A stretch of 64,000 nucleotides of DNA, from NCBI GenBank assembly GCA_035288905.1, contig DATDYZ010000001.1, forward strand, positions 19,172-83,171, in the 5' to 3' direction. A program made the position numbers and the translations under genes. The DNA is from Candidatus Anderseniibacteriota bacterium (GTDB taxonomy: Bacteria; Patescibacteriota; Andersenbacteria; UBA10190). Numbering within the stretch: the stretch's first letter is position 1; every line of letters begins with the position of its first letter. Below, in pieces: positions 1-64,000 of this stretch. Below the pieces are notes generated by a model. The model was not told where the DNA came from. It did not search any database and saw only the letters and a list, made by a program, of their open reading frames with translations.

Positions 1-348
1 ATGGCTGATACTCCACAAAATGACGTAGTAGCTGAGGTAGTACCTCCTCGTATTCGCATAAAGCTGAAGGCGTACGATCATAAGCTTATTGATCAATCTG
101 CCAAGCAGATTATGGAAGCGGTAGAGCGGGACGGCGCAAAAGTCGCCGGCCCCACTCCGCTCCCGACGAGCAAGAAAAAGTACACGGTGAACCGTTCTAC
201 CTTTGTGCATAAAAATGCCAGAGATCAGTACGAGATCCGCGTACACAAGCGCTTGATCGATATTATTACATCAACTCCGCGTACGGTAGATACTCTTATG
301 AGCTTGAATCTCCCTGCAGGCGTGGACGTGTCGATGAAGACGGTGTAA
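1..348 (+). CDS. rpsJ: 30S ribosomal protein S10
   Basis: The protein carries typical S10 segments [11 protein letters not shown]...[19 protein letters not shown] and AGVDV. It sits at the head of the r-protein operon. Confidence 0.9.
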
Positions 349-351
349 GTG

Positions 352-413
352 TGTCATCCCGGGCTTGACCCGGGATCCACGCGTAGATTCCGGCTCACGG
401 GCCGGAATGACAG
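352..413. repeat. Family A palindromic repeat (GTCATCCCGGGCTTGACCCGGGATCC...CCGGAATGACA), MITE/REP-like with imperfect terminal inverted repeats
   Basis: Seen directly. It is near-identical to copies at 13558, 18531, 28450 and 47946, and has two internal GC-rich hairpins. Confidence 0.8.
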
Positions 414-428
414 GTTACTACCACTAAA

Positions 429-455
429 AACCTCGCATTATATGCGGGGTTTTTG
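429..455 (+). terminator. Rho-independent terminator-like hairpin after rpsJ and repeat A
   Basis: CCTCGCA-ttata-TGCGGGG followed by TTTTT. Confidence 0.5.
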
Positions 456-494
456 GCGTATATGACCTTCAGGAACCTACAACAATCTCGCTCT

Positions 495-523
495 TGACAG
501 AAGCGCTACTTTAGGTATATAAT
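495..523 (+). promoter_or_regulatory. Sigma70-like promoter
   Basis: TTGACA, 17-nt spacer, TATAAT. It lies upstream of the small ORFs inserted before rplC. Confidence 0.55.
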
Positions 524-589
524 AGTACGAGTGGCTGGTATAGGTTTACTAGCTTGGACGTTGAAAACCTGTCAAAGGATTAGTGTATC

Positions 590-967
590 ATGTGGGAAAT
601 TCTCCGTTATGTTGCTGTTGCGGCACTCTTGATTCCGATTGTATTTATGCTCTGTGCCATTGAGACCGGCATCAGAGAAAGGGCCTTGAAGTTCCGAGGG
701 TTGCTCGATCTCCCGACCGGGGTCGAGTTCGTCATGATCGACAGGTTCCAGGTTAGAGACACTAAATGTCTTATAACCAGGGCCAAGCGGCGATTATTAG
801 TACAAAATGACTATCTTGTTATCGACTGGGATGCTCTCCAACAAAACGAACATTTCGAGATCGTCAGAACTACAAAAGGAAGGGTGGTTAGAAAGATCGC
901 AGAGCAGCCGAAACAAGCGGTTGAATCCGATCCGTTCGGTCTGCTCGAGCAACTCGAGCGAGTCTAA
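590..967 (+). CDS. Hypothetical small membrane-anchored protein (N-terminal TM helix), inserted between rpsJ and rplC
   Basis: Long ORF with coding-like composition, an AAAGGA motif upstream and an N-terminal hydrophobic helix. I recognise no family for it. Confidence 0.45.
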   Translation: MWEILRYVAVAALLIPIVFMLCAIETGIRERALKFRGLLDLPTGVEFVMIDRFQVRDTKCLITRAKRRLLVQNDYLVIDWDALQQNEHFEIVRTTKGRVVRKIAEQPKQAVESDPFGLLEQLERV

Positions 968-1086
968 ATCCCGCGCAGGAAAAAGTATATTCAGAATTAC
1001 ACCGGCGATCTTTATTGATTGCCGGTTTTTTTATATGTAGAATATGTTGGGGCGGGTTACTGATTGTTTTTTTGAAAGGGATACGT

Positions 1087-1413
1087 ATGATAGTTGTTGG
1101 ATTCTTGTCTGGCTGTTTTATTGCTTTTCTACTCTTGCTCTTTTGGAGATGGTATTTTTACCGGGTGTGGCCTTGGGAAAAACTGCCGTTCGATGAGCGG
1201 TTTATCGTCTTGTGCCAGGAGAATATGGAGCATGTGTACTTGGTTCGACGAGTGGCAGTGAAGATGTTTCGTCGAAACAAGTTCGTAGTCAGGTTATCTG
1301 AAGCTATCCAGGTTGGGGCAGAGATATTGGTGCAGGATTTTCGAGGCATGCCCTGCCTCAAGATTTGTAAAAGGACGGTTGTCTTGGAAGGCTTCTCTGA
1401 TCCCTTTGAGTAG
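1087..1413 (+). CDS. Hypothetical small membrane protein (N-terminal TM, about 80-aa soluble tail)
   Basis: ORF with AAAGGGA 8 nt upstream of the ATG at 1087. The track ORF 1015..1413 is trimmed to the internal start. I recognise no family. Confidence 0.4.
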   Translation: MIVVGFLSGCFIAFLLLLFWRWYFYRVWPWEKLPFDERFIVLCQENMEHVYLVRRVAVKMFRRNKFVVRLSEAIQVGAEILVQDFRGMPCLKICKRTVVLEGFSDPFE

Positions 1414-1545
1414 AATACCGGCGGCGAGATTTTCACCAATCCCCGCCGTTTTATTTGCGTTTTTTGGGGAGATGTTCTATCTTAAGAAATACCCGTGCTC
1501 GGGACTTAAGTTTTTTGTTTATAGGACACATGCTAATTTCGTATT

Positions 1546-2118
1546 ATGAAAGCTCTTCTCGGTCGAAAAGTTGGTATGTCTCAGGTATTTTCTCCTAACG
1601 GAGATGTTGTTCCCGTTACCTTAATTTCTGCTTTTCCGAATACTATTACGATTCGTCGTACTATAGAAAAAGATGGATATGCAGCTGTGCAGCTTGCCCT
1701 TCCCAAAAAAGATGATTCTAAACTATTTGCTGTCCGTAAGGAATTTCATGGGGAAATGCCTGCGGACGTTTCTGTTGTAGGGGTTGATCAGTTTGCAGAA
1801 GGCGATGCAATTGAAGTTACGGGTGTTTCAAAAGGAAAAGGGTATGCCGGAGTGGTGAAGCGTCATCACTTTAAAGGAGGGCCGAAGAGTCACGGCCACA
1901 GGCACGTACTTCGCAGACCCGGTTCTATTGGATCACGATTTCCCCAGCATGTAATGAAAGGTATGCGCATGGCAGGGAGAATGGGGTCTGATCAAGTAAC
2001 GGTGAAGAATTTAGAAATTGTGAAAATAGACACCGAACATAACGTGATTGCGGTAAAAGGAGCTGTGCCTGGGCGCAAGGGCGGCGTTGTTGAGATTCTT
2101 GGCATTGGAAAGAAATAA
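1546..2118 (+). CDS. rplC: 50S ribosomal protein L3
   Basis: L3 motifs: KVGMSQVF at the N-terminus and the FKGGPKSHG loop. Operon position fits. Confidence 0.95.
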   Translation: MKALLGRKVGMSQVFSPNGDVVPVTLISAFPNTITIRRTIEKDGYAAVQLALPKKDDSKLFAVRKEFHGEMPADVSVVGVDQFAEGDAIEVTGVSKGKGYAGVVKRHHFKGGPKSHGHRHVLRRPGSIGSRFPQHVMKGMRMAGRMGSDQVTVKNLEIVKIDTEHNVIAVKGAVPGRKGGVVEILGIGKK

Positions 2119-2121
2119 GCT

Positions 2122-2802
2122 ATGAAAACAGTTTCTGATAAAAAGAACAACCCCGTAAAATCCCGTACTGATGTACGTGATCACGGGGCTACGCTCCCTG
2201 TGCGAACTCTTGATAAAGAGTCTAAAAAAGATGGAGTTGATGTCCCTGCATTTTTTACAGAAGCTCTGCCAATTCTCATTGCTCGCGCTATACACACTAC
2301 GCATAAACGAATGCGTATTCGTCGTGCACACACGAAAGATCGTTCTGAGGTACGAGGTGGCGGTCGCAAGCCATGGAAACAAAAAGGAACCGGTAGGTCT
2401 CGTCATGGTTCTAGTCGTTCACCTCTTTGGGCTGGCGGTGGCATTACGTTTGGGCCACGAAGTCGCAAAACTACTATTAAGAAAACACAGCTGAAAGAAC
2501 GAAGACGTGCTCTTGCTGGTGCATTCGCAATGCATGTAAAAAATAATTCCCTGTCTTTGTTGCAGCTTTCTGAGAAGATGCCCGTAAAGACGAAAGACAT
2601 GGCAAAGCATACAAAAGATGTACGTTCAGTCCTTATTGTCGTTGATGATTCTCATCGCGCTTTAGAAAAAGTAACTGCAAATATCCCAACTATTCGTGTT
2701 CGCTACGCATCAAGTGTTACTCCTAAGGATATTCTAGAAGCGCAGGCAGTGTGGGTCGATATCGCTTCCATGAAGATACTTGAAGTTCGTTGCTCACTCT
2801 AA
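2122..2802 (+). CDS. rplD: 50S ribosomal protein L4
   Basis: GGGRKPWKQKGTGRSRHGS and SPLWAGGGITFGPRSR motifs. Confidence 0.93.
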   Translation: MKTVSDKKNNPVKSRTDVRDHGATLPVRTLDKESKKDGVDVPAFFTEALPILIARAIHTTHKRMRIRRAHTKDRSEVRGGGRKPWKQKGTGRSRHGSSRSPLWAGGGITFGPRSRKTTIKKTQLKERRRALAGAFAMHVKNNSLSLLQLSEKMPVKTKDMAKHTKDVRSVLIVVDDSHRALEKVTANIPTIRVRYASSVTPKDILEAQAVWVDIASMKILEVRCSL

Positions 2803-2809
2803 TATTACT

Positions 2810-3211
2810 ATGTCTTTACTTACACTCTCAAAACGAATACTCGGAAAAAACACAAAATCTTCTGAAGTTAAAAAGAAGAAAATTTCTGCCGCCGCCCTTC
2901 GAAAATCTCAGGGTAAACAACAAGTAGATACACAAGCACTTACGACCGGAGCAATTGGTCTTGCGGAAGTTGTTTCTGAAAAGGGCATTAAGCAGCAATT
3001 GCACGGGACGGTTGTGTTTACGGTGTTGCCCCATGTAACAAAGACGCAGATTTCTGCTGCTATTGAGTCCAGGTTCGGCGTGAAGGTAAAAAGTGTTCGA
3101 ACTTCTCTTTCTCATCCAAAAACGAAGCGACGTGGTGTTACAGAAGGAAAAACAAATCGCTTCAAGAAAGCGTATGTGAGCGTTGATAATGTTCAGAAGC
3201 TTGTAAAGTAA
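2810..3211 (+). CDS. rplW: 50S ribosomal protein L23 (N-terminally extended)
   Basis: L23-like C-terminal region in the correct operon position. The start is trimmed to the ATG after the rplD stop. It is longer than typical bacterial L23. Confidence 0.8.
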   Translation: MSLLTLSKRILGKNTKSSEVKKKKISAAALRKSQGKQQVDTQALTTGAIGLAEVVSEKGIKQQLHGTVVFTVLPHVTKTQISAAIESRFGVKVKSVRTSLSHPKTKRRGVTEGKTNRFKKAYVSVDNVQKLVK

Positions 3212-3219
3212 ATTCTCCT

Positions 3220-4062
3220 ATGCCTATTAAAAACTACAAACCAAATCGCGCAGCACGAAAGAATATGTCTATTGTGGATCGTGCAGAACTATACAAAGGG
3301 GAACCACTCAAGTCTTCTCTTTCTTCTAAGCATGCAACCAGTGGCCGAGGATCCGCAGGAAAAATTACAACGCGTCACCGTGGAGGTGGAGTGAAGCGGC
3401 GTCTTCGTGAGATAGCGTTGGGGCAAGAAAAGATTGGAATTGCTGGTACGGTGGAACATGTTGAATTTGATCCGAATCGCAGTGCGTATTTGGCACGTAT
3501 TGTATATGTTGATGGAGATCGCAATTATGTGTTGGCGTGGCAGGGCGCAAAAGAAGGCGACCAAATCATCACAAATGAAAAGACCATTGAAAAAGAAGGG
3601 AATCGCATGAAGCTTGCAAACATCACTCCTGGAGTATTCGTATTTAACGTTGAGATTAAACCAGGACGTGGCGGGGCATTCTTTAGGTCAGCAGGCTCAT
3701 ATGGCGTTTTAATGGACGTGCAAGGGGAATATGCGCAGCTTCGCATGCCATCAAGCGAGATCCGCTTGATTTCGGGGCAATCGTATGCCACAATAGGCCA
3801 GGTCAGTAACCCCGATTGGCGTCTACAACGCATTGGGTCAGCTGGAAGGAATCGTCGCCTGGGGATGCGTCCTCAAGTTCGCGGTAAAGCAATGAACCCG
3901 GTAGATCATCCGCACGGCGGTGGTGAAGGCAATCAGAGCGTTGGAATGAAATATCCAAAGACTCCTTGGGGTAAACACGCATTGGGAGTGAAAACACGTC
4001 AGCCAGGAAAATATTCAGATATGTTTATCGTAGAGAGAAGGAAGAATAAACGTAAGAAATAA
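3220..4062 (+). CDS. rplB: 50S ribosomal protein L2
   Basis: GRNxxGxITxRHRGGG, PNRSAYLARIVY and HPHGGGEG motifs. Confidence 0.95.
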   Translation: MPIKNYKPNRAARKNMSIVDRAELYKGEPLKSSLSSKHATSGRGSAGKITTRHRGGGVKRRLREIALGQEKIGIAGTVEHVEFDPNRSAYLARIVYVDGDRNYVLAWQGAKEGDQIITNEKTIEKEGNRMKLANITPGVFVFNVEIKPGRGGAFFRSAGSYGVLMDVQGEYAQLRMPSSEIRLISGQSYATIGQVSNPDWRLQRIGSAGRNRRLGMRPQVRGKAMNPVDHPHGGGEGNQSVGMKYPKTPWGKHALGVKTRQPGKYSDMFIVERRKNKRKK

Positions 4063-4074
4063 CATTTTATTAAT

Positions 4075-4404
4075 ATGTCTCGATCACTCAAAAAAGGACC
4101 ATTTATTGACCAGCATCTTCTTGATAAAATCAAGAATCTTGCGAGTGGAAGCAAAACGATTATCAAGACATGGTCTCGTAGATCTACGATCTTTCCTGAG
4201 ATGGTCGGGTTTCGTTTTGGTGTACATAACGGCAAAGATCATATTACTGTTCTTGTAACAGAAGACATGGTTGGTCATAAGCTTGGTGAGTTTGCTTCTA
4301 CTCGAAAATTTGTTCGTCATGGTGGAAAGCTTCAAAAAGAAGTGGAAACAGCGAAGGCTGCCTCCTCCGCTACCACCGCTGATGCTTCGGCGGGTAAAAA
4401 ATAA
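4075..4404 (+). CDS. rpsS: 30S ribosomal protein S19 (with C-terminal Ala/Ser-rich extension)
   Basis: [12 protein letters not shown]..., [25 protein letters not shown]. Confidence 0.92.
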
Positions 4405-4413
4405 AGATTTTTT

Positions 4414-5031
4414 ATGCAAATATCTGCTACACAAAAACATACGCGCATGTCTCCAAGAAAACTGCGTCCGTACGCTCGCATGATTCAGGGTATGTCGGCA
4501 CAAGAGGCACAAAATCAGTTGACTCTGGCAGTAGGGAAGGCACCGGTAATAATTCTTGAAGTACTCAAGAGCGCAATTGCCAACGCTACACACAATGCAA
4601 AAATTCCTGTATCAGATTTAAAGGTTGCAAGTATTCTCGTAAATCAAGGGCTTGTTATGAAGCGTTTTATGCCCGCGGCCAAAGGAATGGCGCATCCTAT
4701 TTTAAAGCGCACGGCGCATGTTACGGTTATAGTTAGTGGCGACCCAGCCGTCGCTAAAGCTAAGGCGGGCAAGGTGCAAAATAAAGATGTAATTAAGACA
4801 GTTACTGCTGACCAGTTTGTAGCTTCGGAGCAAAAAGAAGCTAAGAAAGAAGCAACCCTTCGACAGGCTCAGGGTGAAGAGCTTTCTGAGCAGCATCTAG
4901 AAAAACATGAAACAGAGGAACGAAGTGTTGAAACGACTCTTGATAAGCAAGGTCAGGCATTTCAAAAAATAAAGATGAATCAAAAAGGTGCAGACAAGAA
5001 AAAGACGCATCGAAGAAAGAGTATCGGATAA
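4414..5031 (+). CDS. rplV: 50S ribosomal protein L22 with about 85-aa K/E-rich C-terminal extension
   Basis: L22 core (SPRKLRPYARMIQGMSAQEA...) followed by a low-complexity charged tail. Confidence 0.9.
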   Translation: MQISATQKHTRMSPRKLRPYARMIQGMSAQEAQNQLTLAVGKAPVIILEVLKSAIANATHNAKIPVSDLKVASILVNQGLVMKRFMPAAKGMAHPILKRTAHVTVIVSGDPAVAKAKAGKVQNKDVIKTVTADQFVASEQKEAKKEATLRQAQGEELSEQHLEKHETEERSVETTLDKQGQAFQKIKMNQKGADKKKTHRRKSIG

Positions 5032-5050
5032 TAACAAACACACTATTTCT

Positions 5051-5797
5051 ATGGGACGAAAAACAAATCCAATTATATTACGAGTCGGAAACATCCTCCA
5101 TAACTGGGATGCGAAGTGGTTTTCAGATAGCAAAAAAGATTTTCGTCATAACATTATACAAGATATTAAAATTCGAAATTACTTGAAGAAAAATTTGCGT
5201 GCAGCGTCTATTTCACGTGTTGAATTTGTACGCCAAGCCCGAGAGACCGTTCTTACTATTCATACCTCTCGACCAGCAGTAGTGATTGGACGTGGAGGGT
5301 CTGGGATTGAGAAAATACAGAAAGATTTTCAAAAAATGTTTGGAAAAACGACGAAGTTCCGTATTAACGTACAAGAAATACGCAACCCAGACACTGACGC
5401 CAGCGCAGTTGCAACACAGGTTGCTGACCAAATTGAGCGAAGAATGCCATATAGACGAGTACTGAAGCAATCCGTTCAACGTTCGCTCCAGGCTGGTGCA
5501 CGAGGAATTCGTATTGCAGTTGCAGGACGCCTAAATGGTGCAGATATTGCGCGTAGGGAGTGGCTTGCAGAGGGTAGTGTTCCATTACACACCTTCCGAG
5601 CGGATATTTCGTATGCAGAGCGTACAGCTCATACAACGTTTGGTGCAATTGGTGTGAAGGTATGGATTAATAGGGGGGAATATGAAATTGAAAAGGAAGA
5701 ACGTCCGGGTGAAACGATTGGCGAAACAAAGCAGGCAAAACCAGCTCCAAGACGCCGTGCTTCGCTTTCTGAAAAAGTTGCCCCAAGTGCAACATAA
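5051..5797 (+). CDS. rpsC: 30S ribosomal protein S3
   Basis: MGRKTNPIILRVG N-terminus and a KH domain. Start trimmed from track ORF 4988 to the ATG after the rplV stop. Confidence 0.92.
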   Translation: MGRKTNPIILRVGNILHNWDAKWFSDSKKDFRHNIIQDIKIRNYLKKNLRAASISRVEFVRQARETVLTIHTSRPAVVIGRGGSGIEKIQKDFQKMFGKTTKFRINVQEIRNPDTDASAVATQVADQIERRMPYRRVLKQSVQRSLQAGARGIRIAVAGRLNGADIARREWLAEGSVPLHTFRADISYAERTAHTTFGAIGVKVWINRGEYEIEKEERPGETIGETKQAKPAPRRRASLSEKVAPSAT

Positions 5798-5805
5798 ACC
5801 ATCCT

Positions 5806-6216
5806 ATGTCTTTTATTCCACGCAAAGTAAAACATCGCAAACACCAGAAGGGTTCTGTTCGTGGTGTTTCAAAAGGTGCGCTTACCATTGACTTTGGTCA
5901 GTATGGATTAAAGGCTATGGAAAGCAGATGGGTTTCTGCGCGTCAATTAGAAGCCGCGCGTCGTGCTGTTACTCGCCATGCAAAACGCAATGGAAAAATC
6001 TGGATCCGTGTATTCCCCGATAAGCCAATTACTGCAAAGGGACAGGAACTTCCTATGGGAAAAGGGAAGGGTTCTGTGGATCATTTTGTTGCAGTTGTGC
6101 ACCGTGGAAGAATTATGTTTGAGGTAGACGGTATGGATGAAAAAACTGCTCGGGAGGGGTTGCAATTAGCAGCTCAGAAGCTTCCATTGAAGACAAAATT
6201 TGTTGCTAAAATATAA
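5806..6216 (+). CDS. rplP: 50S ribosomal protein L16
   Basis: PRKVKHRKHQKG...RWVSARQLEAARRA... Confidence 0.95.
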   Translation: MSFIPRKVKHRKHQKGSVRGVSKGALTIDFGQYGLKAMESRWVSARQLEAARRAVTRHAKRNGKIWIRVFPDKPITAKGQELPMGKGKGSVDHFVAVVHRGRIMFEVDGMDEKTAREGLQLAAQKLPLKTKFVAKI

Positions 6217-6222
6217 CGGCCT

Positions 6223-6414
6223 ATGAACATACTTGAACTCAAACAATTATCGAAAGAGGAATTAGCACAGCGGCTCCTGGAGAGTCGTCAGAAACTGCAC
6301 CATGTTCACGAAGAAGTGGCATCCGGTAAAGATAAAAATCATGCGCAAATGGGGGTTCTCCGCAAGGACATTGCTCGGATTAAGACTTGCATTTCTGACA
6401 AAAATAATTCATAG
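6223..6414 (+). CDS. rpmC: 50S ribosomal protein L29
   Basis: Small helical protein (ELKQLSKEELAQRLLESRQKL) in the L29 position. Confidence 0.85.
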   Translation: MNILELKQLSKEELAQRLLESRQKLHHVHEEVASGKDKNHAQMGVLRKDIARIKTCISDKNNS

Positions 6415-6423
6415 TATATTCTT

Positions 6424-6699
6424 ATGAAATCTTCCCAGCCAAATGAGACACCAAGACGCAAGCGAGAGCTTACAGGTGTTGTTGTGCGCAAATCCGGACT
6501 CAAGACGGTTGCTGTTGAGATTGTGCGTGTACTGGCGCATCCATTATATGGAAAGCGCATTAAGCATACGAAGCGGTATTTAGCACACGATGAGAGCAAT
6601 GCGATAGCAGTTGGCGATGCGGTAACAATTCAAGAATCACGCCCTCTTTCAGCTCGGAAGCGTTGGGTTGTTATGCCACAGAAAGGAAAGGCACTATGA
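6424..6699 (+). CDS. rpsQ: 30S ribosomal protein S17
   Basis: [19 protein letters not shown]...HDE.N...GD.V.I.E.RPLS.KRW. Confidence 0.9.
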
Positions 6700-7067
6700 T
6701 TCAGGAAGAATCCAAATTAATGATTGCTGATAACTCGGGAGGCAAAATGATTAAAGTTATTCGTGTACTGGGTTCCACTCACCGCAGATATGCATACATC
6801 GGTGATACCGTTGTGGCTGCTGTAAAAGTTGCAGAGCCTCGAGCAACTGTAAAAAAAGGTGACGTTGTACGCGCCGTTATTGTTCGGGTTCGGAAGGAAC
6901 ATAAGCGTCCAGACGGCACTGCTATTCGGTTTGACGATAACGCAGCAGTGATTGTGGGCAAGGAATCCAAAGAACCCGTTGGTACACGCGTATTTGGCCC
7001 GATAGCACGAGAACTTCGAACAAAGGGATTCCAGAAAATCGTATCTTTAGCATCCGAGGTTTGGTAA
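6696..7067 (+). CDS. rplN: 50S ribosomal protein L14
   Basis: [17 protein letters not shown]... The ATGA start overlaps the rpsQ stop. Trimmed from track ORF 6663. Confidence 0.93.
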
Positions 7068-7072
7068 TTCCT

Positions 7073-7393
7073 ATGGCATCACTACAAAAAATTAAACAAG
7101 GCGATACCGTGCGGATTCTTCGCGGAAAAGATGCGGGCAAAAAGGGTAAGGTTATGGCGGTATTGCCAAAACTTGAAACTCTTGTTGTGGAAGGATTAAA
7201 CATGGTAAAGAAACATGTGAAGGCAAAAAGTGGCGGGCAAAAAGGCCAACGGGTTAGTATTGCAGCTCCGCTTCGTGTTGCGAATGTTCAACTGGTTTGT
7301 ACGCAATGCAAAAAAGGTACTCGTGTTGGTATATCTCGAGAAAACGGCGTTCGAAGCAGAATGTGCAAGCATTGTAAGGCAATAATCGAATAA
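7073..7393 (+). CDS. rplX: 50S ribosomal protein L24
   Basis: KIKQGDTVRILRGKDAGKKGKV KOW motif. Start trimmed to the ATG after the rplN stop. Confidence 0.88.
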   Translation: MASLQKIKQGDTVRILRGKDAGKKGKVMAVLPKLETLVVEGLNMVKKHVKAKSGGQKGQRVSIAAPLRVANVQLVCTQCKKGTRVGISRENGVRSRMCKHCKAIIE

Positions 7394-7403
7394 TACTTAC
7401 TCT

Positions 7404-7946
7404 ATGCCTATTATTACTCCTACAACAAAGAAATTAGCTACATCTCTTGGTATTAAAAATATCCACGCCGTTCCTCGCATTACAAAAGCAATTGTTACGG
7501 TTGGTGTTGGTAAAAATCGGGATAACAAGACGTATATTGAAGCTGTACAAAAAGATCTTGCTGTTATTACCGGACAAAAACCGAGTGAGCGAAGAGCAAA
7601 AAAATCTATTGCTGGTTTTAACGTTCGAGAGGGAAACCTGGTCGGTTATAGCGTGACGCTTCGAGGGAAGCGTATGGAAGACTTTCTCGCTCGATTTGTT
7701 GGTACGGTGCTTCCTCGTATTCGTGACTTCCGTGGTCTTTCCTTGTCTGTATTAGACGGTCAGGGAAATGTAAGTATTGGGCTTACCGAACACTTGGCAT
7801 TTCCTGAAATCCGTGCTGATAAGACAGACGTTATCTTTGGGGTAGGGGTTACATTTGTAACAACTGCTACAGAGAATGAAACAGCTGAAAAGATGTTCCG
7901 GGCGCTCGGGTTCCCGTTCCGATCAGAAGAACTTGAAGAAGAATAA
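7404..7946 (+). CDS. rplE: 50S ribosomal protein L5
   Basis: L5 signature ...[30 protein letters not shown]... Confidence 0.93.
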
Positions 7947-7972
7947 GAACTAGCGTACTCTTCATTACTTAT

Positions 7973-8158
7973 ATGGCAAAAACATCACAAATCGCAAAAA
8001 GCAAACGAGAACCCAAGTTTTCATCTCGGGCAAGGTCTCGCTGCAAGCTGTGTGGGCGCCCAAGGGGCTACATGCGCGCGTTTGATATGTGCCGGATTTG
8101 TTTTAGGGAAAGTGCCGAAAAGGCGCATATTCCAGGTATTAGAAAGTCATCTTGGTAA
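7973..8158 (+). CDS. rpsZ: 30S ribosomal protein S14 type Z (zinc ribbon)
   Basis: 61 aa with CxxC...CxxC (CKLCGRP...CRIC). Confidence 0.88.
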
Positions 8159-8162
8159 TTCT

Positions 8163-8549
8163 ATGGATACTGTAGGAAATACATTAACGATACTGCTCAA
8201 CGGCCAAAGGGTCGGGAAAAAACGGGTTGCTGTTCCTTTTTCGCGCTTCACGCAGAGCTTGCTTTCCTTTATGAAAGAACAAAAGCTTATTGGCGATATT
8301 CGAGTACAGGAAAGTCCGAAGTCTAAGCTTATTGTTTCTCTTGCGTATAACGAAGCAGGGAAGGGTGTAATTAGTGGATCAAACAGAATCAGCAAGCCTG
8401 GCAGGCGGGTGTATGTAGGTGCTGATCGTTTACCTTATTCACGCCAAGAAGCAGGTATGATTATCGTCTCTACTCCGGAAGGATTAATGGATGAGAAGCG
8501 AGCTCGTGGAAAAGGAATCGGCGGCGAACTTATTTGTGCTATTTGGTAA
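8163..8549 (+). CDS. rpsH: 30S ribosomal protein S8
   Basis: MDTVGNTLTILLNG... and a C-terminal STPEG motif. Trimmed from track ORF 8052. Confidence 0.92.
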   Translation: MDTVGNTLTILLNGQRVGKKRVAVPFSRFTQSLLSFMKEQKLIGDIRVQESPKSKLIVSLAYNEAGKGVISGSNRISKPGRRVYVGADRLPYSRQEAGMIIVSTPEGLMDEKRARGKGIGGELICAIW

Positions 8550-8556
8550 CATCTCT

Positions 8557-9099
8557 ATGTCACGTATCGGCAAACAATCTATTGCAATCCCCTCTGGCGT
8601 CACGGCAACCGTGGACGGCGAGCTTGTACACGTAAAAGGCCCAAAAGGCAGTCTTACTATTACGGTGCATCCTGACATTGCAGTTAGTGTTTCCGAAAAC
8701 ATTTTGGAATGTTCTATTGCTCATAAAACAAAAAAATCTGCAGCTCTGTGGGGTACGATGCGTGCTATTCTTGCCAATGCAGTAACAGGTGTGCATGAAG
8801 GGTTTACAAAAAAGCTTGAATTACAAGGGGTTGGGTACCGCGCATCCCTGCAAGGGAAAAACATCCAACTGCTTGTAGGATATTCGCACCCTGTTCTTAT
8901 TGAAGCGCCGGAGGGAATATCGTTTGCAGTAGAAAAAGAAATTATTACTGTTACGGGATTTGACGCGTACGCAGTTGGCCAAGTAGCTGCGAATATTCGC
9001 AAAGTTCGTCCGCCAGAACCGTATAAAGGAAAAGGTATCCGGTACCTTGGTGAGCATGTACGTCGCAAAGTTGGTAAGGTTGTTGGTTCAACGTCATAA
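8557..9099 (+). CDS. rplF: 50S ribosomal protein L6
   Basis: MSRIGKQSIAIPSGV... with two L6 repeats. Trimmed from track ORF 8491. Confidence 0.92.
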   Translation: MSRIGKQSIAIPSGVTATVDGELVHVKGPKGSLTITVHPDIAVSVSENILECSIAHKTKKSAALWGTMRAILANAVTGVHEGFTKKLELQGVGYRASLQGKNIQLLVGYSHPVLIEAPEGISFAVEKEIITVTGFDAYAVGQVAANIRKVRPPEPYKGKGIRYLGEHVRRKVGKVVGSTS

Positions 9100-9114
9100 T
9101 ACTTTTTTACTCCT

Positions 9115-9450
9115 ATGAATCCAGTAAATCGCAAAAAACGTCATAAAAAAATCCGATCCCAAATGATTGGCAGCGCATCTCGTCCACGAGCATGTGTGTT
9201 TCGTAGCGCGCGTGGAATGGAAGTGCAGATTATTGACGACGCAAAAGGAGTTACTATTCTTTCTTCTCATATGATTGCAACAAAAAAGCTGAACAAAACA
9301 CAGCTTGCGCAGGATATGGGAAAGACACTGGCGACAGAAGCAAAAAAGAAAGGCATTACGAGTATTGTCTTTGACCGTGGAGGGTATATGTATCATGGAA
9401 GAGTAAAGGCACTCGCAGAAGCGATGCGTGAGGGTGGACTTTTGTTTTAA
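9115..9450 (+). CDS. rplR: 50S ribosomal protein L18
   Basis: [10 protein letters not shown]...[20 protein letters not shown]. Confidence 0.9.
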
Positions 9451-9467
9451 TACGGAACTATTTATTT

Positions 9468-9920
9468 ATGGCATACGGACCACAATCAATTGAAGATAAC
9501 CAGTTTGCACACGAAGTGCTGGAAATTTCTCGCGTCGTGCGAGTGGTTAAAGGTGGTCGTAGGTTTCGGTTTCGGGCCAGTGTTGTAGTTGGTGATCGCG
9601 CAGGTAAAATAGGATTTGGAATTAGTAAAAGTAAAGACGTTCAACAAGCAATTGCCAAAGCACAGGCGCAAGCCATGAAGAAAATTGTTACAATTCCTAT
9701 TGTTGATGGAACAATTGGCCACGAAGTTATTGCAAAGTTTAAAGGTGCAAAAGTATTGCTGAAGCCAGCAAGACCAGGAACAGGAGTTATTGCAGGTGGA
9801 ATTATCCGTACCGTTGCAGATTTAGCAGGTATTAAGGATTTAGTATCGAAGCGATATGGTTCTGTAAACCGCATTAGCAATGCTCGTGCTACAATTAAGG
9901 CATTAGTTGCCAGCGCATAA
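9468..9920 (+). CDS. rpsE: 30S ribosomal protein S5
   Basis: RVVKGGRRFRFRA.VVVGD..G.IGFG. Confidence 0.93.
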   Translation: MAYGPQSIEDNQFAHEVLEISRVVRVVKGGRRFRFRASVVVGDRAGKIGFGISKSKDVQQAIAKAQAQAMKKIVTIPIVDGTIGHEVIAKFKGAKVLLKPARPGTGVIAGGIIRTVADLAGIKDLVSKRYGSVNRISNARATIKALVASA

Positions 9921-9931
9921 TATATTTTTCT

Positions 9932-10387
9932 ATGTCACTATTTCAATTACCAAAAGTTACCGCAAAGAAGAAAAGCCTTGGAAGAGGACATGCTCGAAAT
10001 GGTGGGAAATCTGGTCGTGGTCAAAAAGGGCAAAAGTCCCGTGCGGGGTACAGCTCAAAGGCAGGATTTGAAGGTGGACAGACTCCTATCTATATGCGGT
10101 TTCCAAAAAATCGTGGAAGCAAGCAAATTAATCCATCCCAAATCGTAAAACCTATTGCTATTACGTTAGGCGTTCTTCGTGCATTTGAAGCAGGAAGTAT
10201 TGTAGGCCCGGGGCAATTGAAAAAACGAGGATACCTTGCAAGTCATATTGATACGGTAAAGCTTATCGGAACTGGCAAGCTTGAAGGCGCATATACGGTG
10301 CGTGTACATGGCGTAACTGCTGGCGCTAGAGCCGCTGTGGAAACTGCAGGTGGTAAAATAGAGCTTATCGCTACTATAAATGGTTGA
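9932..10387 (+). CDS. rplO: 50S ribosomal protein L15 (follows S5 directly, so no L30 gene)
   Basis: GRG.ARNGGKSGRGQKGQKSR. Only 11 nt separate the rpsE stop from this start. Confidence 0.9.
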   Translation: MSLFQLPKVTAKKKSLGRGHARNGGKSGRGQKGQKSRAGYSSKAGFEGGQTPIYMRFPKNRGSKQINPSQIVKPIAITLGVLRAFEAGSIVGPGQLKKRGYLASHIDTVKLIGTGKLEGAYTVRVHGVTAGARAAVETAGGKIELIATING

Positions 10388-11672
10388 TTTTAAAAAATTC
10401 GCAGCAATTATACGCGTACCAGAACTTCGCAAGAAGCTTTTTATGGTACTTTGGCTTATTCTTGTATTCCGTATTGCGGCCATTGTTCCAGTTCCGGGAA
10501 TTCCGCGAGAAAGCTTAGCGCAGATTTTTTCTGGTAATCAGCTTTTTGGTTTACTTGATATATTTTCAGGAGGAGGCCTTTCCCGGCTTTCTGTTGTCAT
10601 GCTTGGGCTTGGTCCGTATATTACGGCCTCAATCGTTATACAACTTTCTACGATGATCTTCCCGAGGTTGGAAGAGATGCAAAAGGAAGAAGGGGAAGCA
10701 GGCAGGCGCAAACTTTCTCAGTGGACACGTCTGTTGGCTGTTCCGTTTGCTGCAATTCAAGGATTTGGATTTTTAAATATTTTACAGCGCGGTGGAGGTG
10801 CTGGTGGCCCAACGCTTACGTTTACTCCGTGGGAAATGATTATGACTCTTATTGCAATTATTGCAGGAACAATATTCCTTATGTGGCTGGGAGAACTTAT
10901 GACCAAGCAAGGATTTGGAAACGGAATATCTCTTATTATTTTTATTGGTATTATTGGACGTTTGCCAGAGGCTATCTTTCAAATTTTAGCAACATTTACA
11001 GCCGATCAGCTATTTACGTATGCTGCATTTTTGGTTGCTTCCGTAGTTGTTATTGCTGGAGTCGTAGTTGTGACGGAAGGTCAGAGGGCAATTCCTATCA
11101 GCTATGCAAAGCAGGTACGAGGCAATAGGATGCTCGGAGGTACTTCAACTCATCTTCCGCTTCGGGTAAACCAAGCAGGAGTGATGCCGATTATTTTTGC
11201 GCTTTCGGTGATGCTGTTTCCCGGAATTATCGCAAACTTTTTCGTTGCATCAAGTAATACCGTGGTTGTTTCTGTTTCGCAGTTTGTTGTTCAGTTGTTT
11301 CAGAATCAATTGTTTTACGGTGCAGTATACTTTGTGCTTGTTGTAGTGTTTACCTATTTTTATACATCTGTAACGTTTGATCCTGCTCAAATTTCAGAGA
11401 ACGTTCAAAAACAGGGCGGGTTTATTCCCGGTATTCGACCTGGTCGTCAAACTATGCTGTATCTTCAGTACGTAGTGCGAAGGATTACGCTTGCAGGTGC
11501 AATATTTTTGGGTGCTATTGCCGTACTGCCGCTTATAGTGCAGGCGTTTTCTGGATTAACTACCCTTACTATTGGTGGTACTGCTCTCTTGATTGTTGTA
11601 TCTGTTGTACTTGAAACATTAAAGCAAATTGAATCGCAGCTTACCATGCGCGAATACGAAGGATTCCTATGA
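10380..11672 (+). CDS. secY: Preprotein translocase subunit SecY
   Basis: 10 TM segments, a GISLIIF.GI motif, and the position after rplO. Confidence 0.95.
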   Translation: MVDFKKFAAIIRVPELRKKLFMVLWLILVFRIAAIVPVPGIPRESLAQIFSGNQLFGLLDIFSGGGLSRLSVVMLGLGPYITASIVIQLSTMIFPRLEEMQKEEGEAGRRKLSQWTRLLAVPFAAIQGFGFLNILQRGGGAGGPTLTFTPWEMIMTLIAIIAGTIFLMWLGELMTKQGFGNGISLIIFIGIIGRLPEAIFQILATFTADQLFTYAAFLVASVVVIAGVVVVTEGQRAIPISYAKQVRGNRMLGGTSTHLPLRVNQAGVMPIIFALSVMLFPGIIANFFVASSNTVVVSVSQFVVQLFQNQLFYGAVYFVLVVVFTYFYTSVTFDPAQISENVQKQGGFIPGIRPGRQTMLYLQYVVRRITLAGAIFLGAIAVLPLIVQAFSGLTTLTIGGTALLIVVSVVLETLKQIESQLTMREYEGFL

Positions 11673-12337
11673 AACTCCCAAAAGTTATTTATGTAATGGG
11701 AATGCCCGGCTCTGGCAAAGGAACACAAGCGGAACTGCTGTCGCATGATATCCGATATAACCAATTTAGTACGGGAAGTGCATTTCGTAGAATTGCACGC
11801 GAAGACTCTGATCTTGGGAGAAAGATGAAACACTTTGTAGATAACGGCTTTCTAACTCCTTCAGACATCGCTGCGCAGGTGGTCTTACAAGCAATCCATG
11901 AACTTATTACAGAAGGGGAAGGAATTGTATTTGATGGTACTCCGCGGACTCTGGAAGAAGCTCAAACGGTCAACTCTCGCCTTCTAGAAGAAGGGTATGG
12001 GGTTCCGCTTGTCATTTACCTTGAAGTAGATAAAGAAACAATGATCGAACGTAATAGTAAGCGCAGACTCTGTTTGGGTGTTGAAAAAGAATTTCCTGTC
12101 ACAACTCATAAAGATGAAATAGTATGCGCACGGCTCGGTGGAAATGTAGGCACTCGTCCTGATGATGAAAAAGAAAAATTTACGACTCGGTATAATCAAT
12201 TTATGGAACTTACGTATCCTGTTATTGTGGCTCATAAAGAAAAACACCCTGAACTCTTTTATCGAGTAAATGGATTACTCGAACCTCATCAAGTACATGC
12301 CTTGGTTATGGATATTACCAAGCAATTTGAAATGTAA
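11669..12337 (+). CDS. adk: Adenylate kinase
   Basis: GMPGSGKGTQAE P-loop and a DGTPRT motif. Confidence 0.93.
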   Translation: MKLPKVIYVMGMPGSGKGTQAELLSHDIRYNQFSTGSAFRRIAREDSDLGRKMKHFVDNGFLTPSDIAAQVVLQAIHELITEGEGIVFDGTPRTLEEAQTVNSRLLEEGYGVPLVIYLEVDKETMIERNSKRRLCLGVEKEFPVTTHKDEIVCARLGGNVGTRPDDEKEKFTTRYNQFMELTYPVIVAHKEKHPELFYRVNGLLEPHQVHALVMDITKQFEM

Positions 12338-12347
12338 AAAATTGAGT

Positions 12348-13106
12348 ATGGTTTCACTCAAAACTTCGCAAGAAATTGAACTCCTTGCAGAGGCGGGTGC
12401 GCTCTTAGGGGCGATACTTGATGTACTTACCAAAAAAGCAGCGGTAGGAGTGACGGGGACAGAATTAAATACCGTAGCTCACGATATGATGCAGCAAGCA
12501 GGCGCAATCCCTGTATTTTTAGGCTACGGCAAACCACCATATCCCGCAGCTATTTGTGTGTCCGTAAACGATCAAGTCGTTCATGGAATTCCAAATGATA
12601 TTCCATTTCAAGATGGGGATATAGTAAGCATAGACGCAGGACTTTCGCTGCATGGCTTAATTGTAGATAGCGCTCGAACTGTTGGCGTAGGCCATCTCAC
12701 TCCTATACAAAAAAAGCTTATGAACGTCACTAAGCAAGCGCTTGCAATTGGCATAGAACAAGCTCAAGTTGGAAACAGAACGGGAGACATTGGCTATGCC
12801 GTGCAATCATATGTCGAAAAAGAAGGATTTGAAGTTGTTCGTGCTTTAGTTGGCCATGGGGTAGGCCATGAATTGCACGAAGAACCACAAGTGCCCAACT
12901 TCGGATCAAAAGGGGCAGGTACGTTACTTACAGAGGGCATGGTACTAGCAATTGAGCCGATGGTAACGCAAGGCAGTCCCCATGTTACTACTTCTCCTGA
13001 TAAATGGAGTATTATTGCAGTCTCGGGAAAAGCATCTGCACACGAAGAACATACGATTGCAATTACAAAACAAGGGCCGAGGATCCTTACTATCGGAAAT
13101 GCATAA
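12348..13106 (+). CDS. map: Methionine aminopeptidase type I
   Basis: Pita-bread fold residues (D...D...H...E...E pattern: IDAG, HGVGHELHE, EPM). Trimmed from track ORF 12270. Confidence 0.92.
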   Translation: MVSLKTSQEIELLAEAGALLGAILDVLTKKAAVGVTGTELNTVAHDMMQQAGAIPVFLGYGKPPYPAAICVSVNDQVVHGIPNDIPFQDGDIVSIDAGLSLHGLIVDSARTVGVGHLTPIQKKLMNVTKQALAIGIEQAQVGNRTGDIGYAVQSYVEKEGFEVVRALVGHGVGHELHEEPQVPNFGSKGAGTLLTEGMVLAIEPMVTQGSPHVTTSPDKWSIIAVSGKASAHEEHTIAITKQGPRILTIGNA

Positions 13107-13632
13107 AATACCCACTAACGTCACCCCCTCCAGCTCCCCCTTGGTAAGGGGGAGAGGCGTCATTGCGTTAGACATCGGGAATCGTTATATTGGCGTTGCG
13201 GCTGCCGACCATGTGGATGCCTCGCTGGCGTATCGCTACACAACTATTGATCGTAAAACACAAGACGCACGAACAGTGCTTGCGGACATTATTACAAAAG
13301 AATCTATTGATACACTTGTGCTTGGTGTGCCGTATCATATACAAGATGGGAGTGAAACGCAGCAGACTAAAAAAACTCGTCAGTTTATAGCGTTACTAAA
13401 AAAAACATTTGACCCTGCTATTTCATACATTGAAGTTGATGAGACATTAACGTCTATGCAAGCAAAAGAAAATTTACAACACGAAGAATCGGATACGAAA
13501 GAAGAGCATGCAGAAGCCGCGCGTATTATGTTGCAAGAATTTCTTAGTTCCGCGACTGTCATGCCGGACTTGATCCGGCATCCAGGCGACGTGGATCCTT
13601 ACGTCAAGCCCGGGATGACAATGCTGTTATGA
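13099..13632 (+). CDS. ruvX: Putative pre-16S rRNA nuclease / Holliday junction resolvase-like RuvX (YqgF). Both termini are encoded by palindromic repeats.
   Basis: ALDIGNRYIGVAAAD, LVLGVP and the AEAARIMLQEFL end are YqgF-like. The first roughly 20 aa overlap repeat B and the last roughly 25 aa (MPDLIRHPGDVDPYVKPGMT) are encoded by repeat A, so the true start and stop are uncertain. Confidence 0.65.
   Translation: MHKIPTNVTPSSSPLVRGRGVIALDIGNRYIGVAAADHVDASLAYRYTTIDRKTQDARTVLADIITKESIDTLVLGVPYHIQDGSETQQTKKTRQFIALLKKTFDPAISYIEVDETLTSMQAKENLQHEESDTKEEHAEAARIMLQEFLSSATVMPDLIRHPGDVDPYVKPGMTMLL
13110..13172. repeat. Family B-variant palindromic repeat (CCCCCTCCAGCTCCCCC...GGGGGAGAGG)
   Basis: It shares its core with the insert inside hldD (59603..59688). 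Confidence 0.6.
13558..13620. repeat. Family A palindromic repeat copy
   Basis: GTCATGCCGGACTTGATCCGGCATCCAGGCGACGTGGATCC...CCCGGGATGACA. Confidence 0.8.
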
Positions 13633-14444
13633 CAAATATCAATACATATCTATCAAATATTCGAGAACGGGTTGATCAAGAACTTGATCGTTTACTTCCG
13701 CGTGCAGATGACTCTCCAAAGCGACTTCATGAGGCTATGCGATATAGCGTATTTGCGGGAGGAAGGCGTTTTCGACCAGCGCTGTGTATTGCGTCGTGTG
13801 AGGCAGTTGGTGGTACGTTTGAACAAGTGTTACTTGCCGCATGTGCAATTGAAGTATTACACACGTATACGTTAATTCATGATGACCTGCCAGCCATGGA
13901 CGATGATGATATGCGTCGTGGAAAGCCCTCAAGCCATAAAGCATTTGATGAGGGCACCGCAATACTTGCCGGCGATGCCTTACTTACGATTGCTTTTGAA
14001 TGGCTCGGGAAAACAGGCAATGCACGACTGGTACAAGAATTAGCGCAAGCAACAGGAAGTCTTGGAACAATAGGTGGACAAGCGGACGACCTTGATGCAA
14101 AAAATACGAGTATCTCTCAAGAAGCCGTACTGTCTATTCATGAAAGAAAGACAGCCGCTCTGTTTCGCGCTTCGTGTAGAATGGGCGGGATCACGGCAGA
14201 TGCATCAGGAAAACAAATAGACATGCTCGGGCAATTTGGCGAGCATCTTGGTATCGCATTCCAATTATTAGATGATATATGCGATACTGATCCAATTACT
14301 ATGAACGCGTATAGCAAAGATGAAGTTATATTGCTTGTGAAAAAATACGAGCAGTTATCGTACGATGCACTGAAAAAAATAAAAGGCGATACTTCGCAGA
14401 TGCAAGCACTTGCTCGTCATACATATGCATCTTTTAATATATGA
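13629..14444 (+). CDS. Polyprenyl diphosphate synthase (FPP/GGPP synthase family, trans-IPPS)
   Basis: Two Asp-rich motifs: LIHDDLPAMDDDDMRRGKP and FQLLDDICD. Confidence 0.85.
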   Translation: MTNINTYLSNIRERVDQELDRLLPRADDSPKRLHEAMRYSVFAGGRRFRPALCIASCEAVGGTFEQVLLAACAIEVLHTYTLIHDDLPAMDDDDMRRGKPSSHKAFDEGTAILAGDALLTIAFEWLGKTGNARLVQELAQATGSLGTIGGQADDLDAKNTSISQEAVLSIHERKTAALFRASCRMGGITADASGKQIDMLGQFGEHLGIAFQLLDDICDTDPITMNAYSKDEVILLVKKYEQLSYDALKKIKGDTSQMQALARHTYASFNI

Positions 14445-15139
14445 CCGAGAATATTCCAACGCATATTGCTATTATTCCTGATGGCAACAGGAGGTGGGCC
14501 ACGTCAAATTCAGCATCCGCTTTAGATGGACATACACAGGGAGCTGAAGTGATGCGGACTATCATGCCCCATGCAGCAGATGCGGGGGTGAAGTATGTTT
14601 CCGTATGGGGAATGTCACTCGATAACTTTACAAAACGAAGCTTGGGTGAAGTTGCTGGCCTGTTGGCACTGTTTCGATCAGAGTTTCTTGACCTCGCTAC
14701 AAGTAACGATATTCACTCACGGGAGGTCAGAATAAACGTCATTGGGCGTTGGAAAGAAAAGTTTCCACTGCCCGTGAGGAATGCAGTGCAAAAAGCAATT
14801 GATGCCACCAGCCACTACACTAATCATTATATGAATTTTTTTCTGGCATACGACGGCGTAGACGAAATGACGCAGGCAATTCAAAGCATTATTGCAAGTG
14901 GAGTGCACACCGTAACACCGGAAATTATTAAGCAGCATTTATTCACAAAAGATTTGCCACCTGTTGATTTAATCGTTCGCACAGGCGGAGAACCGCATTT
15001 ATCCGCAGGGTTTATGATGTGGGATGTAACCGATTCGCAGTTATGGTTTACCGAAAAATTGTGGCCGTCATTTACGACTACAGATTTAGACGATGCAATT
15101 ACAGAATACGCAAAAAGACAAAGAAGAAAAGGCGCATAG
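14441..15139 (+). CDS. uppS: Undecaprenyl diphosphate synthase (cis-prenyltransferase)
   Basis: HIAIIPDGNRRWA motif. The ATGA start overlaps the upstream stop. Confidence 0.9.
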   Translation: MTENIPTHIAIIPDGNRRWATSNSASALDGHTQGAEVMRTIMPHAADAGVKYVSVWGMSLDNFTKRSLGEVAGLLALFRSEFLDLATSNDIHSREVRINVIGRWKEKFPLPVRNAVQKAIDATSHYTNHYMNFFLAYDGVDEMTQAIQSIIASGVHTVTPEIIKQHLFTKDLPPVDLIVRTGGEPHLSAGFMMWDVTDSQLWFTEKLWPSFTTTDLDDAITEYAKRQRRKGA

Positions 15140-15146
15140 TAGTGTT

Positions 15147-15449
15147 CCCCTCTCCCCAATTGGGGAGAGGGTTAGGGTGAGGGCAACATCGATGCAATGC
15201 TCTGCACTACTCCATTAATATTTTTCATCACCTCATCATTCGTAAACCTCACAACTCGTATACCGCACGCATTTAGATATGTAGTACGTTCTGTATCATA
15301 TGCTTGTCCTTTCGTCGCACGGGTGTTGATCGTGCTCTGTTATGTAATACTCCCACAATCATATTCTACACCCAAGTCATATTCCTCTTGGGTTGCCCTC
15401 ACCCTCCCGCCTGTTGGCGAGGAGCCCTCTCCCCAATTGGGGAGAGGGG
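15147..15449. mobile_element. MITE-like composite element. Terminal perfect palindromes CCCTCTCCCCAATTGGGGAGAGGG with inner inverted repeats GGGTGAGGGCAAC / GTTGCCCTCACCC flank about 200 bp.
   Basis: Seen directly. Shorter versions of the same module occur at 29983, 58754, 61430 and 63736. Confidence 0.65.
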
Positions 15450-15490
15450 AACGCTACTTTGTAACTTATCCACAATATATTATTAGGGTG

Positions 15491-15499
15491 TGGTATAAT
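15491..15499 (+). promoter_or_regulatory. Extended -10 element (TGgTATAAT) ending 6 nt before the ATG at 15506, so the transcript may be leaderless
   Basis: TGGTATAAT is followed by tatttcATG. There is no Shine-Dalgarno sequence. Confidence 0.4.
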
Positions 15500-15505
15500 T
15501 ATTTC

Positions 15506-18500
15506 ATGATTAAATTCTTTACATATTTATTTGTTGTATTAAGTTTTTTTGGTGGAACTGTTGCGAATGCACAAGGGCCGTTTGGCAATCGTAGCGGTGC
15601 TGATCTTGACAACGCGTTAAACTCAGATGAAGGGTCATACTCTCCTCCTGCTATTTATATTAGAAATACGAAGGTAAATCCTGCCGATGCTTCGGGTAAG
15701 CTTACTGGTACGTTTACCATGATCAATAAAGATGATGAGACACTCGGAGATTTACGGTACCGCATTGAGCTCCTAGAAACATTGCCACCTGCCGAAAAGA
15801 ACACCTTTGTGTGGGATACTGGCCGCATGTTTGATACATACCTTTCTTCAGAAATATTTGCGCTTACTCCGGGAGAAGAGAAAAATATTTCGTTTACATA
15901 TACTCCCGCCAGTGTTCCTGCAGGAAACTATCGTTTGCAGATTCAGAGCACCACTTCACAGGGGAAGGATTTGGGTTGGGATACCGTACCTGTTACGTTG
16001 CAAGGAAGCGTTACGCAGTTTGTTGATCTTGTACCGGGGACTATTTTACTTCCGGAATTTCCGAATGAACTCATTCCACCGCTGTCTGGTCCAAACGTTT
16101 CCCCTAGTAGTCCTTTTACATTGCGCGCAACTGCAACAAACCCGGGGAATGCTTCTGTCACTGTTACTCCTACTGTTACGGTGTATGACTTTGCAACCTC
16201 AGGAGAAATTGTAAGTACACAGCCTATTGCTAACGTTGAACTTGTGCCTGGTAAAGCAACCGAACTGAGTATTCCTGTTACGGCAAGCGCTACTCCGGGT
16301 GTGTATTATGCAGTGCTTAGCTTGAATTCTGCGAACACAAGAGTTTCTGCGTTAGCAGAATATAGATGGGTAGTTCGAGGGGGTTCCGGAAAAATATTGT
16401 CAGCGAGAATTAAACAATTGCAAACAAAAGCAAACGAGAAAGTTTCTGTATCTGTAGAATATGCCGGCCCTGCAGACGCAGAGACGGAGATACAGGGCAA
16501 GATGACCATTGAAGTTGTAGATACACAAGGTGTTGCGGGAACATTTCAAGTTCCTGAAACGTTGGAACTTTCAGACGGTATTGGTGGCGGAGTTGCAGGA
16601 GTTACGCTTACGCGCGACCTTACCGGAGCTCCTGGTCTTCGCGTAACGCTTACTGATATACATGGAGCGGTACTGGATGTATATGAAGTAGCAATTCCTC
16701 TTTCCGGAGAACAATTACAGACGCTTGCGCAAGAAAATAAAGATATTGTCGCCAGTATAGCCAAGAGCAAAAGTTCTGTTTTATATATCCTTCTCGGTTC
16801 TGTTATACTCGGTGTATTTGCTCTTGTTCTCTATTTGCAGAAGAAAGGAGCCGCTGCGGCAACTGTTCTTGGGCTTTTCCTTGTCATCGCAGCTACGCTT
16901 AATGTGGCTCACGGTCAAAGCGGTGCTGGTAATGGGGTTGGTATTGAAGTTATAAGCCCAAAGATATTTTCTGGCGCTGGGGATAACGGATATGGCGGAT
17001 TGTGGGAGGCGGAGCCGAGCTTAACCGGCAAACCTCTTGTAGAAGTATTTATTAATAGTCCTGATCACGATGCTCCAGGTGGAACGTATGAAATGGATGC
17101 TGTTCTGTTTGGGTATCGGATAGAATATGGTGCTTGTGGAAATACTCCCCCAGAAGCATGGTTGAAGGTGCGCTTTGATCGCAATGGAGGAAAGCATAGT
17201 GACTTATTAGGTTCTGGTACGCCTAACTGGTTTCAGATTATTGACTTAAAATGGACGAACGGTTGTCAGTTTTCGTGGCAGTATTGTCTCCGTTCGGCTC
17301 AAGGGGAAGCGTTGCTGGATCTTTCTTCCTTGTCTCAAGCTGCGACAAGTACGACACTTCAAATAGGTTCATTCTGGGAGAACTTTGATGCAAGTGATGA
17401 AAGTTGTATTACGGGGCATTGCATTCCTGCTACTCCTTCGTTTACCCTCAGCGATTGGTTTGTAGTAAATCGCCATGCGCATATTGTGAACATGTGGATA
17501 AATCCGGTCGCAGTAGCACTACCCCCAAGTGTTGATCTTAAAATTAATGGTTCCGATAATCCTGCAGACGTGGTGGTGAATACAGGAATCACGCTTTCGT
17601 GGACTTCTTCACAAGTAAGCAGTTGTACAGCAACGATTGATTGGACTGGAGCAAAGCCAACGGCAGGTACGGGGAGCGCTACACCTACTCAGGTGAGAAC
17701 CTATACATACACCATTACATGCAGCGGTATTTCAGGCACAGCTACCGACACGGTAAGTATAAATTCTATAGCTGCTCCTCAAGTGGTAACGGTTGATCTT
17801 AAAATTAACGGTACTGATAGCCCTCCGAACGTAGCTTTGGGCAACTCAATCACCTTGTCGTGGACGGCTTCTGCAAATGCAAATACATGTGCTGCTACTG
17901 GTGATTGGGGCGGGTCAAAGAGTGTACCTACGGGGTCTCAAATAGATACTCCAGCACAGGCAAGAACATATACGTATGCAATTACGTGTACAAATACTGC
18001 CAGTGGTGCTACGGGTACAGATACGGTGAATATTGTGGTGGATGCGCCTAGCGGTGTTCCTATAGCAATCGCGAAGATGAGTATTGATGGAATAACGTAT
18101 AGTAACAGCATCACTGTTACGCAAAATGTTCCTTATACGATCTACCTTACTGCCGGAGAACATGGGAATCCTCCCGGAAGCTCTGATCCAGATGGGTGGG
18201 ATCATCCTCTGGCGGGAGTGTCTGAGGGTGGTAATATTAAATGGAATTCTGATCTTAATTTAGGTGCAGCTACGTTTGAAACAACGTATTCAAATCCTCA
18301 ATTTCCTACCGACGCTGATATGAACCTTGGGCAGAAGACATTTACACTTGCTCCAAGTGGTTCTCCGTATACATATAATTTGCTGCAGATAACGGATGCT
18401 ACTGGTAATGTGTCTCCTATCGGAACTGTCAATGTCACGGTTGTGTCTGCAACTCCATCACCAAGCCCTAGCCCGAGTCCATCATTTAATCCGGGCGGAG

Positions 18501-18520
18501 GATTTGAAGAAACAAGATAA
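15506..18520 (+). CDS. Large secreted/surface protein (1004 aa) with a signal peptide, two tandem repeats of about 80 aa (VDLKING.D.P..V......ITLSWT...C.AT.DW.G.K...G.....P.Q.RTYTY.ITC), an internal hydrophobic pair and a C-terminal PSPSPSPS linker
   Basis: Signal peptide MIKFFTYLFVVLSFFGGTVANAQG. The repeats are at about 17521-17760 and 17791-18040. Track ORF 15197 starts inside the MITE and was trimmed. Confidence 0.75.
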   Translation: MIKFFTYLFVVLSFFGGTVANAQGPFGNRSGADLDNALNSDEGSYSPPAIYIRNTKVNPADASGKLTGTFTMINKDDETLGDLRYRIELLETLPPAEKNTFVWDTGRMFDTYLSSEIFALTPGEEKNISFTYTPASVPAGNYRLQIQSTTSQGKDLGWDTVPVTLQGSVTQFVDLVPGTILLPEFPNELIPPLSGPNVSPSSPFTLRATATNPGNASVTVTPTVTVYDFATSGEIVSTQPIANVELVPGKATELSIPVTASATPGVYYAVLSLNSANTRVSALAEYRWVVRGGSGKILSARIKQLQTKANEKVSVSVEYAGPADAETEIQGKMTIEVVDTQGVAGTFQVPETLELSDGIGGGVAGVTLTRDLTGAPGLRVTLTDIHGAVLDVYEVAIPLSGEQLQTLAQENKDIVASIAKSKSSVLYILLGSVILGVFALVLYLQKKGAAAATVLGLFLVIAATLNVAHGQSGAGNGVGIEVISPKIFSGAGDNGYGGLWEAEPSLTGKPLVEVFINSPDHDAPGGTYEMDAVLFGYRIEYGACGNTPPEAWLKVRFDRNGGKHSDLLGSGTPNWFQIIDLKWTNGCQFSWQYCLRSAQGEALLDLSSLSQAATSTTLQIGSFWENFDASDESCITGHCIPATPSFTLSDWFVVNRHAHIVNMWINPVAVALPPSVDLKINGSDNPADVVVNTGITLSWTSSQVSSCTATIDWTGAKPTAGTGSATPTQVRTYTYTITCSGISGTATDTVSINSIAAPQVVTVDLKINGTDSPPNVALGNSITLSWTASANANTCAATGDWGGSKSVPTGSQIDTPAQARTYTYAITCTNTASGATGTDTVNIVVDAPSGVPIAIAKMSIDGITYSNSITVTQNVPYTIYLTAGEHGNPPGSSDPDGWDHPLAGVSEGGNIKWNSDLNLGAATFETTYSNPQFPTDADMNLGQKTFTLAPSGSPYTYNLLQITDATGNVSPIGTVNVTVVSATPSPSPSPSPSFNPGGGFEETR

Positions 18521-18530
18521 CAATTTGTAC

Positions 18531-18595
18531 TGTCATCCCGGGCTTGACCCGGGATCCAGGCGACGTGGATGCCGGCTCGGGGGCCGGCATGACAC
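18531..18595. repeat. Family A palindromic repeat between convergent genes
   Basis: TGTCATCCCGGGCTTGACCCGGGATCCAGGCGACGTGGATGCCGGCTCGGGGGCCGGCATGACAC. Confidence 0.8.
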
Positions 18596-19626
18596 TACAG
18601 AATCGTTTCGGGTAAACTTTGCTCTCGCAAGAACACCGCGGCGTCTTCTGGTAGCATGGTATTTATCTCTATTCCCGTTCCTAGTTCAAAACCTGCATAC
18701 GTAGAAAGACGAGGCATAATGGCGATGTGCCAGCGAAAATGTTGAAAGAGGCTTTTGTCGCATACAAACCCCGTTTCATCACATGGCGCAGAATGAATGT
18801 AGTAGTTATACGGCGGATCATTCAGCCCGGTATACATTTTGCCAAGTACTTGCTGGAGTGCCTGTGCAAGTGCGCTGCGCTCTGATGGGCCAATATCTTC
18901 AAAAAACGGATTAGACTGCCTTGGCATAATCCATGTTTCAAACGGTACTCGGGAAGCGTATGGGCAAAATGCTGTAAAATATTCATTTTCAAAGACTATT
19001 CTTTTTTTATGTTCACGTTCATAATCCAGGATTATAGTAAACGCTTTTTCTCCGTGCTTTTTTGCGTATCTTTCTGTTCCGTGAAGCAAATCTGCAATAT
19101 CGCTGGGGAGTACAGGGACGGAAAATATTTGGTGATGAGGATGTTCGAGCGAGGCACCCGCTTCTCTTCCGTGATTTTTAATGATTTGAATATAGTTTAC
19201 GGCAGGTAATGATTTGAGCTGGCGATACCGAAGCACAAGCGCTTCTAGTTCTAGTTCAATAATGTGCTGATCTACGGTCGCATCGTTTTGATTGTGGTAG
19301 CGGGTGGCAAGTAATTCATGGTGACCCACAGCATTGGTTGCAAGGTACGGACCTTCTTTCCATGAACGAAATTCTTCGCTTGGTATAAATGCAGGGTATT
19401 TGTTTTGGAATATATGCATCTGCCACGTAGCGTCCGCGTCGGGAAGTCGCAAAATATCTGGTTCTTGCGGAAACTTTGCCAGGTTGCAAAACGGACAATC
19501 ATTTTTGTATCGTTCTTGGGAATGGCGAAGAGATTTTTCTTTCGAAAAAGAATCAGGCCGTTTTGCACGCTCTGTAGCAATAGCGACCCATTTTTCCGTT
19601 ATAGGGTTTTGGCGAAGCTCACCCAT
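18595..19626 (-). CDS. galT: Galactose-1-phosphate uridylyltransferase (HIT family)
   Basis: CPFC zinc motif, HPHHQIF (the HxHxQ active site) and two HIT-like halves. Confidence 0.85.
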   Translation of the reverse strand: MGELRQNPITEKWVAIATERAKRPDSFSKEKSLRHSQERYKNDCPFCNLAKFPQEPDILRLPDADATWQMHIFQNKYPAFIPSEEFRSWKEGPYLATNAVGHHELLATRYHNQNDATVDQHIIELELEALVLRYRQLKSLPAVNYIQIIKNHGREAGASLEHPHHQIFSVPVLPSDIADLLHGTERYAKKHGEKAFTIILDYEREHKKRIVFENEYFTAFCPYASRVPFETWIMPRQSNPFFEDIGPSERSALAQALQQVLGKMYTGLNDPPYNYYIHSAPCDETGFVCDKSLFQHFRWHIAIMPRLSTYAGFELGTGIEINTMLPEDAAVFLREQSLPETIL

Positions 19627-20353
19627 TATATATGCCCTTTGTCATATTTAGGCGTACTTGAACCACTTCTTTGAGAACTTCCAGGTATGCGCTTCCTGAT
19701 ACTTTGCTGTTTGGGTCGTTGATCCATCGCACGGGTTGTTCTGAAATTTTATATCCTTTCATTCTGGCAACAGCTAAAGCCTCTACATCAAATCCCCAGC
19801 GGTCTATGGTGAGATACGGGAACACGGCGTCGGACGCTTTTTTTGTAAACAATTTAAAACCAGCCTGGGTGTCTTTAATGCCTGGAACTGCCCAGAACTG
19901 GATCCATATATTACCTAAATCTCCTAACAGTTCTTTCCATTTTGGTTGGTGTACAGAAATTTCCGCTCCAGCAACATCGCGAGAACCTATAACAACATCG
20001 AACCCTTGCGCAACAAGTGGAATAAACTTTTCTGCATGCTCAATGCCAGTGGAATTATCTGCATCCATAAATATACGTATTTCTCCTTGCACGTGGGTCA
20101 TGCCGTATCGTACTGCATAGCCCTTGCCTTTGTTACCCCCATAATGCAAGAGACGAACGCGCGGATCTTCTATACCCATGCTTCGTACAATATCCGCAGT
20201 CTTGTCACTTGATCCGTCATTTACTACAGCAATTTCCCATGTGTACGGCTGCTTTTTTAAATATCCGATTGTTGCTCGCAGCGTGTGAGGTAGTCGCTTC
20301 TCTTCGTTATACGCAGGGATAACAACCGAAAGATACGGTAAGGGATTGTTCAT
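19619..20353 (-). CDS. GT2 family glycosyltransferase (polyprenyl-phosphate hexosyltransferase-like, no TM tail)
   Basis: LSVVIPAYNEE and VVNDGSSDKT..., plus a DAD motif in FMDADNS. Confidence 0.8.
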   Translation of the reverse strand: MNNPLPYLSVVIPAYNEEKRLPHTLRATIGYLKKQPYTWEIAVVNDGSSDKTADIVRSMGIEDPRVRLLHYGGNKGKGYAVRYGMTHVQGEIRIFMDADNSTGIEHAEKFIPLVAQGFDVVIGSRDVAGAEISVHQPKWKELLGDLGNIWIQFWAVPGIKDTQAGFKLFTKKASDAVFPYLTIDRWGFDVEALAVARMKGYKISEQPVRWINDPNSKVSGSAYLEVLKEVVQVRLNMTKGIYNG

Positions 20354-20381
20354 ATCGATAGTATACCATACACTGAAGGAG

Positions 20382-21155
20382 ATGGATAAATTGCCGCTTG
20401 TTATTGGAAATTGGAAGATGGAGCTTTCTCATAAATCTGCTGGTGAGGTTTCAAGTGCGCTAAAAAAGATGATGCTTGCGGTAACATACCGAGCAGACGT
20501 TGTAGTGTGCCCATCGTTTCCGTCCCTTGTGGCCGTATGTGATATGTTACAGGGTTCTCCTGTTGCTGTGGGTGCACAAAACGTGCATCACGAAGAAAAG
20601 GGAGCATTTACTGGAAGTGTTTCGGTAGGTCAGCTGCGTGAATTTATTACGTGGTGTATTGTTGGGCATTCTGAAGTGCGAGCGTCTCAGGGTGATACAG
20701 ATACTCTTGTTGCTCAAAAGGCAAACTTGCTGCTATCGCACGGAATTCGCCCTATTGTATGTATTGGGGAAACACAAGAACAGCACGAGAACGAAAAGAC
20801 GATTTCTACTATTTCTGCTCAGATAGACGTATTACTTGCCAGTCTTGACCGTGTTGCATTACTTAAGACTGCAATTACATATGAACCAATATGGGCAATC
20901 GGGACAGGTAAAATGCCTGAACCAAACGAGGTATACGAAGTCTTACTCTTGATACGCAAGCGTATCGCAGAGCATTTTGATATAGACTTGGCAGATAGAG
21001 TACATTTGCTGTATGGCGGAAGTGTGCAACCCAGTACGGTAAGCCCTTATATTGGGGGGCCAGGGGCAGATGGAGTTCTGGTGGGCGGAGCGTCACTGCA
21101 TCCAAGAGATTTTATCGATATTATTTCTCAAGTTTCTGTTGCATATGCTCGCTAA
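20382..21155 (+). CDS. tpiA: Triosephosphate isomerase
   Basis: IGNWKM, GHSEVR, AYEPIWAIGTG and YGGSV. Confidence 0.9.
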   Translation: MDKLPLVIGNWKMELSHKSAGEVSSALKKMMLAVTYRADVVVCPSFPSLVAVCDMLQGSPVAVGAQNVHHEEKGAFTGSVSVGQLREFITWCIVGHSEVRASQGDTDTLVAQKANLLLSHGIRPIVCIGETQEQHENEKTISTISAQIDVLLASLDRVALLKTAITYEPIWAIGTGKMPEPNEVYEVLLLIRKRIAEHFDIDLADRVHLLYGGSVQPSTVSPYIGGPGADGVLVGGASLHPRDFIDIISQVSVAYAR

Positions 21156-22017
21156 ACCAGACAACATTCTTTTACATGCAATGCAGGCAGAGTATGCTGT
21201 AGGTGCCTTTAATGTTTCTACTATGGAAATTGCACAGGCAGTTGTGCGTGCTGCTGTTGCAAAACAGTCTCCGGTCATTATACAAACATCAGAGGGTGCA
21301 ATAGAATACGCTGGATTGTCTATGATTTCAGGAATCATGCGCATCCTTGCAGAAGAAGCTGCGGTACCAGTTATTATGCATTTAGATCATGGAAAAAAGT
21401 TTGAAACCGTGAAGCGTTGTATTGCATCTGGGTATACGTCAGTAATGATCGATAATTCTAAGCTACCATTTGCGGAAAATATTGCGAAAACGGCGGAAGT
21501 TGTAGCATATGCGCATGAGCACGGAGTATGGGTTGAGGCAGAACTGGGTGCGATAGTTGGAAAAGAAGGTATTAAAGATTTGCACGGTGGCGCAACTCCG
21601 GATGCTTTTTTAACAAATCCGGAACAAGCAGCAGAATTTGTTGAACGTACGAAGATAGATAGTCTTGCAGTTTCTGTTGGAACTATTCATGGAGAGTTTT
21701 CAGGGCAAGAATATATCCGATTTGCATTGCTTGCAGAAGTACAAAAGGCCATACCTCGTACTCCGCTGGTTTTACACGGTGCATCTGGTATTGGCAACGA
21801 GGACTTACGGAAAGCATGTGCGTATCATGTAAGTAAAGTAAATGTAGATACCGAGCTTCGCGTGGCGTTTGAAAAAGCTGTCGGTGAATACTTTACCATT
21901 GCACACGATTCATATGACCCAAGGAGTATTGTGGGCCCGGCACGAGACGCAATGCAAAAGGTAGTAGAAGACAAAATAGATACACTTGGCTCATCTGGCA
22001 CATCTGCGATATACTAA
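21145..22017 (+). CDS. fba: Class II fructose/tagatose-bisphosphate aldolase
   Basis: GAFNV, HLDHG and a LHGASG motif. Trimmed from track ORF 21052. Confidence 0.87.
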   Translation: MLAKPDNILLHAMQAEYAVGAFNVSTMEIAQAVVRAAVAKQSPVIIQTSEGAIEYAGLSMISGIMRILAEEAAVPVIMHLDHGKKFETVKRCIASGYTSVMIDNSKLPFAENIAKTAEVVAYAHEHGVWVEAELGAIVGKEGIKDLHGGATPDAFLTNPEQAAEFVERTKIDSLAVSVGTIHGEFSGQEYIRFALLAEVQKAIPRTPLVLHGASGIGNEDLRKACAYHVSKVNVDTELRVAFEKAVGEYFTIAHDSYDPRSIVGPARDAMQKVVEDKIDTLGSSGTSAIY

Positions 22018-22022
22018 GCAGC

Positions 22023-23003
22023 ATGGACGTACTTGCTATTGGAGATACTACGGAAGATATTTTTCTTCAAATGCATGATGCAAGTTTGCAGTGCAATGTG
22101 GATGGGAAGAAATGTATGATTTGTTTCGATTTCGGTGAAAAAATAGCAGTCGAAGGTAAGATTGTTATTTCTGGGGTTGGAAATGCGGCGAACCATGCAA
22201 TCGGTATTGCTCGTCTTGGACATAGCTCGGGAATATACACCGTTGTCGGAGACGACACAGAGGGGCACGAAGCAAAAAAGATATTAGAAAAAAATGGTGT
22301 AGACGTGTCGAACGTAGTATTTGATACCGAACATGGAACGAATTTATCTGTTGTTATTAATTTTAAGTCTGAGCGTACTATATTGGTGTATCATGAACCC
22401 CGTACGTATGAATTACCGAGCAACGTTTCGCCGAAGTGGCTATATCTTACATCTGCATCTGGAGATGGCGTAAAAAATCTGCATGACCAGGTATTGCAGC
22501 TTTTGGAAAAAAACAAAGAGACAAAACTGGCGTTCAATCCTGGTACTCATCAAATAAATCTTGGAAAAGAAGAGTTATTGCCGCTTCTGAAAAAGACAGA
22601 ACTATTATTTTTAAACCGTGAAGAAGCCGCGCGGGTTTTAGAAATTGAGACAACTGATGTGCATACTCTTATTTATGGTTTTCATGCAATTGGCGTACCG
22701 ACGGTAGTACTCACTGATGGCCCCAAAGGTGCATATGCATCTAATGGAAAAAACATATATTACCTTCCTATTTACCCAGGAAAAGAAGTGGAACGCACGG
22801 GCGCTGGGGACGCATATGGGTCAGGATTTTTAGCAGGAATACTGCACGGCAAGGGAATTTCAGAGGCGATGCAATGGGGTAACGCGAATGCTACGTCTGT
22901 TGTAATGTATGTAGGTGCGCGGGAAGGGTTGCTTGAACAAGAGGCTCTTCTTCATATGATTCAAGAATTTTCAACTATTAAACCAACACATTATGTCAAT
23001 TAA
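22023..23003 (+). CDS. PfkB-family carbohydrate kinase (candidate phosphofructokinase/ribokinase-like), lying within the glycolytic cluster
   Basis: GG..N.A and the C-terminal GAGDAYGSGFLAG anion-hole motif. Confidence 0.75.
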   Translation: MDVLAIGDTTEDIFLQMHDASLQCNVDGKKCMICFDFGEKIAVEGKIVISGVGNAANHAIGIARLGHSSGIYTVVGDDTEGHEAKKILEKNGVDVSNVVFDTEHGTNLSVVINFKSERTILVYHEPRTYELPSNVSPKWLYLTSASGDGVKNLHDQVLQLLEKNKETKLAFNPGTHQINLGKEELLPLLKKTELLFLNREEAARVLEIETTDVHTLIYGFHAIGVPTVVLTDGPKGAYASNGKNIYYLPIYPGKEVERTGAGDAYGSGFLAGILHGKGISEAMQWGNANATSVVMYVGAREGLLEQEALLHMIQEFSTIKPTHYVN

Positions 23004-24000
23004 GATTGCAATTAATGGATTTGGAAGAATCGGGCGCGCAGCGTGTAAGATAGCGCTTGCTCATGACGATGCTCATATTGTGGCTATTAACGACTTAGGC
23101 GATATCGATAACCTTGCGTATCTGCTCAAGTATGATTCTGTATATGGCAGGTATGGAAGCACCGTAACAGTAGAGGGTCGTGAACTGGTGATTGGGAAAA
23201 AACGCATTACGGTATTGCAAGAAAAAGACCCCCTCAATTTGCCATGGAAAGATATGGGAATTGATGTTGTTATTGAATCTACTGGATTTTTTACTGATAA
23301 AGAAGGGGCGGAAAAACATATTACTGCAGGCGCAAAGCACGTTGTTATATCTGCTCCTACAAAAAGTGATGATGTGCCAACCGTTGTAATGGGGGTAAAC
23401 GACCATAAACTCAAAGGCGCAGGGATTGTATCGAATGCATCGTGTACTACAAATTCCGCTGCTCCGGTAATGGCAGTTCTCCACAGCGTATTTGGAGTTG
23501 AAAAGGCTTTACTTACAACTGCACATGCATATACTGCAACTCAAAGTATTGTGGACGGCCCTGGTGGAAAAGGAGATTTTCGAAGAGGCAGAGCTGCAGC
23601 TCAGAATATCGTACCTGCTTCGACTGGCGCGGCTATAGCAGCAACGCTCGCAATTCCGGAACTACAAGGAAAATTTGATGGCATATCGCTTCGCGTTCCA
23701 GTTCCGGTGGTTTCCATATCTGACATAACGTGTGTGCTTTCTAGGAATGTAACAGTTGAAGAAGTGAATCAGGCATTTACAGATGCGGTGGATAATCCAG
23801 CGTACCAGGGTATTATTGCGGTTACGGAAGACCCGGTAGTCTCAAGCGATTTTATCGGTGATCCGCATTCTGCAATTATCGATTTGCCACTCACGCGCGT
23901 AGTGGGGGGCAATTTGATAAAAGTCTTGGCATGGTACGATAACGAGTGGGGATATTCTAATCGACTTGTTGAGCAGGTGCTTGGAATAGGCAACATGTAA
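22993..24000 (+). CDS. gap: Glyceraldehyde-3-phosphate dehydrogenase
   Basis: INGFGRIGR, SNASCTTN and WYDNEWGYS. Confidence 0.95.
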   Translation: MSIKIAINGFGRIGRAACKIALAHDDAHIVAINDLGDIDNLAYLLKYDSVYGRYGSTVTVEGRELVIGKKRITVLQEKDPLNLPWKDMGIDVVIESTGFFTDKEGAEKHITAGAKHVVISAPTKSDDVPTVVMGVNDHKLKGAGIVSNASCTTNSAAPVMAVLHSVFGVEKALLTTAHAYTATQSIVDGPGGKGDFRRGRAAAQNIVPASTGAAIAATLAIPELQGKFDGISLRVPVPVVSISDITCVLSRNVTVEEVNQAFTDAVDNPAYQGIIAVTEDPVVSSDFIGDPHSAIIDLPLTRVVGGNLIKVLAWYDNEWGYSNRLVEQVLGIGNM

Positions 24001-24003
24001 TAT

Positions 24004-25179
24004 ATGAGTCCTCTTCGAACCATGGACGACGTATTACTTGACGGCAAGCGCGTGATTGTGCGTGTGGATTTTAATGTCACGGCAGGTGAAGACGGCAAAG
24101 TTGATGATTCGGAAGATTATCGGATACAAGCCGCACTTCCTACTATCCAGGAACTGAGACAAAAGCGATGCAAGGTGCTCTTACTCGCACACTTGGGTCG
24201 CCCCGGAGAAGAGGAGAGTATCCTTTCTATGGATGAGGTTCATAGACGTTTACAAGATCTTCTTCATGACGATGTTCGCATGCTTCCAAAGCTCTACGGA
24301 TCGCAAGTGGAATCTATTGTGCAAGGAATGGAACAAGGAGATATTGCCTTGTTCCCTAATGTTCGTCTTGATGATCGAGAGGTTACGTTAAATCAAAAAT
24401 TTGCAGAAGAACTCGCTGCTATGGGCGATGCGTATGTAAATGAAGCATTTAGCGCCAGCCACCGTGCACACACTTCTATTGTATTGCTTCCTCAACTCCT
24501 CACCAGCGCTGCAGGTCGACGGACAGTTCAAGAGGTAGATGTATTAACTTCGCTTCGTGTAACAGCAGAACGGCCCTATGTTGCCATCGTTAGCGGTGGG
24601 AAAATTACTACAAAAATTGGTATTTTAGAATATTTACTTTCAACGGTTGACAAGATGTGCTTGGGTGGAAAAATTGGAAACGTATTTTTGGCATCTCAAG
24701 GCAAATGGCCCGACACGATGTTTACTCCAGATGAACTAGCCGTTGCGAAACACATTGTAGAAAAATATGGAGAAAAAATAGTGTTGCCAATCGACGTGGT
24801 TGTCGGAAATGATGATGGAACATATACCCAAATCATAGACGTTTCATATGTTCCCGAACATGTTGGTGGGGTGTGGGATATTGGTCCGAAATCTGTGGCT
24901 GCTTTTTTAAAAACATGTGAAGGTGCCAAGACAATTGTTTGGAATGGGCCTGTGGGGCGTGTGGAAACACGTGCATACGCCGTTGGGAGCGCAGCTCTTG
25001 TAGAAGGACTTGCAACACATTCAGGCAATCGTATTGTTGGTGGAGGAGATACGGTTAATATGCTAGAAAAAATGAAAAAAGTTGATTCATTCAACCATGT
25101 TTCCATCGGAGGCGGAGCGATGCTGGAATTTTTGGAAGGAAAGCGACTGCCTGGGCTTGTTGCACTTGCTGCGCCGTAA
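24004..25179 (+). CDS. pgk: Phosphoglycerate kinase
   Basis: RVDFNVP-like N-terminus, and GGGDT and NGPVG motifs. Confidence 0.95.
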   Translation: MSPLRTMDDVLLDGKRVIVRVDFNVTAGEDGKVDDSEDYRIQAALPTIQELRQKRCKVLLLAHLGRPGEEESILSMDEVHRRLQDLLHDDVRMLPKLYGSQVESIVQGMEQGDIALFPNVRLDDREVTLNQKFAEELAAMGDAYVNEAFSASHRAHTSIVLLPQLLTSAAGRRTVQEVDVLTSLRVTAERPYVAIVSGGKITTKIGILEYLLSTVDKMCLGGKIGNVFLASQGKWPDTMFTPDELAVAKHIVEKYGEKIVLPIDVVVGNDDGTYTQIIDVSYVPEHVGGVWDIGPKSVAAFLKTCEGAKTIVWNGPVGRVETRAYAVGSAALVEGLATHSGNRIVGGGDTVNMLEKMKKVDSFNHVSIGGGAMLEFLEGKRLPGLVALAAP

Positions 25180-25192
25180 TAGGTTTTTTCGC

Positions 25193-26545
25193 ATGGCAAA
25201 AATACAAAAAGTTATTGGCAGGGAGGTTATAGATTCTCGCGGGATGCCTACGGTGCAGGCTACGGTGCTATGTGAAGGGGGAATACAAGGGTCGGCAATG
25301 GTTCCTTCCGGCGCTTCTACAGGAACGCATGAGGCAGTTGAACTGCGGGATGGTGATGAAAAACGATACAACGGCAAAGGAGTATTAACTGCAGTGTCTC
25401 ATGTAAATACGGAAATTAATGCGGCACTATTTGGGCAAGATACAGCGAACCAATCCAAAATAGATAGGCGTATGATGGAGCTCGATGGAACACCAAGTAA
25501 GGGAAAACTGGGTGCAAACGCAATTCTTGCAGTGTCGCTCGCATGTGCTCGGGCTGAAGCGCGCTCTCAAGGGTTACCACTCTATCTATACCTTACCCAG
25601 CTGTTTCCAAAACGAAAACCTTTGATGCCAGTACCGCAAATGAATCTCATTAATGGTGGAAGGCATGCAAGTAACGGACTTTCTGTTCAAGAATTTCATA
25701 TCTTGCCGGTTGGAGCGCAAAGTTTTGCTATTGCTCTTCGGATGGGAGTTGAAATACATCACGCACTCAAGGCGTTACTAGTTTCAGAAGGGTTCCAAAC
25801 AGAAGTTGGAGATGAGGGAGGTTTTGCACCAAAACTTTCAAAGAGCGAGGATGTATTTATGTTTATGATCCGTGCCATTGAGGATGCGGGGTATATTCCG
25901 GGGGTAGATGTATATCTTGGTCTCGATGTTGCTGCCTCAGAATTTTATGATTCGGAACGGGAAGGGTACATGATCGACAAAGCATTTCTTCAAGTTAATG
26001 ATTTAGCTTTTCAATATAAGACGTGGAGAGAGCGCTACCCTATTATTTCTATTGAAGATCCATTTGAGCAAGACGCTTTTTCTGATTGGAAGGAGTTTTT
26101 AGCAGGAAGTAAAAATGCATTGCAAGTAGTTGGCGATGATCTCTACGCTACAAATACCACGAGAATTAAGCAAGGTATCGTAAACGAGGCTGCAAATTCC
26201 GTGCTTATAAAGCCAAATCAAATTGGGACACTTACGGAAACATTGCAAGCTATATTGATTACACAAGAAGCAGGACACAACGTCGTTATCTCACATCGTT
26301 CAGGAGAAACGGAAGATACTTTTATAGCTGATTTGGCAGTTGCTGTTGGTGCTGGACAAATAAAAACAGGTGCGCCTTCTAGGTCAGATAGGACAAGCAA
26401 ATATAATAGGCTTCTGCAAATAGAGGATGAAATCCATCCGCAAATGGGACACATGTTACAACGGTTTTTAGAAAATCAAACGTATCACTACAAACGCGCC
26501 GCAGAAGCTGTAACATTTACGCCGAGCAGAAATGTAGTCTTGTAG
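25193..26545 (+). CDS. eno: Enolase
   Basis: SGASTG.HEA.ELRDGD and IKPNQIGT, SHRSGETED. Trimmed from track ORF 25082. Confidence 0.95.
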   Translation: MAKIQKVIGREVIDSRGMPTVQATVLCEGGIQGSAMVPSGASTGTHEAVELRDGDEKRYNGKGVLTAVSHVNTEINAALFGQDTANQSKIDRRMMELDGTPSKGKLGANAILAVSLACARAEARSQGLPLYLYLTQLFPKRKPLMPVPQMNLINGGRHASNGLSVQEFHILPVGAQSFAIALRMGVEIHHALKALLVSEGFQTEVGDEGGFAPKLSKSEDVFMFMIRAIEDAGYIPGVDVYLGLDVAASEFYDSEREGYMIDKAFLQVNDLAFQYKTWRERYPIISIEDPFEQDAFSDWKEFLAGSKNALQVVGDDLYATNTTRIKQGIVNEAANSVLIKPNQIGTLTETLQAILITQEAGHNVVISHRSGETEDTFIADLAVAVGAGQIKTGAPSRSDRTSKYNRLLQIEDEIHPQMGHMLQRFLENQTYHYKRAAEAVTFTPSRNVVL

Positions 26546-26552
26546 GTACAAT

Positions 26553-28220
26553 ATGAAAAATGGGATTTGGAATATAGTTGCAGGGGATACTGTTATTGAG
26601 GATCAGGATGAATTGATTCGTGTGCTACTTCATAATCGCAACATCACCTCTGAGGGCAGCGAAGCTTTTTTTTCTTCTTCGTATATTCGTGATATTCATG
26701 ATCCATATGATTTGTATGATATGGAAAAAGCAGTGGAGCGCGTATATCGCGCAATAAAAAAGCAAGAAAGAATAGTTGTATATGGCGATTATGATGCAGA
26801 TGGTGTTACATCTACGGCAATTATGGTAGAAACACTTACTGCACTTGGTGCTCATGTATTTCCGTATTTGCCGCACAGGTACGATGATGGATACGGTTTA
26901 CATGGGAAAGTGTTGGAACAAATGCTCTCTGAATTTGAATTAGTAATCACTGTTGATTGTGGAGTGAGCAACCGGGAAGAAATAGCTATGCTACAAGCAG
27001 CTAAAAAAGACGTTATTATTGTTGACCATCACGAAATTCCTGAACAGCTTCCAGTTGCCTATGCAATTTTGCACCCACGGCATCCGAAAGGATTATATAG
27101 TTTTGGGCATCTGTGTGGGGCTGGTATGGCGTGGAAGTTTGCACAGGCATTGTTTCGCCATGCAGATTCTCTGTTTGCATCAGATCCTGATCGAGAAAAG
27201 TGGTTGCTTGATATTGTAATGATTGGGACTATTGCGGATGTAATGCCACTTGTTGGAGAAAATCGTGCCATTGTTCGATTTGGTAAAGATGTGTTACTAC
27301 GTACAAAGCATCCAGGAATTGCAGCACTACTGAAAGAATCTCGCATTAACGTATCAACGATAACTGCGGAAGATATTGCGTTTCGAATAGTGCCTTTGTT
27401 AAATGCCGCTGGGAGAATTGGCCACCCACAATCGGCTCTCAATGCGCTTATTGCGAAAACAAGCGATCAAGCAGATGCTGCAGTAAAAAAGCTAGTGCAG
27501 ATGAATAATGAGAGGCGGACACTGACAAAGAAAATGATGGATGAGGCGAATATCGAAATAGATCATAGTCTGCCGTTTGTGTTTATAGCTAATAGTAATT
27601 GGCCAGCAGGCATTGTTGGGCTTGTGGCTGGCCGCTTGGCTTCGCAGTTTGGAAAACCTGCATTTGTGGTAGGGGGGCATAGCTCACTATCACACTCTGT
27701 AGGGTCTGCACGGGGAGGCGGCAAAATAAACATTATGTCTGCGTTAGAAACAGTTCGCCACCATACTCTTAAGTTGGGCGGGCATAAGGCAGCAGCAGGG
27801 TTTTCTGTATTGCCCGAATATATAGATCGTATGAAACATGGGTTACGAGAGTATTTTGAATCTCAAGTATTAGAGCAGTCTCCGGTAGTTCATGAAGCCG
27901 ATGCTGTTATTTCTTCGCAACTTGTGTCGTGGGATACGGCGCGGGCACTTACAAAGTTTGAGCCGTTTGGTGAAGCGAACACAAGGCCATCTTTTGTTTT
28001 AAAGGGTTTGCGGCTTTTAGAGCGCAGAACGGTTGGGAAATCAAACGATCATATAAAGGCAAAACTTCTGGTAGGCGACCGTGAAATAGATGCAATAGGG
28101 TTTGGGCTCGGGGGGCAGGTACGTGTTCTTAAAAACACTGTAGACGTCTTGGCAAGTATAGGCGTAAATGAATTTCGTGGGCGAGAAAGCCTAGAGCTTC
28201 GTCTTACGGATATACGCTAA
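26553..28220 (+). CDS. recJ: Single-stranded-DNA-specific exonuclease RecJ (DHH/DHHA1)
   Basis: VYGDYDADGVTS, VDCG and DHH motifs. Confidence 0.87.
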   Translation: MKNGIWNIVAGDTVIEDQDELIRVLLHNRNITSEGSEAFFSSSYIRDIHDPYDLYDMEKAVERVYRAIKKQERIVVYGDYDADGVTSTAIMVETLTALGAHVFPYLPHRYDDGYGLHGKVLEQMLSEFELVITVDCGVSNREEIAMLQAAKKDVIIVDHHEIPEQLPVAYAILHPRHPKGLYSFGHLCGAGMAWKFAQALFRHADSLFASDPDREKWLLDIVMIGTIADVMPLVGENRAIVRFGKDVLLRTKHPGIAALLKESRINVSTITAEDIAFRIVPLLNAAGRIGHPQSALNALIAKTSDQADAAVKKLVQMNNERRTLTKKMMDEANIEIDHSLPFVFIANSNWPAGIVGLVAGRLASQFGKPAFVVGGHSSLSHSVGSARGGGKINIMSALETVRHHTLKLGGHKAAAGFSVLPEYIDRMKHGLREYFESQVLEQSPVVHEADAVISSQLVSWDTARALTKFEPFGEANTRPSFVLKGLRLLERRTVGKSNDHIKAKLLVGDREIDAIGFGLGGQVRVLKNTVDVLASIGVNEFRGRESLELRLTDIR

Positions 28221-28830
28221 TCATCATCAGGCCTGTCCCAATTGCAAGTCGTATTGCATGAGCGCGTGGTTCTTTTTGCACTACTGTAAAAAATTCAGTG
28301 AGTTTTTTGGCATGTGATAGGGTATTGTCCGCGATGATAATTCCATGCGGTGTAATTATTTGCATGGCATACTGAAAGTAGAGGGCATATTCTTCTTTGT
28401 TTGCATCGAGAAAAATGAAGTCGAAAGACGGAGGCTGTTTGTTTAGGTTGTCATTCCGGGCTTGCTTGCCGGCCATAGCCTTGGCGTCGGCTGGACCCGG
28501 AATCCACGCGCCTGGATCCCGGCTCGGGGGCCGGGATGACACTGCTAATTGCGACATGATTTCCACCGCATCTCCTTGTATCACCTCGATAGTTTCTGAT
28601 AATCCTTCTGTTGCAATATTTTCTTTTGCTAATTTCACTCGTTCGTCAAAAAATTCTATTGTCGTTATGTTTCCACCATAGAGAGATGCAACGTTTCCCA
28701 TAAGAATTGCTGAATATCCATTTGATGTACCAACCTCTAAAATATTCTTCGGTTTTTGTGCATGAATGAGAGCCTGGAGCACAGCGCCAGAATTTGGGTC
28801 AATATTCCAGTACTCATCTTGTGGTTTCAT
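28204..28830 (-). CDS. Class I SAM-dependent O-methyltransferase (CCoAOMT/YrrM-like) carrying an in-frame Family A repeat insertion
   Basis: ILEVGTSNGYS motif I and FDFIFLDANKEEY. Between them is VSSRPPSRDPGAWIPGPADAKAMAGKQARNDN, encoded by repeat A at 28450..28552. Confidence 0.8.
   Translation of the reverse strand: MKPQDEYWNIDPNSGAVLQALIHAQKPKNILEVGTSNGYSAILMGNVASLYGGNITTIEFFDERVKLAKENIATEGLSETIEVIQGDAVEIMSQLAVSSRPPSRDPGAWIPGPADAKAMAGKQARNDNLNKQPPSFDFIFLDANKEEYALYFQYAMQIITPHGIIIADNTLSHAKKLTEFFTVVQKEPRAHAIRLAIGTGLMMISVYP
28450..28552. repeat. Family A palindromic repeat (long form) inside the O-methyltransferase CDS
   Basis: GTCATTCCGGGC...CCGGCTCGGGGGCCGGGATGACAC. Confidence 0.8.
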
Positions 28831-28849
28831 TTGGTATACTACAAAGAAT

Positions 28850-29680
28850 ATGAATATTATTATTCGACTTTTTCTTTCTCTTATAAGTATATTGGCATTG
28901 TTTTATGTGGTTTTGCAATACCTGTTTCCTATACCTTGTAGCCAAATAATTTCGTATTCCATTGGAAATGTGGACAAGAAGTTCGGTCTTTCTCGGGATG
29001 ATTTTTTACGATCGATTCAGGGTGCAGAAAACGCATGGGAAAAGCCATTTGGTGCTCAGCTTTTCGCATATGATCCAAATGCTGCGTTTACCATAAACCT
29101 CTTATATGATAGTCGACAAAAAAGAACAGACCTAGTAAGGGTAGCTAAAAGTACTCTCAATGAAACATCAAAAACTCGCGAGGGCATCAAGCAGCAATAT
29201 GACAGTGCATACGAAAAATATTCACGAGCACTGAAGGTATATAATACACACGTTCAAGAGTATAAAAATGGTGCTTTTGTATGGGAAACACTCAAACAAG
29301 AAGAAGCAAATCTTAATACTCTTGGCGATCAGGTAAATAAGCTCGTAGATGACGAAAATAAAATTGTAAGAACATACAATACAAAGGTGGAGAAATTTCA
29401 AGATGAATTTTCTGAAGACAGTGAGTTTGCACAGGGCGAATATAACGGCAAGGCGGTTACTATTTATGAATTTACTAATTCGAAGGATTTACTGCTCGTA
29501 CTGGAACATGAACTTGGTCATGTGCTAGGGTTAGATCACGTACAAGATCCTTTCTCTATCATGTATTATCTTGGTCATAGCAACAATACGACACAGAGTG
29601 GCCCGACGGTCGATGATATTTCTATGCTTGCAGCGCAATGTAAGAAGACGTCATTTGGTGTCTTCCTTGATTGGCTATAA
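28850..29680 (+). CDS. Membrane-anchored matrixin/metzincin-like zinc metalloprotease (M10-like)
   Basis: N-terminal TM helix, the HELGHVLGLDHV zinc site (HExxHxxGxxH) and a Met-turn SIMYY. Trimmed from track ORF 28766. Confidence 0.75.
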   Translation: MNIIIRLFLSLISILALFYVVLQYLFPIPCSQIISYSIGNVDKKFGLSRDDFLRSIQGAENAWEKPFGAQLFAYDPNAAFTINLLYDSRQKRTDLVRVAKSTLNETSKTREGIKQQYDSAYEKYSRALKVYNTHVQEYKNGAFVWETLKQEEANLNTLGDQVNKLVDDENKIVRTYNTKVEKFQDEFSEDSEFAQGEYNGKAVTIYEFTNSKDLLLVLEHELGHVLGLDHVQDPFSIMYYLGHSNNTTQSGPTVDDISMLAAQCKKTSFGVFLDWL

Positions 29681-29726
29681 AAAAGGAGTACAATAAACGT
29701 ATTATTACTTTTTAATACATATCTCT

Positions 29727-29972
29727 ATGGAAAACAGTCCAATGGAAAAGAATTGCGAGTCATGCGGATCCGGAACATGTTCTGGAAATTGCGCTGCATG
29801 TAATTGCCCTCACCACAAGGCGATTCCAGTATTTATTATCTTAATTGCTGCAACATTCTTACTCGGAGAATGGGGAATGCTCGCACCATCTTCGGTAGGG
29901 GTTATCTGGCCTATTTTGCTCGGAGCAATTGGAGTTACAAAGCTTATGAAGAGCAAGTGTACCTGCTGCTAA
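29727..29972 (+). CDS. Small Cys-rich membrane protein: N-terminal CxxCxxxxCxxxCxxCxCxHH, two TM helices, C-terminal CTCC
   Basis: ORF of 81 aa. I recognise no family for it. Confidence 0.5.
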   Translation: MENSPMEKNCESCGSGTCSGNCAACNCPHHKAIPVFIILIAATFLLGEWGMLAPSSVGVIWPILLGAIGVTKLMKSKCTCC

Positions 29973-29982
29973 ATCCTTCTAC

Positions 29983-30022
29983 CGCCCTCTCCCTCGACGG
30001 GGAGAGGGATGGGGTGAGGGGT
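29983..30022. repeat. Family B palindromic repeat variant (CCCTCTCCCTCGACGGGGAGAGGG + GGGGTGAGGGG)
   Basis: Seen directly. Confidence 0.7.
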
Positions 30023-30030
30023 ATCGCGTT

Positions 30031-30444
30031 ATGAAACGAGCGACGTTATTCACAGACGGCGGGGCGAGGGGTAACCCGGGTCCCGCCGCAATCGGTTTTG
30101 TGCTTACTGGTATTGGAAGCGCGCCTATTTTATATAAAGAATATATTGGGAAAGGCACGAACAACCAGGCAGAGTATCGTGCGTTATTAGCGGGTATTAC
30201 TCGTGCAAAAAAAGAGGGAGTAAAAGATTTGTTGTGCTATTTAGATAGCGAATTAGTGGTAAAGCAGGTGCGAGGAGAATACAGAGTTAAAAATGAAGAG
30301 CTAAAACTTTTGCTTACAGAAATAAAAAAACTACTACCCGTTTTTGATTCTATAACATTCCAACACGTTCCGCGCGCTAAAAACGCTATTGCGGATAAGC
30401 TGGTGAATGAGGCGTTGGACTCCAATTTTGCAGATGGACTATAA
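30031..30444 (+). CDS. rnhA: Ribonuclease HI
   Basis: FTDGGARGNPGPAA, NNQAEYRAL and the DSELVVKQ catalytic DEDD pattern. Confidence 0.9.
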   Translation: MKRATLFTDGGARGNPGPAAIGFVLTGIGSAPILYKEYIGKGTNNQAEYRALLAGITRAKKEGVKDLLCYLDSELVVKQVRGEYRVKNEELKLLLTEIKKLLPVFDSITFQHVPRAKNAIADKLVNEALDSNFADGL

Positions 30445-30782
30445 GCCGGATTCTGTTAAAGGCAATCATCTGTCTTGTTCTGCTATCGCTAGCAGAATCT
30501 TTGCCCTCTACCTGCCCCGTTATTCACGAAGCGACTTGAGGTTGCACTCGGTGGGGTTTGCACCCTCGCCGTATTACTACGGCGCGGCGTGGGCTCTTAC
30601 CCCACGATTTCACCATTGCTAATAAAAGCTGTTTGTTTCTGTTGCGCTCTTCGCCCTGCAAGCAGGGTCCCTAGGCTTGCGCCTGGCAGACGTTATCTGC
30701 CACTGTTTTCTTGAGTGTCCGGACTTTCCTCTCAGGCCCTTCGATTTCTCTCAGGGTAAAGCGATTGCCCATCCATCTGCGT
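30425..30782 (-). ncRNA. rnpB: RNase P RNA (bacterial type), antisense to the last about 20 nt of rnhA
   Basis: The minus strand reads GAGGAAAGUCCGGAC (P4 5' strand), GGUAAGAGCCCAC, and ACAGAAUCCGGCUUAUAG near the 3' end. The P1 helix GCAGAUGGA / UCCAUCUGC defines the ends. Confidence 0.75.
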
Positions 30783-30844
30783 ACTCTATGCTACGGTAAA
30801 ATTTCTATTTGTCAATTATACAAGAAAAGCGTACGCTATAAGGC

Positions 30845-32266
30845 ATGAAACGTTCTGAGTTGTTTTTTGGTGCGCTCCTTGTGCCTATCGACTTTATCGC
30901 TCTTTTATCTGCTGCTGCATCGGCATATTTCTTGCGTTTGAGTAACGTTGCACAAGGACTACGGCCCGCAGTGTTTGCCTTCGATTTGCCATTTGCAGAA
31001 TATATGCAACTTGCAAGCATTGTATCGTTTGTGATTATTTTTGTATTTTCTTTACACGGGTTATATGCCATGCGAGTAACCCGCAGGGCACTCGATGAAG
31101 TAACGCAAATATTTTCTGGAATTTCTATCGGAATCATGATTATTATTTTATATATCTTTTTACGCGCTGAACTATTTCAATCTCGTTTTATTATTATCAC
31201 CGCGTACGTATTAGCATTTCTCTTTGTTTCGTTTGGACGTATGCTTGTGCGCCAAATGCAGCATGCCCTGCTGCGTCGCGGAATGGGAGTACATCGGGTG
31301 GTGCTTGCAGGTAATGGGCCATTCGCTCTAGAGCTTGATTCTATTTTTAAGCGGCGTCTCGATCTTGGATACGAAGTAGTAGGAAAAGCAGATGCTATAT
31401 CTTGGGATGCACTGCAAAATATATATAATCAATACGGGATAGATGAAATTATTCAAACAAATCCATCTCTTTCTGATGCGGATAATTTAATTCTTCTTGA
31501 TTTTTCTGAGCAGTATAAAATCGATTATCGATATGTTCCAAATATTTTTGAAACACACGCAATCAACGTTCGATATCGTCAGATAGGTATTGTCCCACTA
31601 CTAGAACTTTCTCGAACACCGCTTGATGGATGGGGAAGGATTGTAAAGCGGGTGATTGATATTGGTGGAGCGCTGTTTGGTGTTGTTCTGTTATCTCCGC
31701 TTTTGTTGATAACGGTATATAGTATTAAACGTAATTCTACCGGGTTAGTGATTTATCGACAAATACGGGCAGGGAGAAACATGATTCCCTTTGAAATCAT
31801 GAAATTCAGAAGTATGTATAGCGAGTTTTGTGTTGGTCCGCGGTATGGAGGGAAGCAAGCAGAAGAGAAGTATAAAGAATTGAAGCAAAATGGAAATGAA
31901 CGAACAGGGCCTCTCTTTAAAATGAAAAAAGATCCGAGGGTAACAAGTGTCGGTCGTGTTATACGTCGCTTGCGTATAGACGAATTGCCGCAGCTTTTTA
32001 ATGTTCTGCGGGGGGAGATGAGTTTGGTTGGCCCACGACCTCACTTATTAGAAGAAATAGCTCAATACGATAAATACCATCGCAAGCTTTTTGCTATTAA
32101 ACCAGGAATGTCGGGCATGGCCCAAGTTGCCGGTAATGCAGGACTTTCGTTTGAAGAAGAGGCAAAATTAGATATTGCGTACATAGAGAACTGGTCACTG
32201 TGGCTTGATATTGTCATTATATTAAAAACCATTGGTATTTTATTTCGAGACAAAAATGCTGTGTAG
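30845..32266 (+). CDS. Polyprenyl-phosphate glycosyl-1-phosphate transferase (WbaP/CpsE-type 'bacterial sugar transferase')
   Basis: Multi-TM N-terminus. The C-terminal domain carries [43 protein letters not shown]. Confidence 0.87.
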
Positions 32267-32272
32267 GGTAGT

Positions 32273-33367
32273 ATGCGTATTTGTATCATCCATGATTACT
32301 TAACGCACATGGGAGGAGGGGAGCATGTATTAGAAGCGCTTGCAGAGGCGTTTCCTTCTGCTCCTGTGTATACGCTTGTGTATGACCAAAATCAAGTTCA
32401 TGTTTCATTTGATAATAGTAGGATTCGGACTTCTTTTCTACAAAAATTCCCGGGTGCAGCGCGTGCGCATCGATATTTTCCGCTTGCGCTTATGCCACTT
32501 GCTATCGAGCAGTTTAATTTGTCGCAGTTCGATGTAATTATCTCTAATGCGCATAGTTTTGGTAAGGGAGTTCTTGTTTCTCCTGGTACGCTTCATATTT
32601 CCTATTGCATGACGCCTACCAGGTATGCGTGGGATGACAGTCATCGATATGTTCGTGAATTTTCTGGAAGTCGTTGGTTTCAGAAATTCGCACCATTTGC
32701 AATTTCCTATATTCGCATGTGGGATTTTTTAGCATCGCAGCGGGTAGATGCATATGTCACGCTGTCAAGGTATGTTTCGAGAAGAATTCAGAAATACTAT
32801 AATCGCTCGTCACATGTTATTTATCCGCCAGTTGATATCGGAAAGTTTTCTTCTACTGCAAATGAAGGACAATACTATCTTGTAGTTTCAAGGCTTGTTC
32901 CGTATAAACGGATAGAGATTGCAATTGCTGCAGCAGAAAACTTAGGGAAAAGACTCAAGATTGCAGGCACCGGGCCAGAGTTGGCAGCGTTACAGCGTAT
33001 CGCTGGGCCTATGACGGAATTTTTAGGGTTTGTTCCTGATGCGTTGTTGCCAGAACTCTATCGCAATGCAAAAGCGCTTCTCTTCCCACAGGAAGAAGAT
33101 TTTGGGTTGACTCCCATTGAAGCTGCTGCAAGTGGAGTGCCCACCATTGCATATGGGGCTGGCGGAGCACTTGAGACAATTATAGATGGCACAACAGGGC
33201 TGTTTTTCCCCGAGCAAGCGACGTGGAGTTTAATGCAGGCGATGCAAGTGTTTGAAGGCAAGACATGGAATAAACAGGTACTCGTTGCGCATGCAGCGCA
33301 GTTTTCCAAACAGCGCTTTATGGCTGAAATACAACAATTTGTACAAAAGGCATACGCGCGTGCATAA
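32273..33367 (+). CDS. GT4 family glycosyltransferase
   Basis: EDFGLTPIEAAASGVPTIA motif. Confidence 0.85.
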   Translation: MRICIIHDYLTHMGGGEHVLEALAEAFPSAPVYTLVYDQNQVHVSFDNSRIRTSFLQKFPGAARAHRYFPLALMPLAIEQFNLSQFDVIISNAHSFGKGVLVSPGTLHISYCMTPTRYAWDDSHRYVREFSGSRWFQKFAPFAISYIRMWDFLASQRVDAYVTLSRYVSRRIQKYYNRSSHVIYPPVDIGKFSSTANEGQYYLVVSRLVPYKRIEIAIAAAENLGKRLKIAGTGPELAALQRIAGPMTEFLGFVPDALLPELYRNAKALLFPQEEDFGLTPIEAAASGVPTIAYGAGGALETIIDGTTGLFFPEQATWSLMQAMQVFEGKTWNKQVLVAHAAQFSKQRFMAEIQQFVQKAYARA

Positions 33368-33376
33368 TCATATGAT

Positions 33377-34012
33377 ATGCAAGAAGATCCAAGAGACGCT
33401 ATTCTTTCTTCACTGAGTGCACTTTCCCGTGCTTTTTTTCTTATTTTGAGCCTAAGTTTAATTGTTGCTTTTATTGCCTATGGGGTTGTAAAAAAAATTC
33501 CTGGCACCTATGAAGTGCATTTTTCATATATGGTTTCCATAGAGCAACACGATGTCGCACTCGGGTTTCGGTACGACGGGTATTATGCCCTTTCTTCCAC
33601 GGATTTATTTTCTGCAACGCTTGCAAGTATTGCATCTGCTCCTGAAACAATTATCGCTGCCTACATTGCATCTGGTATACAACCTCCAACGCAAGATGCA
33701 ATTCGTCTTGTTCGTGTAGTTACTGCAAAAAAGACAGCACCCGCGTTAGTTCAAATTACTGTTACGGACGCATCTCAAAAGAATGCAGAACAGCTGACGA
33801 GTGGGCTCATGACAGTTCTCGCAAAAACAATCGATGAATATAATACAAAAGGTCCCGCTTCTCTTATTTTTCATGGAGTTTCTACTACACCATGGACATC
33901 CGTTCATGCTCCTCTGCCACTACCAATTGCGGCATCTATGTTTATGCTTGTTTTTTTGGGTGGAAATATGATTGTCTTGGTTCGGCAGGCGCTTAAGCGA
34001 GGGCATCACTAG
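33377..34012 (+). CDS. Hypothetical two-TM membrane protein (possible Wzz-like chain-length regulator)
   Basis: N- and C-terminal TM helices around a soluble domain, lying within the polysaccharide cluster. I recognise no motif. Confidence 0.4.
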   Translation: MQEDPRDAILSSLSALSRAFFLILSLSLIVAFIAYGVVKKIPGTYEVHFSYMVSIEQHDVALGFRYDGYYALSSTDLFSATLASIASAPETIIAAYIASGIQPPTQDAIRLVRVVTAKKTAPALVQITVTDASQKNAEQLTSGLMTVLAKTIDEYNTKGPASLIFHGVSTTPWTSVHAPLPLPIAASMFMLVFLGGNMIVLVRQALKRGHH

Positions 34013-34019
34013 CAGTTGT

Positions 34020-35141
34020 ATGCATATAGCTATTGATGTCCGCTCGCTTATAGGGCTTCGGCATAGTGGGGTAGAGGAATATACAATCCAAATTATCCGC
34101 GCCATGTCGGTAGTTGCGCCGCAGCACACGTATCATTTGTTTTACAGCTCATTTAAAAAAGTAGAGATGCCGTCATTTCGAGAAAATGTGGTTGTGCACC
34201 CATTTCATTATCCCAATAAGCTCATTCATACTTCCCAGTGGTTGTTTTCTCGGCCGCGGTGGGACGTAATGCTTCCGGTTGCTCCTGATGTAGTGTTTGT
34301 TCCAAATCCACACCGAATTCCACTTTCGTATACTGTGCCCCTTGTCTCCGTTGTTCATGATTTGGCTTTTGAGCGGTTTCCAGAGTTTTTAACATTTCGG
34401 AAAAAAGTATCTCATCGGTTTATGCGTAATCCGAAATTTCTTCTGAAAAACTCTAGTCAGGTAATAGCAGTATCTGATTATACAAAAGAAGATGTAGTAG
34501 AACTCTATGAGGTAGATCCTTCTCATATTAGTGTGGTGTATTCAGGAATTAGTGCGAGTAGAACGAGCGCAACTCCATTCCAGGTACAAAACGTGAAACG
34601 AAAGTATACGTTGCCAGAAAAGTTTTTGCTGTTTGTAGGAACAATGGAACCAAGAAAAAATATTTCAGGAGTTGTTTCTGCATTTTCTGCAATAGCAAAT
34701 AGAGTATCACAAGATTTGGTAATTGCGGGGGAGCAAGGGTGGAAAATACGCGAGTTGATGTCTCATATTGCATCTTCGCCGTATTCTGACCGTATTCATC
34801 TTGTAGGGTTTGTTGCAGAAGAAGATAAGAATGCTCTATACGCAGCAGCGGACGTGTTTTTGTACCCGAGTTTTTATGAGGGTTTTGGCTTTCCGCCACT
34901 TGAAGCAATGGTTAATGGTACTCCAGCTGTTGTGTCGTTTAATTCTTCGCTTCCCGAAGTAGTTGGAGAGTGGGCGACATTAGTAGACCCGTATAACACT
35001 TCGCAAATTGCTGCTGTGTTAGAAGAATTATTAGTATCGCCAACAAGGGTGCCAGCAAGTGTCCAAAAAGAAATTAGGGAGAAGTACTCGTGGGAACGCG
35101 CCGCAAAAGAGACGGTGAAAATACTGGAGAGCGTTGTATAG
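34020..35141 (+). CDS. GT4 family glycosyltransferase
   Basis: EGFGFPPLEAMVNGTPAV. Trimmed from track ORF 33972. Confidence 0.85.
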   Translation: MHIAIDVRSLIGLRHSGVEEYTIQIIRAMSVVAPQHTYHLFYSSFKKVEMPSFRENVVVHPFHYPNKLIHTSQWLFSRPRWDVMLPVAPDVVFVPNPHRIPLSYTVPLVSVVHDLAFERFPEFLTFRKKVSHRFMRNPKFLLKNSSQVIAVSDYTKEDVVELYEVDPSHISVVYSGISASRTSATPFQVQNVKRKYTLPEKFLLFVGTMEPRKNISGVVSAFSAIANRVSQDLVIAGEQGWKIRELMSHIASSPYSDRIHLVGFVAEEDKNALYAAADVFLYPSFYEGFGFPPLEAMVNGTPAVVSFNSSLPEVVGEWATLVDPYNTSQIAAVLEELLVSPTRVPASVQKEIREKYSWERAAKETVKILESVV

Positions 35142-35149
35142 TTTACTGT

Positions 35150-36268
35150 ATGCGCATAGCAATCGATGCACGAGCGTTTTATTGGACTGGGATTGGCCGG
35201 TATATTCGCAATATTGCGTCAGAGTTTTTGCGTAATTCTTACGGGCACACGTTTACACTTTTAGTTCCTGAGGGTAAAGAAGATGACGTTAAAAAAGAAC
35301 TCCGGGATGACGGGCACTTTCGATATGTCGGCGTTGAGCCGTCCTATTATTCATTAAAAGAACAAACACGCTTTTTGTTTCAATTAAACAAACTAGACGT
35401 TGATCTCGTGCATTTTGCACATTTTAATGTCCCGTATTTCTATCGAAGACCATATGTGGTAACAATTCACGACATAACCCGGTTTATTTTTCCCGGGCAA
35501 AAGCGGCAGTCGTTCATTCAGCAAATTGCGTATGAAACGGTTTTTAGTAATGCAATAGCAAACGCATGGCAAGTCATTGCTGTTTCAAATACAACCAAGC
35601 ACGATATGCAGATGTTGCCGTTTAGGCACATGGCGCCAATTACGTCTATTTACGAAGGGGTAGATCCTGAATTCTCTCAGCCAGTATCACTTATATCTCG
35701 CCAAAAAACGAGGCTTCTTCTTGGTACTGATCGGCCTTTTTTCTTATTTGTTGGTGTTTGGATGAGTCATAAAAACTTGGTACGTCTTCTCGCTGCATAT
35801 CAAATGGTTCAGAAAAAATTTCCTGAAGTAGCGTTAGTGATAACAGGGAAGCCAGTGCCCGGGTATAGCAATCTCATTGCCTATGTACAAAAAAATAACC
35901 TAGAAAAAGACGTTATATTCCCTGGTTTTGTTCCCCACGCCCTCTTGCCTGCACTATATAGTGAAGCACAAGCGTTTGTATTTCCGAGTCTTTACGAGGG
36001 GTTTGGGCTACCTCCACTTGAAGCCATGACGTGCGGAGCACCAGTTATTGCGTCAAATAGTTCCAGTATTCCTGAGCTGTTGGGGAACGCCGCAGAATAC
36101 ATCAATCCAGAATCGGTGGATGATATTGCACATGGCATGACGAAGATTTTACAAAACCCTACATATGTCAATCAATTAGCCAAAAAAGGCAGAGAATATG
36201 CGAAACAATACCGCTGGGACGTTTGTGCAAAGCAGCATATACAAGTATACGAAAAAGCGCTTGAATAA
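35150..36268 (+). CDS. GT4 family glycosyltransferase
   Basis: [20 protein letters not shown]. Trimmed from track ORF 35090. Confidence 0.85.
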
Positions 36269-36269
36269 C

Positions 36270-36295
36270 TTATTCCAAGGCAAAGCCTTGGAATT
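36270..36295. repeat. REP-C palindrome TTCCAAGGCAAAGCCTTGGAA (inverted orientation relative to the two other copies)
   Basis: Perfect hairpin. Confidence 0.8.
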
Positions 36296-36322
36296 GCTTA
36301 TGAATTTGCTAGATATGCTAGA

Positions 36323-36961
36323 ATGATTGGGATTATATCTATGAACTGTAACGAATATCACATAATCGGAATGAGTCCTGGTAATAGCTATTTTAAGGAT
36401 GAAGAAATTCTTTACCTGCTCAAAACTACAATTGATCGTTTTGGTAAGGTAGCTATTTTAATTGCGGATATTCCTGCAATATCTACATACATAGCTTTGG
36501 GGTATCCAGAAAATCGAGCACGGCGTGATAAGGCCATACCAAAAGGCAATGCGTTAAAAAATCGCGTACGAAAAATAATGGCCAAGCTTGGTTATTCTGA
36601 GGATATTGTCAGAATTATTGATTGGGAACATGAAGTAGAAAATAATTCCGAGTATCAGAAAAGCTATCAAAATGTACTTGAATTATACAAGCAGAATCGA
36701 GCGTTTCATAGCGCTGCAGATACTACTACCTACTTAGTGCTTGAAAGCTCAAAAAAGGATTTTGATGACATTGAACTCGCCACTGGTATTGCGGTTCATT
36801 ATCTTTTATCAGAGTTTGCTTTTTTGGAGTTTGCGCCGAGCTTTTTGGAAGCAACAAAAGTTATTTATGTTTATCATAAAAACTGGCAAGTATACGAAGA
36901 TTATATCGCAGGTAAATTTGATCATGTCGTACGTCCAAATTTAGGTTTTCTATTACTATAG
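36323..36961 (+). CDS. Cyclodipeptide synthase (CDPS, AlbC/YvmC family)-like protein
   Basis: HIIGMSPGNSYF aligns with the AlbC HALIGISAGNSYF region (catalytic Ser). TYLVLE gives a Y..x3..E pair, and a later VYHKN gives a YH. Length (212 aa) is in the CDPS range. Confidence 0.55.
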   Translation: MIGIISMNCNEYHIIGMSPGNSYFKDEEILYLLKTTIDRFGKVAILIADIPAISTYIALGYPENRARRDKAIPKGNALKNRVRKIMAKLGYSEDIVRIIDWEHEVENNSEYQKSYQNVLELYKQNRAFHSAADTTTYLVLESSKKDFDDIELATGIAVHYLLSEFAFLEFAPSFLEATKVIYVYHKNWQVYEDYIAGKFDHVVRPNLGFLLL

Positions 36962-36980
36962 AATCCCTATGAAACGTAAG

Positions 36981-37010
36981 CTTATTCCAAGGCTTTGCCT
37001 TGGAATATAG
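36981..37010. repeat. REP-C palindrome TTCCAAGGCTTTGCCTTGGAA
   Basis: Perfect hairpin. Confidence 0.8.
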
Positions 37011-37035
37011 TCTATTTTGCGTATAATTACATTAT

Positions 37036-37701
37036 ATGAGTTATCGGCATGTGGGCTTTGCACCAGGTGAGATATATCACATATTCACTCGTGGCGTTGA
37101 GAAAAGAAAGATCTTTCTCTATGATGCTGATCGAATCCGTTTTCTTTCGCTCCTTGTGCATTGTTTACCACAAGGTCCAATCCAAAGTTTTTCTGTCGCG
37201 CAAAAACTCAAGCGAAAAACTGAGATTACCGCTTCTGGCGAAGGGCTAGTAGATATTCTCTGTTACTGCCTTATGAATAATCATATTCACCTGCTCCTGA
37301 AAGAAAATGTCGAAAAAGGTATTTCTATATACATGCAACGACTGCTCACTAGCTACGCTATGTATTTTAACAGAAGATCTGAGCGTTCAGGATCCTTATT
37401 TGTAAATCCGTTTAAGGCGGTTGTAGTTGATGCTGACGATCAATTCCTGCACGTCACTCGATATATTCATCTAAATCCGTTTGTTGCGCATCTGGTTGAA
37501 GACCCCTTTGGATATATTTGGTCTTCTTTACATGAATACACAGCTGCTTCACAAGAAAGTAAAATTTGTCACCCTGAATTACTCCGAGGAATAATGGGAC
37601 AACAGGAGTATCACCGTTTTGTGCTAGATCATGCCGACTATTCGCAGTCGCTTGTAGATAATTATCACCTTCTTATCGACATTGATGAAGAAGTGTCATA
37701 A
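37036..37701 (+). CDS. IS200/IS605-like HuH Y1 transposase (REP-associated tyrosine transposase, RAYT-like)
   Basis: HuH motif NNHIHLLL and the conserved tyrosine region TRYIHLNP. Flanked by REP-C copies. Confidence 0.8.
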   Translation: MSYRHVGFAPGEIYHIFTRGVEKRKIFLYDADRIRFLSLLVHCLPQGPIQSFSVAQKLKRKTEITASGEGLVDILCYCLMNNHIHLLLKENVEKGISIYMQRLLTSYAMYFNRRSERSGSLFVNPFKAVVVDADDQFLHVTRYIHLNPFVAHLVEDPFGYIWSSLHEYTAASQESKICHPELLRGIMGQQEYHRFVLDHADYSQSLVDNYHLLIDIDEEVS

Positions 37702-37705
37702 AGGC

Positions 37706-37735
37706 GTTATTCCAAGGCTTTGCCTTGGAATGCGT
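37706..37735. repeat. REP-C palindrome copy
   Basis: TTCCAAGGCTTTGCCTTGGAA. Confidence 0.8.
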
Positions 37736-37770
37736 TTGCTCACAACTTTTTCTGGGCGTATCATTTTTGT

Positions 37771-38364
37771 ATGAACGCATACAAAAGAATTGCTAACTTT
37801 TTATTCGAAATAGGGACGATGCGGAAGTTGCCTCGTATGCATCGGCAGATGCTGCTAACGGATGATGATTCTGATACTATTGCTTCTCATTCATACAGAG
37901 TTGCCATTATCGCGTGGATACTTGCTAAACAAGAGGGTGCAGATCCGTACAGATCCGTAATGATGGCGTTGCTTCACGATATTGCGGAAGCTCGAACAGG
38001 AGATCATAATTGGGTTCACAAAAAGTATGTAAAAATATTTGAAGATGAAGTGCACAAAGAACAGTTGAACGGCTTGCCTTTTCCGGAGCTGAAAGAATTT
38101 ATTGACGAGTATGTGAAGAGGGAAAGTAAAGAAGCCGTGGTTGCAAAGCATGCTGATCTTCTGGATCAAGTTTTGTTGCTTCGAGAATACGAATGGCAGG
38201 GAAATAAAGAGGCAACGGTGTGGCTACATGGCAAAGGAAAGACGAAAGGAAATGCACAGCTCAAGAAGCTAACTTTGAAACGGGCAAAGGAACTAGGAAA
38301 GGCAATATACAAAACATCTCCGTCTGCTTGGTGGGACGATTTGTGGACGAGCAAAAATCGGTAA
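37771..38364 (+). CDS. HD-domain phosphohydrolase (YfbR-like 5'-deoxynucleotidase family)
   Basis: H..R......LLHDIAE....D metal-binding pattern. Trimmed from track ORF 37720, which starts in the REP. Confidence 0.72.
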   Translation: MNAYKRIANFLFEIGTMRKLPRMHRQMLLTDDDSDTIASHSYRVAIIAWILAKQEGADPYRSVMMALLHDIAEARTGDHNWVHKKYVKIFEDEVHKEQLNGLPFPELKEFIDEYVKRESKEAVVAKHADLLDQVLLLREYEWQGNKEATVWLHGKGKTKGNAQLKKLTLKRAKELGKAIYKTSPSAWWDDLWTSKNR

Positions 38365-38382
38365 ATAGGATACAATGAATAC

Positions 38383-40758
38383 GTGAAAGATGTTATTCCT
38401 TCAGGAAAAGACCATACGATTCGTATTGACTGGAAATTGCCGGCTAGGCTTCGTAAACGAACGAGTAGGCCGCACTCAAAGCAGCAAAGTAAAAAACACG
38501 CTGAAAAATCGACACCTCATTTTGCCGCGAAAAAAATCATAACAGAAGCTCCTGGTCAACACATTTCACTTCCGGCACATCATTTTTTTGACCATGCAGC
38601 TCATCCTACAACTGCGGACATTACAATACCAGCTGCAACATTTTCAAAGCCAGTGTTACGGGCAAAGCCGCCGAAAAAGCGTGTAGACCCAGTTCTTATT
38701 ATACAAGAGCGTGATGTAGCGTATCATTTTCCCGAAGTGCGGGTTATACAACCGCAGGCAAAGCCGGCGATGAGCGCATTGTTTTTACTCATTGGACTCG
38801 GAATTGTTTCATTTTTTGTTTGGAATTTGCAGGGGGCGGGGAGGGGAACGGCTGTACTTTCAACGATACAAACAAAGGCTGCAAATGCATTTAGTCATGT
38901 AATACAAGCTCAGGCTGCTCTTGCTATCACGAACACTGTGGAAAGCGAGCGTCAGTTTTCAGCAGCTTCACAAGAATTACTATCTGCAAAAGCAGATATG
39001 GATGAAGCACTCGCTGCATCCAAAAATATTCTTCAAATCCTTGATGTAACAGGCACGGTAAAATCAGGGAGGGACATGCTTGATGTGGGTACTGCGCTTG
39101 CGGATGCAGGGGTTCATATGTCTCGTGCAGTTACACCGTTTCTTTCTGTAACGCTCGATACTTCTTTGGTTGATGCAATTATTGCATCTCGTCCTCATTT
39201 GGAAAATGCACAGCAGGCTATGGATGTTGCAGAAGAAAAGATTCGTGGCGTTGAGACTGCGCTCATGCCAGAAGATATTGCGAGCGATATCGAGAAACTG
39301 CAAGACATTATTCCTCAGGCAAAAAATACTCTTCATCACTTACTTCAAGAAAGCGATACATTGCTTGCTCTTCTAGGCGCGTCGCGAGATCGGCAGTATC
39401 TTATATTGTTTGCAAATAGCGATGAAATGCGTCCCGTAGGAGGGTTTATTGGTACTGTAGGGTTGGTGAATATTTCTCGAGGTAAAGTGGAAAATATTGA
39501 TGTACGGAGTGTATATGACGGTGATGGGCAGCTTAAAAAGTTTCTTGCGCCTCCCAATCCTCTCCTTCCAATCGTAAACAGGTGGTTTTTACGGGATTCA
39601 AATTGGTTTGTTGATTATGAGGTAAGTGCGCGCAAAGCTGCGGAATTATTTGAAAAAGAGGGCGGCCCAACGGTGGATGGGGTTATTACGCTTACTCCAA
39701 AAGTGATACAAAACCTATTAGCGGTTACAGGCCCCATACAAGTTCCTGGGTATGACAGGGTGGTAACCGCTGAAAACTTTATTCAGGTAACTCAGGCGGA
39801 GGTTACATACGAATACGATCGAGAGATTAATAAGCCCAAGCAGTTTTTATCAGACTTAACTCCTCTTTTGCTTACCAAACTTTTTTCATCTACCGGTGAC
39901 ACTACCGCAGGAAGCGGGAAGTTAAAAACACTCCAAGCGCTTACGCAATCGTTAACGCAGAAGGATCTTCTACTATATTTTGTGGATGATGATGCACAAG
40001 AAGAAGCGATGCGGCTGGGCTGGGCTGGTACATTACCTCAAGGTGCGGATGGTTTTTTAATGGTGAATAATGCGAACATTGGTGGGCATAAAAGTGACCA
40101 ATTTATTGAACAGGAGATTGATTATCGGGCAACTATTTTAGAAAATGGAGATGCGGACGTGGTGCTTACGGTGAGGCGTGAACATCATGGACCAGAAGAG
40201 AAAATCGATTATGAGTATCGGGAAGAAGGAGACCCGGCACTCAAGGATAATATTATATACCAACGTACTCTTGTGCCGCTTGGAGCAACGTTTATTGAAG
40301 CAAAAGGATTCACTGCAGAATCAGACGTGCCTCGCCCTTTACTTACAACCAGTACATTGCAGCTAGAGGCAGATCCTGATGTAGCTGCTTGGCAACAAGG
40401 GCAGCATCGTTTACCTGATGGGACAGTTATGGGGACTGAATCGGGGTACACGTTTTTTGCAAATTGGGTTGTTACCAAGCCGGGGCAAACATCGATGACG
40501 CTCTATCATTATCTCATTCCAAACGCAGTTTCAATGCCGAACATATTGCATAATGCATCTTCGTTTGCGCTTTCCCTTTCAAAGCAGCCAGGGCAGCGTC
40601 GCAGTAGTATACGCGCTTCTATTCAATTGCCTTCTGGAATGAGGATTCTTCGTAGCGTTCCAAGCTCTGGAGTAACAATTGAGTCAGATACTACGTTTGT
40701 ATACCGTGGGCAATTGACTTCTGATACCGTGCCAGGCATTGTGTTTGAAAAGCGATAA
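38383..40758 (+). CDS. Large N-terminally membrane-anchored protein, DUF4012-like
   Basis: NSDEMRPVGGFIGTVG matches the DUF4012 N.ELR.TGG.IGS motif. There is one TM helix near residue 130. Confidence 0.55.
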   Translation: MKDVIPSGKDHTIRIDWKLPARLRKRTSRPHSKQQSKKHAEKSTPHFAAKKIITEAPGQHISLPAHHFFDHAAHPTTADITIPAATFSKPVLRAKPPKKRVDPVLIIQERDVAYHFPEVRVIQPQAKPAMSALFLLIGLGIVSFFVWNLQGAGRGTAVLSTIQTKAANAFSHVIQAQAALAITNTVESERQFSAASQELLSAKADMDEALAASKNILQILDVTGTVKSGRDMLDVGTALADAGVHMSRAVTPFLSVTLDTSLVDAIIASRPHLENAQQAMDVAEEKIRGVETALMPEDIASDIEKLQDIIPQAKNTLHHLLQESDTLLALLGASRDRQYLILFANSDEMRPVGGFIGTVGLVNISRGKVENIDVRSVYDGDGQLKKFLAPPNPLLPIVNRWFLRDSNWFVDYEVSARKAAELFEKEGGPTVDGVITLTPKVIQNLLAVTGPIQVPGYDRVVTAENFIQVTQAEVTYEYDREINKPKQFLSDLTPLLLTKLFSSTGDTTAGSGKLKTLQALTQSLTQKDLLLYFVDDDAQEEAMRLGWAGTLPQGADGFLMVNNANIGGHKSDQFIEQEIDYRATILENGDADVVLTVRREHHGPEEKIDYEYREEGDPALKDNIIYQRTLVPLGATFIEAKGFTAESDVPRPLLTTSTLQLEADPDVAAWQQGQHRLPDGTVMGTESGYTFFANWVVTKPGQTSMTLYHYLIPNAVSMPNILHNASSFALSLSKQPGQRRSSIRASIQLPSGMRILRSVPSSGVTIESDTTFVYRGQLTSDTVPGIVFEKR

Positions 40759-42371
40759 TGTTGAAATACCCTGCAAACGGATCCATTATATCGGCGGCGC
40801 TCATTCTAGGCGCCTCTTCTCTTGTGAGTAGAATAATTGGGCTCCTGCGAGATAGAACATTTACTACGTTATTTGGAGCGGGAGATACGTTTGATGCGTT
40901 TATTGCCGCCTTTAGAATTCCCGATTTGATTTTTAATCTTATTGTTATAGGCGCTCTTTCTGCAGCGTTTATCCCGATGTTTACGGAAAAGATGGTGGCA
41001 GGAAAAGACGGAAAAAAAGAAGCGTATCGATTTGCGCTTTCTGTTTTAAATGTCATGTGTTTTGGAGTGAGTGTGTTAAGCTTGATATATATTACGTTTG
41101 CACCAGCTATTGTTTCTTTAATTACCCCAGGGTTTTCAGGGGAAAAACTTTCGTTAACAATTGAACTTTCGCGTATTATGGCGCTTCAGCCATTACTTCT
41201 TTCTGTGAGTTTTGTTTTTTCTGGAATTTTGAATTCGTACAAGCGCTTTGTGGCGTATGCGTTTGCTCCTATTGTATATAATCTTGGTATTATTGCAGGG
41301 GCAATATATTTTGTGCCGTACATCGGCATACGGGGACTGGCATGGGGAGTTGTATTTGGCGCACTATTGCATGTGCTCATACAAGTACCGAGCGTACTTC
41401 GCGTGGGATTTCGCTGGGATATTATTTTGTTTTCGTCTTTTGCTGATTGGAAAAAGCTATGGAGTATGATGCTCCCGCGCGTATTTGGTCTTGCCGCTCA
41501 GCAGACTAATTTGCTTATTGTAACTATTTTGGGTTCGGGGTTTTTATCTGGCAGTATTTCTGCATTTCACCTTGCAAACAATGCACAATATATTCCCGTT
41601 GGAATTTTTGGGATTGCGTTTGCGCAAGCTGCGTTCCCTACACTTTCTGAGCAGATTGCTCGCAAACAGAAGAGAGCGTTTCGCCATACGCTCACCAAAT
41701 CATTTCGATATATTATGTTTCTTGTTGTGCCAATATCTGTTCTGTTTTATCTCCTTCGTGCGCAAATTATTCGTGTGCTTTTTGGAGACGGGGCATTTAG
41801 TTGGGACGATACAACAATTACATACGATACATTTGGTTTTTTAGTTGTGAGTATTTTTGCTCAGGCAACTATTCCATTACTTACCCGTGCATTTTATGCA
41901 AAACAAAATACAAAAACACCCGTTATTGTTTCTCTTATTAGTATTGTGTTAAACATAGCTCTTGCACTCGCACTCTCGGAGCGCTTCGGGGTGCAAGGAC
42001 TCGCAATTGCGTTTTCTGTTTCCGCAATTGTTCAACTCGCGCTCTTGCTCGGAGTGCTCCACTGGCAGCTGGATGGATTTGATGACAAGGTTGTTTTAAA
42101 AAGTACATGCAAAGTAGTTATAGCAACTCTCGCAGCTGCAATTGTGGCACAGGCGTTGAAAACACCAATCGCATATATGGTCGATATGCAGCGGTTTTGG
42201 GGTATTGCCACACAATTAATTGGAGTGTTTACTGGTGGAATGATAATGTATATCTTTGTTTGTATGATACTTAAGAGTGAGGAGCTAGAAATCATCAAGA
42301 AATATATTCCTCGCAAATTGAAATTCACCGCAGGCTCAGACACCCCGCGCTTTTCAGGGTTTATGGAATGA
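40758..42371 (+). CDS. murJ: Lipid II flippase MurJ (MviN)
   Basis: N-terminal LLRDR..T..FGAG...DAF..AFRIPD signature and 14 TM helices. Confidence 0.87.
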   Translation: MLKYPANGSIISAALILGASSLVSRIIGLLRDRTFTTLFGAGDTFDAFIAAFRIPDLIFNLIVIGALSAAFIPMFTEKMVAGKDGKKEAYRFALSVLNVMCFGVSVLSLIYITFAPAIVSLITPGFSGEKLSLTIELSRIMALQPLLLSVSFVFSGILNSYKRFVAYAFAPIVYNLGIIAGAIYFVPYIGIRGLAWGVVFGALLHVLIQVPSVLRVGFRWDIILFSSFADWKKLWSMMLPRVFGLAAQQTNLLIVTILGSGFLSGSISAFHLANNAQYIPVGIFGIAFAQAAFPTLSEQIARKQKRAFRHTLTKSFRYIMFLVVPISVLFYLLRAQIIRVLFGDGAFSWDDTTITYDTFGFLVVSIFAQATIPLLTRAFYAKQNTKTPVIVSLISIVLNIALALALSERFGVQGLAIAFSVSAIVQLALLLGVLHWQLDGFDDKVVLKSTCKVVIATLAAAIVAQALKTPIAYMVDMQRFWGIATQLIGVFTGGMIMYIFVCMILKSEELEIIKKYIPRKLKFTAGSDTPRFSGFME

Positions 42372-43804
42372 AGTACGCGTTCAAGAAAAGTGGTTCGATA
42401 TTCTTACTTGGAGTTTGCCTCTTTCTTTTTACTATTCTACTTTGGCCGCTTCGGTATTCTACATCAGACACCGAGCAGCTGTCTGACCCGGTTGGCTCAA
42501 TTTCTGTTACTCCGGACAAGCCAGTCGTGAATGTACAAATTTACCCTTCTCGTTCATTGGTTGGGGTTTCTTTCTGGACCGCAGAAAAGCAAAAAGTTCA
42601 AGGTGATACTCTCTTGGAACTGGTAATAACTAATTCAAACACAGGAGAGGTAGCTATATCTCGCGAGATGCAGTTTTCTCACGTGTTCCAAAAGAAAAAA
42701 AACATGATCATGTTTACATTTCCATCGATACGTAGTTCTCCATATCTCGTCTCGCTACGAATACCAGATGCGTCCGCAGGGCAATCTCTTACGCTTCGGG
42801 GGCCACTCAAGATTATTGATGATAAAACGAGCGCGCAGACTGTTGTTCAAGTGCTTGAAAAGCGTTCGCTCTATTCTATATTTTATACACATTTATTCAG
42901 CGCTACCGCCGAGGGGGAAGATATTTACTATTATTGGTTGAGAGGAGGGGAAATTGTAAAAGGGGAAAACCCATATGTATGCTCTTTGGACGATACGTGT
43001 ATAAATCATAAGAACCCAGGGCACTTCCCAGTATTTTACTGGTTGTCAGCCTTATCGCAACAGGCAGGATTCCATGACTTTCATGATTGGATTGTGTTTT
43101 GGCGAACGATATTTTTATTGTGCTATTTAGCAACTGGTGCTGTGCTATTTTGGACGCTTTATAAGCGCAAACAATATGAGCTGGCTGTTTTTGCGTTATT
43201 CTTTTGGTTATTTAATAGATGGTCACTATATGTAATTCGTGTTGCGCATGTAGATTTTGTGGCTATATTTTTCTTGACTGCTTCGTTGGTGCTATTTGAG
43301 AAGAAGCGCTTTTTATCTTTATTGGCATTTGGAGTTTCTTTGGGAATTAAACAGGTTGCCATCTTTTTAGTACCTTTGTATATTATTTTTATTTGGGTGC
43401 AAGCGGAAAAAGGCAAACGAGTTACAGCAACTCTCAAGGGTATTCTAGTCATGGCAATTGTTCCGCTTATTTCCTTAATCCCGTTTGTAATTGATAGCCC
43501 CAAAAGTGTGGCAACGGGACTTTTGTTTTCTGCTACTCGAAATTCGCAGGCCAATATTGGGGCAGCACCTCTGGTGTCGCTTCTGAAGATTGATGGTGCT
43601 ATAGGGGTCGCTCCGATGGTATTCCTAATGCTACTTGTATTCATGGCTGCATACAGAAAAAAGCTTTCTCTCGCTATGAGTGGGCTTGCTATTATGCTGA
43701 CATTTATTGCGTTTAATACGGTTTTGTTTAACCAATATTTCCTATGGTTTGTACCGTTTCTGCCACTCGCCGCGTCGGAAATAAAAAAAGTACGGTTGCA
43801 GTAA
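42368..43804 (+). CDS. Polytopic membrane protein with a large extracytoplasmic N-terminal domain (possible GT-C-like glycosyltransferase)
   Basis: N-terminal TM, a soluble domain of about 200 aa, then a C-terminal region of about 8 TM. I have no firm family assignment. Confidence 0.45.
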   Translation: MKYAFKKSGSIFLLGVCLFLFTILLWPLRYSTSDTEQLSDPVGSISVTPDKPVVNVQIYPSRSLVGVSFWTAEKQKVQGDTLLELVITNSNTGEVAISREMQFSHVFQKKKNMIMFTFPSIRSSPYLVSLRIPDASAGQSLTLRGPLKIIDDKTSAQTVVQVLEKRSLYSIFYTHLFSATAEGEDIYYYWLRGGEIVKGENPYVCSLDDTCINHKNPGHFPVFYWLSALSQQAGFHDFHDWIVFWRTIFLLCYLATGAVLFWTLYKRKQYELAVFALFFWLFNRWSLYVIRVAHVDFVAIFFLTASLVLFEKKRFLSLLAFGVSLGIKQVAIFLVPLYIIFIWVQAEKGKRVTATLKGILVMAIVPLISLIPFVIDSPKSVATGLLFSATRNSQANIGAAPLVSLLKIDGAIGVAPMVFLMLLVFMAAYRKKLSLAMSGLAIMLTFIAFNTVLFNQYFLWFVPFLPLAASEIKKVRLQ

Positions 43805-43814
43805 GCTAAAAACA

Positions 43815-43847
43815 GGAATCATTCCGACACCTGGTGTCGGAATCTTG
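43815..43847. repeat. REP-D palindrome TTCCGACACCTGGTGTCGGAA
   Basis: Perfect hairpin. Confidence 0.8.
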
Positions 43848-43863
43848 TGATAGAATATTTACT

Positions 43864-44523
43864 ATGGGGTATCGAATAAATGGGTTTGAGCGGGGCGGTG
43901 TATACCACATATTTACGCGCGGTGTGGAGAAGAGGGAAATTTTTATGGATCATTCCGATCGTGTACGGTTTATCTCGCAAATGATTCATTGCTTGCCCGA
44001 TGAGCCTATTCTGAATTTTTCGCATGCACAAAAACTAAAACGAAAGTTGATAATAACCAGCGAAGGGGAGGGGTTAGCGGATATTCTTTGTTATTGCTTA
44101 ATGAATAATCATGTTCATTTTTTGCTCCGAGAAAATGTTGATGGTGGTATTTCGCGCTATATGCAACGGCTGCTCAATAGCTTCGCTCGGTATTTTAATG
44201 TTAAATACGAGCGCACTGGGGCGTTATTTGCGGGTCCGTTTCGGTCTGTTCCTGTGGTAAGTGATGATCAGCTTTTGCACGTAAGTAGGTATATTCATCT
44301 TAATCCTCATGCTGCGCATATAGTAAAGGATGTCTTCGCATATCCCTGGTCCTCGTTACGTGCATACTTAAACGACGAAGATTCGAAACTTTATTGCCAC
44401 GCTGACTTTCTTGCGTCATTAATGGATAAAAAAGAATATAAAAAATTCGTTTTCGATCAAGTGAGTTACGAACAATCCTTAGCTGCTTTTCCTGAACTTC
44501 TTTTAGATGATGACTATACTTAA
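43864..44523 (+). CDS. HuH Y1 transposase (RAYT-like), second paralog
   Basis: VYHIFTRGVEKREIF, NNHVHFLL and SRYIHLNPH. Trimmed from track ORF 43834, which starts in the REP. Confidence 0.8.
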   Translation: MGYRINGFERGGVYHIFTRGVEKREIFMDHSDRVRFISQMIHCLPDEPILNFSHAQKLKRKLIITSEGEGLADILCYCLMNNHVHFLLRENVDGGISRYMQRLLNSFARYFNVKYERTGALFAGPFRSVPVVSDDQLLHVSRYIHLNPHAAHIVKDVFAYPWSSLRAYLNDEDSKLYCHADFLASLMDKKEYKKFVFDQVSYEQSLAAFPELLLDDDYT

Positions 44524-44570
44524 TTCCGACACCTGGTGTCGGAATAAGTTCCCTGGTGTCGGAATAAGTT
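44521..44570. repeat. REP-D palindrome plus tandem half-copy
   Basis: TTCCGACACCTGGTGTCGGAATAAGTTCCCTGGTGTCGGAATAAGTT. Confidence 0.75.
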
Positions 44571-44572
44571 CT

Positions 44573-44865
44573 TTTCTGGCCCGTTTCGTGCTGTAGCTGT
44601 TGTACGTGATGAGCAATTTCTTCACGTAAGTAGGTATATTCACTTGAATCCATATGCGGCCCATATGACAAAGGATCCGCTTACATATAAATGGTCTTCT
44701 CTTGGCGAGTACTTTTTAGATGAAAGCAATAAAACAGCTTCTTGCCACACGAACTTTCTATTATCGTTAATAAGCTCTAAAGAATACAGAAGTTTTGTTG
44801 CAGACTACGCAGAGTATGCTCAGTCTCTCGCAAGCTACCCAGAATTGCTTATAGACGATGAATAA
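44573..44865 (+). pseudogene. C-terminal fragment of a third RAYT paralog (lacks the HuH N-terminal half)
   Basis: It translates to FSGPFRAVAVVRDEQFLHVSRYIHLNPYAAHM..., which parallels residues about 125-229 of the upstream transposase. There is no N-terminal domain. Confidence 0.65.
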
Positions 44866-44870
44866 TTTGT

Positions 44871-44893
44871 ATTCCAACACCTGGTGTTGGAAT
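44871..44893. repeat. REP-D variant TTCCAACACCTGGTGTTGGAA
   Basis: Hairpin. Confidence 0.75.
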
Positions 44894-44935
44894 GAGGATT
44901 TGTTTCGTTTGAATAAAATCTGATACTATTTACTT

Positions 44936-45685
44936 GTGAATGAATTATTAGGAAAGTTGGAAATTGATGATGCCTTCGGTCAAGAAGTTTGGGATCATTT
45001 TAAGGGTGAGCGACACTTTGAGATTGTTGAGCGAGATGATGGATTTATTGATGCTGGTAGTTTTGGTGGGCTAGTTTATTTTGCGAAATTCGATGATTGG
45101 GAAAATATAGATAAAGAAGCAATAAAATATGCGAAGGGCAAAACCTTAGATATAGGATGTGGTGCTGGTCGTCATGCTCTATATCTTCAAAATAAAAAAT
45201 TTGACGTAACAGGTATTGATAACTCGCCATTGGCAATTAAAGTTTGTAAAGAGCGTGGACTAGAAAAAGCATTTGTATTGCCCATAGTCGAAGTTGAGAC
45301 ACTTCTGCCAGAAAAATTTGATAGTATATTACTGCTCGGTCATAACTTCGGTTTATTTGGAAGTTTTCAAGAGGCTCGATCATTGCTCGCTAAAATAGGG
45401 AATGTAACAAATCCTGGTGCAATTATTATTTCTACTACTCGGGATCCATATCAAAGCACTGAGGCAGTTCATGAAGAATATCAACAAAAGAATCTAGCAG
45501 AAGGGCGCATGGGCGGACAACTTAGACTTCGTATTCGCCACAAAAAATTAATAGGTTCTTGGTTTAATTATCTTTTTGTGTCCAAAGAAGAGCTTAAACA
45601 TATTGTGGAAGGTTCTGGTTGGAAAGTTAAAGAATTTATTGGTAATGAAGAGCCAGAATACGGTGTTATTTTGGAAAAGGAGTGA
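44936..45685 (+). CDS. Class I SAM-dependent methyltransferase
   Basis: Motif I LDIGCGAGRHALYL and motif post-I DVTGIDNS. Confidence 0.75.
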   Translation: MNELLGKLEIDDAFGQEVWDHFKGERHFEIVERDDGFIDAGSFGGLVYFAKFDDWENIDKEAIKYAKGKTLDIGCGAGRHALYLQNKKFDVTGIDNSPLAIKVCKERGLEKAFVLPIVEVETLLPEKFDSILLLGHNFGLFGSFQEARSLLAKIGNVTNPGAIIISTTRDPYQSTEAVHEEYQQKNLAEGRMGGQLRLRIRHKKLIGSWFNYLFVSKEELKHIVEGSGWKVKEFIGNEEPEYGVILEKE

Positions 45686-45727
45686 TTTATTGAATGAAAA
45701 CTGTAGGGTGTACAGGTTTTTGTGCCG

Positions 45728-45750
45728 ATTCTAACACCAGGTGTTAGAAT
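45728..45750. repeat. REP-D variant TTCTAACACCAGGTGTTAGAA
   Basis: Hairpin. Confidence 0.7.
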
Positions 45751-46079
45751 GGATAGTGGTTTGTACCGTTTCTCCCGCTTGCGCTATCGGAATTTTCCAA
45801 AAAACGTGGTATGCTCAATGTATGAAAAAGAAACATCAAAATGGTGACACTCCAGCTACACAGCACGATCTTGAGATACTTGGTGGACATTTGTCTTCAA
45901 GAATTGATGACGTAGAGGCAAGTATTTCTAGTCTTAGGTATGTAGTAGAATCTATTTTAAGCGTTGTACAATCAATTGAAGGAAGGTTTCAAGAAACTAA
46001 GGGAGATCATGAACGAGTTGAAAGGCACGAAGAACGCATCACGGCGGTTGAGGTTCAAGTGAGAATGCTCCAGAAATAA
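45741..46079 (+). CDS. Hypothetical small coiled-coil protein
   Basis: The ORF's listed start lies inside the REP, so the real start may be the later MKKKHQ (about 45819). I recognise no family. Confidence 0.35.
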   Translation: MLEWIVVCTVSPACAIGIFQKTWYAQCMKKKHQNGDTPATQHDLEILGGHLSSRIDDVEASISSLRYVVESILSVVQSIEGRFQETKGDHERVERHEERITAVEVQVRMLQK

Positions 46080-46123
46080 AAGATTGAAATAATTAGAAAA
46101 CCGTGGTATTTTCATGGAATTGT

Positions 46124-47938
46124 ATGGAAATACGCAATTTTTGTATTATCGCGCATATTGATCATGGAAAGAGCACACTGGCAGACCGGATGCTCGAGTT
46201 AACGCATACCGTCGAAATGAGAGATATGCAGGCGCAGCTACTAGACTCTATGGAGCTGGAGCGAGAAAAAGGAATAACCATTAAGCTTCAACCAGTACGC
46301 ATGGAGCATAAAGGCTTTGTATTAAATTTAATAGATACTCCCGGGCATGTAGATTTCCAGTACGAAGTATCAAGAAGTCTGAAAGCAGTTGAAGGGGCTA
46401 TTTTACTTGTAGATGCTACGCAAGGTGTGCAAGCACAGACGGTTTCTAATTTATATTTTGCACTCGAAAAAAATCTGGAAATAATTCCTGTTATTAATAA
46501 AATAGACTTACCAGCTGCAGACGTTGAGGGCGTATCTCAAGAAATTATTAATCTTTTGGGTGCAAAAAAAGAAGATATACTTCATATATCTGCGAAGACG
46601 GGACAGGGGGTTCCGGAATTATTGGATGCAGTGATTGCGCGGGTGCCGGCGGCCACGCGCCCCTCACCCCCTGCCACGGCAGGGCCCTCTCCCAGAACGG
46701 GAGAGGGGAGCGAAAACCTGCGGGCGCTTATATTTGATTCGGTGTACGACGACTACAAGGGTGTGGTTGCATATGTGCGGGTTATGGAAGGAAGCGTTTC
46801 GCAAGGCGATGCGATTACGTTTTTAGGGACAGATGTTGATGATAGGGTAGTTGAAGTGGGCGTATTTAAACCACAATTTACTTCGCGTGAAAAAATTGGA
46901 GCGGGAGAAATTGGATATATTGCAACTGGCTTAAAAAATATTCGACAGGCTCGCGTGGGCGATACAATTACAAAAACAGTAGAAAAACATGAAGTGGAGC
47001 AACTCCCCGGCTTTGCAATTCCTCAACCGAAAGTCTTTGCTGGATTATACCCTGTAGATGGAAGCGACTTCCCTGTATTGCGCGAAGCAATGAGCCGACT
47101 GCAACTCAATGATTCTAGTTTAACTGCTCATATGGAGCGAAGCCATGCACTCGGGCAAGGTTTTCGATGTGGGTTTTTAGGAATGCTCCATTTAGAAATT
47201 GTGCAAGAGAGGCTGCGAAGAGAATTCGACGTAGAGTTGGTAGTCACGACTCCGAGCGTGCTCTACCACGTGGTGTTAACCTCCGGCGAGAAAAAAGATA
47301 TTCATACACCAGATGCGTTTCCGGATCCGAGTTTTGTCACATCTATGGAAGAGCAATGGTGTAAGGCAGATATATTACTTCCTCAGAAGTATCTCGGAGC
47401 CGTATTTGAAGTTATGGCACAACATGAAGGGAATTTAATTTCGCAAGAAGTATTGGGAACAGACCGCATGCTATTGCATTATGAATTGCCACTTCGAGAA
47501 CTTGTTGTCGATTTGTATGATCAACTAAAATCTATAACAAGTGGATATGGTTCGTTAAGTTATGATGTGATTGGTTGGAGGTCGGCAGACGTGGTGAAGC
47601 TGACAATCTTAATGAATCATGAAGTTGCTGAAGCGTTGTCATTAATTATTCCACGTACCAAAGCAGAAGCAATCGGGCGCCGAGTAGTCGATAAGCTAAA
47701 GGATCTTGTGCCGCGACAACAATTCGCAGTGCCTATTCAAGCAGCAATCGGTGGCAAAGTTGTAGCTCGCGAGACGGTACCCGCGCTTCGAAAAGACGTG
47801 ACGGCAAAGCTGTATGGAGGAGACGTAACTCGAAAACGAAAACTCTTAGATAAGCAGAAAAAAGGAAAAAAACGCCTTTCCACGAAAGGGTCTATCAATT
47901 TACCCCCAGAAGCATATATTCAGTTGCTCAAAAGGTGA
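46124..47938 (+). CDS. lepA: Translation elongation factor 4 (LepA), carrying an in-frame Family B repeat insertion
   Basis: IIAHIDHGKSTLADR and DTPGHVDF G-motifs, and the C-terminal LepA domain. The extra segment ATRPSPPATAGPSPRTGEGSE lies before the conserved LRALIFDS. Confidence 0.92.
   Translation: MEIRNFCIIAHIDHGKSTLADRMLELTHTVEMRDMQAQLLDSMELEREKGITIKLQPVRMEHKGFVLNLIDTPGHVDFQYEVSRSLKAVEGAILLVDATQGVQAQTVSNLYFALEKNLEIIPVINKIDLPAADVEGVSQEIINLLGAKKEDILHISAKTGQGVPELLDAVIARVPAATRPSPPATAGPSPRTGEGSENLRALIFDSVYDDYKGVVAYVRVMEGSVSQGDAITFLGTDVDDRVVEVGVFKPQFTSREKIGAGEIGYIATGLKNIRQARVGDTITKTVEKHEVEQLPGFAIPQPKVFAGLYPVDGSDFPVLREAMSRLQLNDSSLTAHMERSHALGQGFRCGFLGMLHLEIVQERLRREFDVELVVTTPSVLYHVVLTSGEKKDIHTPDAFPDPSFVTSMEEQWCKADILLPQKYLGAVFEVMAQHEGNLISQEVLGTDRMLLHYELPLRELVVDLYDQLKSITSGYGSLSYDVIGWRSADVVKLTILMNHEVAEALSLIIPRTKAEAIGRRVVDKLKDLVPRQQFAVPIQAAIGGKVVARETVPALRKDVTAKLYGGDVTRKRKLLDKQKKGKKRLSTKGSINLPPEAYIQLLKR
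46659..46712. repeat. Family B-type palindrome (CCCTCTCCCAGAACGGGAGAGGGG with GC-rich flanks) inside the lepA CDS
   Basis: Seen directly. It sits in-frame. Confidence 0.7.
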
Positions 47939-47945
47939 CACCACG

Positions 47946-47977
47946 CTGTCATCCCGGGCTTGACCCGGGATCCAGGT
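47946..47977. repeat. Family A repeat, half copy
   Basis: TGTCATCCCGGGCTTGACCCGGGATCCAGG. Confidence 0.7.
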
Positions 47978-48086
47978 TGTATTAATATACTGAGCAACTT
48001 TCTTGAGATGCCATGAACAATCTCAAGAGGCCAGGTGCATAACCGTAGAGGAAGAATAAGGCAGCCTACACCCTGTCACTGACCTC

Positions 48087-48130
48087 CTTTTATGTGTCGC
48101 CCGGCTTAGCTCAACGATTGAGTGATGCCG
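48087..48130 (+). terminator. Terminator-like stem-loop GCCCGGC...GCCGGG followed by TTTTTTCTTTTTTT
   Basis: Seen directly. Confidence 0.45.
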
Positions 48131-48266
48131 GGTTTTTTCTTTTTTTATTCTCCTATATACTTTCATATATGCAACAAGACCAAGAAATTCTACCTCCAGA
48201 ACAGGCCAGAGAGTGGCTGAATGAATTTCTGGTAGAGCAGCAAGAAGAAAGTAAGTAGTTTTTCCT

Positions 48267-48809
48267 ATGCCATTTGATTTTCAAAAAACAAAACTAGTAG
48301 GGGTAGTTCATATAACCCCCAAAATATTCCCAGATGAACGAGGTGAGTTTACGGAGCTCTATAAAGATTCTGCGTTTACTGAGGCGGGAATTGATGCCCA
48401 CTTCGTGCAAGTAAATCATTCTAAAAGTAAAAAGCATGTAATACGAGCGTTACACTACCAACTCCCGCCAAAAGCTCAAGGAAAATTAGTACAAGTAAGC
48501 CATGGAAGTGTATTTGATGTCGCAGTTGATATTCGAAAAGACTCAGTAACATATGGCAAATGGGTAGGAGTAACACTTACTGCGAGAGAAAAAAATATGC
48601 TGTATATTCCGCCCGGCTTTGCGCATGGATTTTGCACGCTAGAAGATGACACCGAGCTTGTGTATTTCTGCACGGACGAATATTCGAAAGAGCACGAGAG
48701 GGGAATTGTATGGAACGACCCTGCAATTGGAATTGAGTGGCCCGTACAAGATCCCATAATTTCCGACCGAGATGCCAATTTCCCGGTATTGGCGGACGCG
48801 GAACACTAG
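48267..48809 (+). CDS. rfbC: dTDP-4-dehydrorhamnose 3,5-epimerase
   Basis: RmlC cupin motifs: LHYQ, FDVAVDIRK.S.TYGKW, YIPPGFAHGF. Confidence 0.87.
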   Translation: MPFDFQKTKLVGVVHITPKIFPDERGEFTELYKDSAFTEAGIDAHFVQVNHSKSKKHVIRALHYQLPPKAQGKLVQVSHGSVFDVAVDIRKDSVTYGKWVGVTLTAREKNMLYIPPGFAHGFCTLEDDTELVYFCTDEYSKEHERGIVWNDPAIGIEWPVQDPIISDRDANFPVLADAEH

Positions 48810-48817
48810 GATTCTAC

Positions 48818-48846
48818 TTGACAAAGTAACACTATGACAGTAATAT
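48818..48846 (+). promoter_or_regulatory. Sigma70-like promoter TTGACA-17-TAATAT
   Basis: Seen directly. Confidence 0.5.
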
Positions 48847-48965
48847 GTCCGTAGTGTTCTTTACAATTTAGTGTTGTGAAGACCCATGGCACCGGGAAGG
48901 GCCAATTTCGAATGAAGGTCCCCGCAATTTTCATCCATTGAATTTACGATGAAAGGTATTGAACG

Positions 48966-49253
48966 ATGAACAAGAAACAAACTGAAAAAGGAGAGTTTGT
49001 TCAGGATCAGTCAGGTCTTTGGCACTACACTCCCACGGATCATGTATCGGCATACATCACACGTTGGATTGTAGACGCCCTCGCTAATATGCCCGATGGA
49101 CCAGCATGGTTTTGGTTTAATAATCTGCCAGCTCCAATTGTTCCAAACGATACCCCAGAAACACTGGAGAGGCGTTGGTATAAGGTCAATAATCCGTATA
49201 AAGATCAAGTACCATTTTTGAAAAGCCTCTTGGAGTTTATAAGTGAGGCATGA
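48966..49253 (+). CDS. Hypothetical small protein
   Basis: ORF of 95 aa with its own promoter and a leader of about 110 nt. I recognise no family. Confidence 0.4.
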   Translation: MNKKQTEKGEFVQDQSGLWHYTPTDHVSAYITRWIVDALANMPDGPAWFWFNNLPAPIVPNDTPETLERRWYKVNNPYKDQVPFLKSLLEFISEA

Positions 49254-49283
49254 CAATATGTATGCTACGGTCAGAAACACGCA

Positions 49284-49320
49284 GCCCCTCGACGCAATCG
49301 CGACGAGGGGTTTTTATTTT
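49284..49320 (+). terminator. Rho-independent terminator (CCCCTCG...CGAGGGG followed by a T-run)
   Basis: Seen directly. Confidence 0.55.
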
Positions 49321-49335
49321 TCTGACCCGACGCTC

Positions 49336-49365
49336 TTGACAGATAGTATTCTTACACTGTATATT
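49336..49365 (+). promoter_or_regulatory. Sigma70-like promoter TTGACA-18-TATATT
   Basis: Seen directly. Confidence 0.5.
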
Positions 49366-49437
49366 GCGCATCAGGAAAAGGACAGCATCGTAGCTATTCT
49401 TTTTTGTTTCGTTGACAACTTGTGCGAGGTCTCAAAG

Positions 49438-50253
49438 ATGTCAAATATTCAATATGATTTTACTGGCAAGGTAGCAATCGTAACCGGCGGAGCGTCTGGT
49501 ATTGGCAAGGCTACAGTGAAGATGTTTGCCGAAGCCGGCGCGAATGTTGTGCTGGTGGATGTTAATAAGGGTCGTGGTGAAACAGTAGCGGAGGAGCTCG
49601 GTGAGAGAGTTTGTTTTGTCTTTGCAGACGTAGCAAGAACCCGGCATGCCGAAGAGGTGGCGCAAAGGGCGATGCTTGCCTTCGGGAAGATTGATATTCT
49701 CGTGAACAATGCGGGTATCGAGTACAACGACCGAGGAAATCTTGTCACGATGCCACACGATGACATGATGCGCATTATCCAAGTGAACCTCTTCGGATAT
49801 ATCCATATGGTTCGCGCGTGCCTGCCTCATATGAATTTCGGCGGGCGTGTGGTGAACGTGAGTTCCCTGCAAGGTCTTGCAGCGGCTCTTCCAGGTACAA
49901 GTTATCAGTCTACCAAGGCAGCTATTCTTGGGATGACGAGGGCTCTGGCTATCGAATATGCGCTTGAGGGGATAACCTTCAACAGTGTTTGTCCTGGTGC
50001 TATATGTACTGAAGGAATGGGTGCGGCGCGGGCAGGAGGATCGGCATCGCTTGACCCAACTCGCAGGCGTATTCCTATGGGGCGCAGAGGGTGGCCACAT
50101 GAGGTTGCTGCGTTGATCGCCTTCTTGGCTTCAGATGCAGCTAGTTATATGACCGGTGGCGATTATGTCGTGGACGGTGGGTTGCTTATAAGCCTCAGTG
50201 CAGACGACCCGTCCAAGCCAACGCCAAATGTTTCAAACGATCCGGATCGGTAA
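49438..50253 (+). CDS. Short-chain dehydrogenase/reductase (SDR)
   Basis: TGGASGIGKA, NNAGI and S...Y...K catalytic residues. Trimmed from track ORF 49243. GC is visibly higher than in neighbouring genes. Confidence 0.85.
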   Translation: MSNIQYDFTGKVAIVTGGASGIGKATVKMFAEAGANVVLVDVNKGRGETVAEELGERVCFVFADVARTRHAEEVAQRAMLAFGKIDILVNNAGIEYNDRGNLVTMPHDDMMRIIQVNLFGYIHMVRACLPHMNFGGRVVNVSSLQGLAAALPGTSYQSTKAAILGMTRALAIEYALEGITFNSVCPGAICTEGMGAARAGGSASLDPTRRRIPMGRRGWPHEVAALIAFLASDAASYMTGGDYVVDGGLLISLSADDPSKPTPNVSNDPDR

Positions 50254-50321
50254 GCACAGTAACAAGGTGCTCTCAAAGGGCTCATTGCGGAATTCAATTC
50301 TGCGTGGGCCCTCTTTTTTAT

Positions 50322-50351
50322 TTGACAAAGTTGGCTGTATATGTATATAAT
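50322..50351 (+). promoter_or_regulatory. Sigma70 consensus promoter TTGACA-18-TATAAT, followed by a structured leader of about 128 nt
   Basis: Seen directly. Confidence 0.55.
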
Positions 50352-50479
50352 GCGAAATCGTTTGAGACCAGTGTTTTGCCTTATATATGGTGTTTTATAG
50401 GCAAAACAGTGTTCTCAAGGTGAGACCACTATGTCCCGAAACGGACATGAACGGATCTTTGACAAACAGGATAACGTAC

Positions 50480-51385
50480 ATGAAGCTCAGAAATACGGAA
50501 TTTGCGGATGTGATAGCCAGGTTTATATCAGTCCGAACAGGACTATTGGAGGACTGGGAAAAGTTCGCTGGAATCCAGGGATCAAAACAGCAGCGCGAAG
50601 GCGCAAGCACTGTATTGAAAGCAGACCTGTGGGCCGAGCAGCGGTTGGTTCCCGTTCTTCGTTACTTGTGGCCAGGTGTGCCTTTTCTCTGCGAAGAGGC
50701 AGGAAATTCCGGTCTCGCAACGCTCGTCCCAGGCATTGAACTGCTTTCGTGGGATGATGATGTCACCAACCTGCCCGACAATTTCGTCAGTGTTGATGGA
50801 GTTGACGGATCGGCACTCTATGCCAATCAGTGCTTTGAGCTCGTTGCGATGATGGCCGGTCTTGTTAAGGACGGTCGTCCAAGCGCTGGTATTGTCACGA
50901 TGCTTGATGATGGAGCAATGTATCACACTGGTGTCAACGGGCAGCCAGGTGTATTTAAGGGAGATAAGCCCCATGAAGAATGGCTTGTCCCGGTACGTCC
51001 GCTCAACAAGTGCTTGATCTGCGTCGATGACTGTGGAAGTGTGGATGAGGACTTCCGCAAACTCGTGACAAACATGTTGACGGGAACGAAAGATTTTGCG
51101 TATCCGATGAATACCCCGTCGGGCGCCGGCCCAATCAATGTGCTCAGAGGAAGAGCAGCTGCCTATGTCTCGAGTAACGCTCGAAACTGGGACCAGGTTG
51201 CAACTGCAGCTCTTTTGGGGGCGGCTGGCATGATTGTTCGGTGTTTGGACGGATCTGAAGTACCCTGGAAGCAGACTCGAATGCCGGCAGTGGTATTCGC
51301 TCGGGACGAGGAAACTTTCTGCTATATTCAGAAGCAGGCCAAGGAGTACCTCGAACTGCAGAAAAAGAAGCAGTCTGCCGCGTAA
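50480..51385 (+). CDS. Inositol monophosphatase-family phosphatase (IMPase/CysQ/FBPase superfamily), higher-GC paralog
   Basis: LCEEAG, SVDGVDGS (DPIDGT-like) and NWDQVATAALLGAAG (the WD.AAG motif). Start chosen by alignment with the paralog at 53159. Confidence 0.72.
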   Translation: MKLRNTEFADVIARFISVRTGLLEDWEKFAGIQGSKQQREGASTVLKADLWAEQRLVPVLRYLWPGVPFLCEEAGNSGLATLVPGIELLSWDDDVTNLPDNFVSVDGVDGSALYANQCFELVAMMAGLVKDGRPSAGIVTMLDDGAMYHTGVNGQPGVFKGDKPHEEWLVPVRPLNKCLICVDDCGSVDEDFRKLVTNMLTGTKDFAYPMNTPSGAGPINVLRGRAAAYVSSNARNWDQVATAALLGAAGMIVRCLDGSEVPWKQTRMPAVVFARDEETFCYIQKQAKEYLELQKKKQSAA

Positions 51386-51412
51386 GTAAAAGCGCTTTAT
51401 GCGCCAACAACA

Positions 51413-51447
51413 AGCCGATTAGATTCACCTCTAATCGGCTTTTTTCT
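51413..51447 (+). terminator. Rho-independent terminator AGCCGATTAG...CTAATCGGCT followed by TTTTTT
   Basis: Seen directly. Confidence 0.6.
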
Positions 51448-51453
51448 TGCCCT

Positions 51454-51483
51454 TGACAAGTATAGTGTTTTAGATATACAATG
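51454..51483 (+). promoter_or_regulatory. Sigma70-like promoter TTGACA-16/18-TATACAAT, followed by a structured leader of about 125 nt
   Basis: Seen directly. Confidence 0.5.
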
Positions 51484-51610
51484 CATAGTTCTTTTAAGGG
51501 TCATGAGGGTGGCGTTTTGTCTCGTATTTCGGGCTAAAACGGTGCTCTCACGGTGAGAATACCAGATTTCAGAAATATGATCGTTCGTTACAAATTGATG
51601 GAGTACAGTT

Positions 51611-52309
51611 ATGCGCAAGGTGATTTCTTTGAGTGACATGAATGTTTTGGGAAAAGGCGGTTGGCTCAGCCTTTACAAGCTGAGTCCAGAACAGACGGGA
51701 TTGAAGTTCAATTCTGAAATCGCCGCGAGAAATAACCAGAAGTATGGCGCAGCAAAATGTCTGCGCCTGGTTACAAACCAGTCGCTAGAGAGGCGGGAAG
51801 ATACGGATATTCAGAGCCTCTGTGCAACGCTTCGGGAAATTGGATTGGCAAACATCGCGGTTCAATTCTTGGCTGCGATCCGACCATTCACATTTTTTGA
51901 CGGACCGGGGTTGGAGCGGCTGGAGGTGAACTACCAAATCGAGTTGCCCGGTGGAATCATTGAACCCGATGAAGACGCTCGGCTGGGTGCTTTGCGGGAA
52001 GCCATGGAAGAAGGCGGAAAAGCGAAGACCATTCAGTGTGCGTCTCTTATGGTGTATAGCTCTCCGTTTGATGCGGGAAGCCATGTTGAGATGTACTCCA
52101 TTGAAACAGCGCTTGTGTATGCGGAAACACTTGCGCCACCGGCTCGAGAAGGTGTCATTCCCGAAAAGTGCGCGCTCGTTCCTTTGCTTGAAGTGCAGCA
52201 ATGGCTTCTTGGAAAAGAATGTCAGGGTATCCCGATTGAGGGATACGCCAAGACTGCGCTTGCTTTGCTCGGACTGGAACTCCACGGAGGATGGAGAGCT
52301 TTGAGCTAA
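51611..52309 (+). CDS. Nudix hydrolase
   Basis: The Nudix box GIIEPDEDARLGALREAMEEGG matches Gx5Ex7REUxEExGU. Confidence 0.78.
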   Translation: MRKVISLSDMNVLGKGGWLSLYKLSPEQTGLKFNSEIAARNNQKYGAAKCLRLVTNQSLERREDTDIQSLCATLREIGLANIAVQFLAAIRPFTFFDGPGLERLEVNYQIELPGGIIEPDEDARLGALREAMEEGGKAKTIQCASLMVYSSPFDAGSHVEMYSIETALVYAETLAPPAREGVIPEKCALVPLLEVQQWLLGKECQGIPIEGYAKTALALLGLELHGGWRALS

Positions 52310-52343
52310 CGAGACATTCTCGTTCGTTCACATCTTTCACAAT

Positions 52344-52377
52344 AGGCGACAGATTCAAACCCTGTCGCCTTTTTTTA
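52344..52377 (+). terminator. Rho-independent terminator AGGCGACAG...CTGTCGCCT followed by TTTTTTT
   Basis: Seen directly. Confidence 0.6.
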
Positions 52378-52407
52378 TTGACAAAATAGATGACATCTTG
52401 TTAATAT
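52378..52407 (+). promoter_or_regulatory. Sigma70-like promoter TTGACA-17-TTAATA, abutting the terminator
   Basis: Seen directly. Confidence 0.5.
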
Positions 52408-52454
52408 GCTAAGTTGGTCTTTGCCAATTTACGTTACTTGATTTAGGGCTCTTT

Positions 52455-53063
52455 TTGAGAGAAAATGAAAGCATGATTACAAAACTCATGGTGTTAGACC
52501 GCGACGGATTGCTCAACGTAGACGTTGGGTATACCTACAAAGTGGAAGATTTGAAACTTGCCCCAGGCGTTATTGAAGGCCTTACGCTTCTCAAGAGTCT
52601 TGGGTTTCGGTTTGCCATTGCAACCGGCCAGTCTGGAATTGGGAAGGGTAAGTACACCGAAGCAGACATGGACGCGTTCAATATCGCATTGCTTGCCGAG
52701 CTTGCAAAAAGCGACATTCAGGTCGACGCCGTTGCATTTTGCCCACACGACAAGGGCGAAGGGTGCAAGTGCAGGAAGCCGGGAGTTGGTATGCTTGAGC
52801 AAATTGAAGCAAAGCTTGGTCCGATCGACTGGTCAAAAGCATGGGGAAGTGGCGACAAGCCTGCAGACTCAAAGATGATTCTCGCGATGGGAGGTTCTGC
52901 GGTTCTGGTAGAAAGCGGACCACACAATAACTCGGCTGGGAAAGCGTACTGGGATGAAGAACCAGAACTTCTGAAAGAAGTCATGGGAAACCCAAGAAAC
53001 TTCGTGGCGCACGATCTTGGCGCAGCTGCGTTGGTTATTCAACAGCAGTTGGCAGCATCGTAA
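52455..53063 (+). CDS. HAD-IIIA phosphatase, GmhB-like (D,D-heptose 1,7-bisphosphate phosphatase family), second copy
   Basis: VLDRDGLLN and the zinc motif CPHDKGEGCKCRKP. Confidence 0.78.
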   Translation: MRENESMITKLMVLDRDGLLNVDVGYTYKVEDLKLAPGVIEGLTLLKSLGFRFAIATGQSGIGKGKYTEADMDAFNIALLAELAKSDIQVDAVAFCPHDKGEGCKCRKPGVGMLEQIEAKLGPIDWSKAWGSGDKPADSKMILAMGGSAVLVESGPHNNSAGKAYWDEEPELLKEVMGNPRNFVAHDLGAAALVIQQQLAAS

Positions 53064-53086
53064 TTCCAACACCAGTTGTTGGAAAA
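53061..53086. repeat. Degenerate REP-D-like palindrome TTCCAACACCAGTTGTTGGAA
   Basis: Hairpin. Confidence 0.55.
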
Positions 53087-53158
53087 TGAAGAACAGTACG
53101 ACCGTTTGGGATTTCCCAGGCGGTCGATTTTATATTTAAATGACTATATACTAAACGT

Positions 53159-54028
53159 ATGGAATTACAGAAAATAACAACATTATTTCAGACAACGGGA
53201 CAATTATTAATTGACGATTGGGGAAGACTTACAGGTATAGTTAGTGAAAAAGAAATACTTGAAGGATCAAGTTCCGTTTTACATGCAGATTGGATTGCAG
53301 AAAAGGCATATGTGCCTCTTGCAACAAAGTTGTGGCCTAACGTGCCAGTTTTGTGCGAAGAAGCTGGAACATCCGGAGTCGCAGATTTAATTTCAGGAGT
53401 TTCTTTGCTTCCACATGAAGATAATGTTATTGATTTGCCGTCAGACTTCATTAGTGCAGATGGAGTGGACGGTTCGGCGCTGTATGCAAATGGTATGTTT
53501 ACGTTAGTTTCTATGATGGCAGGGCTTATAAAAGACGGAAAACCTCACGCTGGGGTACTGATGGTGCTTGGTGAGAAGAAGCTGTATCACACAGGGATTG
53601 ATGGAAAGCCAGGTGTGTTTTATGGAGATCTCTCATATAATGAGTGGCGTTTGCCTGCTCGTCCTCTGAAACAGTCTTTGATAGGAACGGACGACAATAA
53701 GTCTGTTGATGCCAATTTTCGCAATCTTGTGATTAATAAATTAATGGGCAGTTCTGGTTTTAGATATCCTCTCAATATGCCCTCAGGCGCAGGGGCTCTC
53801 GCAGTTTTAAAGGGTAATCTTGCGGTATACGTAACGAGTAATGCGCGAAACTGGGACTTGGCTACCACGTCAGCACTTTGCATGGCTGCTGGTCAGGTTG
53901 TTCGTTGTTTGGACGGTTCCGAAGTGCCCTGGAATGTAGTGCGAATGCCGCCTGTCGTATTTGCTCGCGACGAAGAAACATTTTTATACGTGCACACATT
54001 AGCAAAAAACTGGCTTAACACTGTATAA
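53159..54028 (+). CDS. Inositol monophosphatase-family phosphatase, native-GC paralog of 50480..51385
   Basis: About half the residues are identical to the upstream paralog, with the same motifs (LCEEAG, SADGVDGS, NWDLATTSALCMAAG). Confidence 0.72.
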   Translation: MELQKITTLFQTTGQLLIDDWGRLTGIVSEKEILEGSSSVLHADWIAEKAYVPLATKLWPNVPVLCEEAGTSGVADLISGVSLLPHEDNVIDLPSDFISADGVDGSALYANGMFTLVSMMAGLIKDGKPHAGVLMVLGEKKLYHTGIDGKPGVFYGDLSYNEWRLPARPLKQSLIGTDDNKSVDANFRNLVINKLMGSSGFRYPLNMPSGAGALAVLKGNLAVYVTSNARNWDLATTSALCMAAGQVVRCLDGSEVPWNVVRMPPVVFARDEETFLYVHTLAKNWLNTV

Positions 54029-54048
54029 GGTCCTAGAATAGATGGTAC

Positions 54049-54077
54049 TTGACAATAGTACAATATAGGTATATAAT
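54049..54077 (+). promoter_or_regulatory. Sigma70 consensus promoter TTGACA-17-TATAAT
   Basis: Seen directly. Confidence 0.55.
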
Positions 54078-54137
54078 GAACCAAGTGCTGATTTTTGGCT
54101 GTTTTTTGGCAATTTCCCTCTGAAGGAGGAAAGAGTA

Positions 54138-54770
54138 ATGACAAATCGAATTACCGATCATGTGTTTGACGCTCGAAGGGTGATGAAGTGCGTACCTGGA
54201 CTTGTCCGAACGCAATACACCGAAGCTGATGTTTGTAAGCTGCTTTCAGACGAAACGCTTGCGAGGTTGCTTCCGTCGGTTCGACAGCAGCCGGAAGTGT
54301 TGCCGCCTATTCATGTGATTCGATGCGGTAAGGAGCCAGCGATGCCTGGGGGCATCATAATTGGGGCTTCGTGGAAGATTGAACAACACCTACATTGTGA
54401 GGATTTGACATGGAGCGCTGACTCTGTGCGATTGGAAGAATTTCCTGAAAAAAAGATGATCAGGGATGATCGTCCTTGGGTTTTTCTACCATTGCCTAAA
54501 AAACCATTTGCGAACGCCAATGTTGCAAATTACCTTTTACGGCACACTCACCTGATTCCGGATTCATGGAAGATGAAAAATGACGGTGAACCTGTGGAGA
54601 TTCTGTTTCTCGGAACTCTTTTTGGGAAACATTCGGCAGCTCAACATGATGAGATGTCTACTACCTTCCACGTTCAGACGTTGTACTTTTCGCGTCGAAA
54701 GTGGAGAAGGGGGTTGATGAATTTGACTTCCTGGCGATGCGGGGCAAGTCGCGTTGCCGTCCTCACATAA
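54138..54770 (+). CDS. Hypothetical protein (210 aa) preceded by a strong GGAGGA ribosome-binding site
   Basis: ORF with a Shine-Dalgarno sequence. I recognise no family. Confidence 0.5.
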   Translation: MTNRITDHVFDARRVMKCVPGLVRTQYTEADVCKLLSDETLARLLPSVRQQPEVLPPIHVIRCGKEPAMPGGIIIGASWKIEQHLHCEDLTWSADSVRLEEFPEKKMIRDDRPWVFLPLPKKPFANANVANYLLRHTHLIPDSWKMKNDGEPVEILFLGTLFGKHSAAQHDEMSTTFHVQTLYFSRRKWRRGLMNLTSWRCGASRVAVLT

Positions 54771-54799
54771 CGTCTTCGTGCAAACAAACGCCGATCGTG

Positions 54800-54846
54800 A
54801 TTGAATTATTCAATCAGGGTCGGCTTTTTTCTTTTTGTTTTGCTTT
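54800..54846 (+). terminator. Rho-independent terminator (GCCGATCGTGATTGAAT...ATTCAATCAGGGTCGGC followed by TTTTTT)
   Basis: Seen directly. Confidence 0.55.
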
Positions 54847-54932
54847 TGCAAAATAACCCCGCACTGCGCCCCGCGAAGCTTTAGCGTAGTGGGGTGTTCC
54901 CTTTTGAGTCCGAACACCTATATAATCAATAT

Positions 54933-55757
54933 ATGAACCTCGTAATTGTCGGCGCGAAGGGAATGTTGGGAAGTATGCTTTCTACCGTATTTTCGGAATA
55001 TAAGCCGTTGCTTGTTGATAGGGATGAAATAGATATTACTAATATAGATAGTGTGCGCAGTGTGCTTCGAGAAGCAAATGCTACGCTTATTATAAACGCA
55101 GCAGCATATACAAATGTTGACGATGCAGAAACTCATACAGAAGATGCTTTTTTGGTAAATGAAACCGGGGTAAAAAATCTTGCGGAAGTTGCAAAAGAAC
55201 TTTCTGCAACGCTCGTTCACTTTAGTACGGATTACGTGTTCCCTGGTACAAATTCGGATGGCTACTTGGAAACAGATTCTCCAGGCCCTGCAGTAAATCA
55301 ATATGGCAATTCTAAACTTGCGGGCGAACGTGCACTGAAAGAAAGTGGATGTAATTTTTATTTAATTCGTACGGCGTGGTTGTACGGGTCAAATGGCAAA
55401 AACTTTGTTGATACTATGTTGAAACTAGCCGAAACAAAGAAAAACTTACAAGTGGTTGAAGATCAAGTTGGATGCCCGACGTATACGAAAGACGTTGCAA
55501 TGTATGTGAAAGTGTTACTTGATGAAAAATATCCGTTTGGAATTTACCATGCCGTAAATAGCGGGAAGGCGTCGTGGTTTGCATTTGCACAAAAGATTTT
55601 TGAATACAAAGATAACTTGCCCGTGGTAGTGAAGCCAGTTTCTTCGTCGCAGTTTCCTCGCCCTGCAAAACGCCCGGCGTATAGTATTTTGAAAAACACC
55701 AAAGGGCCAGGTATAAGAGCGTGGCAAGAAGCACTACGAGAATACTTGACGAAATAA
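54933..55757 (+). CDS. rfbD: dTDP-4-dehydrorhamnose reductase
   Basis: RmlD-like: N-terminal GAKGMLG Rossmann motif and Y...K. Trimmed from track ORF 54894. Confidence 0.85.
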   Translation: MNLVIVGAKGMLGSMLSTVFSEYKPLLVDRDEIDITNIDSVRSVLREANATLIINAAAYTNVDDAETHTEDAFLVNETGVKNLAEVAKELSATLVHFSTDYVFPGTNSDGYLETDSPGPAVNQYGNSKLAGERALKESGCNFYLIRTAWLYGSNGKNFVDTMLKLAETKKNLQVVEDQVGCPTYTKDVAMYVKVLLDEKYPFGIYHAVNSGKASWFAFAQKIFEYKDNLPVVVKPVSSSQFPRPAKRPAYSILKNTKGPGIRAWQEALREYLTK

Positions 55758-55840
55758 CGTAGTTATACTAGTGTAGCAACTAGAAATTTGTTCGTTGTCA
55801 TTTTGAAGTTTCCGTAAAAAAATAGAGAGGGAAAAAAGTC

Positions 55841-56542
55841 ATGAGCCGAAAAATTAGGGGCATCGTGTTTGATTTGGAAGGAACAATCGTTTCAGTGGAA
55901 GAGTGCCATACGGGCGGGTTCTCAGCTGCTGCGCTTTCGTATGGCATTGAGATTACTCCCCAGGAACTTCTCGAAATACCAGGGTACGTCGGCGCGGGCG
56001 ACAAGAGGGCCATTGATATGATCCTCGAGAAATTCCGCCGAGCAGACGTTGACGCTGAGGAGTTTCGCATTCGAAAGATGGAGCGCTACAACGAGCTGCT
56101 GAACGTGGCAGACATTGCATTGCGACCAGGGTTCGCCGACTTCTGTTGCCAAGCGAGCAGGCATTGGCTTCAAATTGCTATTGCGTCATTGACCCCAAGA
56201 GTTCAGGCTAACCCTTTGATTAAGAGGATTGGGCTTGAGCAACTTGTTCCAATCGAAAGGATTGTCCTTCGTGAGGACGTCACAAATGTGAAGCCAAATC
56301 CGGAAGTATTTTTGGAGGCAGCAGCACGGATCAACGTTCATCCGCGGAGCGTACTTGTGTTCGGGGATTCGGTGCATGACATGACGGCAGCAGTTGCGGC
56401 CGGTTCCGTTCCTATCGGAATGCCGTGCAATTTCAGAGATCCATTCATCGGAGACTTACTGAAAGCCGGCGCCGTAGATGTTTTTAAAGATTGGCGAAGC
56501 ATCAGATTAGAGGGATTGCTCAAAATTGTTCAGGGTTTGTAA
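55841..56542 (+). CDS. HAD-IA family hydrolase (beta-phosphoglucomutase/phosphatase-like)
   Basis: Motif I VFDLEGTIV and motif IV FGDSVHDMTAA. Higher GC. Confidence 0.75.
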   Translation: MSRKIRGIVFDLEGTIVSVEECHTGGFSAAALSYGIEITPQELLEIPGYVGAGDKRAIDMILEKFRRADVDAEEFRIRKMERYNELLNVADIALRPGFADFCCQASRHWLQIAIASLTPRVQANPLIKRIGLEQLVPIERIVLREDVTNVKPNPEVFLEAAARINVHPRSVLVFGDSVHDMTAAVAAGSVPIGMPCNFRDPFIGDLLKAGAVDVFKDWRSIRLEGLLKIVQGL

Positions 56543-56568
56543 CAGCATTGCTGCAACTAACTCTCCTA

Positions 56569-56602
56569 AAGCCCCAACGTACATACGTTGTGGGCTTTTT
56601 TA
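56569..56602 (+). terminator. Rho-independent terminator AAGCCCCAACGT...ACGTTGTGGGCTT followed by TTTTT
   Basis: Seen directly. Confidence 0.55.
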
Positions 56603-56644
56603 TTGATCTTGCGAGGTATGAAAAAAGGCGGTACCGTTATTGAC

Positions 56645-57214
56645 ATGAAATATGAAAAATTATTTAAAGATCATACTCAAGAATTGCGAGAAACCATTGA
56701 TCGGTTGGATCAATACTACGAACAAGTTATAGAGGTTGCGAAGCAATTTAAAAAGGCATTTGATAGCGGAAATAAAATCTTAATTGCCGGTAATGGCGGA
56801 TCTGGCGCACAGGCGCTGCATTTATCAGATGAAATGGTGGGGCGGTATAGAAATGATAGGCAGGCGTATCCTGCAATATCGCTTACCGCAGATGGAGCGG
56901 TAATTACTTGTATTGGGAACGATTTTGGATACGACAATGTGTTCGGGAGGCAAGTCGCTGCCTTTGGACAACCAGGCGATATTTTTGTTGGCCTCACGAC
57001 TTCCGGAGCATCGGAAAATATTTTAAAAGCAGCAGCAGTCGCACGAGAGAGAGGAATGCTGATTATCGGATTTATGGGTGAAGGTGGAGTGTTTCAGGAG
57101 TTGTGTGATTTTGTGTTACAGGCGCCATCAAAGAAAAGCGCTGTTGTACAGGAAATGCATTTACACGCGATTCACTTGCTGTGTGAATTATTTGAAGAGC
57201 CAATATCAATTTAA
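56645..57214 (+). CDS. gmhA: Phosphoheptose isomerase (SIS domain)
   Basis: GNGGSGAQALHLSDE and TTSG. Trimmed from track ORF 56588. Confidence 0.85.
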   Translation: MKYEKLFKDHTQELRETIDRLDQYYEQVIEVAKQFKKAFDSGNKILIAGNGGSGAQALHLSDEMVGRYRNDRQAYPAISLTADGAVITCIGNDFGYDNVFGRQVAAFGQPGDIFVGLTTSGASENILKAAAVARERGMLIIGFMGEGGVFQELCDFVLQAPSKKSAVVQEMHLHAIHLLCELFEEPISI

Positions 57215-57224
57215 CAACTATTCT

Positions 57225-58217
57225 ATGAAACATATTTCACTAAAACGAGCGAAAGAAATTACCTCAAAGTTTAGCAGTCAAAAAGTTTTGGTCATTGGAG
57301 ATGCAATGATTGATCACTATGTGCTAGGGGTGGTACAGCGGGTGAACCCCGAAGCCCCTGTATCTCTGTTGAATGTGAAAGAAAAACGTGACATGAGCGG
57401 AGGTGCGGGTAATGCAGCGAAAAACGTTGCAACACTTGGTGCTGCCACTACCCTCCTTACGATTACCGGAGATGACCCGGCAGCATTTCGACTGAAGGAA
57501 ATTGCAGAAGCGGAACTGTATAAAGTGTACCCAATTCGAGATGGTTCTCGTCCAACTATTCAAAAGAGTAGGTATATGGCAAATCACCAACAACTGTTGC
57601 GGGTAGACGAAGAGGAAAAGCACCCGGTATCTCCTGAAATTGAAAAGCAAATAATAGCAGATATGGAGAAGTTGCAAGAAGGAATAACTGCGATTGTTGT
57701 TTCTGATTACGACAAGGGATTTATTACGCCCAATGTTGCTTCTGCTATTATTGCTATTGCTCATGATCGTTCTCTGCCGATTATTGCTGACTTGAAGGCG
57801 AATCACGTTCCGTTGTTTAAAGGAGTTACGGCTATTACTCCAAATCGAAAAGAAGCACATGAATTTCTTTCGCTTAATTGGCCAGATGAAAAAAAGCCAC
57901 CTGAATATTTAGCACAAGAACTTTCAAAGATGATGAAAAGCGATGTATTTGTAACGCTCGGAGATGAAGGTATTTACCTGCGGGATCGTGAAGGAGAAGA
58001 GTTCCATATTAATCCCGCGCGAAAAATTGAAGTGTTTGATGTGTCTGGGGCTGGCGATACGGTAGTTGCAACGTTAGCGTTATCGTATGCTTCGGGCGCT
58101 ACTGCATTTGAGGCTGGGGAATTAGCAAATGCAGCAGGTGCTGTTGTGGTAGGCAAGGTTGGAAGCGTTGCTCCTACTGTGGAAGAGATTTTAGAAATGG
58201 TTGAGTCTGAGGAATAG
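57225..58217 (+). CDS. hldA: D-glycero-beta-D-manno-heptose-7-phosphate kinase (stand-alone HldE kinase domain, PfkB family)
   Basis: VLVIGDAMIDHY, GGAGN and the C-terminal GAGDTVVA. Trimmed from track ORF 57078. Confidence 0.83.
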   Translation: MKHISLKRAKEITSKFSSQKVLVIGDAMIDHYVLGVVQRVNPEAPVSLLNVKEKRDMSGGAGNAAKNVATLGAATTLLTITGDDPAAFRLKEIAEAELYKVYPIRDGSRPTIQKSRYMANHQQLLRVDEEEKHPVSPEIEKQIIADMEKLQEGITAIVVSDYDKGFITPNVASAIIAIAHDRSLPIIADLKANHVPLFKGVTAITPNRKEAHEFLSLNWPDEKKPPEYLAQELSKMMKSDVFVTLGDEGIYLRDREGEEFHINPARKIEVFDVSGAGDTVVATLALSYASGATAFEAGELANAAGAVVVGKVGSVAPTVEEILEMVESEE

Positions 58218-58788
58218 TCCTTCTCGTATGCTTAAGCGCGTCATCTTTTTAGATCGCGATGGAACGCTGAACGTTGACCATGGATATGTGCACTCACGCG
58301 AACAGTGGGAGTGGGTGCCTGGTGCACTGGATGCATGTAAACAACTCCAAGATGCAGGGTATACGCTTGCAGTGATAACGAATCAATCCGGCATTGCCCA
58401 TGGCTTATATACAGAAGAAGCGATGCATGAGTTGCATCGATATATGAGATTGGAATTGGATCAGTATGGCGTGCATCTTGCGATGATTGCATTTTGTCCG
58501 CATGCTAGAAGCCAGACAGATTGCGATTGCAGAAAACCTCATATAGGGATGGCAAAACAAATTGAGGCAAAAATTGGTGAAATTGACTATGCAAATAGTT
58601 GGACAGTAGGTGATAAAGAAGCTGATTTGTTATTTGGCAAAACTGCAGGAACAAAAACGGCATTGATACGAAGTAAGTATTGGGAAGAAGGCAAACTAAC
58701 GGTACAACCTGATATGGTTGTTGATTCTCTGGAACAGGCGGCAGTTAGTATCACCTCTTCCCAATTGGGGAGAGGTCGCTCTGTATGA
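58201..58788 (+). CDS. gmhB: D,D-heptose 1,7-bisphosphate phosphatase
   Basis: IFLDRDGTLN and CPHARSQTDCDCRKP. The start could instead be the internal ATG at 58228. The C-terminal roughly 10 aa run into repeat B. Confidence 0.83.
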   Translation: MSLRNSPSRMLKRVIFLDRDGTLNVDHGYVHSREQWEWVPGALDACKQLQDAGYTLAVITNQSGIAHGLYTEEAMHELHRYMRLELDQYGVHLAMIAFCPHARSQTDCDCRKPHIGMAKQIEAKIGEIDYANSWTVGDKEADLLFGKTAGTKTALIRSKYWEEGKLTVQPDMVVDSLEQAAVSITSSQLGRGRSV

Positions 58789-58850
58789 GCGAAGCGAATT
58801 AAAGAGCGGGAGAGGGCAACCCAAAGCGCAACGACAGCCCTCCAGCCTTC
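58754..58850. repeat. Family B composite repeat (CCTCTTCCCAATTGGGGAGAGG ... GGGAGAGGGCAAC..CAACGACAGCCCTCC)
   Basis: Seen directly. Confidence 0.7.
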
Positions 58851-58980
58851 GCTGAAGCTATGGCCGGCAAAGCACCCTTTTACCCCACTGCGTCCCGCGT
58901 AGCTCGCAAGCGAAGTGGGATATGGGTAGAGGGGAACTATGCACTTCCCTATATTTTATTTTTTATATACTATTATATCT

Positions 58981-59493
58981 ATGGAACTTCCACATCATTG
59001 GAGAAAAGAGAAAATTTTAACCCTGGAAGAAGCAGCAAAAAAGTCTGCGGAACTTCGAGCACAAGGAAAGACAATCGTAAGCCATAACGGGTCTTATGAC
59101 CTACTTCACGGCGGGCATTTAGACATGCTTGAAGAAGCAAAGCAACAGGGCGATATTCTTATTGTTGGAATAAACACGGACGTTTCTATCCGTGATGCAA
59201 AGGGCCCTACTCGTCCTATTATTGGTGTAGAAAATCGTGCGGCTATGCTTGCTGCACTTATTTGCGTCGATTATGTAACAGTGATGGATGGGGCGTACAA
59301 CGAGGAGCCACAAGGTTCGTTTATACCTGCTATTAAGCCGCACATTCATGTGAATGGTGAAGAATACGGGCCAGAAGAAAAGTGGATTGAATACGGTGCA
59401 ATGCAAGCATGTGGAGCGAAGGGATACTCGGTAGGACGCAGACCAAACCTTTCAACCTCAGACATCATCAAGAAGATTCAATCGGAAGTATGA
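58981..59493 (+). CDS. hldC: D-beta-D-heptose-1-phosphate adenylyltransferase (stand-alone HldE C-terminal domain)
   Basis: Cytidylyltransferase motif SHNGSYDLLHGGH. Trimmed from track ORF 58939. Confidence 0.83.
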   Translation: MELPHHWRKEKILTLEEAAKKSAELRAQGKTIVSHNGSYDLLHGGHLDMLEEAKQQGDILIVGINTDVSIRDAKGPTRPIIGVENRAAMLAALICVDYVTVMDGAYNEEPQGSFIPAIKPHIHVNGEEYGPEEKWIEYGAMQACGAKGYSVGRRPNLSTSDIIKKIQSEV

Positions 59494-60551
59494 TTGTCGT
59501 AACTGGCGCAGCAGGGTTCATTGGAAGTGCTACGGTGTGGGCACTTAATCAAAAAGGCCGAGAAGATATTATTATTGTGGATGAGATAATTGATAACCCG
59601 ATTCTCCCACCCCCTCCAGCTCCCCCTCGGGCAGGGGGAGAGAACGCGGCGGACGCTTCGCCGAGTAGCGACTCGGCTCGCGAAAAGGAACACAATATCG
59701 GGCATTTGAAGTATGATCAAATGATGGGTATTGCCGATTTTCGAAAGCAATTACTATCAGGAGAACTGGATAGCTTAGGTATAGAAGCAATTATTCATTT
59801 GGGTGCATGCAGCGCAACTACAGAAACAAATTGGGACTATTTGCTGGATAACAACGTGGAGTATACCAAAGATATGATCCGCTGGTGCCAAACGAATAAC
59901 GCTCGGTGCGTGTATGCATCCAGTGCGGCAACATATGGTGATGGAGAGGTAGGGTATGACGATAATCACGACCTATTTGACTCGCTGGTACCGATGAACC
60001 TCTACGGCAAATCAAAGCTGTTAGTTGATATATGGGCGCGAGATGGCGGCTATTTAGATGGGGCAGTTGGTCTTCGATACTTTAACGTATTTGGTCCGAA
60101 TGAATGGCATAAAGGCTCTATGATGAGCGTAGTTGCAAAAAAGTACCCTGAAATTGCCTCTGGCAAACCCATTACGTTGTTTAAGTCGTATGAAAAGGAC
60201 TATGGTGATGGTGAACAAAAACGAGACTTCGTGTATGTAAAAGATGCAGTGAGAGCCACTCTCTTTTTTATGGATAACATGCAACATAATGGAGTGTATA
60301 ACGTGGGTATGGGAATTGCCCGTTCCTGGCTTGATGTTGCCCGCGCCATGTTTGCAGCATCTAGTATTCCAGAAAAGGTAGAGTTTATCGAGATGCCAGA
60401 TAATCTCAAAAACCAATATCAATACTTTACGCAGGCAAATATTAAAAAGTTAGAAGCAACAGGATTTGATATGAGTCAAAATTATTCTTTAGAGAAAGCA
60501 GTGACAGAATATATCCAAGAACATTTAGCTCCTCATAAACACTTAGTATGA
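59490..60551 (+). CDS. hldD: ADP-L-glycero-D-manno-heptose 6-epimerase, carrying an in-frame Family B repeat insertion
   Basis: [22 protein letters not shown] and the YxxxK catalytic pattern. The ATGA start overlaps the hldC stop. Trimmed from track ORF 59409. The extra segment [29 protein letters not shown] lies in the first variable loop. Confidence 0.88.
59603..59688. repeat. Family B-variant repeat inside the hldD CDS
   Basis: CCCCCTCCAGCTCCCCCTCGGGCAGGGGGAGAG plus the CGAGTAGCGACTCG palindrome. Confidence 0.7.
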
Positions 60552-61423
60552 AAGGTATTATTTTAGCTGGTGGATCAGGGACAAGATTGTATCCATTAAC
60601 ACGAGCGGTGAGTAAACAATTGCTTCCAGTATACGATAAGCCAATGGTGTATTATCCGCTTTCTACACTGATGCTTTCAGGCATTACGGAGATTTTATTT
60701 ATTTCAACCCCGAAAGATTTGCCTATTTTTGAATCGTTGTTTGGTGATGGATCTAATTTGGGGATGAAATTTAGCTACAAAGTGCAAGAAAAACCAAATG
60801 GTTTACCAGAAGCATTTATATTGGGCGAGGATTTTATCGGGGACGATAGTGTTGCGATGATGCTTGGCGATAATATTTTATATGGAAGTGGGCTCTCGGG
60901 TATTTTAAAGGATGCAAAAGAAAAAGTTGAAACAGACGGCGGGCACATGCTGTTTGGGTATCATGTACCTGATCCAGAGCGTTCTGGAGTGATAGAGTTT
61001 GATGCTGCTGAAACCGTTGTTTCTATTGAAGAAAAACCAAAGAATCCGAAATCGCCTTATGCAATTTTAGGGTTATACTTTTTCGATAACAAGGTTGTTG
61101 AAGTAGCAAAGGGGCTTACGCCGTCTGCCCGTGGAGAACTAGAAATGGTCGATTTGCATAATCACTATTTAGCTGCAGGCAATTTATACGCTACAAAATT
61201 ACCTCGAGGGGTAGCCTGGCTAGATGCGGGGTTGCACTCTTCACTATTGCAGGCGGGTAATTTTGTTCAGATTGTTGAACAGCGCCAAGGATTAAAAATA
61301 GGGTGCATTGAAGAAGTCGCATACCGAATGGGGTATATTACGGCGCAGCAGCTTACTGAAATAGCGCAGGGGTTACTAAAAAGTGGATATGGACAGTATT
61401 TGTTGGATGTCGCTAATGAATAG
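60548..61423 (+). CDS. rfbA: Glucose-1-phosphate thymidylyltransferase
   Basis: [17 protein letters not shown]. Confidence 0.92.
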
Positions 61424-61429
61424 CAGCGA

Positions 61430-61541
61430 TCCCCTCTCCCCAATTGGGGAGAGGGTTAGGGAGAGGGCAACCCACGACGCAACGACAGCCCTCACCCCTG
61501 CCTGCGGGCTAGGCCCTCTCCCCCATATGGGTAGAGGGGAA
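61430..61541. repeat. Family B composite repeat (two palindromes flanking GGGCAAC..ACGACAGCCCTCACCCC)
   Basis: Seen directly. Confidence 0.75.
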
Positions 61542-61588
61542 CTAACCATTATTGACAATAACAATATAATAGAACATAATATAGCCAT

Positions 61589-62554
61589 ATGGATTACTCA
61601 ATAGTAGTACCCGCTCGTAACGAAGAAGGATCTATTAACGCGTTGTATGAGGCTACAAAGCGTATTTTTGATGCAATGGGAGGTACTTGGGAATTGATTG
61701 TTGTAGATGATGGTAGTACTGATTCTACGTATCAAATTCTTTCCGATATTTGTGACAAGGATGCAAATGTAAAAATAGTTCGGCTTCGCAGAAGTTTTGG
61801 CCAAACCGCAGGATGGTCTGCTGGGTTTTCTGCTGCATCAGGAGATATTGTGATTGTGATGGATGCTGATTTACAAAACGACCCGGAAGACATTCCCGCA
61901 ATGATTAAAAAACTCAAGGATGAAAATTACGATGTTATTTCCGGCTGGAGAAAAGATAGAAAAGATGCCAGTATGTTAAAGGTTGGAAGCAAAATTGGAA
62001 ACTGGGTACGGAGAAAAGTTACGGGAGAAAAAATTCATGATCAAGGGTGCAGCTTAAAAGTATATCGTAAGGAAGCGCTGGAGGATTTAGAACTCTACGG
62101 AGAAATGCATCGCTATATTACCGCGTTGTTAACGTGGAAAGGCTTTAGGGTTGGAGAAATGGTTGTGCGCCATCATGCACGTGCACACGGAAAAACAAAC
62201 TATACTATCCGAAAAAAGTTGAAAGGCTTTTTAGATCTGCTTATTGTAAAGTTTTGGATTCAGTACTCTGCACGGCCGATGCATCTCTTTGGTGCAATTG
62301 GAGTAATTTTTATTGGTGCAGGTTTTTTGCTTGGGAGCACGTTGGGCACTCTGTGGCTGTTTCGCCTTATTTCACTTGCGGGTAGATCAACACCGTTGCT
62401 CGCAGTACTGCTCGTACTCTTAGGGTTTCAGTTTTTACTAGCTGGAGTGCTCGCAGATATAGTTGCGCATACGTATTACGCACAAAAAAAGCCCTACTCT
62501 ATTAAAGAAACAAAAGGGTTTCAGTCTTCGACGGGTTCGACAAGCTCACCGTAA
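61589..62554 (+). CDS. GT2 polyprenyl-phosphate glycosyltransferase (ArnC/GtrB/DPM1-like) with C-terminal TM helices
   Basis: SIVVPARNEE, VVDDGSTDST and a DAD motif. Two C-terminal TM segments. Confidence 0.85.
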   Translation: MDYSIVVPARNEEGSINALYEATKRIFDAMGGTWELIVVDDGSTDSTYQILSDICDKDANVKIVRLRRSFGQTAGWSAGFSAASGDIVIVMDADLQNDPEDIPAMIKKLKDENYDVISGWRKDRKDASMLKVGSKIGNWVRRKVTGEKIHDQGCSLKVYRKEALEDLELYGEMHRYITALLTWKGFRVGEMVVRHHARAHGKTNYTIRKKLKGFLDLLIVKFWIQYSARPMHLFGAIGVIFIGAGFLLGSTLGTLWLFRLISLAGRSTPLLAVLLVLLGFQFLLAGVLADIVAHTYYAQKKPYSIKETKGFQSSTGSTSSP

Positions 62555-62574
62555 ACAGCTCAGGATAAATAATT

Positions 62575-63723
62575 ATGAATTTATTGCTGATAAATAACGA
62601 ATTTCCTCCTATTGGCGGAGGCGGCTCTACGGTTACAAAATATGCAATCCGCTATCTTGTTCAAATGGGACATACCGTAACCCTTATTACGTCTAGGTAC
62701 GGTAATTTGCCTCATCGAGAAGTTATTGATGGTGCTGCGGTAATTCGTATCCCTGCACTTCGAAGATATAAAGATTATAGTTCTGTGTTTGAGCTTGTGA
62801 TTTTTGGTATATCTGCACTTCTGTATTCTTTTTTCTTTACCCTCAAGTATAAAACTGATTTTACATTTGCTTTTTTTGCCGTGCCCGCAGGTTGGGTAGC
62901 GTGGATACTTTCGTATGTACGAGGTATTCCGTATGGAGTGTATTTTGGAGGGTCGGATATTCCAGGCGCAAACCCGTCTCGTTTTCGTCAGATATATCCG
63001 TTTATTACACCTCTTTTAAAAACGATTTGGAAGCGTGCGTCGTTTCGGTCAGTATGTTCAAAAGATTTACAAGATATTGCACGCCGTCTTGATCCGGCAT
63101 CCGAGTTTCACTATATTCCTAATGGCGTAGAGACAGATAGATTTATGCCAATAGACCGACCAGAAAACCCTAAAGTAAAAATAGTTTTTATTGGTAGGCT
63201 TATTCCACGCAAGGGATTTCATCGAGTGGTACGCGCGCTTCCTAAAGTTCTTACGCTAACACATGTCCCTTTTGAAATTGAAGTGGTGGGTACGGGTGCT
63301 CATCGTGCAGAGTTGGACGACCTTGCAGAGCAATTAGGCGTAAGCCAATTTATTTCCTATATTGGCATGGTGCCATATGACCAATTAGAAAAGTCATACC
63401 AGTATGCAGATATATTTGTGCTGACGTCACTTTCTGAGGGTATGCCTTCTGTAATACTAGAGGCAATGGGTGCTGGGCTTCCTATTATTGCCAGCAATGT
63501 AGGGGGTAATAACGAAATTGTGAAAGAAGGCGAAAATGGATTCCTCATTATGGGTGACGATATTGATTTATTAGCAGATAAAATGGCAGTATTAATTAAC
63601 GACAGTGCTCTGCGCAAACAGATGGGAGCTAAAAGTCGGGAATATGCGATGCAGTACGATTGGAAACATATTATGAACAGGTATAATGAACTGATAATGC
63701 AATATGGCAAAAAACAGCAATAA
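62575..63723 (+). CDS. GT4 family glycosyltransferase
   Basis: EGMPSVILEAMGAGLPIIASNVGG. Confidence 0.85.
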   Translation: MNLLLINNEFPPIGGGGSTVTKYAIRYLVQMGHTVTLITSRYGNLPHREVIDGAAVIRIPALRRYKDYSSVFELVIFGISALLYSFFFTLKYKTDFTFAFFAVPAGWVAWILSYVRGIPYGVYFGGSDIPGANPSRFRQIYPFITPLLKTIWKRASFRSVCSKDLQDIARRLDPASEFHYIPNGVETDRFMPIDRPENPKVKIVFIGRLIPRKGFHRVVRALPKVLTLTHVPFEIEVVGTGAHRAELDDLAEQLGVSQFISYIGMVPYDQLEKSYQYADIFVLTSLSEGMPSVILEAMGAGLPIIASNVGGNNEIVKEGENGFLIMGDDIDLLADKMAVLINDSALRKQMGAKSREYAMQYDWKHIMNRYNELIMQYGKKQQ

Positions 63724-63735
63724 AAGCGTAGACGT

Positions 63736-63848
63736 TCCCTTCTCCCCAATTGGGGAGAAGGTGCCTCGCCAGAGCGGGCGGATGAGGGCAGGACACAACG
63801 CTACAACAGCCCTCACCCCAACCCTCTCCCCCCATGGGGAGAGGGGGT
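63736..63848. repeat. Family B composite repeat
   Basis: CCCTTCTCCCCAATTGGGGAGAAGG ... ACAACAGCCCTCACCCC ... CCCTCTCCCCCCATGGGGAGAGGGGG. Confidence 0.75.
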
Positions 63849-63862
63849 CTCGTGATTACTTT

Positions 63863-64000
63863 ACCGGCAAAAAAGTATTAATCACCGGCGGTGCTGGATT
63901 TTTGGGTAGTTCTCTTGCGCAAGTTCTTGTTCTGCTGGGCGCAGAAATTACGATACTAGATGCCATGTTGCCATTGTACGGCGGAAATTTGTTCAACCTA
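63863..64000 (+). CDS. N-terminus of an NAD-dependent epimerase/dehydratase (possibly dTDP-glucose 4,6-dehydratase or UDP-sugar epimerase), partial
   Basis: TGKKVLITGGAGFLGS Rossmann motif. The start codon is unclear because the ORF emerges from the repeat, and the gene runs off the window. Confidence 0.45.

Follow-up and report, generated by a model that had tools for sequence, protein, structure and literature searches.

Organization of the rpsJ–rplC Region

The region considered here is the 1197-nt gap between rpsJ and rplC (positions 349–1545) in a genome of groundwater Andersenbacteria (CPR), studied within a window of 64 kb, by which the whole stretch of DNA analysed is meant. Genes and other features of the locus are collected in Table 1. 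The rpsJ gene is the last one of a tuf–rpsJ unit, and rplC heads the L3-L4-L23-L2-S19... cluster. The L3 protein encoded here is 12 aa shorter than those of all the relatives. Only two ORFs of at least 100 aa, ORF1 and ORF2, lie in the gap, and both were predicted by gene callers in public assemblies, ORF2 in several of them; the other ORFs of the gap are 30–93 aa long and mostly overlap these two.

A sequence-only reading of this DNA had listed a repeat, a terminator and two small ORFs between the two ribosomal-protein genes, and all of them are indeed located there. It had also described a near-consensus promoter of the type TTGACA-17-TATAAT, in which both hexamers match the consensus at all 12 positions and the spacer is one nucleotide longer than reported. 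The ORF1 terminator, the promoter-like site of ORF2, the hairpin after ORF2 and the block upstream of rplC had been omitted.

Table 1. Genes and predicted elements at the rpsJ–rplC junction (positions in the window)
Feature	Position	Strand	Description
rpsJ (ribosomal protein S10)	1–348	+	Pfam Ribosomal_S10, E 1.9e-35
REP-like doublet (described earlier as Family A repeat)	353–411	.	Two convergent palindromic units directly 3′ of the rpsJ stop codon
Terminator-like hairpin ending tuf–rpsJ	426–454	+	A tract, stem CCTCGCAT/ATGCGGGG, then T5
Predicted ORF1 promoter, sigma-70-type	494–523	+	TTGACA 494–499, 18 nt, TATAAT 518–523; 12/12
ORF1 5′UTR hairpin	534–553	+	GCTGGTA-TAGGTT-TACTAGC; centroid fold
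ORF1, 125 aa	590–967	+	N-terminal TM helix, ~75-aa beta-rich domain (five predicted strands), acidic tail with SDPFG
Predicted ORF1 intrinsic terminator	1001–1033	+	10-bp stem (1001–1026), 6 G-C pairs, 6-nt loop, T7
Weak promoter-like site, ORF2	1015–1043	+	TTGATT, 17 nt, TAGAAT; consensus match 9/12 only
ORF2, 108 aa	1087–1413	+	N-terminal TM helix, ~80-aa soluble domain, C-terminal SDPFE
Hairpin CGGCGG...CCGCCG and T-rich tract after ORF2	1419–1465	+	Weaker terminator candidate
Conserved rplC-upstream block	1455–1545	+	Candidate promoter and leader; ~95 nt
rplC (L3, 190 aa)	1546–2118	+	Pfam Ribosomal_L3, E 3.1e-17; gene order

The End of the tuf–rpsJ Unit and the REP-like Repeat

The stop codon of tuf overlaps the start of rpsJ, as is seen in contigs of the same species (tuf 3216–4412 and rpsJ 4412–4759 in L001), and there is therefore no space for a leader 5′ of rpsJ; the promoter and leader that precede this gene in the classical S10 operon are thus missing. 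Two other properties of that operon, a short distance between rpsJ and rplC and the lack of terminators between them, were not found either, the genes being 1197 nt apart and separated in silico by hairpins at 426–454 and 1001–1033 and by a weaker one at 1419–1465. The assumption that rplC normally lies close after rpsJ was right, since the gap is 3–422 nt in all non-CPR loci. By in silico analysis, the arrangement corresponds to a str-type unit, in which rpsJ, with a terminator after it, stands directly 3′ of the co-oriented EF-Tu gene.

The segment 349–470, which includes the hairpin at 426–454, folds with z = −7.7. A hairpin with a T run next to rpsJ is present in 8/8 aligned lineages, with differing stem sequences (alignment A2), and also in L092; a predicted terminator after rpsJ is common to the window and the other lineages examined, nine in all. 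The tuf–rpsJ unit would therefore end at a conserved intrinsic terminator.

Between rpsJ and this hairpin, there is a doublet of repeat units, GTCATCCCGGGC-TTGA-CCCGGGAT and its partner, which follow the pattern GTCATYCCGG-loop-CCGGRAT. Seven units were found in the window (at 353, 411, 13558, 18532, 18593, 28540 and 47948), and they include two full doublets, 353/411 and 18532/18593. The 23-mer of the repeat occurs three times in the window against zero expected occurrences. Both hairpins of the doublet are present in the minimum-free-energy fold, and a doublet occupies the equivalent position in L014. As expected of REP/BIME-like elements, the window contains several copies of this imperfect palindrome, often in inverted pairs and mostly just beyond the ends of annotated ORFs. 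Similar to enterobacterial REP/BIME, these are short GC-rich dispersed palindromes, often in convergent pairs, whereas the unit sequence (GTCATYCCGG...) is different. Their position 3′ of a stop codon is also REP/BIME-like, and by analogy, the doublet could stabilise the upstream mRNA.

ORF1 Cassette and Its Protein Family

Promoter sites with a 12/12 match to the consensus are rare in the 64 kb: there are only three, all on the + strand and just 5′ of ORFs, and one of the other two precedes a gene of the inositol-monophosphatase family. The site of ORF1 is kept 5′ of its homologues in L011 (both copies), L012 and L092 (alignment A6). The 5′UTR hairpin, which occurs once in the window, is followed by a conserved CTTGAAAAC block and then by a Shine-Dalgarno-like site AAAGGA (574–579). 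It is kept in five cassettes, and all substitutions in it preserve pairing (U-A/U-G, G-U/G-C). The L012 and L092 homologues and both L011 copies are likewise followed by terminators of the hairpin-plus-T-run type. ORF1 would thus be an autonomous one-gene cassette composed of a perfect sigma-70 promoter, a 5′UTR hairpin, a Shine-Dalgarno-like site, the ORF and a strong terminator.

An exhaustive search among 1.84e9 cluster representatives gave a family of four proteins, namely ORF1, P0003, P0004 and P0005, the last three being related to ORF1 with E from 8e-13 to 1.5e-8, 34–41% identity, 22 invariant columns and conserved motifs. A word-indexed search of 5.8e9 clusters with ORF1 returned the query itself only, a profile search of 5.8e9 clusters gave no further members, the only addition from a metagenome scan was another contig of the L011 organism, and relatives were not found in viral contigs. 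The homologues are encoded at L011 632–1102, L011 3149–3583 and L092 6067–6522, in each case between rpsJ and rplC, so that all four proteins are located in this spacer, in three species. A fourth species, L012, contains a deletion remnant, which retains the promoter, the UTR, a 35-aa TM-only ORF and the terminator. In L013, L014, L017 and L018, no match to ORF1 or ORF2 of the window was found, and the spacer ORFs are unlike the family. TM proteins from the spacers of L016 and L015 showed marginal similarity (shuffle p ~0.02–0.03; hhalign E 0.017 and 0.077).

The earlier remarks that neither ORF could be assigned to a family and that each has one N-terminal TM helix agree with our data. Pfam, NCBIfam, PHROGs and PADLOC contained no match for ORF1, ORF2 or the three homologues, and each ORF has a single hydrophobic segment at the N-terminus (Kyte-Doolittle 19-residue means of 2.45 for ORF1 and 2.75 for ORF2) and no second one. 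The HMM and structure analyses proposed in that reading bore out the absence of a family match and gave, as a structure, only a low-confidence OB-like model. A structure search of BFVD yielded no match at E <= 0.001, and the Pfam model of DUF2500 (PF10694), the YhhM-like family, did not match. The members have one predicted N-terminal TM anchor, a small beta-rich domain, modelled with low confidence as an OB-like barrel, and a DPF motif in the tail. According to the positive-inside rule, a cytoplasmic position of the domain is favoured in ORF1, ORF2 and P0003; for two of the five members, the topology is ambiguous. An origin from S17 was considered and rejected: the weak sequence match in PDB (yeast uS17m, E 0.17) was followed by an hhalign comparison with an alignment of 27 S17 sequences, which gave E 0.11, a value in the range of the unrelated ribosomal-protein controls.

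Omega values of 0.18 (the first L011 copy, L011a, vs L092) and 0.31 (ORF1 vs L092) are below 1, though dS is near saturation. Contigs of the same species from several samples are uninformative on selection: two of them differ by one non-coding SNP each, and the spacer is otherwise identical.

ORF2 as a Probable Diverged Paralogue

ORF2 also has a 132-aa variant with a TTG start. Its promoter-like site overlaps the ORF1 terminator and was not found to be conserved elsewhere. A Shine-Dalgarno-like sequence AAAGGGA (1075–1081) is situated 5 nt before the ORF. The hairpin that follows it (−16.9 kcal/mol, z = −1.1) is indistinguishable in energy from shuffled sequences, and its T tract extends into the conserved block upstream of rplC. 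Taken together, these elements would form a second, weaker cassette.

The word-indexed search of 5.8e9 protein clusters with ORF2 returned only ORF2 itself, and this protein appears to be specific to one species. Its score against the HMM of the ORF1 family is 13.7 bits, a value that none of 2000 TM-preserving shuffles reached (maximum 10.4), and hhalign aligned it with the family over 86 colinear columns with E 0.002 and a probability of 13%. Judging by the 13.7-bit score, ORF2 seems to be a strongly diverged tandem paralogue of ORF1.

According to another explanation, ORF2 and possibly ORF1 are non-functional remnants, pseudogenes or chance ORFs, and only the non-coding signals of the region matter. 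We regard this as improbable, although it accounts for the occurrence of ORF2 in one species only, for its poor promoter match and for its codon score of −0.06, which, like that of ORF1 (0.004), is below the 5th percentile of core-gene windows (0.12). The deletion in L012 demonstrates decay within the family, and modelling of ORF2 from its single sequence gave a poor, uninformative structure. Against it, the reading frame of ORF2 is intact over 108 codons and has its own Shine-Dalgarno-like site, hairpin and T tract; in codon score, the annotated frame outranks the other five and exceeds all 190 off-frame windows; the colinear similarity to the family goes beyond 2000 shuffles; and ORF1 is clearly maintained, as follows from its homologues and omega values.

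The Spacer in Related Genomes

The gap was compared in eight Andersenbacteria relatives with both genes located, and in all of them, it falls within 583–3387 nt: L012, 583; L017, 614; L016, 693; L014, 903; L018, 1142; L013, 1560; and L011, 3387 nt. In L092, rpsJ ends at 5803 and rplC starts at 6890, which corresponds to a distance of ~1.1 kb.

The set of genes in these spacers is variable. In L014 and L017, the sole spacer gene is antisense. L011 has an AbiEii nucleotidyltransferase gene of the toxin type (Pfam PF08843, E 4.9e-13), whose product is 74% identical to that of L013, and the 80-aa partners of these proteins are 79% identical. AbiEii is absent from the window, and thus the AbiE type IV toxin–antitoxin system is not represented there. 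A coiled-coil protein is shared by L011 and L017 (61% identity), an XRE-type HTH protein by L011 and L014 (39% identity), and an NYN gene was found in L018.

As these lineages have in common a spacer, a terminator after rpsJ and the block before rplC, the split of the operon is ancestral and clade-wide in Andersenbacteria. Comparison of the junction in relatives, suggested earlier for distinguishing an ancestral state from an insertion, gave a divided answer: ORF1 is ancestral within a subclade, while the ORF1–ORF2 pair is not lineage-wide.

Possible Role of the ORF1/ORF2 Family

The family evolves quickly: between L011 and L092, its dN is 0.40, compared with 0.017 for S10 and 0.052 for L3, i.e., 8–23 times higher than in the flanking genes. 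With low confidence, ORF1 and ORF2 may be considered dispensable, fast-evolving accessory membrane proteins.

It has to be considered whether a membrane-tethered OB-fold protein of this kind might work at the membrane on ribosomes, on the mRNAs of ribosomal proteins or on translation factors. Such a link with translation would suit the residence of all known members in one ribosomal-gene spacer, the weak match to yeast uS17m and the cytoplasmic domain favoured in three proteins. In our opinion, it is quite unlikely, because vertical inheritance of the islet is enough to explain why the position is constant, with no functional link required, the family is missing or truncated in several relatives, and its dN is far above those of S10 and L3. 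Besides, the hhalign result for S17 does not differ from those for unrelated ribosomal proteins, the matches to OB folds are of a generic kind, and confidence in the model is low.

A role in the envelope or in conflicts (phage or host-cell interaction, immunity) seems, by analogy and tentatively, more likely than one in translation because of the loss or truncation of the family in sister species, its divergence in comparison with the flanks and the nature of the islet genes in relatives. This suggestion, for the envelope as well as for conflicts, is guilt by association with genes of relatives that are absent from the window, and PADLOC and PHROGs gave no match.

The Block Upstream of rplC and Transcription of the Region

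The block preceding rplC contains a candidate promoter (TTGCGT 1455–1460, 17 nt, TATCTT 1478–1483), whose hexamers match the consensus poorly (3/6 and 4/6, respectively). Downstream, there are a CCCG/CGGG hairpin (1492–1503) nested in CTTAAG/CTTAAG, a T run (1511–1516) and a CAYATGC motif with an invariant core CATGC, 16 nt 5′ of the ATG. Thirty-seven columns are invariant in 10 lineages (alignment A8; also A1), and the mean column identity in the five closest lineages is 82% (alignment A7). The block is kept in 10/10 lineages whatever the upstream content, including L014 and L017. It was not found by nhmmer outside Andersenbacteria loci. The region gave no Rfam match at the gathering score, and a scan by E-value revealed only chance-level terminator look-alikes. 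RNAalifold predicted zero pairs in alignment A1, due to indels between subgroups.

Because this conservation does not depend on the upstream content and extends to spacers with antisense genes only, a promoter or leader belonging to rplC itself is most likely. We infer all promoters and terminators of the region, including the rplC promoter, from sequence. In the proposed scheme, transcription of rplC and the downstream genes would start from their own block at 1455–1545. The islet would be insulated from ribosomal-protein transcription by the tuf–rpsJ and ORF1 terminators, the ORF2 cassette and the own block of rplC, and no rewiring would take place.

The claim that the consensus promoter also drives the L3...L15 genes, so that an insert rewires the S10 operon, is not supported, in view of the T7 terminator of ORF1, the hairpin of ORF2 and the conserved block. 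With a predicted terminator behind each of the two ORFs, this promoter is unlikely to drive L3–L15. Read-through from ORF2 into rplC is possible, the hairpin after ORF2 being weak (z = −1.1).

Origin of the Spacer

A rival explanation, which follows the earlier reading, is a recent foreign insert, the consensus promoter of which now also drives rplC and the downstream ribosomal-protein genes. The variable spacer content among relatives, the lack of ORF2 homologues elsewhere, the atypical codon usage of both ORFs, the REP-like doublet at the left edge and the weak terminator after ORF2 might be taken as its traces. This explanation is, nevertheless, very doubtful. The whole clade has a spacer here, together with the terminator after rpsJ and the block before rplC, and the spacer measures 583–3387 nt in 8/8 Andersenbacteria relatives. 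A mobile island should be absent at the site in close relatives, whereas the ORF1 cassette occupies the same site in three other species (L011, L092 and, as a remnant, L012). No integrase, transposase or recombinase is encoded within 349–1545, and neither flanking direct repeats, with a target-site duplication, nor terminal inverted repeats bound the segment, in which only repeats of chance size (11–17 nt) were detected. The GC content of the spacer (0.44–0.48) is similar to that of the flanks, viral contigs contain no relatives, and a strong terminator follows ORF1.

It may be concluded that the spacer is lineage-specific accessory DNA. In our opinion, the 1.2 kb probably represents, in this genome, an old accessory islet of variable content at the boundary between the tuf–rpsJ unit and the rplC-led operon. 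A bolder proposal, in which the rpsJ|rplC junction is a CPR hot spot of conflict or host interaction, and ORF1 and ORF2 are a new kind of membrane-anchored OB-fold effector or immunity proteins, or else translation tethers, with a functional reason for their residence, seems rather far-fetched to us, as does the separate idea that the rplC block is a new autoregulatory leader for ribosomal proteins.

Summarizing these data, the locus is an accessory islet of an ordinary kind that carries a new family of orphan proteins. One class of CPR bacteria has the textbook S10 operon broken behind rpsJ, at a site where dispensable genes have long been tolerated. The islet also provides a case of orphan membrane proteins arising, duplicating, diverging and decaying in ultra-small symbionts, and attention is drawn to the clade-specific non-coding block 5′ of rplC, a candidate for the role of promoter or leader. 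What is understood of ribosomal operons and CPR biology stays the same unless a function of the family is found.

Comparison with Known Systems

Among the closest known systems, DUF2500/YhhM-type and other single-pass membrane-anchored small beta-barrel proteins may be listed for the products of the islet. As for the operon, the gene order from L3 onwards is the same as in the S10 operon of Escherichia coli, and a structured element with a U run precedes the L3...L4 unit, which in principle could serve as an attenuator. Unlike the situation in E. coli, where the L4-responsive leader is located 5′ of rpsJ, tuf overlaps rpsJ here, and the block before rplC is clade-restricted and has no Rfam match.

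In archaea and in cyanobacteria and plastids, rps10 follows the gene of EF-Tu or EF-1alpha in a str-type operon. As in Archaea, S10 does not share a unit with L3-L4-L23 and would not be co-transcribed with them. In archaeal genomes, uS10 is always apart from the uL3-uL4-uL23 cluster (PMC10833476), whereas the two units of Andersenbacteria are still adjacent: they share a strand and lie 0.6–3.4 kb from each other, separated by a variable islet.

Insertions at the junctions of the str, S10, spc and alpha operons are also known, where a few unrelated genes stand between contiguous translation operons and their content varies among descendants (PMC8046335; PMC6735719). The islet is similar to these insertions, described by Brandis (2021) and Brandis et al. 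(2019), in that genes are inserted among otherwise contiguous translation genes. It differs from them in belonging to CPR, in the position of the break, which separates rpsJ from rplC within the classical S10 operon instead of one operon from another, and in the inserted content, which comprises orphan membrane proteins and toxin–antitoxin-like modules and not metabolic genes.

The rpsJ–rplC Junction in Related Genomes

One genome per species was scanned for relatives of the L3 protein of the window, and the distance from rpsJ to rplC was taken at each locus. In non-CPR loci, mostly of Chloroflexota with some other phyla, the gap is 3–422 nt and usually below 150 nt. Seven Andersenbacteria relatives whose contigs include both genes (73–82% identical in L3) show gaps of 583, 614, 693, 903, 1142, 1560 and 3387 nt, and an eighth one, L092, has ~1.1 kb. 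Wide spacing is therefore a trait of the whole group, not specific to the window genome, and the separation of rpsJ from rplC comes out of this comparison as ancestral in Andersenbacteria. The interval 349–1545 had been taken in the sequence-only reading for a foreign insert that rewires S10-operon transcription. The observation itself is correct, while this interpretation is only partly supported: a wide spacer in 8/8 relatives with both genes located speaks against an insert specific to this genome, and comparison of the junction confirmed variable spacer content, with the spacing itself being clade-wide rather than recent.

Among other CPR, three loci (L021, L022 and L036) carry 2–5 kb at the junction and several further ones less than 200 nt; in view of these inserts, the junction seems repeatedly permissive in CPR. 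The L036 insert comprises three tandem paralogous single-pass membrane proteins of 197–220 aa, and those of L021 and L022, 2–5 kb long, hold several unrelated genes.

Features of the Interval

The repeat, hairpin, promoter and two small ORFs listed earlier were all found in the window, with one hydrophobic segment per ORF where a TM helix had been proposed; the promoter hexamers are perfect, the spacer being 18 nt rather than the claimed 17. Overlooked were the terminator after ORF1, the promoter-like and Shine-Dalgarno-like sites before ORF2, the hairpin after it and the block upstream of rplC. Exact-sequence look-ups traced both ORFs to contigs of groundwater and aquifer metagenomes; one source annotates ORF1 as a hypothetical protein and assigns it to Candidatus Andersenbacteria, a lineage of the CPR (Patescibacteria). 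The gene order on these contigs is tuf, rpsJ, ORF1, ORF2, rplC, rplD, rplW, rplB, rpsS and onward, with tuf and rpsJ overlapping at their stop and start codons. Perfect 12/12 promoters occur only three times in 64 kb, each immediately 5′ of a + strand ORF, so this genome appears to use them; the other two precede an inositol-monophosphatase-family gene and a gene for a 210-aa protein without a family match.

Coordinates of features in the window and, where a locus is named, in relatives (L011–L018, L092, Andersenbacteria; L021, L022, L036, other CPR)
Feature	Position	Remarks
rpsJ	1–348	
REP-like doublet ('Family A repeat')	353–411	convergent palindromic units GTCATYCCGG-loop-CCGGRAT
Terminator-like stem, then T run	426–454	predicted fold
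TTGACA/TATAAT promoter	starts 494	12/12 consensus match
ORF1, 125 aa	590–967	single N-terminal hydrophobic segment
Strong intrinsic terminator 3′ of ORF1	stem 1001–1026, then T7	
Weak promoter-like site 5′ of ORF2	1015–1043	plus Shine-Dalgarno-like site
ORF2, 108 aa	1087–1413	single N-terminal hydrophobic segment
Hairpin with T-rich tract 3′ of ORF2	1419–1465	predicted fold
Conserved rplC-upstream block	1455–1545; L011 3729–3824; L012 5905–6003; L013 2500–2594; L014 1690–1815; L015 868–992; L016 5878–6003; L017 1092–1216; L018 5860–6003; L092 6794–6892	
Candidate hexamers in block	TTGCGT 1455–1460; TATCTT 1478–1483	17 nt apart; poor consensus matches
rplC (L3)	1546–2118	190 aa
L4 indel region, rplD start	about 2126–2170	
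Other 12/12 sigma-70 promoters	50322–50351; 54049–54077	
REP-like units	353, 411, 13558, 18532, 18593, 28540, 47948; L014 922/978; L018 754, 1279, 1938	GTCATYCCGG-loop-CCGGRAT
TAGCTT-type repeats (TAGCTTCATTAGCTTATAGCTTCGTTAGCT...)	L011 435–480; L012 5420–5470; L017; L018; L092 5803–5850	
CCCTCTCCCCAATTGGGGAGAGGG and TTATTCCAAGGCTTTGCCTTGGAAT palindromes, jointly	15144, 15421, 58749, 61428, 63734, 63818; 36270, 36982, 37707, 44869	
107-nt direct repeat	51164–51270; 53828–53934	
Inositol-monophosphatase-family paralogues	50387–51385; 53159–54028	
RNase P RNA, bacterial class A	30426–30780 (−)	211.5 bits, E 3.6e-67
AbiEii gene and 80-aa ORF	L011 2024–3000; L013 1147–2057	
rpsJ–rplC inserts, other CPR	L036 3703–5651; L021 3938–6001; L022 969–6001	

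Variable Content of the Spacer

Spacer gene content across Andersenbacteria is a mosaic. L011 contains two ORF1 homologues, a coiled-coil gene and an XRE-type HTH gene (both antisense), and an AbiEii-type nucleotidyltransferase accompanied by an 80-aa partner. The AbiEii pair recurs in L013, the HTH gene in L014 and the coiled-coil gene in L017; L018 has a gene with an NYN domain, L015 and L016 have small membrane proteins of other single-pass types, and L012 is almost empty. Between L011 and the other locus, identity is 74% for AbiEii and 79% for its partner (L013), 61% for the coiled-coil protein (L017) and 39% for the HTH protein (L014), L3 identity for the same pairs being 79–83%. The common modules are orthologues occupying one and the same site, and the compared loci present the spacer as a long-standing variable islet. 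An old islet with differential loss fits these data; exchange of modules by recombination through the conserved flanks is also conceivable.

The AbiEii gene overlaps the 80-aa ORF by 4 nt. This ORF, for which no family assignment was obtained, could encode an unconventional partner or antitoxin of AbiEii.

The ORF1 Family and ORF2

Neither ORF matched Pfam, NCBIfam, PHROGs or PADLOC, in agreement with the earlier failure to assign them. Among 1.84 billion cluster representatives ORF1 has three relatives (E 8e-13 to 1.5e-8), and searching 5.8 billion clusters with a profile gave no further members. All three occupy the rpsJ–rplC spacer, two of them that of L011 and one that of L092, in a cassette of the same parts each time: consensus-like promoter, 5′UTR hairpin, ORF and hairpin-plus-T-run terminator. 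The 5′UTR hairpin is conserved, with substitutions preserving pairing. L012 keeps a remnant consisting of promoter, UTR, a 35-aa TM-only ORF and terminator, with the beta domain deleted. Judged from these loci, the islet is the native site of the family, at least within a subclade.

ORF2 found only itself in a word-indexed search. Its alignment to the ORF1 family is nevertheless colinear (hhalign E 0.002, 86 columns), and it scores 13.7 bits on the family HMM, the maximum in 2000 shuffles with the TM segment kept being 10.4 bits. Because of this colinearity and the SDPF near the C-terminus of both proteins, ORF1 and ORF2 are read as diverged paralogues in tandem, a counterpart of the two L011 copies, with ORF2 standing, by similarity, as a species-specific diverged copy. 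The proposed HMM check thus yielded no described family but a clade-restricted one containing ORF1, with ORF2 as a diverged paralogue.

For both ORFs the annotated frame is the best of six by codon score and above every off-frame window, with scores under the 5th percentile of core-gene windows. The ORF1 family is fast-evolving: dN between L011 and L092 is 0.40, compared with 0.017 for S10 and 0.052 for L3; omega within the family itself is estimated at 0.18–0.31, with dS near saturation. The structure check gave an AlphaFold2 model of ORF1 of low-to-moderate confidence (four-sequence alignment, pLDDT 63.7), with a helix at 2–31, five strands and a disordered tail. No significant match was found among viral structures. 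Kinship with uS17 was rejected: the sequence match to yeast uS17m was weak (E 0.17), and at profile level an S17 alignment gave E 0.11, similar to unrelated controls. The positive-inside rule favours a cytoplasmic soluble domain in ORF1, ORF2 and one relative (P0003) and is ambiguous in the other two members. Fast evolution, loss in relatives and the TA-like genes sharing the islet there weakly suggest that these are accessory membrane proteins, dispensable to the cell and acting in conflict or at the envelope.

Conserved Flanks and Transcription

A hairpin with a T run follows rpsJ in all lineages, including L092, the stems differing in sequence with pairing kept. The rplC-upstream block of about 95–130 nt is kept in all ten Andersenbacteria lineages, with 37 invariant columns, and has 82% mean column identity in the five closest ones. 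It is present regardless of upstream content, including L014 and L017, where the sole spacer gene is antisense. No nhmmer match was found in any other locus compared outside Andersenbacteria, nor any match in Rfam. The block holds a T run; a hairpin that reads CCCG/CGGG in L013 as in the window and CCCA/TGGG in L011, L012 and L092, by one G-C to A-U swap; and a conserved CAYATGC motif, with CATGC as its invariant core, whose distance to the rplC ATG is always 16 nt. We infer that the rplC operon has its promoter and leader here; a promoter combined with a ribosomal-protein leader or attenuator, specific to the clade, is one possible reading.

Sequence signals suggest that the tuf-rpsJ transcript would end at the 426–454 terminator, that ORF1 and ORF2 would each form an autonomous one-gene unit and that rplC would be transcribed from its own promoter or leader. 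If this holds, the consensus promoter at 494 would not drive L3–L15. The supposed rewiring of the S10 operon would be at odds with the predicted terminators after ORF1 and ORF2 and the conserved block before rplC.

Repeats and Other Observations

The window has seven REP-like units, a 23-mer occurring three times against 0 expected. The units often form convergent doublets, usually just 3′ of stop codons, and the L014 doublet after rpsJ is positioned as in the window. In several relatives short TAGCTT-type tandem-like repeats directly 3′ of the rpsJ stop occupy the position held by the REP doublet in the window and L014. Two more palindromic families, CCCTCTCCCCAATTGGGGAGAGGG (6 copies) and TTATTCCAAGGCTTTGCCTTGGAAT (4 copies), probably represent terminators or elements of REP type. 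The 107-nt repeat is shared, at 76% identity, by the 3′ portions of the two inositol-monophosphatase-family paralogues.

The window L3 lacks 12 residues following position ~56 (9/9 relatives have 200–203 aa). Same-species strains (L002, L005, L006, L007) show a 45-nt indel near the L4 N-terminus (226 vs 211 aa), the rpsJ–rplC spacer being otherwise identical between strains differing in it. An RNase P RNA gene was identified, whereas the 64-kb window yielded no tRNA genes.

Comparison with Known Cases

A full-text search of literature mentioning Andersenbacteria gave no title or abstract on the rpsJ–rplC locus. In the conserved ribosomal operon cluster of Gammaproteobacteria and Bacilli, rearrangements most commonly take the form of small gene insertions at its junctions (PMC8046335), and uS10 is always apart from uL3-uL4-uL23 in Archaea (PMC10833476). 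The islet is one more example of such insertion and separation. What is unusual in Andersenbacteria is where the break falls, within a bacterium's classical S10 operon, along with the hypervariable cargo and an orphan family not described before.

Follow-up and report, generated by a model that had tools for sequence, protein, structure and literature searches.

We analyzed a 64,000-nt stretch of the genome of a Candidatus Anderseniibacteriota bacterium (hereafter, the window), in which a short element, E1, lies between uppS and the gene for a secreted or membrane protein of 1004 aa (Table 1). The uppS gene, whose homologs are named undecaprenyl diphosphate synthase, closes a ribosomal-protein/secY/adk/map/ruvX/ispA/uppS string, and its stop codon (TAG, 15137–15139) lies 8 nt ahead of the left hairpin of E1. 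The ORF downstream of E1 starts with an ATG at 15506, not 15507, and encodes a signal-peptide-like N-terminus (MIKFFTYLFVVLSFFGGTVANA); the only profile match of its product was a sub-threshold one to A2M_BRD. These gene calls bear out a sequence-only reading of the window, which had placed an element between uppS and a 1004-aa gene with a signal peptide. A 1107-aa ORF from 15197 (as called in locus L004), which reads through the right half of E1, was taken for an artefact of the stop-free, G/C-rich repeat and rejected; the signal peptide begins at 15506.

Table 1. Features of the uppS locus and other copies of the repeat, with their positions in the window.
Feature	Position	Strand	Basis or context
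Solo hairpin CTCCCCCTTGGTAAGGGGGAG	13134–13154	+	within the called N-terminus of ruvX
uppS	14441–15139	+	gene call with PF01255; homologs in Andersenbacteria/Patescibacteria
E1, whole element	15144–15452	.	inverted repeats; right edge from comparison with L125
Left BoxC/PIT/TMECO type-A motif of E1	15148–15183	+	exact match to the published pattern, 0 expected by chance
DUF559 (Vsr-like PD-(D/E)XK endonuclease) pseudogene	15172–15362	-	translations, Pfam PF04480, alignment with L125
TAGAAT, -10-like hexamer of the DUF559 gene	15363–15368	-	read from sequence
Right triplex-motif repeat of E1, inverted	15392–15448	-	inverted-repeat and fold analysis; weak whalefall-1 match
Extended -10, TGgTATAAT	15491–15499	+	sequence; 38 nt past the right end of E1
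1004-aa secreted or membrane protein gene	15506–18520	+	gene call; no Pfam family
Solo TMECO-pattern motif	29985–30020	+	just upstream of ORF 30031–30444
Hairpin module (copy at 46685)	46654–46712	+	in frame in lepA-like ORF 46103–47938 (...VIARVPAATRPSPPATAGPSPRTGEGSENLRALIFDS...)
E2, degenerate ORF-less motif pair	58753–58936	+	palindrome match with 3 mismatches at 58753
Hairpin CTCCCCCTCGGGCAGGGGGAG	59620–59640	+	inside ORF 59409–60551
E3, minimal ORF-less form	61428–61545	+	perfect palindrome at 61432; fold z = -4.95
E4, ORF-less pair	63734–63850	+	palindromes at 63738 and 63822 (2 and 3 mismatches); z = -5.3

E1 consists, in order, of GTTC, a left triplex-motif repeat, the minus-strand DUF559 pseudogene, a right triplex-motif repeat, and GAAC. 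The terminal repeat is longer by GTTC/GAAC than previously noted, which gives the element its extent of 15144–15452. The perfect 24-nt palindrome CCCTCTCCCCAATTGGGGAGAGGG occurs at 15148–15171 and again at 15425–15448, and an inner inverted repeat, (A)GGGTGAGGGCAAC at 15174–15187 and GTTGCCCTCACCC(T) at 15392–15405, is 100% complementary. All of these were found where the sequence-only reading had put them, with 0 expected by chance; at ≤ 3 mismatches, the palindrome was matched six times in the window and never in 100 shuffles. The left motif reads CCCTCTCCC-CAATTG-GGGAGAGGG-TTA-GGGTGAGGG, i.e., the 24-nt palindrome plus a mirror “third-strand” block, and the right repeat comprises the palindrome, a small hairpin CTCCTCGCCAACAGGCGGGAGG (15403–15424), and the block GGGTGAGGGCAAC (15392–15404). 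The right boundary was set at 15452, where homology with a related metagenome contig, L125, is lost exactly after GGGGAGAGGGGAAC. Folding prediction indicated that the ends of E1, as RNA, could pair strongly over ∼48 bp (-141 kcal/mol, z = -9.7); the tools used consider Watson–Crick pairs only.

By their pattern, the ends of E1 are repeats of the BoxC/PIT/TMECO type known in E. coli. BoxC repeats were reportedly treated by Bergler in 1992 and by Bachellier in 1999. Although this repeat type has been known since the early 1990s, we know of no origin, function, or mobility gene for it. The G/C-rich motif, from which the name PIT (potential intrastrand triplex) derives, combines a pyrimidine arm and a purine arm with a loop of 3 nt and a block of purines in mirror image. 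We applied its published pattern, CCCTCNCCC N3-6 GGGNGAGGG N3 GGGNGAGGG (Holder et al., 2015, PMC4666352). The window contained four exact matches, including 15148–15183, where none was expected; the same expression matched the E. coli K-12 loci L146–L148, and in the intact elements L011, L028, and L032 it matched each of the two ends in inverted orientation. At 15162–15183 (GGGGAGAGGG-TTA-GGGTGAGGG), the third block is the mirror of the purine arm, a layout that would allow a purine-motif intrastrand triplex, and each end of E1, read as hairpin, TTA, and GGGTGAGGG, fits the E. coli pattern exactly. A 22-nt core (GGGGAGAGGGTTAGGGTGAGGG) is identical in the window and in E. coli K-12. Among GTDB genomes, the exact 24-nt palindrome was present at 33 sites that span several phyla, some genomes having 3–8 sites each; it had no match in IMG/VR. 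In Rfam, no family scored above its threshold on E1 or on 20 related loci; the only sub-threshold hits were to whalefall-1 (RF01762), with 19.3 and 17.8 bits (the latter for the right repeat of E1) against a gathering score of 37.

Published work on these repeats reports TMECO loci as unstable or hypervariable and, in K-12, “always intergenic,” with no transposase or integrase remnants at the sites and no associated mobility or nuclease gene. According to the most detailed study of the repeats, mobility-related activity was never found beside them; Holder et al. (2015) did not find a stable triplex in vivo (PMC4666352). PIT repeats were also treated by Hoyne/Maher (2000), as cited there, and the same article cites the Maher laboratory for the statement that PIT/BoxC elements have neither promoter nor terminator activity in E. 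coli.

Profile and alignment evidence identifies the interior of E1 as a DUF559 pseudogene. It retains the N-terminal MIVGVLHNRARSTPVRR and the C-terminal ...YDTERTTYLNACGIRVVRFTNDEVMKNINGVVQSIASMLPSP*; for its last codons and stop (LPSP-TAA), it uses the left motif, namely the third block and the TTA loop. The remnant matched Pfam PF04480 with E = 8.6e-11 (42.1 bits, gathering cut-off 20.6; profile positions 66–108 of 109). Its nearest intact relatives are the proteins P0001 and P0002, and P0001, the 122-aa protein encoded in L125, matched the same family with E = 1.2e-34 (118.9 bits). A structure match (PDB 3HRL, E = 3.6e-21) also lies behind the DUF559 assignment, and PADLOC gave a weak “homing endonuclease” match (1e-5). 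L125 has an identical uppS 3′ end followed by an intact element, at the same uppS-adjacent site as in the window, and the two sequences are nearly completely identical on both sides of a 178-nt gap. This internal deletion, at 15322/15323, has shifted the reading frame and removed ∼59 codons of the window copy, including VVDFY...EIDGDSH and with it the catalytic D...ExD...H core; with the core gone and a frameshift and a stop present, the copy is classified as a pseudogene. Two copies of the short near-repeat TACGRAGGA apparently bounded the 178 nt that were lost. The metagenome contig L125, 945 nt long, could be a chimera at the repeat, although the shared stretch inside the element does not reach the length of the assembly k-mer. 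Intact cassettes were also found in Saccharibacteria, other Patescibacteria, and an Erythrobacter, and a shorter derivative, L027, has the same ends as E1. The hexamer TAGAAT lies 6 nt upstream of an in-frame GTG (15356–15354), facing uppS, which may be the leaderless start of the pseudogene; the same geometry occurs in L031 (TATGAT-N6-ATG) and L124 (TAGAAT-N6-GTG).

The element had been called “MITE-like,” and this label holds in part: E1 has terminal inverted repeats, is small, occurs in multiple copies, and has no functional ORF. What it does not share with MITEs is a target-site duplication and a transposase. Its flanks (AGTAGT|...|GCTACT) are inverted, not direct, and the direct repeats flanking 49 full cassettes were at the control level (5.1 vs. 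5.0 nt), with the sole exception of one 29-nt duplication at the Erythrobacter locus. No transposase domain was found, and the ORF-bearing parent of E1 encodes DUF559 instead. For these reasons, the strict label does not fit E1, nor, given the assignment above, is its interior anonymous.

A hairpin scan of the window detected 11 hairpins, against 0–1 in simulations. Shorter copies expected near 58754, 61430, and 63736 were found at 58753, 61432, and 63738, plus 63822, so within the window the notion of a non-autonomous element that has inverted repeats at its ends and occurs in several copies, some of them shortened, is upheld, and the element is not unique to the uppS locus. E3 consists of a type-A TMECO, a 19-nt spacer, and an inverted degenerate motif, an arrangement also shown by the BoxC/TMECO pairs of E. 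coli K-12; an exact-protein look-up for its presence or absence returned the same arrangement only. In E4, the TMECO is on the minus strand (63810–63845). The proposed confinement to the glycan cluster is refuted by the copies at 13134, 29985, 46685, and 59620. Nor do the copies always lie at gene ends, because several are in frame inside ORFs (lepA-like, epimerase, and others): the reading frame of the epimerase gene downstream, with its called start at 63704, continues through E4 without a stop, and ORF 58201–58788, upstream of E2, runs into E2 and terminates inside it (...SITSSQLGRGRSV*). The ruvX product, with a hairpin within its called N-terminus, is 177 aa here vs. 132–136 aa in relatives.

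The association of the motif with the gene was then assessed in the best 80 metagenomic relatives of the E1 DUF559 clade, with denominators of 72–76 loci. A palindrome with C/T arms was present ≤ 170 nt upstream of the gene in 65 of 76 relatives, downstream in 54 of 76, and on both sides in 48 of 72, and the background rate of such palindromes was 0.04 per 210 nt. The three blocks covary: a mirror of the hairpin’s own purine arm followed 123 of 184 hairpins, compared with 29 of 184 for the direct-copy control. Of the 38 metagenomic loci that were informative, 23 had inverted flanking hairpins and 15 had direct ones; “terminal inverted repeat” therefore does not describe all cases. In E. coli K-12, the 3′ end of ycjD is itself a degenerate motif, and downstream lie a complete TMECO and a second, partial copy of the ycjD 3′ end. 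The association holds for most members of the E1 DUF559 clade in metagenomes, plus E. coli ycjD. Viruses were considered as vectors and set aside, given the lack of the exact palindrome in IMG/VR and the low frequency of such hairpins at distant viral DUF559 genes (2/19). We found no literature linking DUF559 to BoxC/triplex-motif repeats; most subscription journals were outside the search, and a prior description is possible.

The start of the 1004-aa gene is as the sequence-only reading described it, with an extended -10 (TGgTATAAT) 6 nt before the ATG, the A of which is 7 nt after the last -10 base, and with no Shine–Dalgarno motif. The claim that E1 delivers this promoter is not supported. 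Because homology with L125 ends at 15452, the extended -10 lies in flanking DNA and is the gene’s own; a similar motif (TGGTATAAAT) precedes the ortholog in L120 (34% identical), which has no element nearby; and a scan of the plus strand at the right end of E1 revealed no promoter-like site. The search for closer orthologs returned only proteins that were partial or distant and lacked usable DNA upstream. As for the proposed leaderless start, its geometry is exact and is enriched across the window: a TANNNT hexamer occurs 5–7 nt before 16 of 54 start codons (background 5.5%, P = 2e-8), and the spacing is exactly 6 nt before eight of the 54 (P = 6e-6). From these sequence statistics, the mRNA of the 1004-aa gene is probably leaderless, and expression from leaderless starts appears to be common in this genome. 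Many operon-internal genes here also have no Shine–Dalgarno motif, so that a read-through transcript with a leader could be translated as well.

The site itself is variable. In four look-ups of uppS relatives (78–81% identical), uppS was followed by galT, by a different gene, or by a 103-aa ORF and the 34%-identical surface protein. No element followed uppS in these relatives, which are only ∼80% identical and rearranged at the locus, and no exact empty site for E1 was found among the four. TMECO loci have been reported as unstable, in line with this variability.

A terminator or insulator role had also been suggested. No T-run follows the hairpins, where the sequence is GAACGCTACTTTG, and an intrinsic terminator was rejected on this ground. 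The in-frame copies and the reported lack of such activity for PIT in E. coli (as cited in PMC4666352) weaken the suggestion further, and E1 most likely has little terminator activity.

Taken as a whole, the best explanation, which we consider likely, is that E1 is a dead DUF559 cassette next to a 1004-aa gene with its own promoter. The cassette would consist of a ∼120-aa DUF559 endonuclease gene between two inverted BoxC/PIT/TMECO motifs, and E1 would be a non-autonomous copy of it after the 178-nt loss. The cassette is presumed to be a selfish element, the nuclease of which may act on structured repeats (hairpin or triplex) and promote break-induced copying or recombination in a homing-like manner, without a target-site duplication. 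On this view, deletions in the cassette would have left the ORF-less BoxC-type repeats as relics, and the nuclease could help explain the hypervariability of BoxC-type loci. The ORF-less inverted motif pairs E2–E4 and L027 share the ends of E1. No filled and empty pair at an otherwise identical site was found, and no movement was observed. DUF559 is not a known transposase, and a host repair nuclease, with a gene that is regulated by the repeats or attracts them, could yield the same association.

An improbable alternative is that the repeats are structures maintained by the host for recombination, replication pausing, or mRNA stabilization, with DUF559 as a chromosomal repair nuclease, the gene of which merely employs the hairpins to regulate or terminate itself, and E1 as a decayed host gene rather than a cassette. 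The mirror covariation of the three blocks, which implies selection on structure and not on sequence, is in keeping with this, as are the GGAGG-like sequence that the upstream hairpin often carries near the start codon and with which it could sequester the ribosome-binding site, the fact that Vsr-like DUF559 proteins can be repair nucleases (Caulobacter VsrA, PMC12907096), and the lack of observed movement. However, the same ends occur gene-free many times per genome, the last DUF559 codons persist through the graded deletions (E1, L027, and E3), unrelated phyla share the identical 24-nt palindrome, insertion sites vary between genomes and include in-frame positions inside conserved genes, and close relatives have the gene present, absent, or broken at the same site.

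It is very unlikely that a MITE inserted upstream of the surface-protein gene and brought its promoter region, and that its short derivatives are terminators or insulators placed at the ends of genes. This reading would suit the terminal inverted repeats, the presence of several copies, and the strength of the predicted hairpins, and E1 and E3 both begin 8 nt past a stop codon, with a gene start 44–53 nt after each. The location of the -10 outside the boundary defined by L125 and its counterpart in L120 speak against it, as do the missing plus-strand promoter, T-run, target-site duplication, and transposase parent, the inactivity of PIT/BoxC in E. coli as cited in PMC4666352, and the in-frame copies, which are incompatible with a functional terminator. 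Least probable of all is mobilization in trans by another enzyme, e.g., a Y1 transposase of the IS200/IS605 type that would handle the repeats as RAYTs handle REPs, with DUF559 as a frequent passenger. Hairpin ends without target-site duplication resemble REP/RAYT and IS200/IS605 biology, and ORF-less copies far outnumber ORF-bearing ones. Yet no such transposase was found in the window or beside the repeats in the fetched loci, Holder et al. (PMC4666352) report no transposase or integrase remnants at TMECO sites, and the gene between the repeats is consistently DUF559.

The DUF559 cassette that we favor resembles several known systems in part. It shares with BoxC/PIT/TMECO the exact pattern, the TTA second loop (“type A”), and the multi-copy, interspersed occurrence, often as close inverted pairs at hypervariable loci. 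In contrast, the host here belongs to the Patescibacteria (Andersenbacteria-like) rather than to the Proteobacteria, some copies are in frame within genes, and the pair at 15144–15452 encloses a DUF559 gene remnant. Like REP/REPIN and RAYT, a small gene lies between inverted short palindromic repeats that are dispersed mostly gene-free and without target-site duplication, but the encoded enzyme is a Vsr-like nuclease of the PD-(D/E)XK type instead of an IS200-type Y1 transposase, and the repeat is a three-block mirror. Correia, RUP, and ERIC elements are likewise small, multi-copy, strongly folding in prediction, and internal-deletion derivatives of an ORF-bearing form with terminal inverted repeats; E1 differs from these MITEs, besides the points above, in being G/C-rich and not A/T-rich. 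Rickettsia palindromic elements are also tolerated in frame in conserved genes (lepA-like here and 6PGDH-like in Saccharibacteria loci), but are unrelated in sequence, belong to another host group, and are not known to be associated with a nuclease gene. Vsr-fold (EDxHD) homing endonucleases (I-Bth0305I) and free-standing homing genes offer a small Vsr/DUF559 nuclease in an apparently selfish element, with break-repair copying from which no target duplication is expected; here, there is no intron or intein, and the DUF559 gene lies between two intact putative targets instead of interrupting one. Whalefall-1 shares the three-part layout and the conserved letters, with a UCUCUCC...GGAGAGA hairpin, a second hairpin of ∼24 nt, and then AGGGUGAGG, but its description is that of a non-coding RNA, reported solely from a whale-fall metagenome.

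For the locus itself, the result is mostly deflationary: a repeat of a known type that brought no promoter and is unlikely to be a terminator. For the annotation of the Candidate Phyla Radiation (CPR), it means that such repeats give rise to “PSP...GEG” insertions in frame and to spurious extensions of ORFs, and that leaderless starts appear common. What is new, as far as we found, is a defined DUF559 clade almost always bracketed by BoxC/triplex-motif repeats, in an arrangement conserved from Patescibacteria to E. coli ycjD, with graded deletion derivatives linking the gene-bearing form to ORF-less repeat pairs. A broader proposal, which we put forward tentatively, is that BoxC/PIT/TMECO repeats are the termini and deletion relics of a selfish DUF559 cassette widespread from E. 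coli to the CPR, that its nuclease recognizes its own hairpin or triplex ends and causes the reported instability, that YcjD is a domesticated or resident member, and that whalefall-1 is one end of a cassette. The association of gene and repeat suggests a gene origin for the BoxC repeat, for which no source has been known for 30 years, and yields a testable hypothesis for E. coli, in which YcjD would bind or cut triplex-motif DNA and drive the instability of TMECO loci.

The sequence-only reading had described E1, the element between uppS and the gene for a 1004-aa secreted or membrane protein, as bounded by two perfect palindromes with a second inverted repeat just inside them, and both features were present as claimed. 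Sites matching the palindrome with ≤ 3 mismatches numbered six in the window versus none in 100 shuffles, and a wider scan for palindromes with C/T-rich arms gave 11 in the window versus 0–1 in simulated sequence. In each end of E1, a hairpin is joined through a 3-nt loop to a G-rich block mirroring the purine arm: CCCTCTCCC-CAATTG-GGGAGAGGG-TTA-GGGTGAGGG. Judged letter by letter, this pattern is identical to “TMECO type A,” defined by Holder et al., 2015 (PMC4666352) for an Escherichia coli repeat that has 23 TMECO loci in that species and formerly went by the names of BoxC and PIT (potential intrastrand triplex). The published pattern matched four sites in the window (0 expected), and it also matched E. 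coli K-12 loci, including one TMECO (in locus L146) with a 22-nt core identical to that of the window. E3 and E4, two ORF-less motif pairs of the window, have the layout of the closely spaced inverted TMECO pairs at fepB/entC and ygfF/gcvP in K-12. E1 is a member of the known BoxC/PIT/TMECO family, which it extends to a new phylum, and what is new is the tie between this repeat and a DUF559 nuclease gene. In Rfam, the only matches were sub-threshold ones to whalefall-1 (RF01762), the consensus of which has the same three parts as the E1 ends, i.e., a hairpin, a second hairpin and then AGGGUGAGG. Given this layout, the orphan “RNA motif” whalefall-1 may represent one terminus of a DUF559 cassette.

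Coordinates of the repeats and neighboring features in the window
Feature	Position	Remark
uppS end	15139	
Palindromes of E1	15148-15171; 15425-15448	perfect, 24 nt, CCCTCTCCCCAATTGGGGAGAGGG
Inner inverted repeat of E1	15174-15187; 15392-15405	(A)GGGTGAGGGCAAC and exact complement
Other palindrome sites	58753; 61432; 63738; 63822	≤ 3 mismatches
Extra C/T-arm palindromes	13134; 29985; 46685; 59620	wider scan
TMECO-pattern matches	15148-15183; 29985-30020; 61432-61467; 63810-63845	published pattern
whalefall-1 matches	15148-15184 (+); 15395-15448 (-)	sub-threshold
Extended -10 of 1004-aa ORF	15491-15499	TGgTATAAT, then six bases
1004-aa ORF start	15506	ATG
uppS-to-galT slot	15140-18595	galT convergent
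Module in lepA/EF4-like gene	46654-46712	inside ORF 46103-47938
Module in epimerase gene (E4)	63704-63850	N-terminus; called from 63704
Module in ORF 58201-58788 (E2)	58753-58788	C-terminus
Module in ruvX	13099-13160	
RNase P RNA, bacterial class A	30426-30780 (-)	211 bits

Of the minus-strand frames of the E1 interior, one reads ...YDTERTTYLNACGIRVVRFTNDEVMKNINGVVQSIASMLPSP-stop and another reads MIVGVLHNRARSTPVRR.... The YDTERTTYLNACGIRVVRFTNDEVMKNINGVVQSIASMLPSP frame matched Pfam DUF559 (PF04480; E = 8.6e-11) at profile positions 66-108 of 109, and the nearest database proteins were two intact DUF559 proteins of 121–122 aa, P0001 and P0002, with the same N- and C-terminus. P0001 covers PF04480 end to end (E = 1.2e-34) and matched the solved “endonuclease-like protein” 3HRL (E = 3.6e-21). 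Within the PD-(D/E)XK nucleases, DUF559 falls in the Vsr branch, which also includes a homing endonuclease family (PMC3424549; PMC3239194). P0001 is encoded on L125 (ERZ27254845), a metagenome contig whose ENA sample accession number falls in the same run as those of contigs bearing the window sequence. L125 carries the final 66 nt of uppS without any difference from the window, followed by a full element with P0001 intact. Its alignment with the window is near-identical across uppS, the left-hand repeat and the DUF559 3′ portion, passes through a diverged patch of ∼50 nt and a 178-nt gap in the window, and resumes near-identity over the DUF559 5′ part and the right repeat. Similarity is lost completely right after GGGGAGAGGGGAAC (window 15452), and the L125 sequence beyond the right end of the element matched nothing in the window; either, in that strain, the element marks a rearrangement of the locus, or this short contig is chimeric. 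The 178-nt segment missing from the window encodes the conserved VVDFY...EIDGDSH core, which makes the window copy of DUF559 a pseudogene and the element non-autonomous. Two copies of the short near-repeat TACGRAGGA bound the gap, suggesting a microhomology deletion.

The sequence-only reading had proposed a genome-wide census of the element, and a count of the exact 24-nt palindrome in GTDB species genomes found 33 sites. The hosts were Andersenbacteria, Saccharibacteria and an unclassified “bacterium,” in which single genomes had ≤ 8 sites, along with Erythrobacter, an Asaia MAG, Methylomirabilis, Chloroflexi and other Proteobacteria. Intact DUF559 genes directly adjoin the exact palindrome in four retrieved loci (L011, L014, L031, and L032) and a variant palindrome in L028, and the TMECO pattern occurs, inverted, at both ends in L011, L028, and L032, all three with intact elements. 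L027 carries a deletion derivative that is shorter still and keeps the same ends. In L014 (Erythrobacter MAG, 1170-1700), the intact cassette lies between a 29-nt direct duplication of the downstream gene start (ATGACCCGCCTCCAATCCGCCTTTGCCAA), the only clear long flanking duplication noticed.

When an alignment of these DUF559 proteins was used to scan metagenomes, at least 487 relatives were recovered, and hairpins were counted for the best 80 of them. In this set, a C/T-arm palindrome lay ≤ 170 nt upstream of DUF559 in 65 of 76 loci, ≤ 170 nt downstream in 54 of 76 and on both sides in 48 of 72, with a background rate of 0.04 per 210 nt. Among distant DUF559 genes of viral contigs, only 2 of 19 had such hairpins. 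The stems vary by locus (CCTCCCC, CCCCTCC, CTCCCCC, and others), and all three blocks change together: a mirror image of the hairpin's own purine arm, with ≤ 1 mismatch, followed 2–5 nt after 123 of 184 informative hairpins, versus 29 of 184 for the direct-copy control. In E. coli K-12, ycjD, an annotated DUF559 gene, ends in RRSPSP-stop within a degenerate motif block (L146 7040-7840, fabI-ycjD), with part of its 3′ end duplicated behind it (GAGACGGTGCTGGAGAATATTC...) and a full TMECO 167 nt downstream. In Holder et al. (PMC4666352), this TMECO is listed as lying between fabI and ycjD, and the gene itself is passed over without comment; in the library searched, no paper linked DUF559 to BoxC/PIT/TMECO repeats. 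In loci L040-L119 of the metagenome set, the upstream hairpin often base-pairs an AAGGAGG or GGGGAGG with its complement, 10–20 nt before the DUF559 start, and this pairing could sequester the ribosome-binding site, much as fold-back inhibition does in the transposase mRNAs of IS10 and IS50.

ORF-bearing elements, graded internal deletions and ORF-less pairs share common ends, and the repeat is multi-copy and present in unrelated phyla. We propose tentatively that the TM (triplex motif)–DUF559 cassette is a selfish element, the nuclease of which would act on its own structured ends and so lead to break-induced copying or recombination, a mechanism that we consider possible, though less likely than not. 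Such copying or recombination would leave no target duplication, and none was detected, as flanking direct repeats averaged 5.1 nt versus 5.0 nt in controls; the reported hypervariability of TMECO loci (PMC4666352) would also fit. A tidy transposon picture is argued against by the orientation of the flanking hairpins, which is inverted in no more than 23 of the 38 informative loci, and by the lack of a filled-versus-empty pair among the loci compared. One main alternative casts the repeats as structural motifs of the host and DUF559 as its repair nuclease, a role for which Caulobacter VsrA provides a precedent (PMC12907096); the other holds that the hairpins are moved by a different enzyme.

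E1 had also been credited with delivering the promoter of the 1004-aa gene. The extended -10 sits 38 nt outside the boundary set by L125, and the ortholog of this gene in L120, a UppS relative, has a similar TGGTATAAAT upstream without the element; the promoter was therefore not delivered by E1. The predicted hairpins are very stable, with -141 kcal/mol (z = -9.7) for E1 RNA and z = -4.95 and -5.3 for E3 and E4. A terminator or insulator role had been suggested for the shorter copies. No T-run follows the E1, E3 and E4 hairpins, copies are read through in frame, 34 of 88 hairpins in the window and GTDB loci lie within long open frames, and PIT elements in E. coli showed neither promoter nor terminator activity (PMC4666352), so that this role appears unlikely. 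What stands of the earlier interpretation is a non-autonomous repeat element and a plausible leaderless start; E1 does not donate a promoter, is probably no terminator, and does not qualify as a MITE sensu stricto.

The geometry proposed for that start was exact: TATAAT ends at 15499, the A of the ATG follows seven bases on, and no Shine-Dalgarno motif precedes the ATG. A TANNNT hexamer occurred 5–7 nt before the start in 16 of the 54 window genes (background, 5.5%; P = 2e-8) and exactly 6 nt before it in eight (P = 6e-6), and only ∼14 of the 54 starts had a Shine-Dalgarno-like motif. The DUF559 genes of the family share the same -10/start arrangement. Based on this enriched spacing and the scarcity of Shine-Dalgarno motifs, a leaderless start of the 1004-aa gene is plausible, and leaderless expression looks to be a common mode in this Andersenbacteria-like genome. 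The ribosomal-protein genes of the window typically have ...TTCT or ...TCCT directly before the ATG.

In relatives with ∼80% identical UppS, the slot that uppS and the convergent galT enclose is a variable region. It is empty in L121 and L122, where galT directly follows uppS; in L123, it holds a different gene, for a small membrane protein. In L120, uppS is followed by a 103-aa ORF and the ortholog, a large secreted protein of 1055 aa that is 34% identical to that of the window.

The repeats also lie within reading frames. In the lepA/EF4-like gene, the module adds ∼18 residues (TRPSPPATAGPSPRTGEG) in a loop ahead of the conserved ...LRALIFDS segment, resembling the Rickettsia palindromic elements, which likewise sit inside genes. 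The frame of the downstream epimerase stays open through E4, which gives it a 45-aa N-terminal extension, and E2 supplies the last ∼12 codons and the stop of its ORF. ruvX is called as 177 aa in the window versus 132–136 aa in four relatives, and its extra N-terminal part includes the hairpin CTCCCCCTTGGTAAGGGGGAG. In three species-level genomes of Saccharibacteria type (L010 6742, L036 3326, and L038 4230), the palindrome and the last DUF559 codons (IASNQPSP) lie in frame at the same position of a 6-phosphogluconate-dehydrogenase-like ORF. A solo triplex motif (29985-30020) lies just upstream of ORF 30031-30444, the 3′ end of which overlaps the RNase P RNA on the opposite strand. A 1107-aa call in locus L004 was rejected, the gene caller having been misled into reading through the right half of E1. 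TM repeats thus reshape ORF ends and mislead gene callers, and the DUF559 connection gives the long-known orphan BoxC/PIT/TMECO repeat an origin that is open to test.

Follow-up and report, generated by a model that had tools for sequence, protein, structure and literature searches.

The window analysed here, a 64-kb stretch of DNA from a Patescibacteria genome, carries on its minus strand (28204..28830) a gene encoding a class I SAM-dependent O-methyltransferase (OMT) of 208 aa, of the YrrM/Methyltransf_3 type, as indicated by the ORF list, Pfam, orthologs and an AF2 model. The Pfam match to Methyltransf_3 (PF01596, E = 5e-23) falls in two stretches because it is split by an insert at residues about 97-128, and the protein is 34-37 aa longer than its insert-free orthologs (171-174 aa). 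At the DNA level, the insert is a palindromic element of 93 nt (28449..28541, plus strand; TGTCAT...ATGACA), delimited by direct sequence reading, pattern matches, alignment and both RNA and DNA folds, which is GC-rich within an AT-richer gene and lies inside the sole long ORF at that place. The element enters OMT at codon 97, in phase 1, and spans exactly 31 codons; the reading frame is therefore kept, and the predicted protein contains DPGAWIPGPADAK at this place. The initial annotation had reported a repeat of about 100 nt at 28450-28552, assigned it to a palindromic family (Family A), and described it as an in-frame insertion in an ORF that stays open, adding about 30 aa between a helix and the FDFIFLDANK motif. 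The repeat is indeed present, with its right edge about 10 nt short of the one first given; its 31 codons do lie between helix 88-97 and strand 136-141, and its nature as an insertion is corroborated by its absence from 22 of the 34 aligned orthologs, including the syntenic P0001. The gene and its insert were recovered with 100% nucleotide identity in three independent metagenome assemblies, which rules out an assembly artefact.

In the OMT element, two TGTC-tagged hairpins form a head-to-head dimer whose tags are at the outer ends and whose CCA tails point inward. Arm A (28449..28506, plus strand), as defined by alignment, comprises the TGTC tag, a stem formed by ATTCCGGG and CCCGGAAT, a CTTGA loop and a CCA tail, and its loop is split by a nested GC-rich module of 30 nt, CTTGCCGGCCATAGCCTTGGCGTCGGCTGG (28465..28494, plus strand). 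Arm B (28513..28541, minus strand), supported by both covariance model and alignment, presents the same tag and tail, a stem formed by ATCCCGGC and GCCGGGAT, and the loop CCCCGA. The covariance model matched arm B at 28510-28543 on the minus strand (49.1 bits, E = 1.6e-12) and arm A as two weak halves (28447-28477 and 28483-28509), as a result of the 30-nt interruption.

A covariance model search of the whole window with filters off identified exactly nine Family A arms, distributed over five loci, and no further ones in the 64 kb. Alignment of the nine arms revealed a common tag, stem, loop and tail, and the OMT segment aligned to the other copies, in agreement with its assignment to the family. 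The shared layout encompasses an unpaired TGTC tag, a stem of 8-9 bp whose first two pairs are A-T and T-A, a short loop and a CCA tail. TGTC opens all eight intact arms as well as the interrupted arm A in OMT, and the stems follow AT(C/T/G)CCGG(G/A/C) and its complement over 8 bp, with compensatory changes. Eight of the nine arms carry CCA after the stem, and arm B of the copy at 352 has CTA instead. The arm A loop is CTTGA (5 nt) in four copies and reaches 35 nt in the OMT copy because of the nested module, while the arm B loop spans 6 nt, or 4 nt when a G-T pair is included in the stem. A 12-mer search returned 10 matches against 3.8 expected, a number that none of 100 shuffles reached.

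Dimers with outward-facing tags make up four of the five loci, the fifth being a single arm; four of the five also overlap the end of a gene or lie at a distance of 0-8 nt from a stop codon. A short-form dimer (352..412, plus strand) starts 3 nt past the rpsJ stop codon, another (18531..18594, plus strand) fills the spacer between the convergent genes at 15197-18520 (plus strand) and GalT (18595-19626, minus strand), and the single arm, or half copy (47947..47975, plus strand), starts 8 nt past the lepA stop codon. These positions bear out the gene-end location proposed initially, as does a short-form dimer with a decayed arm B (13557..13620, plus strand) which, as also proposed, forms the 3' end of ruvX: it codes for the C-terminal ~24 aa of RuvX just before the stop codon, and, of the 157 residues, the Pfam RuvX domain extends to residue 130. 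The suggestion that Family A acts both as an intergenic REP-like, terminator-like element and as a coding insert hence holds for the REP-like location near gene 3' ends and for the coding role, and fails for termination, as no T-run follows any of the five copies. A terminator scan of positions 1-20000 did not list any Family A copy, barring a spurious overlap at 18540-18513. Downstream of the copy at 352 there is a distinct hairpin of the classical terminator type.

None of the five copies is bordered by direct repeats indicative of a target-site duplication. In three copies, the flanking sequences present a 4-nt inverted complementarity (TTAG/CTAA, TGTA/TACA and GTAA/TTAC), an anecdotal feature that is absent from copies in other phyla. 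At gathering thresholds, Rfam returned no family in the window other than RNase P (30426-30780), and a permissive Rfam scan of 28380-28620 yielded chance-level matches only.

The initial annotation had regarded the OMT copy as a long form of the family. It consists instead of the 63-nt short form plus a foreign 30-nt module in the loop of one hairpin, and alignment indicates that the module is missing from the other four copies. Read on the coding strand of OMT, it specifies PADAKAMAGK. Three unrelated metagenome contigs contain an identical copy of its 24-nt core, in two of them inside other ORFs, encoding DnaG and a membrane protein. Diverged relatives are present in the window and in related loci, possibly including one in the C-terminal extension of ribosomal protein L22. 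Searches for the module gave no match in viral contigs and no significant match in plasmids. The long form most probably originated through the insertion of an unrelated, GC-rich module, with a length that is a multiple of three, into the arm A loop.

Beyond the window, a 27-nt arm pattern matched at least 120 stretches of species-representative genomes and 78 stretches of viral or proviral contigs. The phyla and classes represented among the matches listed include Alpha-, Beta-, Gamma- and Deltaproteobacteria, Patescibacteria, Nitrospirota, Chloroflexota, Binatia and Zixibacteria, among others. Stem covariation was assessed on 133 arms among the matches listed: the N6:N22 pair is Watson-Crick in 124 of the 133 arms, with four pair types, and the R11:Y17 pair is A:T in 84, G:C in 41, G:T in eight and A:C in none. 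The same arm was found inserted in frame in genes encoding TruB (L092), a radical-SAM protein (L063), a MiaB-like protein (L105) and HrpB (L062). Three arms of the window (352, 18531 and 47947) also match the published SRM pattern (HGTCWY N(0-2) YYVSBRH N(0-5) WNVSBRG N(0-2) RNCYNB), against 0.15 expected in shuffles, and the remaining arms, including both OMT arms, miss it by one or two positions. For the OMT copy, the deviations are a C at an R position of the pattern in arm B and the interruption of arm A.

All the invariant columns of an alignment of 35 sequences (the window OMT and 34 orthologs) are kept in OMT, including D142, K145, D168 and N169. The AF2 model assigns pLDDT values above 94 to the OMT core and of 50-70 to the insert, which it places between helix 88-97 and strand 136-141. 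The landing site would hence be the loop between helix alphaC and strand beta4, which, in the standard class I methyltransferase fold, we take to lie on the face opposite the SAM and metal-binding site. Given this position, the enzyme probably tolerates the ~31 extra residues, predicted to be mostly disordered. With 93 nt and no stop codon in the frame used, the element may simply have persisted, and sequence conservation and predicted structure together suggest that it is selfish or neutral DNA rather than an adaptation.

The same loop presents extra sequence in 12 of the 34 other aligned orthologs, and no other position is used in this way. The syntenic orthologs, which are mostly 171-174 aa long, lack the insert, as does P0001, in which the gene order (peptidase M10, OMT, RecJ) is preserved. 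The five ortholog inserts that were sequenced are all GC-rich hairpins and belong to different repeat families, as called on hairpin structure alone; no further copies of the inserts of other orthologs were detected in the 14-17 kb of their loci, and a protein search with the peptide of the window OMT insert returned no candidates. Hairpin inserts at this loop in many orthologs could reflect targeting or function, and not mere tolerance. The only ortholog with a related segment is P0032, and that segment is the same two-hairpin palindrome, with one arm starting with CGTC; no ortholog was found to share the segment without the palindromic structure.

These observations raise the possibility that the DNA encoding the alphaC-beta4 loop is a preferred landing site, by virtue of its sequence or of a single-stranded structure, and that earlier inserts may serve as landing pads. 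The restriction of extra sequence to this loop in the 12 orthologs and the diversity of the hairpin families inserted there are in line with this scenario, as is the distribution, in a rough NJ tree, of like insert types over distant clades with insert-free orthologs between them: SRM-type (window and P0032), PSFVRRG-type (P0012 and P0021) and SPSYEGE-type (P0015 and P0027). The window and P0032 elements are also equal in orientation, frame and distance to the FD codons (23 nt), and the nested module illustrates the insertion of one element into another. Nonetheless, protein searches recover only intact ORFs and are blind to gene-killing insertions, so that survivorship bias alone could suffice to generate the pattern. 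In addition, the left junctions of the window and P0032 copies are 15 nt apart, no conserved target motif was found and the NJ tree is crude, while REPs observed at one recB site in two Xanthomonas species were reported with no evidence of targeting (Di Nocera, De Gregorio & Rocco 2013, BMC Genomics 14:522; PMC3733652). We therefore regard a targeted hot spot as a tentative reading that is unlikely to be the correct one.

The agreement between the window and P0032 copies in family, orientation, frame and right-hand distance, in proteins whose flanking sequences are about 46-55% identical, might also be explained by descent from a single dimer that entered OMT before the two lineages split and was then precisely lost, and sometimes replaced, in others. 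Palindromes are known to be prone to deletion, a point discussed in PMC3733652. Yet the carriers belong to distant clades with many insert-free orthologs between them, and this scenario would require many independent precise losses. Furthermore, the stems of the arms lacking the CTTGA loop differ between the window (ATCCCGGC) and P0032 (ATCCCGTG), as do their loops, and the loci examined from nearer relatives (L002, L126 and L127; 37 kb in all) yielded no Family A copy, so that Family A looks lineage-specific. An ancestral insert is consequently quite improbable.

A broader proposal combines the recurrent use of the loop with the behavior of the nested module. It posits that Patescibacteria proteins are remodeled by very small, GC-rich hairpin modules acting as a layered system. 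The alphaC-beta4 loop would be targeted repeatedly, both by five or more unrelated families and through independent insertions of one family in distant lineages, and the nested module would be a previously undescribed, spacer-sized mobile unit spreading in frame between unrelated genes and organisms: a DnaG primase, a membrane protein and the hairpin loop of another repeat. We deem this extended reading quite unlikely.

Whether the insert could have a function of its own, as a structured mRNA element acting on stability, processing or translational pausing, or as a peptide conferring a new enzyme property, is informed by its folding and by the covariation data. The mRNA-sense strand of the insert folds at -49 kcal/mol (z = -2.8 versus shuffles), the excess of G:T over A:C (eight versus zero) at one stem pair of the 133 arms suggests a strand-specific constraint compatible with RNA, and REPs have often been argued to be RNA elements (PMC3733652). 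An enzyme specific for single-stranded DNA would, however, predict an equal strand bias, and SsnA shows no RNA binding (Chenal et al. 2025, Nat Commun 16:2388). Moreover, no Rfam family matches the insert, the peptide is predicted at low confidence, and the loop inserts of other orthologs are unrelated in sequence, which argues against a specific peptide function. A functional insert is thus very improbable, and a tolerated selfish or neutral element remains the preferred reading.

Under the mechanism that we favor, the Family A hairpin would be recognized as single-stranded DNA by a trans-acting enzyme, and copies would then persist where they cause little harm, for example shortly after a stop codon or within a protein loop that tolerates extra residues. 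In the literature, this repeat class is paired with Ssn, a small, single-domain GIY-YIG nuclease (cd10448) whose gene is usually flanked by the motif and which is reported to bind the hairpin as single-stranded DNA and to cut it a few nucleotides upstream, rather than to transpose it (Chenal et al. 2025). No Ssn-like GIY-YIG gene was detected in the 64-kb window by motif regex or by tblastn, for which the useful query was the ORF from L109. Genes encoding GIY-YIG proteins (PF01541) of ~90-95 aa do adjoin the 27-mer in Agrobacterium sp. (L109) and Sphingopyxis witflariensis (L051), in a layout like the published NTS-ssn-NTS arrangement (Chenal et al. 2025). Among the matches listed, an Ssn-like gene was adjacent in two of 198 SRM-bearing loci, a proportion that would be expected if genomes carry hundreds of motifs and few ssn genes.

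The absence of an Ssn gene from the window leaves room for mobilization by another enzyme, and the window does encode IS200-like/REP-associated tyrosine transposases (two full genes at 37036-37701 and 43864-44514, and one fragment at 44569-44856), identified through Pfam and NCBIfam. Family A could accordingly be the REP of a REPtron-type system, mobilized by these RAYT-like Y1 transposases instead of Ssn. The Pfam Y1_Tnp match has an E-value of 1.6e-7, and ATTCC...GGAAT hairpins, with stem ends that are also common to Family A, flank each of the genes. Against this, the NCBIfam REP_Tyr_transpos scores of 43-48 bits are under the curated cutoff of 80, and the flanking hairpins define families of their own (ATTCCAAGGCTTTGCCTTGGAAT and ATTCCGACACCTGGTGTCGGAAT) that have neither the TGTC tag nor the CCA tail and reach no more than 8 bits when scored against the Family A model. 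No Family A arm lies beside any Y1 gene, and a published survey detected no association of CGTC REPs with tyrosine transposases in any species (PMC3733652). Mobilization by the Y1 enzymes is therefore distinctly unlikely.

The small genomes of Patescibacteria are usually regarded as streamlined, and many members of the group are thought to depend on DNA uptake. The presence of Family A extends to them a pan-bacterial class of hairpins comprising CGTC-REP, dRS3/NTS, SRM and RPE-4/RPE-6. The Ssn/NTS system has been proposed to modulate, in the sense of limiting, natural transformation (Chenal et al. 2025), and, by analogy, motif abundance in Patescibacteria could bear on DNA uptake. For genome annotation, the OMT case illustrates that repeats may add peptide segments to housekeeping enzymes that can be mistaken for lineage-specific domains and that split domain matches. 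Recurrent inserts in one loop of one enzyme also provide a compact natural experiment for contrasting site preference with selective filtering. The core phenomenon has already been published, and the finding leaves its current understanding unchanged.

Family A can be compared with several known repeat classes. The GTAG REPs and BIMEs associated with RAYT are, like the repeats of the window, short GC-rich palindromes that often occur as inverted pairs near gene ends, and RAYT-like genes are present here; in contrast, Family A has no GTAG tag, and the RAYT-like genes of the window are flanked by other hairpins. MITEs, such as Correia, ERIC and RUP, share with Family A their small size, non-autonomous nature, inverted ends and, in some cases, in-frame location in genes, but Family A shows no target-site duplication, no parent insertion sequence was found in the window, and its 61-64 nt are shorter than typical MITEs and form two autonomous hairpins.

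The RPEs of Rickettsia are hosted by an obligate intracellular alphaproteobacterium, as opposed to the Patescibacteria host described here, and RPE-1 is longer, coding for about 45-50 aa. Like the OMT element, RPEs are palindromes located in frame at permissive coding sites that leave the host ORF intact (Ogata et al. 2000, 2002). The connection of Family A with RPE-4 and RPE-6 derives solely from their published equation with CGTC-4 and CGTC-1 REPs, respectively (PMC3733652). The Neisseria dRS3/NTS presents an equal layout of oriented hairpins, with NTS CGTCATTCCCGCGMAVGCGGGAATCYRG against Family A arm A TGTCATCCCGGGCTTGACCCGGGATCCAG, and Ssn-related motifs share with Family A a wide distribution over phyla and, in two loci, small GIY-YIG genes beside the 27-mer; on the other hand, no ssn gene lies in the 64-kb window, and the OMT copy does not fit the strict pattern. 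The main text describing them includes no intragenic in-frame copies, and the terms 'intragenic', 'intergenic' and 'Patescibacteria' are all absent from it (Chenal et al. 2025).

Family A corresponds well to CGTC-tagged REPs, described as families CGTC-1 to CGTC-4, in which the tag is often TGTC, the stems of 8-9 bp start from AT, the loops span 4-5 nt and a CCA tail follows (PMC3733652). These REPs are mostly head-to-head dimers, and copies lie no more than 20 bp from the 3' end of an ORF; dimers inside genes, coding for 20-30 aa, have already been published, with sphingomonad TruB genes among their hosts (PMC3733652). Family A shares with them the tag, the 8-9 bp stem with its A-T/T-A start, the CCA tail, the heterodimeric head-to-head arms, the gene-end location, the occurrence both as intergenic copies and as coding inserts (31 aa in OMT, 21 without the nested module) and even a TruB host (here in L092). 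It departs from them in the 6-nt loop of arm B, the foreign 30-nt module in arm A of the OMT copy and the identity of OMT as a new host gene, in a group, the Patescibacteria, outside the coverage of Di Nocera 2013 (PMC3733652). The Patescibacteria host, the in-frame occurrence elsewhere of the nested 30-nt module and the presence of at least five different hairpin inserts at the same loop in other orthologs appear to be new. Overall, these parallels make it very probable that the OMT insert is a non-autonomous, CGTC/TGTC-tagged palindrome of the REP class, inserted as a head-to-head dimer in a Patescibacteria OMT coding sequence.

Pattern searches, direct reading and alignment together defined five loci of Family A, the GC-rich TGTC-tagged hairpin repeat, in the window. 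Short-form dimers of 61-64 nt, composed of two head-to-head arms, start 3 nt past the rpsJ stop (352-412), supply the ~24 C-terminal residues of RuvX, immediately ahead of the stop codon (13557-13620) and occupy the gap between two convergent genes (18531-18594); the Pfam domain of RuvX ends at residue 130 of 157. The long-form dimer (28449-28541) lies inside a minus-strand O-methyltransferase (OMT) gene, and a single arm (47947-47975) starts 8 nt past the lepA stop. The arms share a TGTC tag, an 8-bp stem beginning with AT, a short loop and a CCA tail, with tags facing outward in all four dimers. A covariance model built from the alignment of ten individual arms and run with filters off over the whole 64-kb window recovered eight intact arms at 34-53 bits and the interrupted arm as two weak pieces, with no further Family A arm above noise. 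The opposite strand of each hairpin scored only ~11 bits, indicating that the arms are oriented units.

These positions bear out the initial annotation, which had placed copies at operon or convergent gene ends and at the 3' end of ruvX. The terminator-like role it ascribed to them is not supported: a T-tract is absent from every copy and none of the five was scored as an intrinsic terminator. The CTTGA-loop arm (arm A) lies on the plus strand, at the left side, in all five loci, irrespective of gene orientation. With the positive GC skew of the window, this placement may reflect a replication-strand bias, five out of five not being significant on its own.

Read directly from the window, the OMT copy is TGTCATTCCGGGCTTG[CTTGCCGGCCATAGCCTTGGCGTCGGCTGG]ACCCGGAATCCACGCGCCTGGATCCCGGCTCGGGGGCCGGGATGACA, conspicuously GC-rich against a background of ~40-50% throughout. 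The sole long ORF across it (28204-28830, minus strand, 208 aa) matches Methyltransf_3 (PF01596, E = 5e-23) in two separate stretches. The element spans 93 nt, or 31 codons, and enters codon 97 at phase 1, so that the reading frame is kept, as initially described, with the conceptual translation (V)SSRPPSRDPGAWIPGPADAKAMAGKQARND(N). RNA folding of the mRNA-sense strand, a check proposed in the initial annotation, yielded -49 kcal/mol (z = -2.8), and DNA folding predicted two local hairpins on either strand, closed by terminal GTCAT/ATGAC pairing.

The nearest OMT homologs, mostly 171-174 aa long, are YrrM-type O-methyltransferases of Patescibacteria. In a 35-sequence alignment, 22 of the 34 other proteins pass from the GDAxEIL helix to the FDFIFLDANK strand with no added residues, which upholds the location originally proposed for the insert. 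The ortholog P0001 is syntenic with the window (peptidase M10, OMT, convergent RecJ), and in its DNA GAGAT runs directly into ATTGAAAAG at the place occupied by the element in the window. An assembly artefact was excluded, as the OMT gene is 100% nucleotide-identical across three independent assemblies; seven contigs encode the 208-aa protein without any change. The insert keeps the frame and sits between alphaC and beta4 of a host protein that retains every invariant column of the alignment, among them the DANK-motif residues D142 and K145 as well as D168 and N169. The AlphaFold2 model (mean pLDDT 89, core above 94) assigns values of 50-70 to residues ~98-135, which fall between helix 88-97 and strand 136-141. 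By analogy with the standard class I methyltransferase fold, this connection would be located on the side opposite the cofactor site, where the N-terminal end of beta4 lies.

Alignment of the copies indicated that the OMT copy consists of a 63-nt form with an additional 30 nt (28465-28494), a GC-rich module, CTTGCCGGCCATAGCCTTGGCGTCGGCTGG, within the hairpin loop of arm A. This addition is a foreign module, whose 24-nt core recurs unchanged in three unrelated metagenome contigs (L131, 5469-5492; L132, 1198-1221; L133, 8082-8105): one has it in a DnaG primase ORF, read in the same frame (PADAKAMAGK), another in a membrane-protein ORF, in the opposite orientation, and the remaining one, of 66% GC, in the middle of a long palindrome. 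Diverged relatives were identified in the window within the C-terminal extension of ribosomal protein L22, where the relative encodes PAVAKAKAGK (4747-4770), and in an intergenic position (58845-58868), and additional ones are present in related loci.

Extra sequence was also detected at the alphaC-beta4 loop, and at no other position, in the other 12 of the 34 aligned orthologs. Those noted with loop inserts include P0003, P0005, P0012, P0015, P0016, P0021, P0024, P0027 and P0032 (loci L124-L127 and L001). The five inserts read at the DNA level through their contigs are all GC-rich hairpin structures, of different families: a dimer of the Ssn-related motif (SRM) in P0032, CCCCTCCTTACGAAGGAGGGG-type hairpins in P0003, P0012 and P0015, and a single 13-bp hairpin in P0005. 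In a rough NJ tree, insert types are interspersed with insert-free orthologs and the same type occurs in distant clades, as do the two SRM carriers, the window OMT and P0032, whose elements agree in orientation and frame and each lie 23 nt from the FD codons. This clustering may reflect a true insertion-site preference. It may instead stem from selective filtering, as perhaps no other loop tolerates inserts and the ortholog search recovers intact ORFs only.

Other repeats and mobile genes were observed in the window. Two full and one truncated RAYT-like (IS200-like Y1) transposase genes map to 37036-37701, 43864-44514 and 44569-44856. Together with a cyclodipeptide-synthase gene (36323-36961), the first makes up a unit bracketed by ATTCCAAGGCTTTGCCTTGGAAT in three copies (36272-36294, 36984-37006 and 37709-37731), and ATTCCGACACCTGGTGTCGGAAT-type hairpins flank the remaining two (~43820-43841, 44523-44546 and 44869-44893). 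The lepA gene (46103-47938) carries an in-frame GC-rich insert, TRPSPPATAGPSPRTGEGS (46661-46712), between the GTPase domain and domain 2, made up of two hairpins, CCCTGCC-AC-GGCAGGG and CCCTCTCCC-AGAAC-GGGAGAGGG. A second palindrome family, CCCTCTCCCCAATTGGGGAGAGGG (perfect 24-mers), is found at 15148-15171, 15425-15448, 61432-61455, 63738-63761, 58753-58776 and 63821-63848, with one copy inside the N-terminal part of a 1107-aa ORF (15197-18520). A bacterial RNase P class A RNA maps to 30426-30780 on the minus strand (211 bits).

Scanning one genome per species with the 27-nt arm pattern GTCATNCCGGRCTTGAYCCGGNATCCA, for which chance matches are not expected given its information content of ~48 bits, returned at least 120 stretches. 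The matches listed include Alpha-, Beta-, Gamma- and Deltaproteobacteria, Patescibacteria (Nomurabacteria, Azambacteria and Saccharimonadales among them), Nitrospirota, Chloroflexota, Omnitrophota, Binatia, Zixibacteria, Cloacimonadota, Bipolaricaulota, Ignavibacteria, Campylobacterota and Rickettsiales, as well as cultured isolates such as Sphingopyxis witflariensis DSM 14551 and Jiella pacifica. The matches read share the architecture GTCAT-hairpin-ATCCA, a 0-77 nt spacer and TGGAT-hairpin-ATGAC, the second hairpin often having a different stem. Stem pairs in 133 arms show clear covariation and strand bias: N6:N22 is Watson-Crick in 124 of them, with C:G, G:C, T:A and A:T all used, and R11:Y17 is A:T in 84, G:C in 41, G:T in 8 and A:C in none. 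The OMT element is an insertion made of two oriented hairpins, and the class of repeats it belongs to crosses phyla and is structurally constrained. Two IMG/VR contigs classed as viral or proviral (L160 and L210) hold 6-8 copies of the arm within 7-8 kb, with no Ssn-like or Y1 gene detectable beside them by tblastn. Several Desulfobacterota loci (L007, L008, L045, L075, L076, L085, L089, L098 and L108) contain an SRM dimer embedded in a longer conserved element that carries CTCGTAAAAAGTC...GACTTTTTACGAG as outer inverted repeats, suggesting a composite built around the hairpin pair.

The OMT insert would be translated, forming a disordered surface loop that the enzyme tolerates; no specific role of the inserted peptide is supported. 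Spread would proceed via a single-stranded DNA intermediate recognised in trans by an enzyme, for which the Ssn nuclease is the published candidate, with copies presumably retained where harm is smallest.

The CGTC-tagged REPs defined by Di Nocera et al. 2013 have a tag that is often TGTC, an 8-9 bp stem starting with AT, a 4-5 nt loop and a CCA tail; dimers in head-to-head arrangement, tags outward, are the predominant form, and copies lie no more than 20 bp from ORF 3' ends (PMC3733652). CGTC-1 corresponds to Neisseria dRS3 and to Rickettsia RPE-6, and CGTC-4 to RPE-4; no dedicated transposase was found (PMC3733652). Chenal et al. 2025 broadened dRS3 into the oriented 28-nt NTS (CGTCATTCCCGCGMAVGCGGGAATCYRG) and degenerate SRMs; these motifs flank genes of small GIY-YIG proteins, Ssn (PMC11893778). 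Binding of SsnA to the hairpin was seen only with single-stranded DNA, cleavage falling a few nucleotides upstream, and in N. meningitidis SsnA cutting at NTS repeats lowers the integration rate of NTS-containing transforming DNA (PMC11893778). Three window arms match the published SRM pattern, versus 0.15 expected from shuffles, and the 27-mer directly adjoins GIY-YIG ORFs (PF01541, E = 8e-16, ~90-95 aa) in two fetched loci, with one such ORF in Agrobacterium sp. GD03872 (L109) and two in S. witflariensis (L051); no Ssn-like gene was found within the 64-kb window. Together with the fit to the published descriptions, these matches place Family A in the CGTC-REP/NTS/SRM class.

The description of a palindromic repeat behaving both as a coding insert and as an intergenic element is supported by the five loci and the ortholog alignment. 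Screening fetched loci for long ORFs spanning the 27-mer, with Pfam verification, identified in-frame inserts in TruB of Sphingopyxis macrogoltabida (L092), a radical-SAM protein of a Nitrospirota MAG (L063), a MiaB-like protein with two (L105) and HrpB of a Campylobacteraceae MAG with a single hairpin (L062). Some CGTC-tagged REP dimers have been reported as intragenic, encoding 20-30 aa, including in TruB genes (PMC3733652). The OMT copy is thus a further example of a recurrent, already published in-frame behaviour, and it is the phylum, Patescibacteria, and the host gene that are new for this repeat class.
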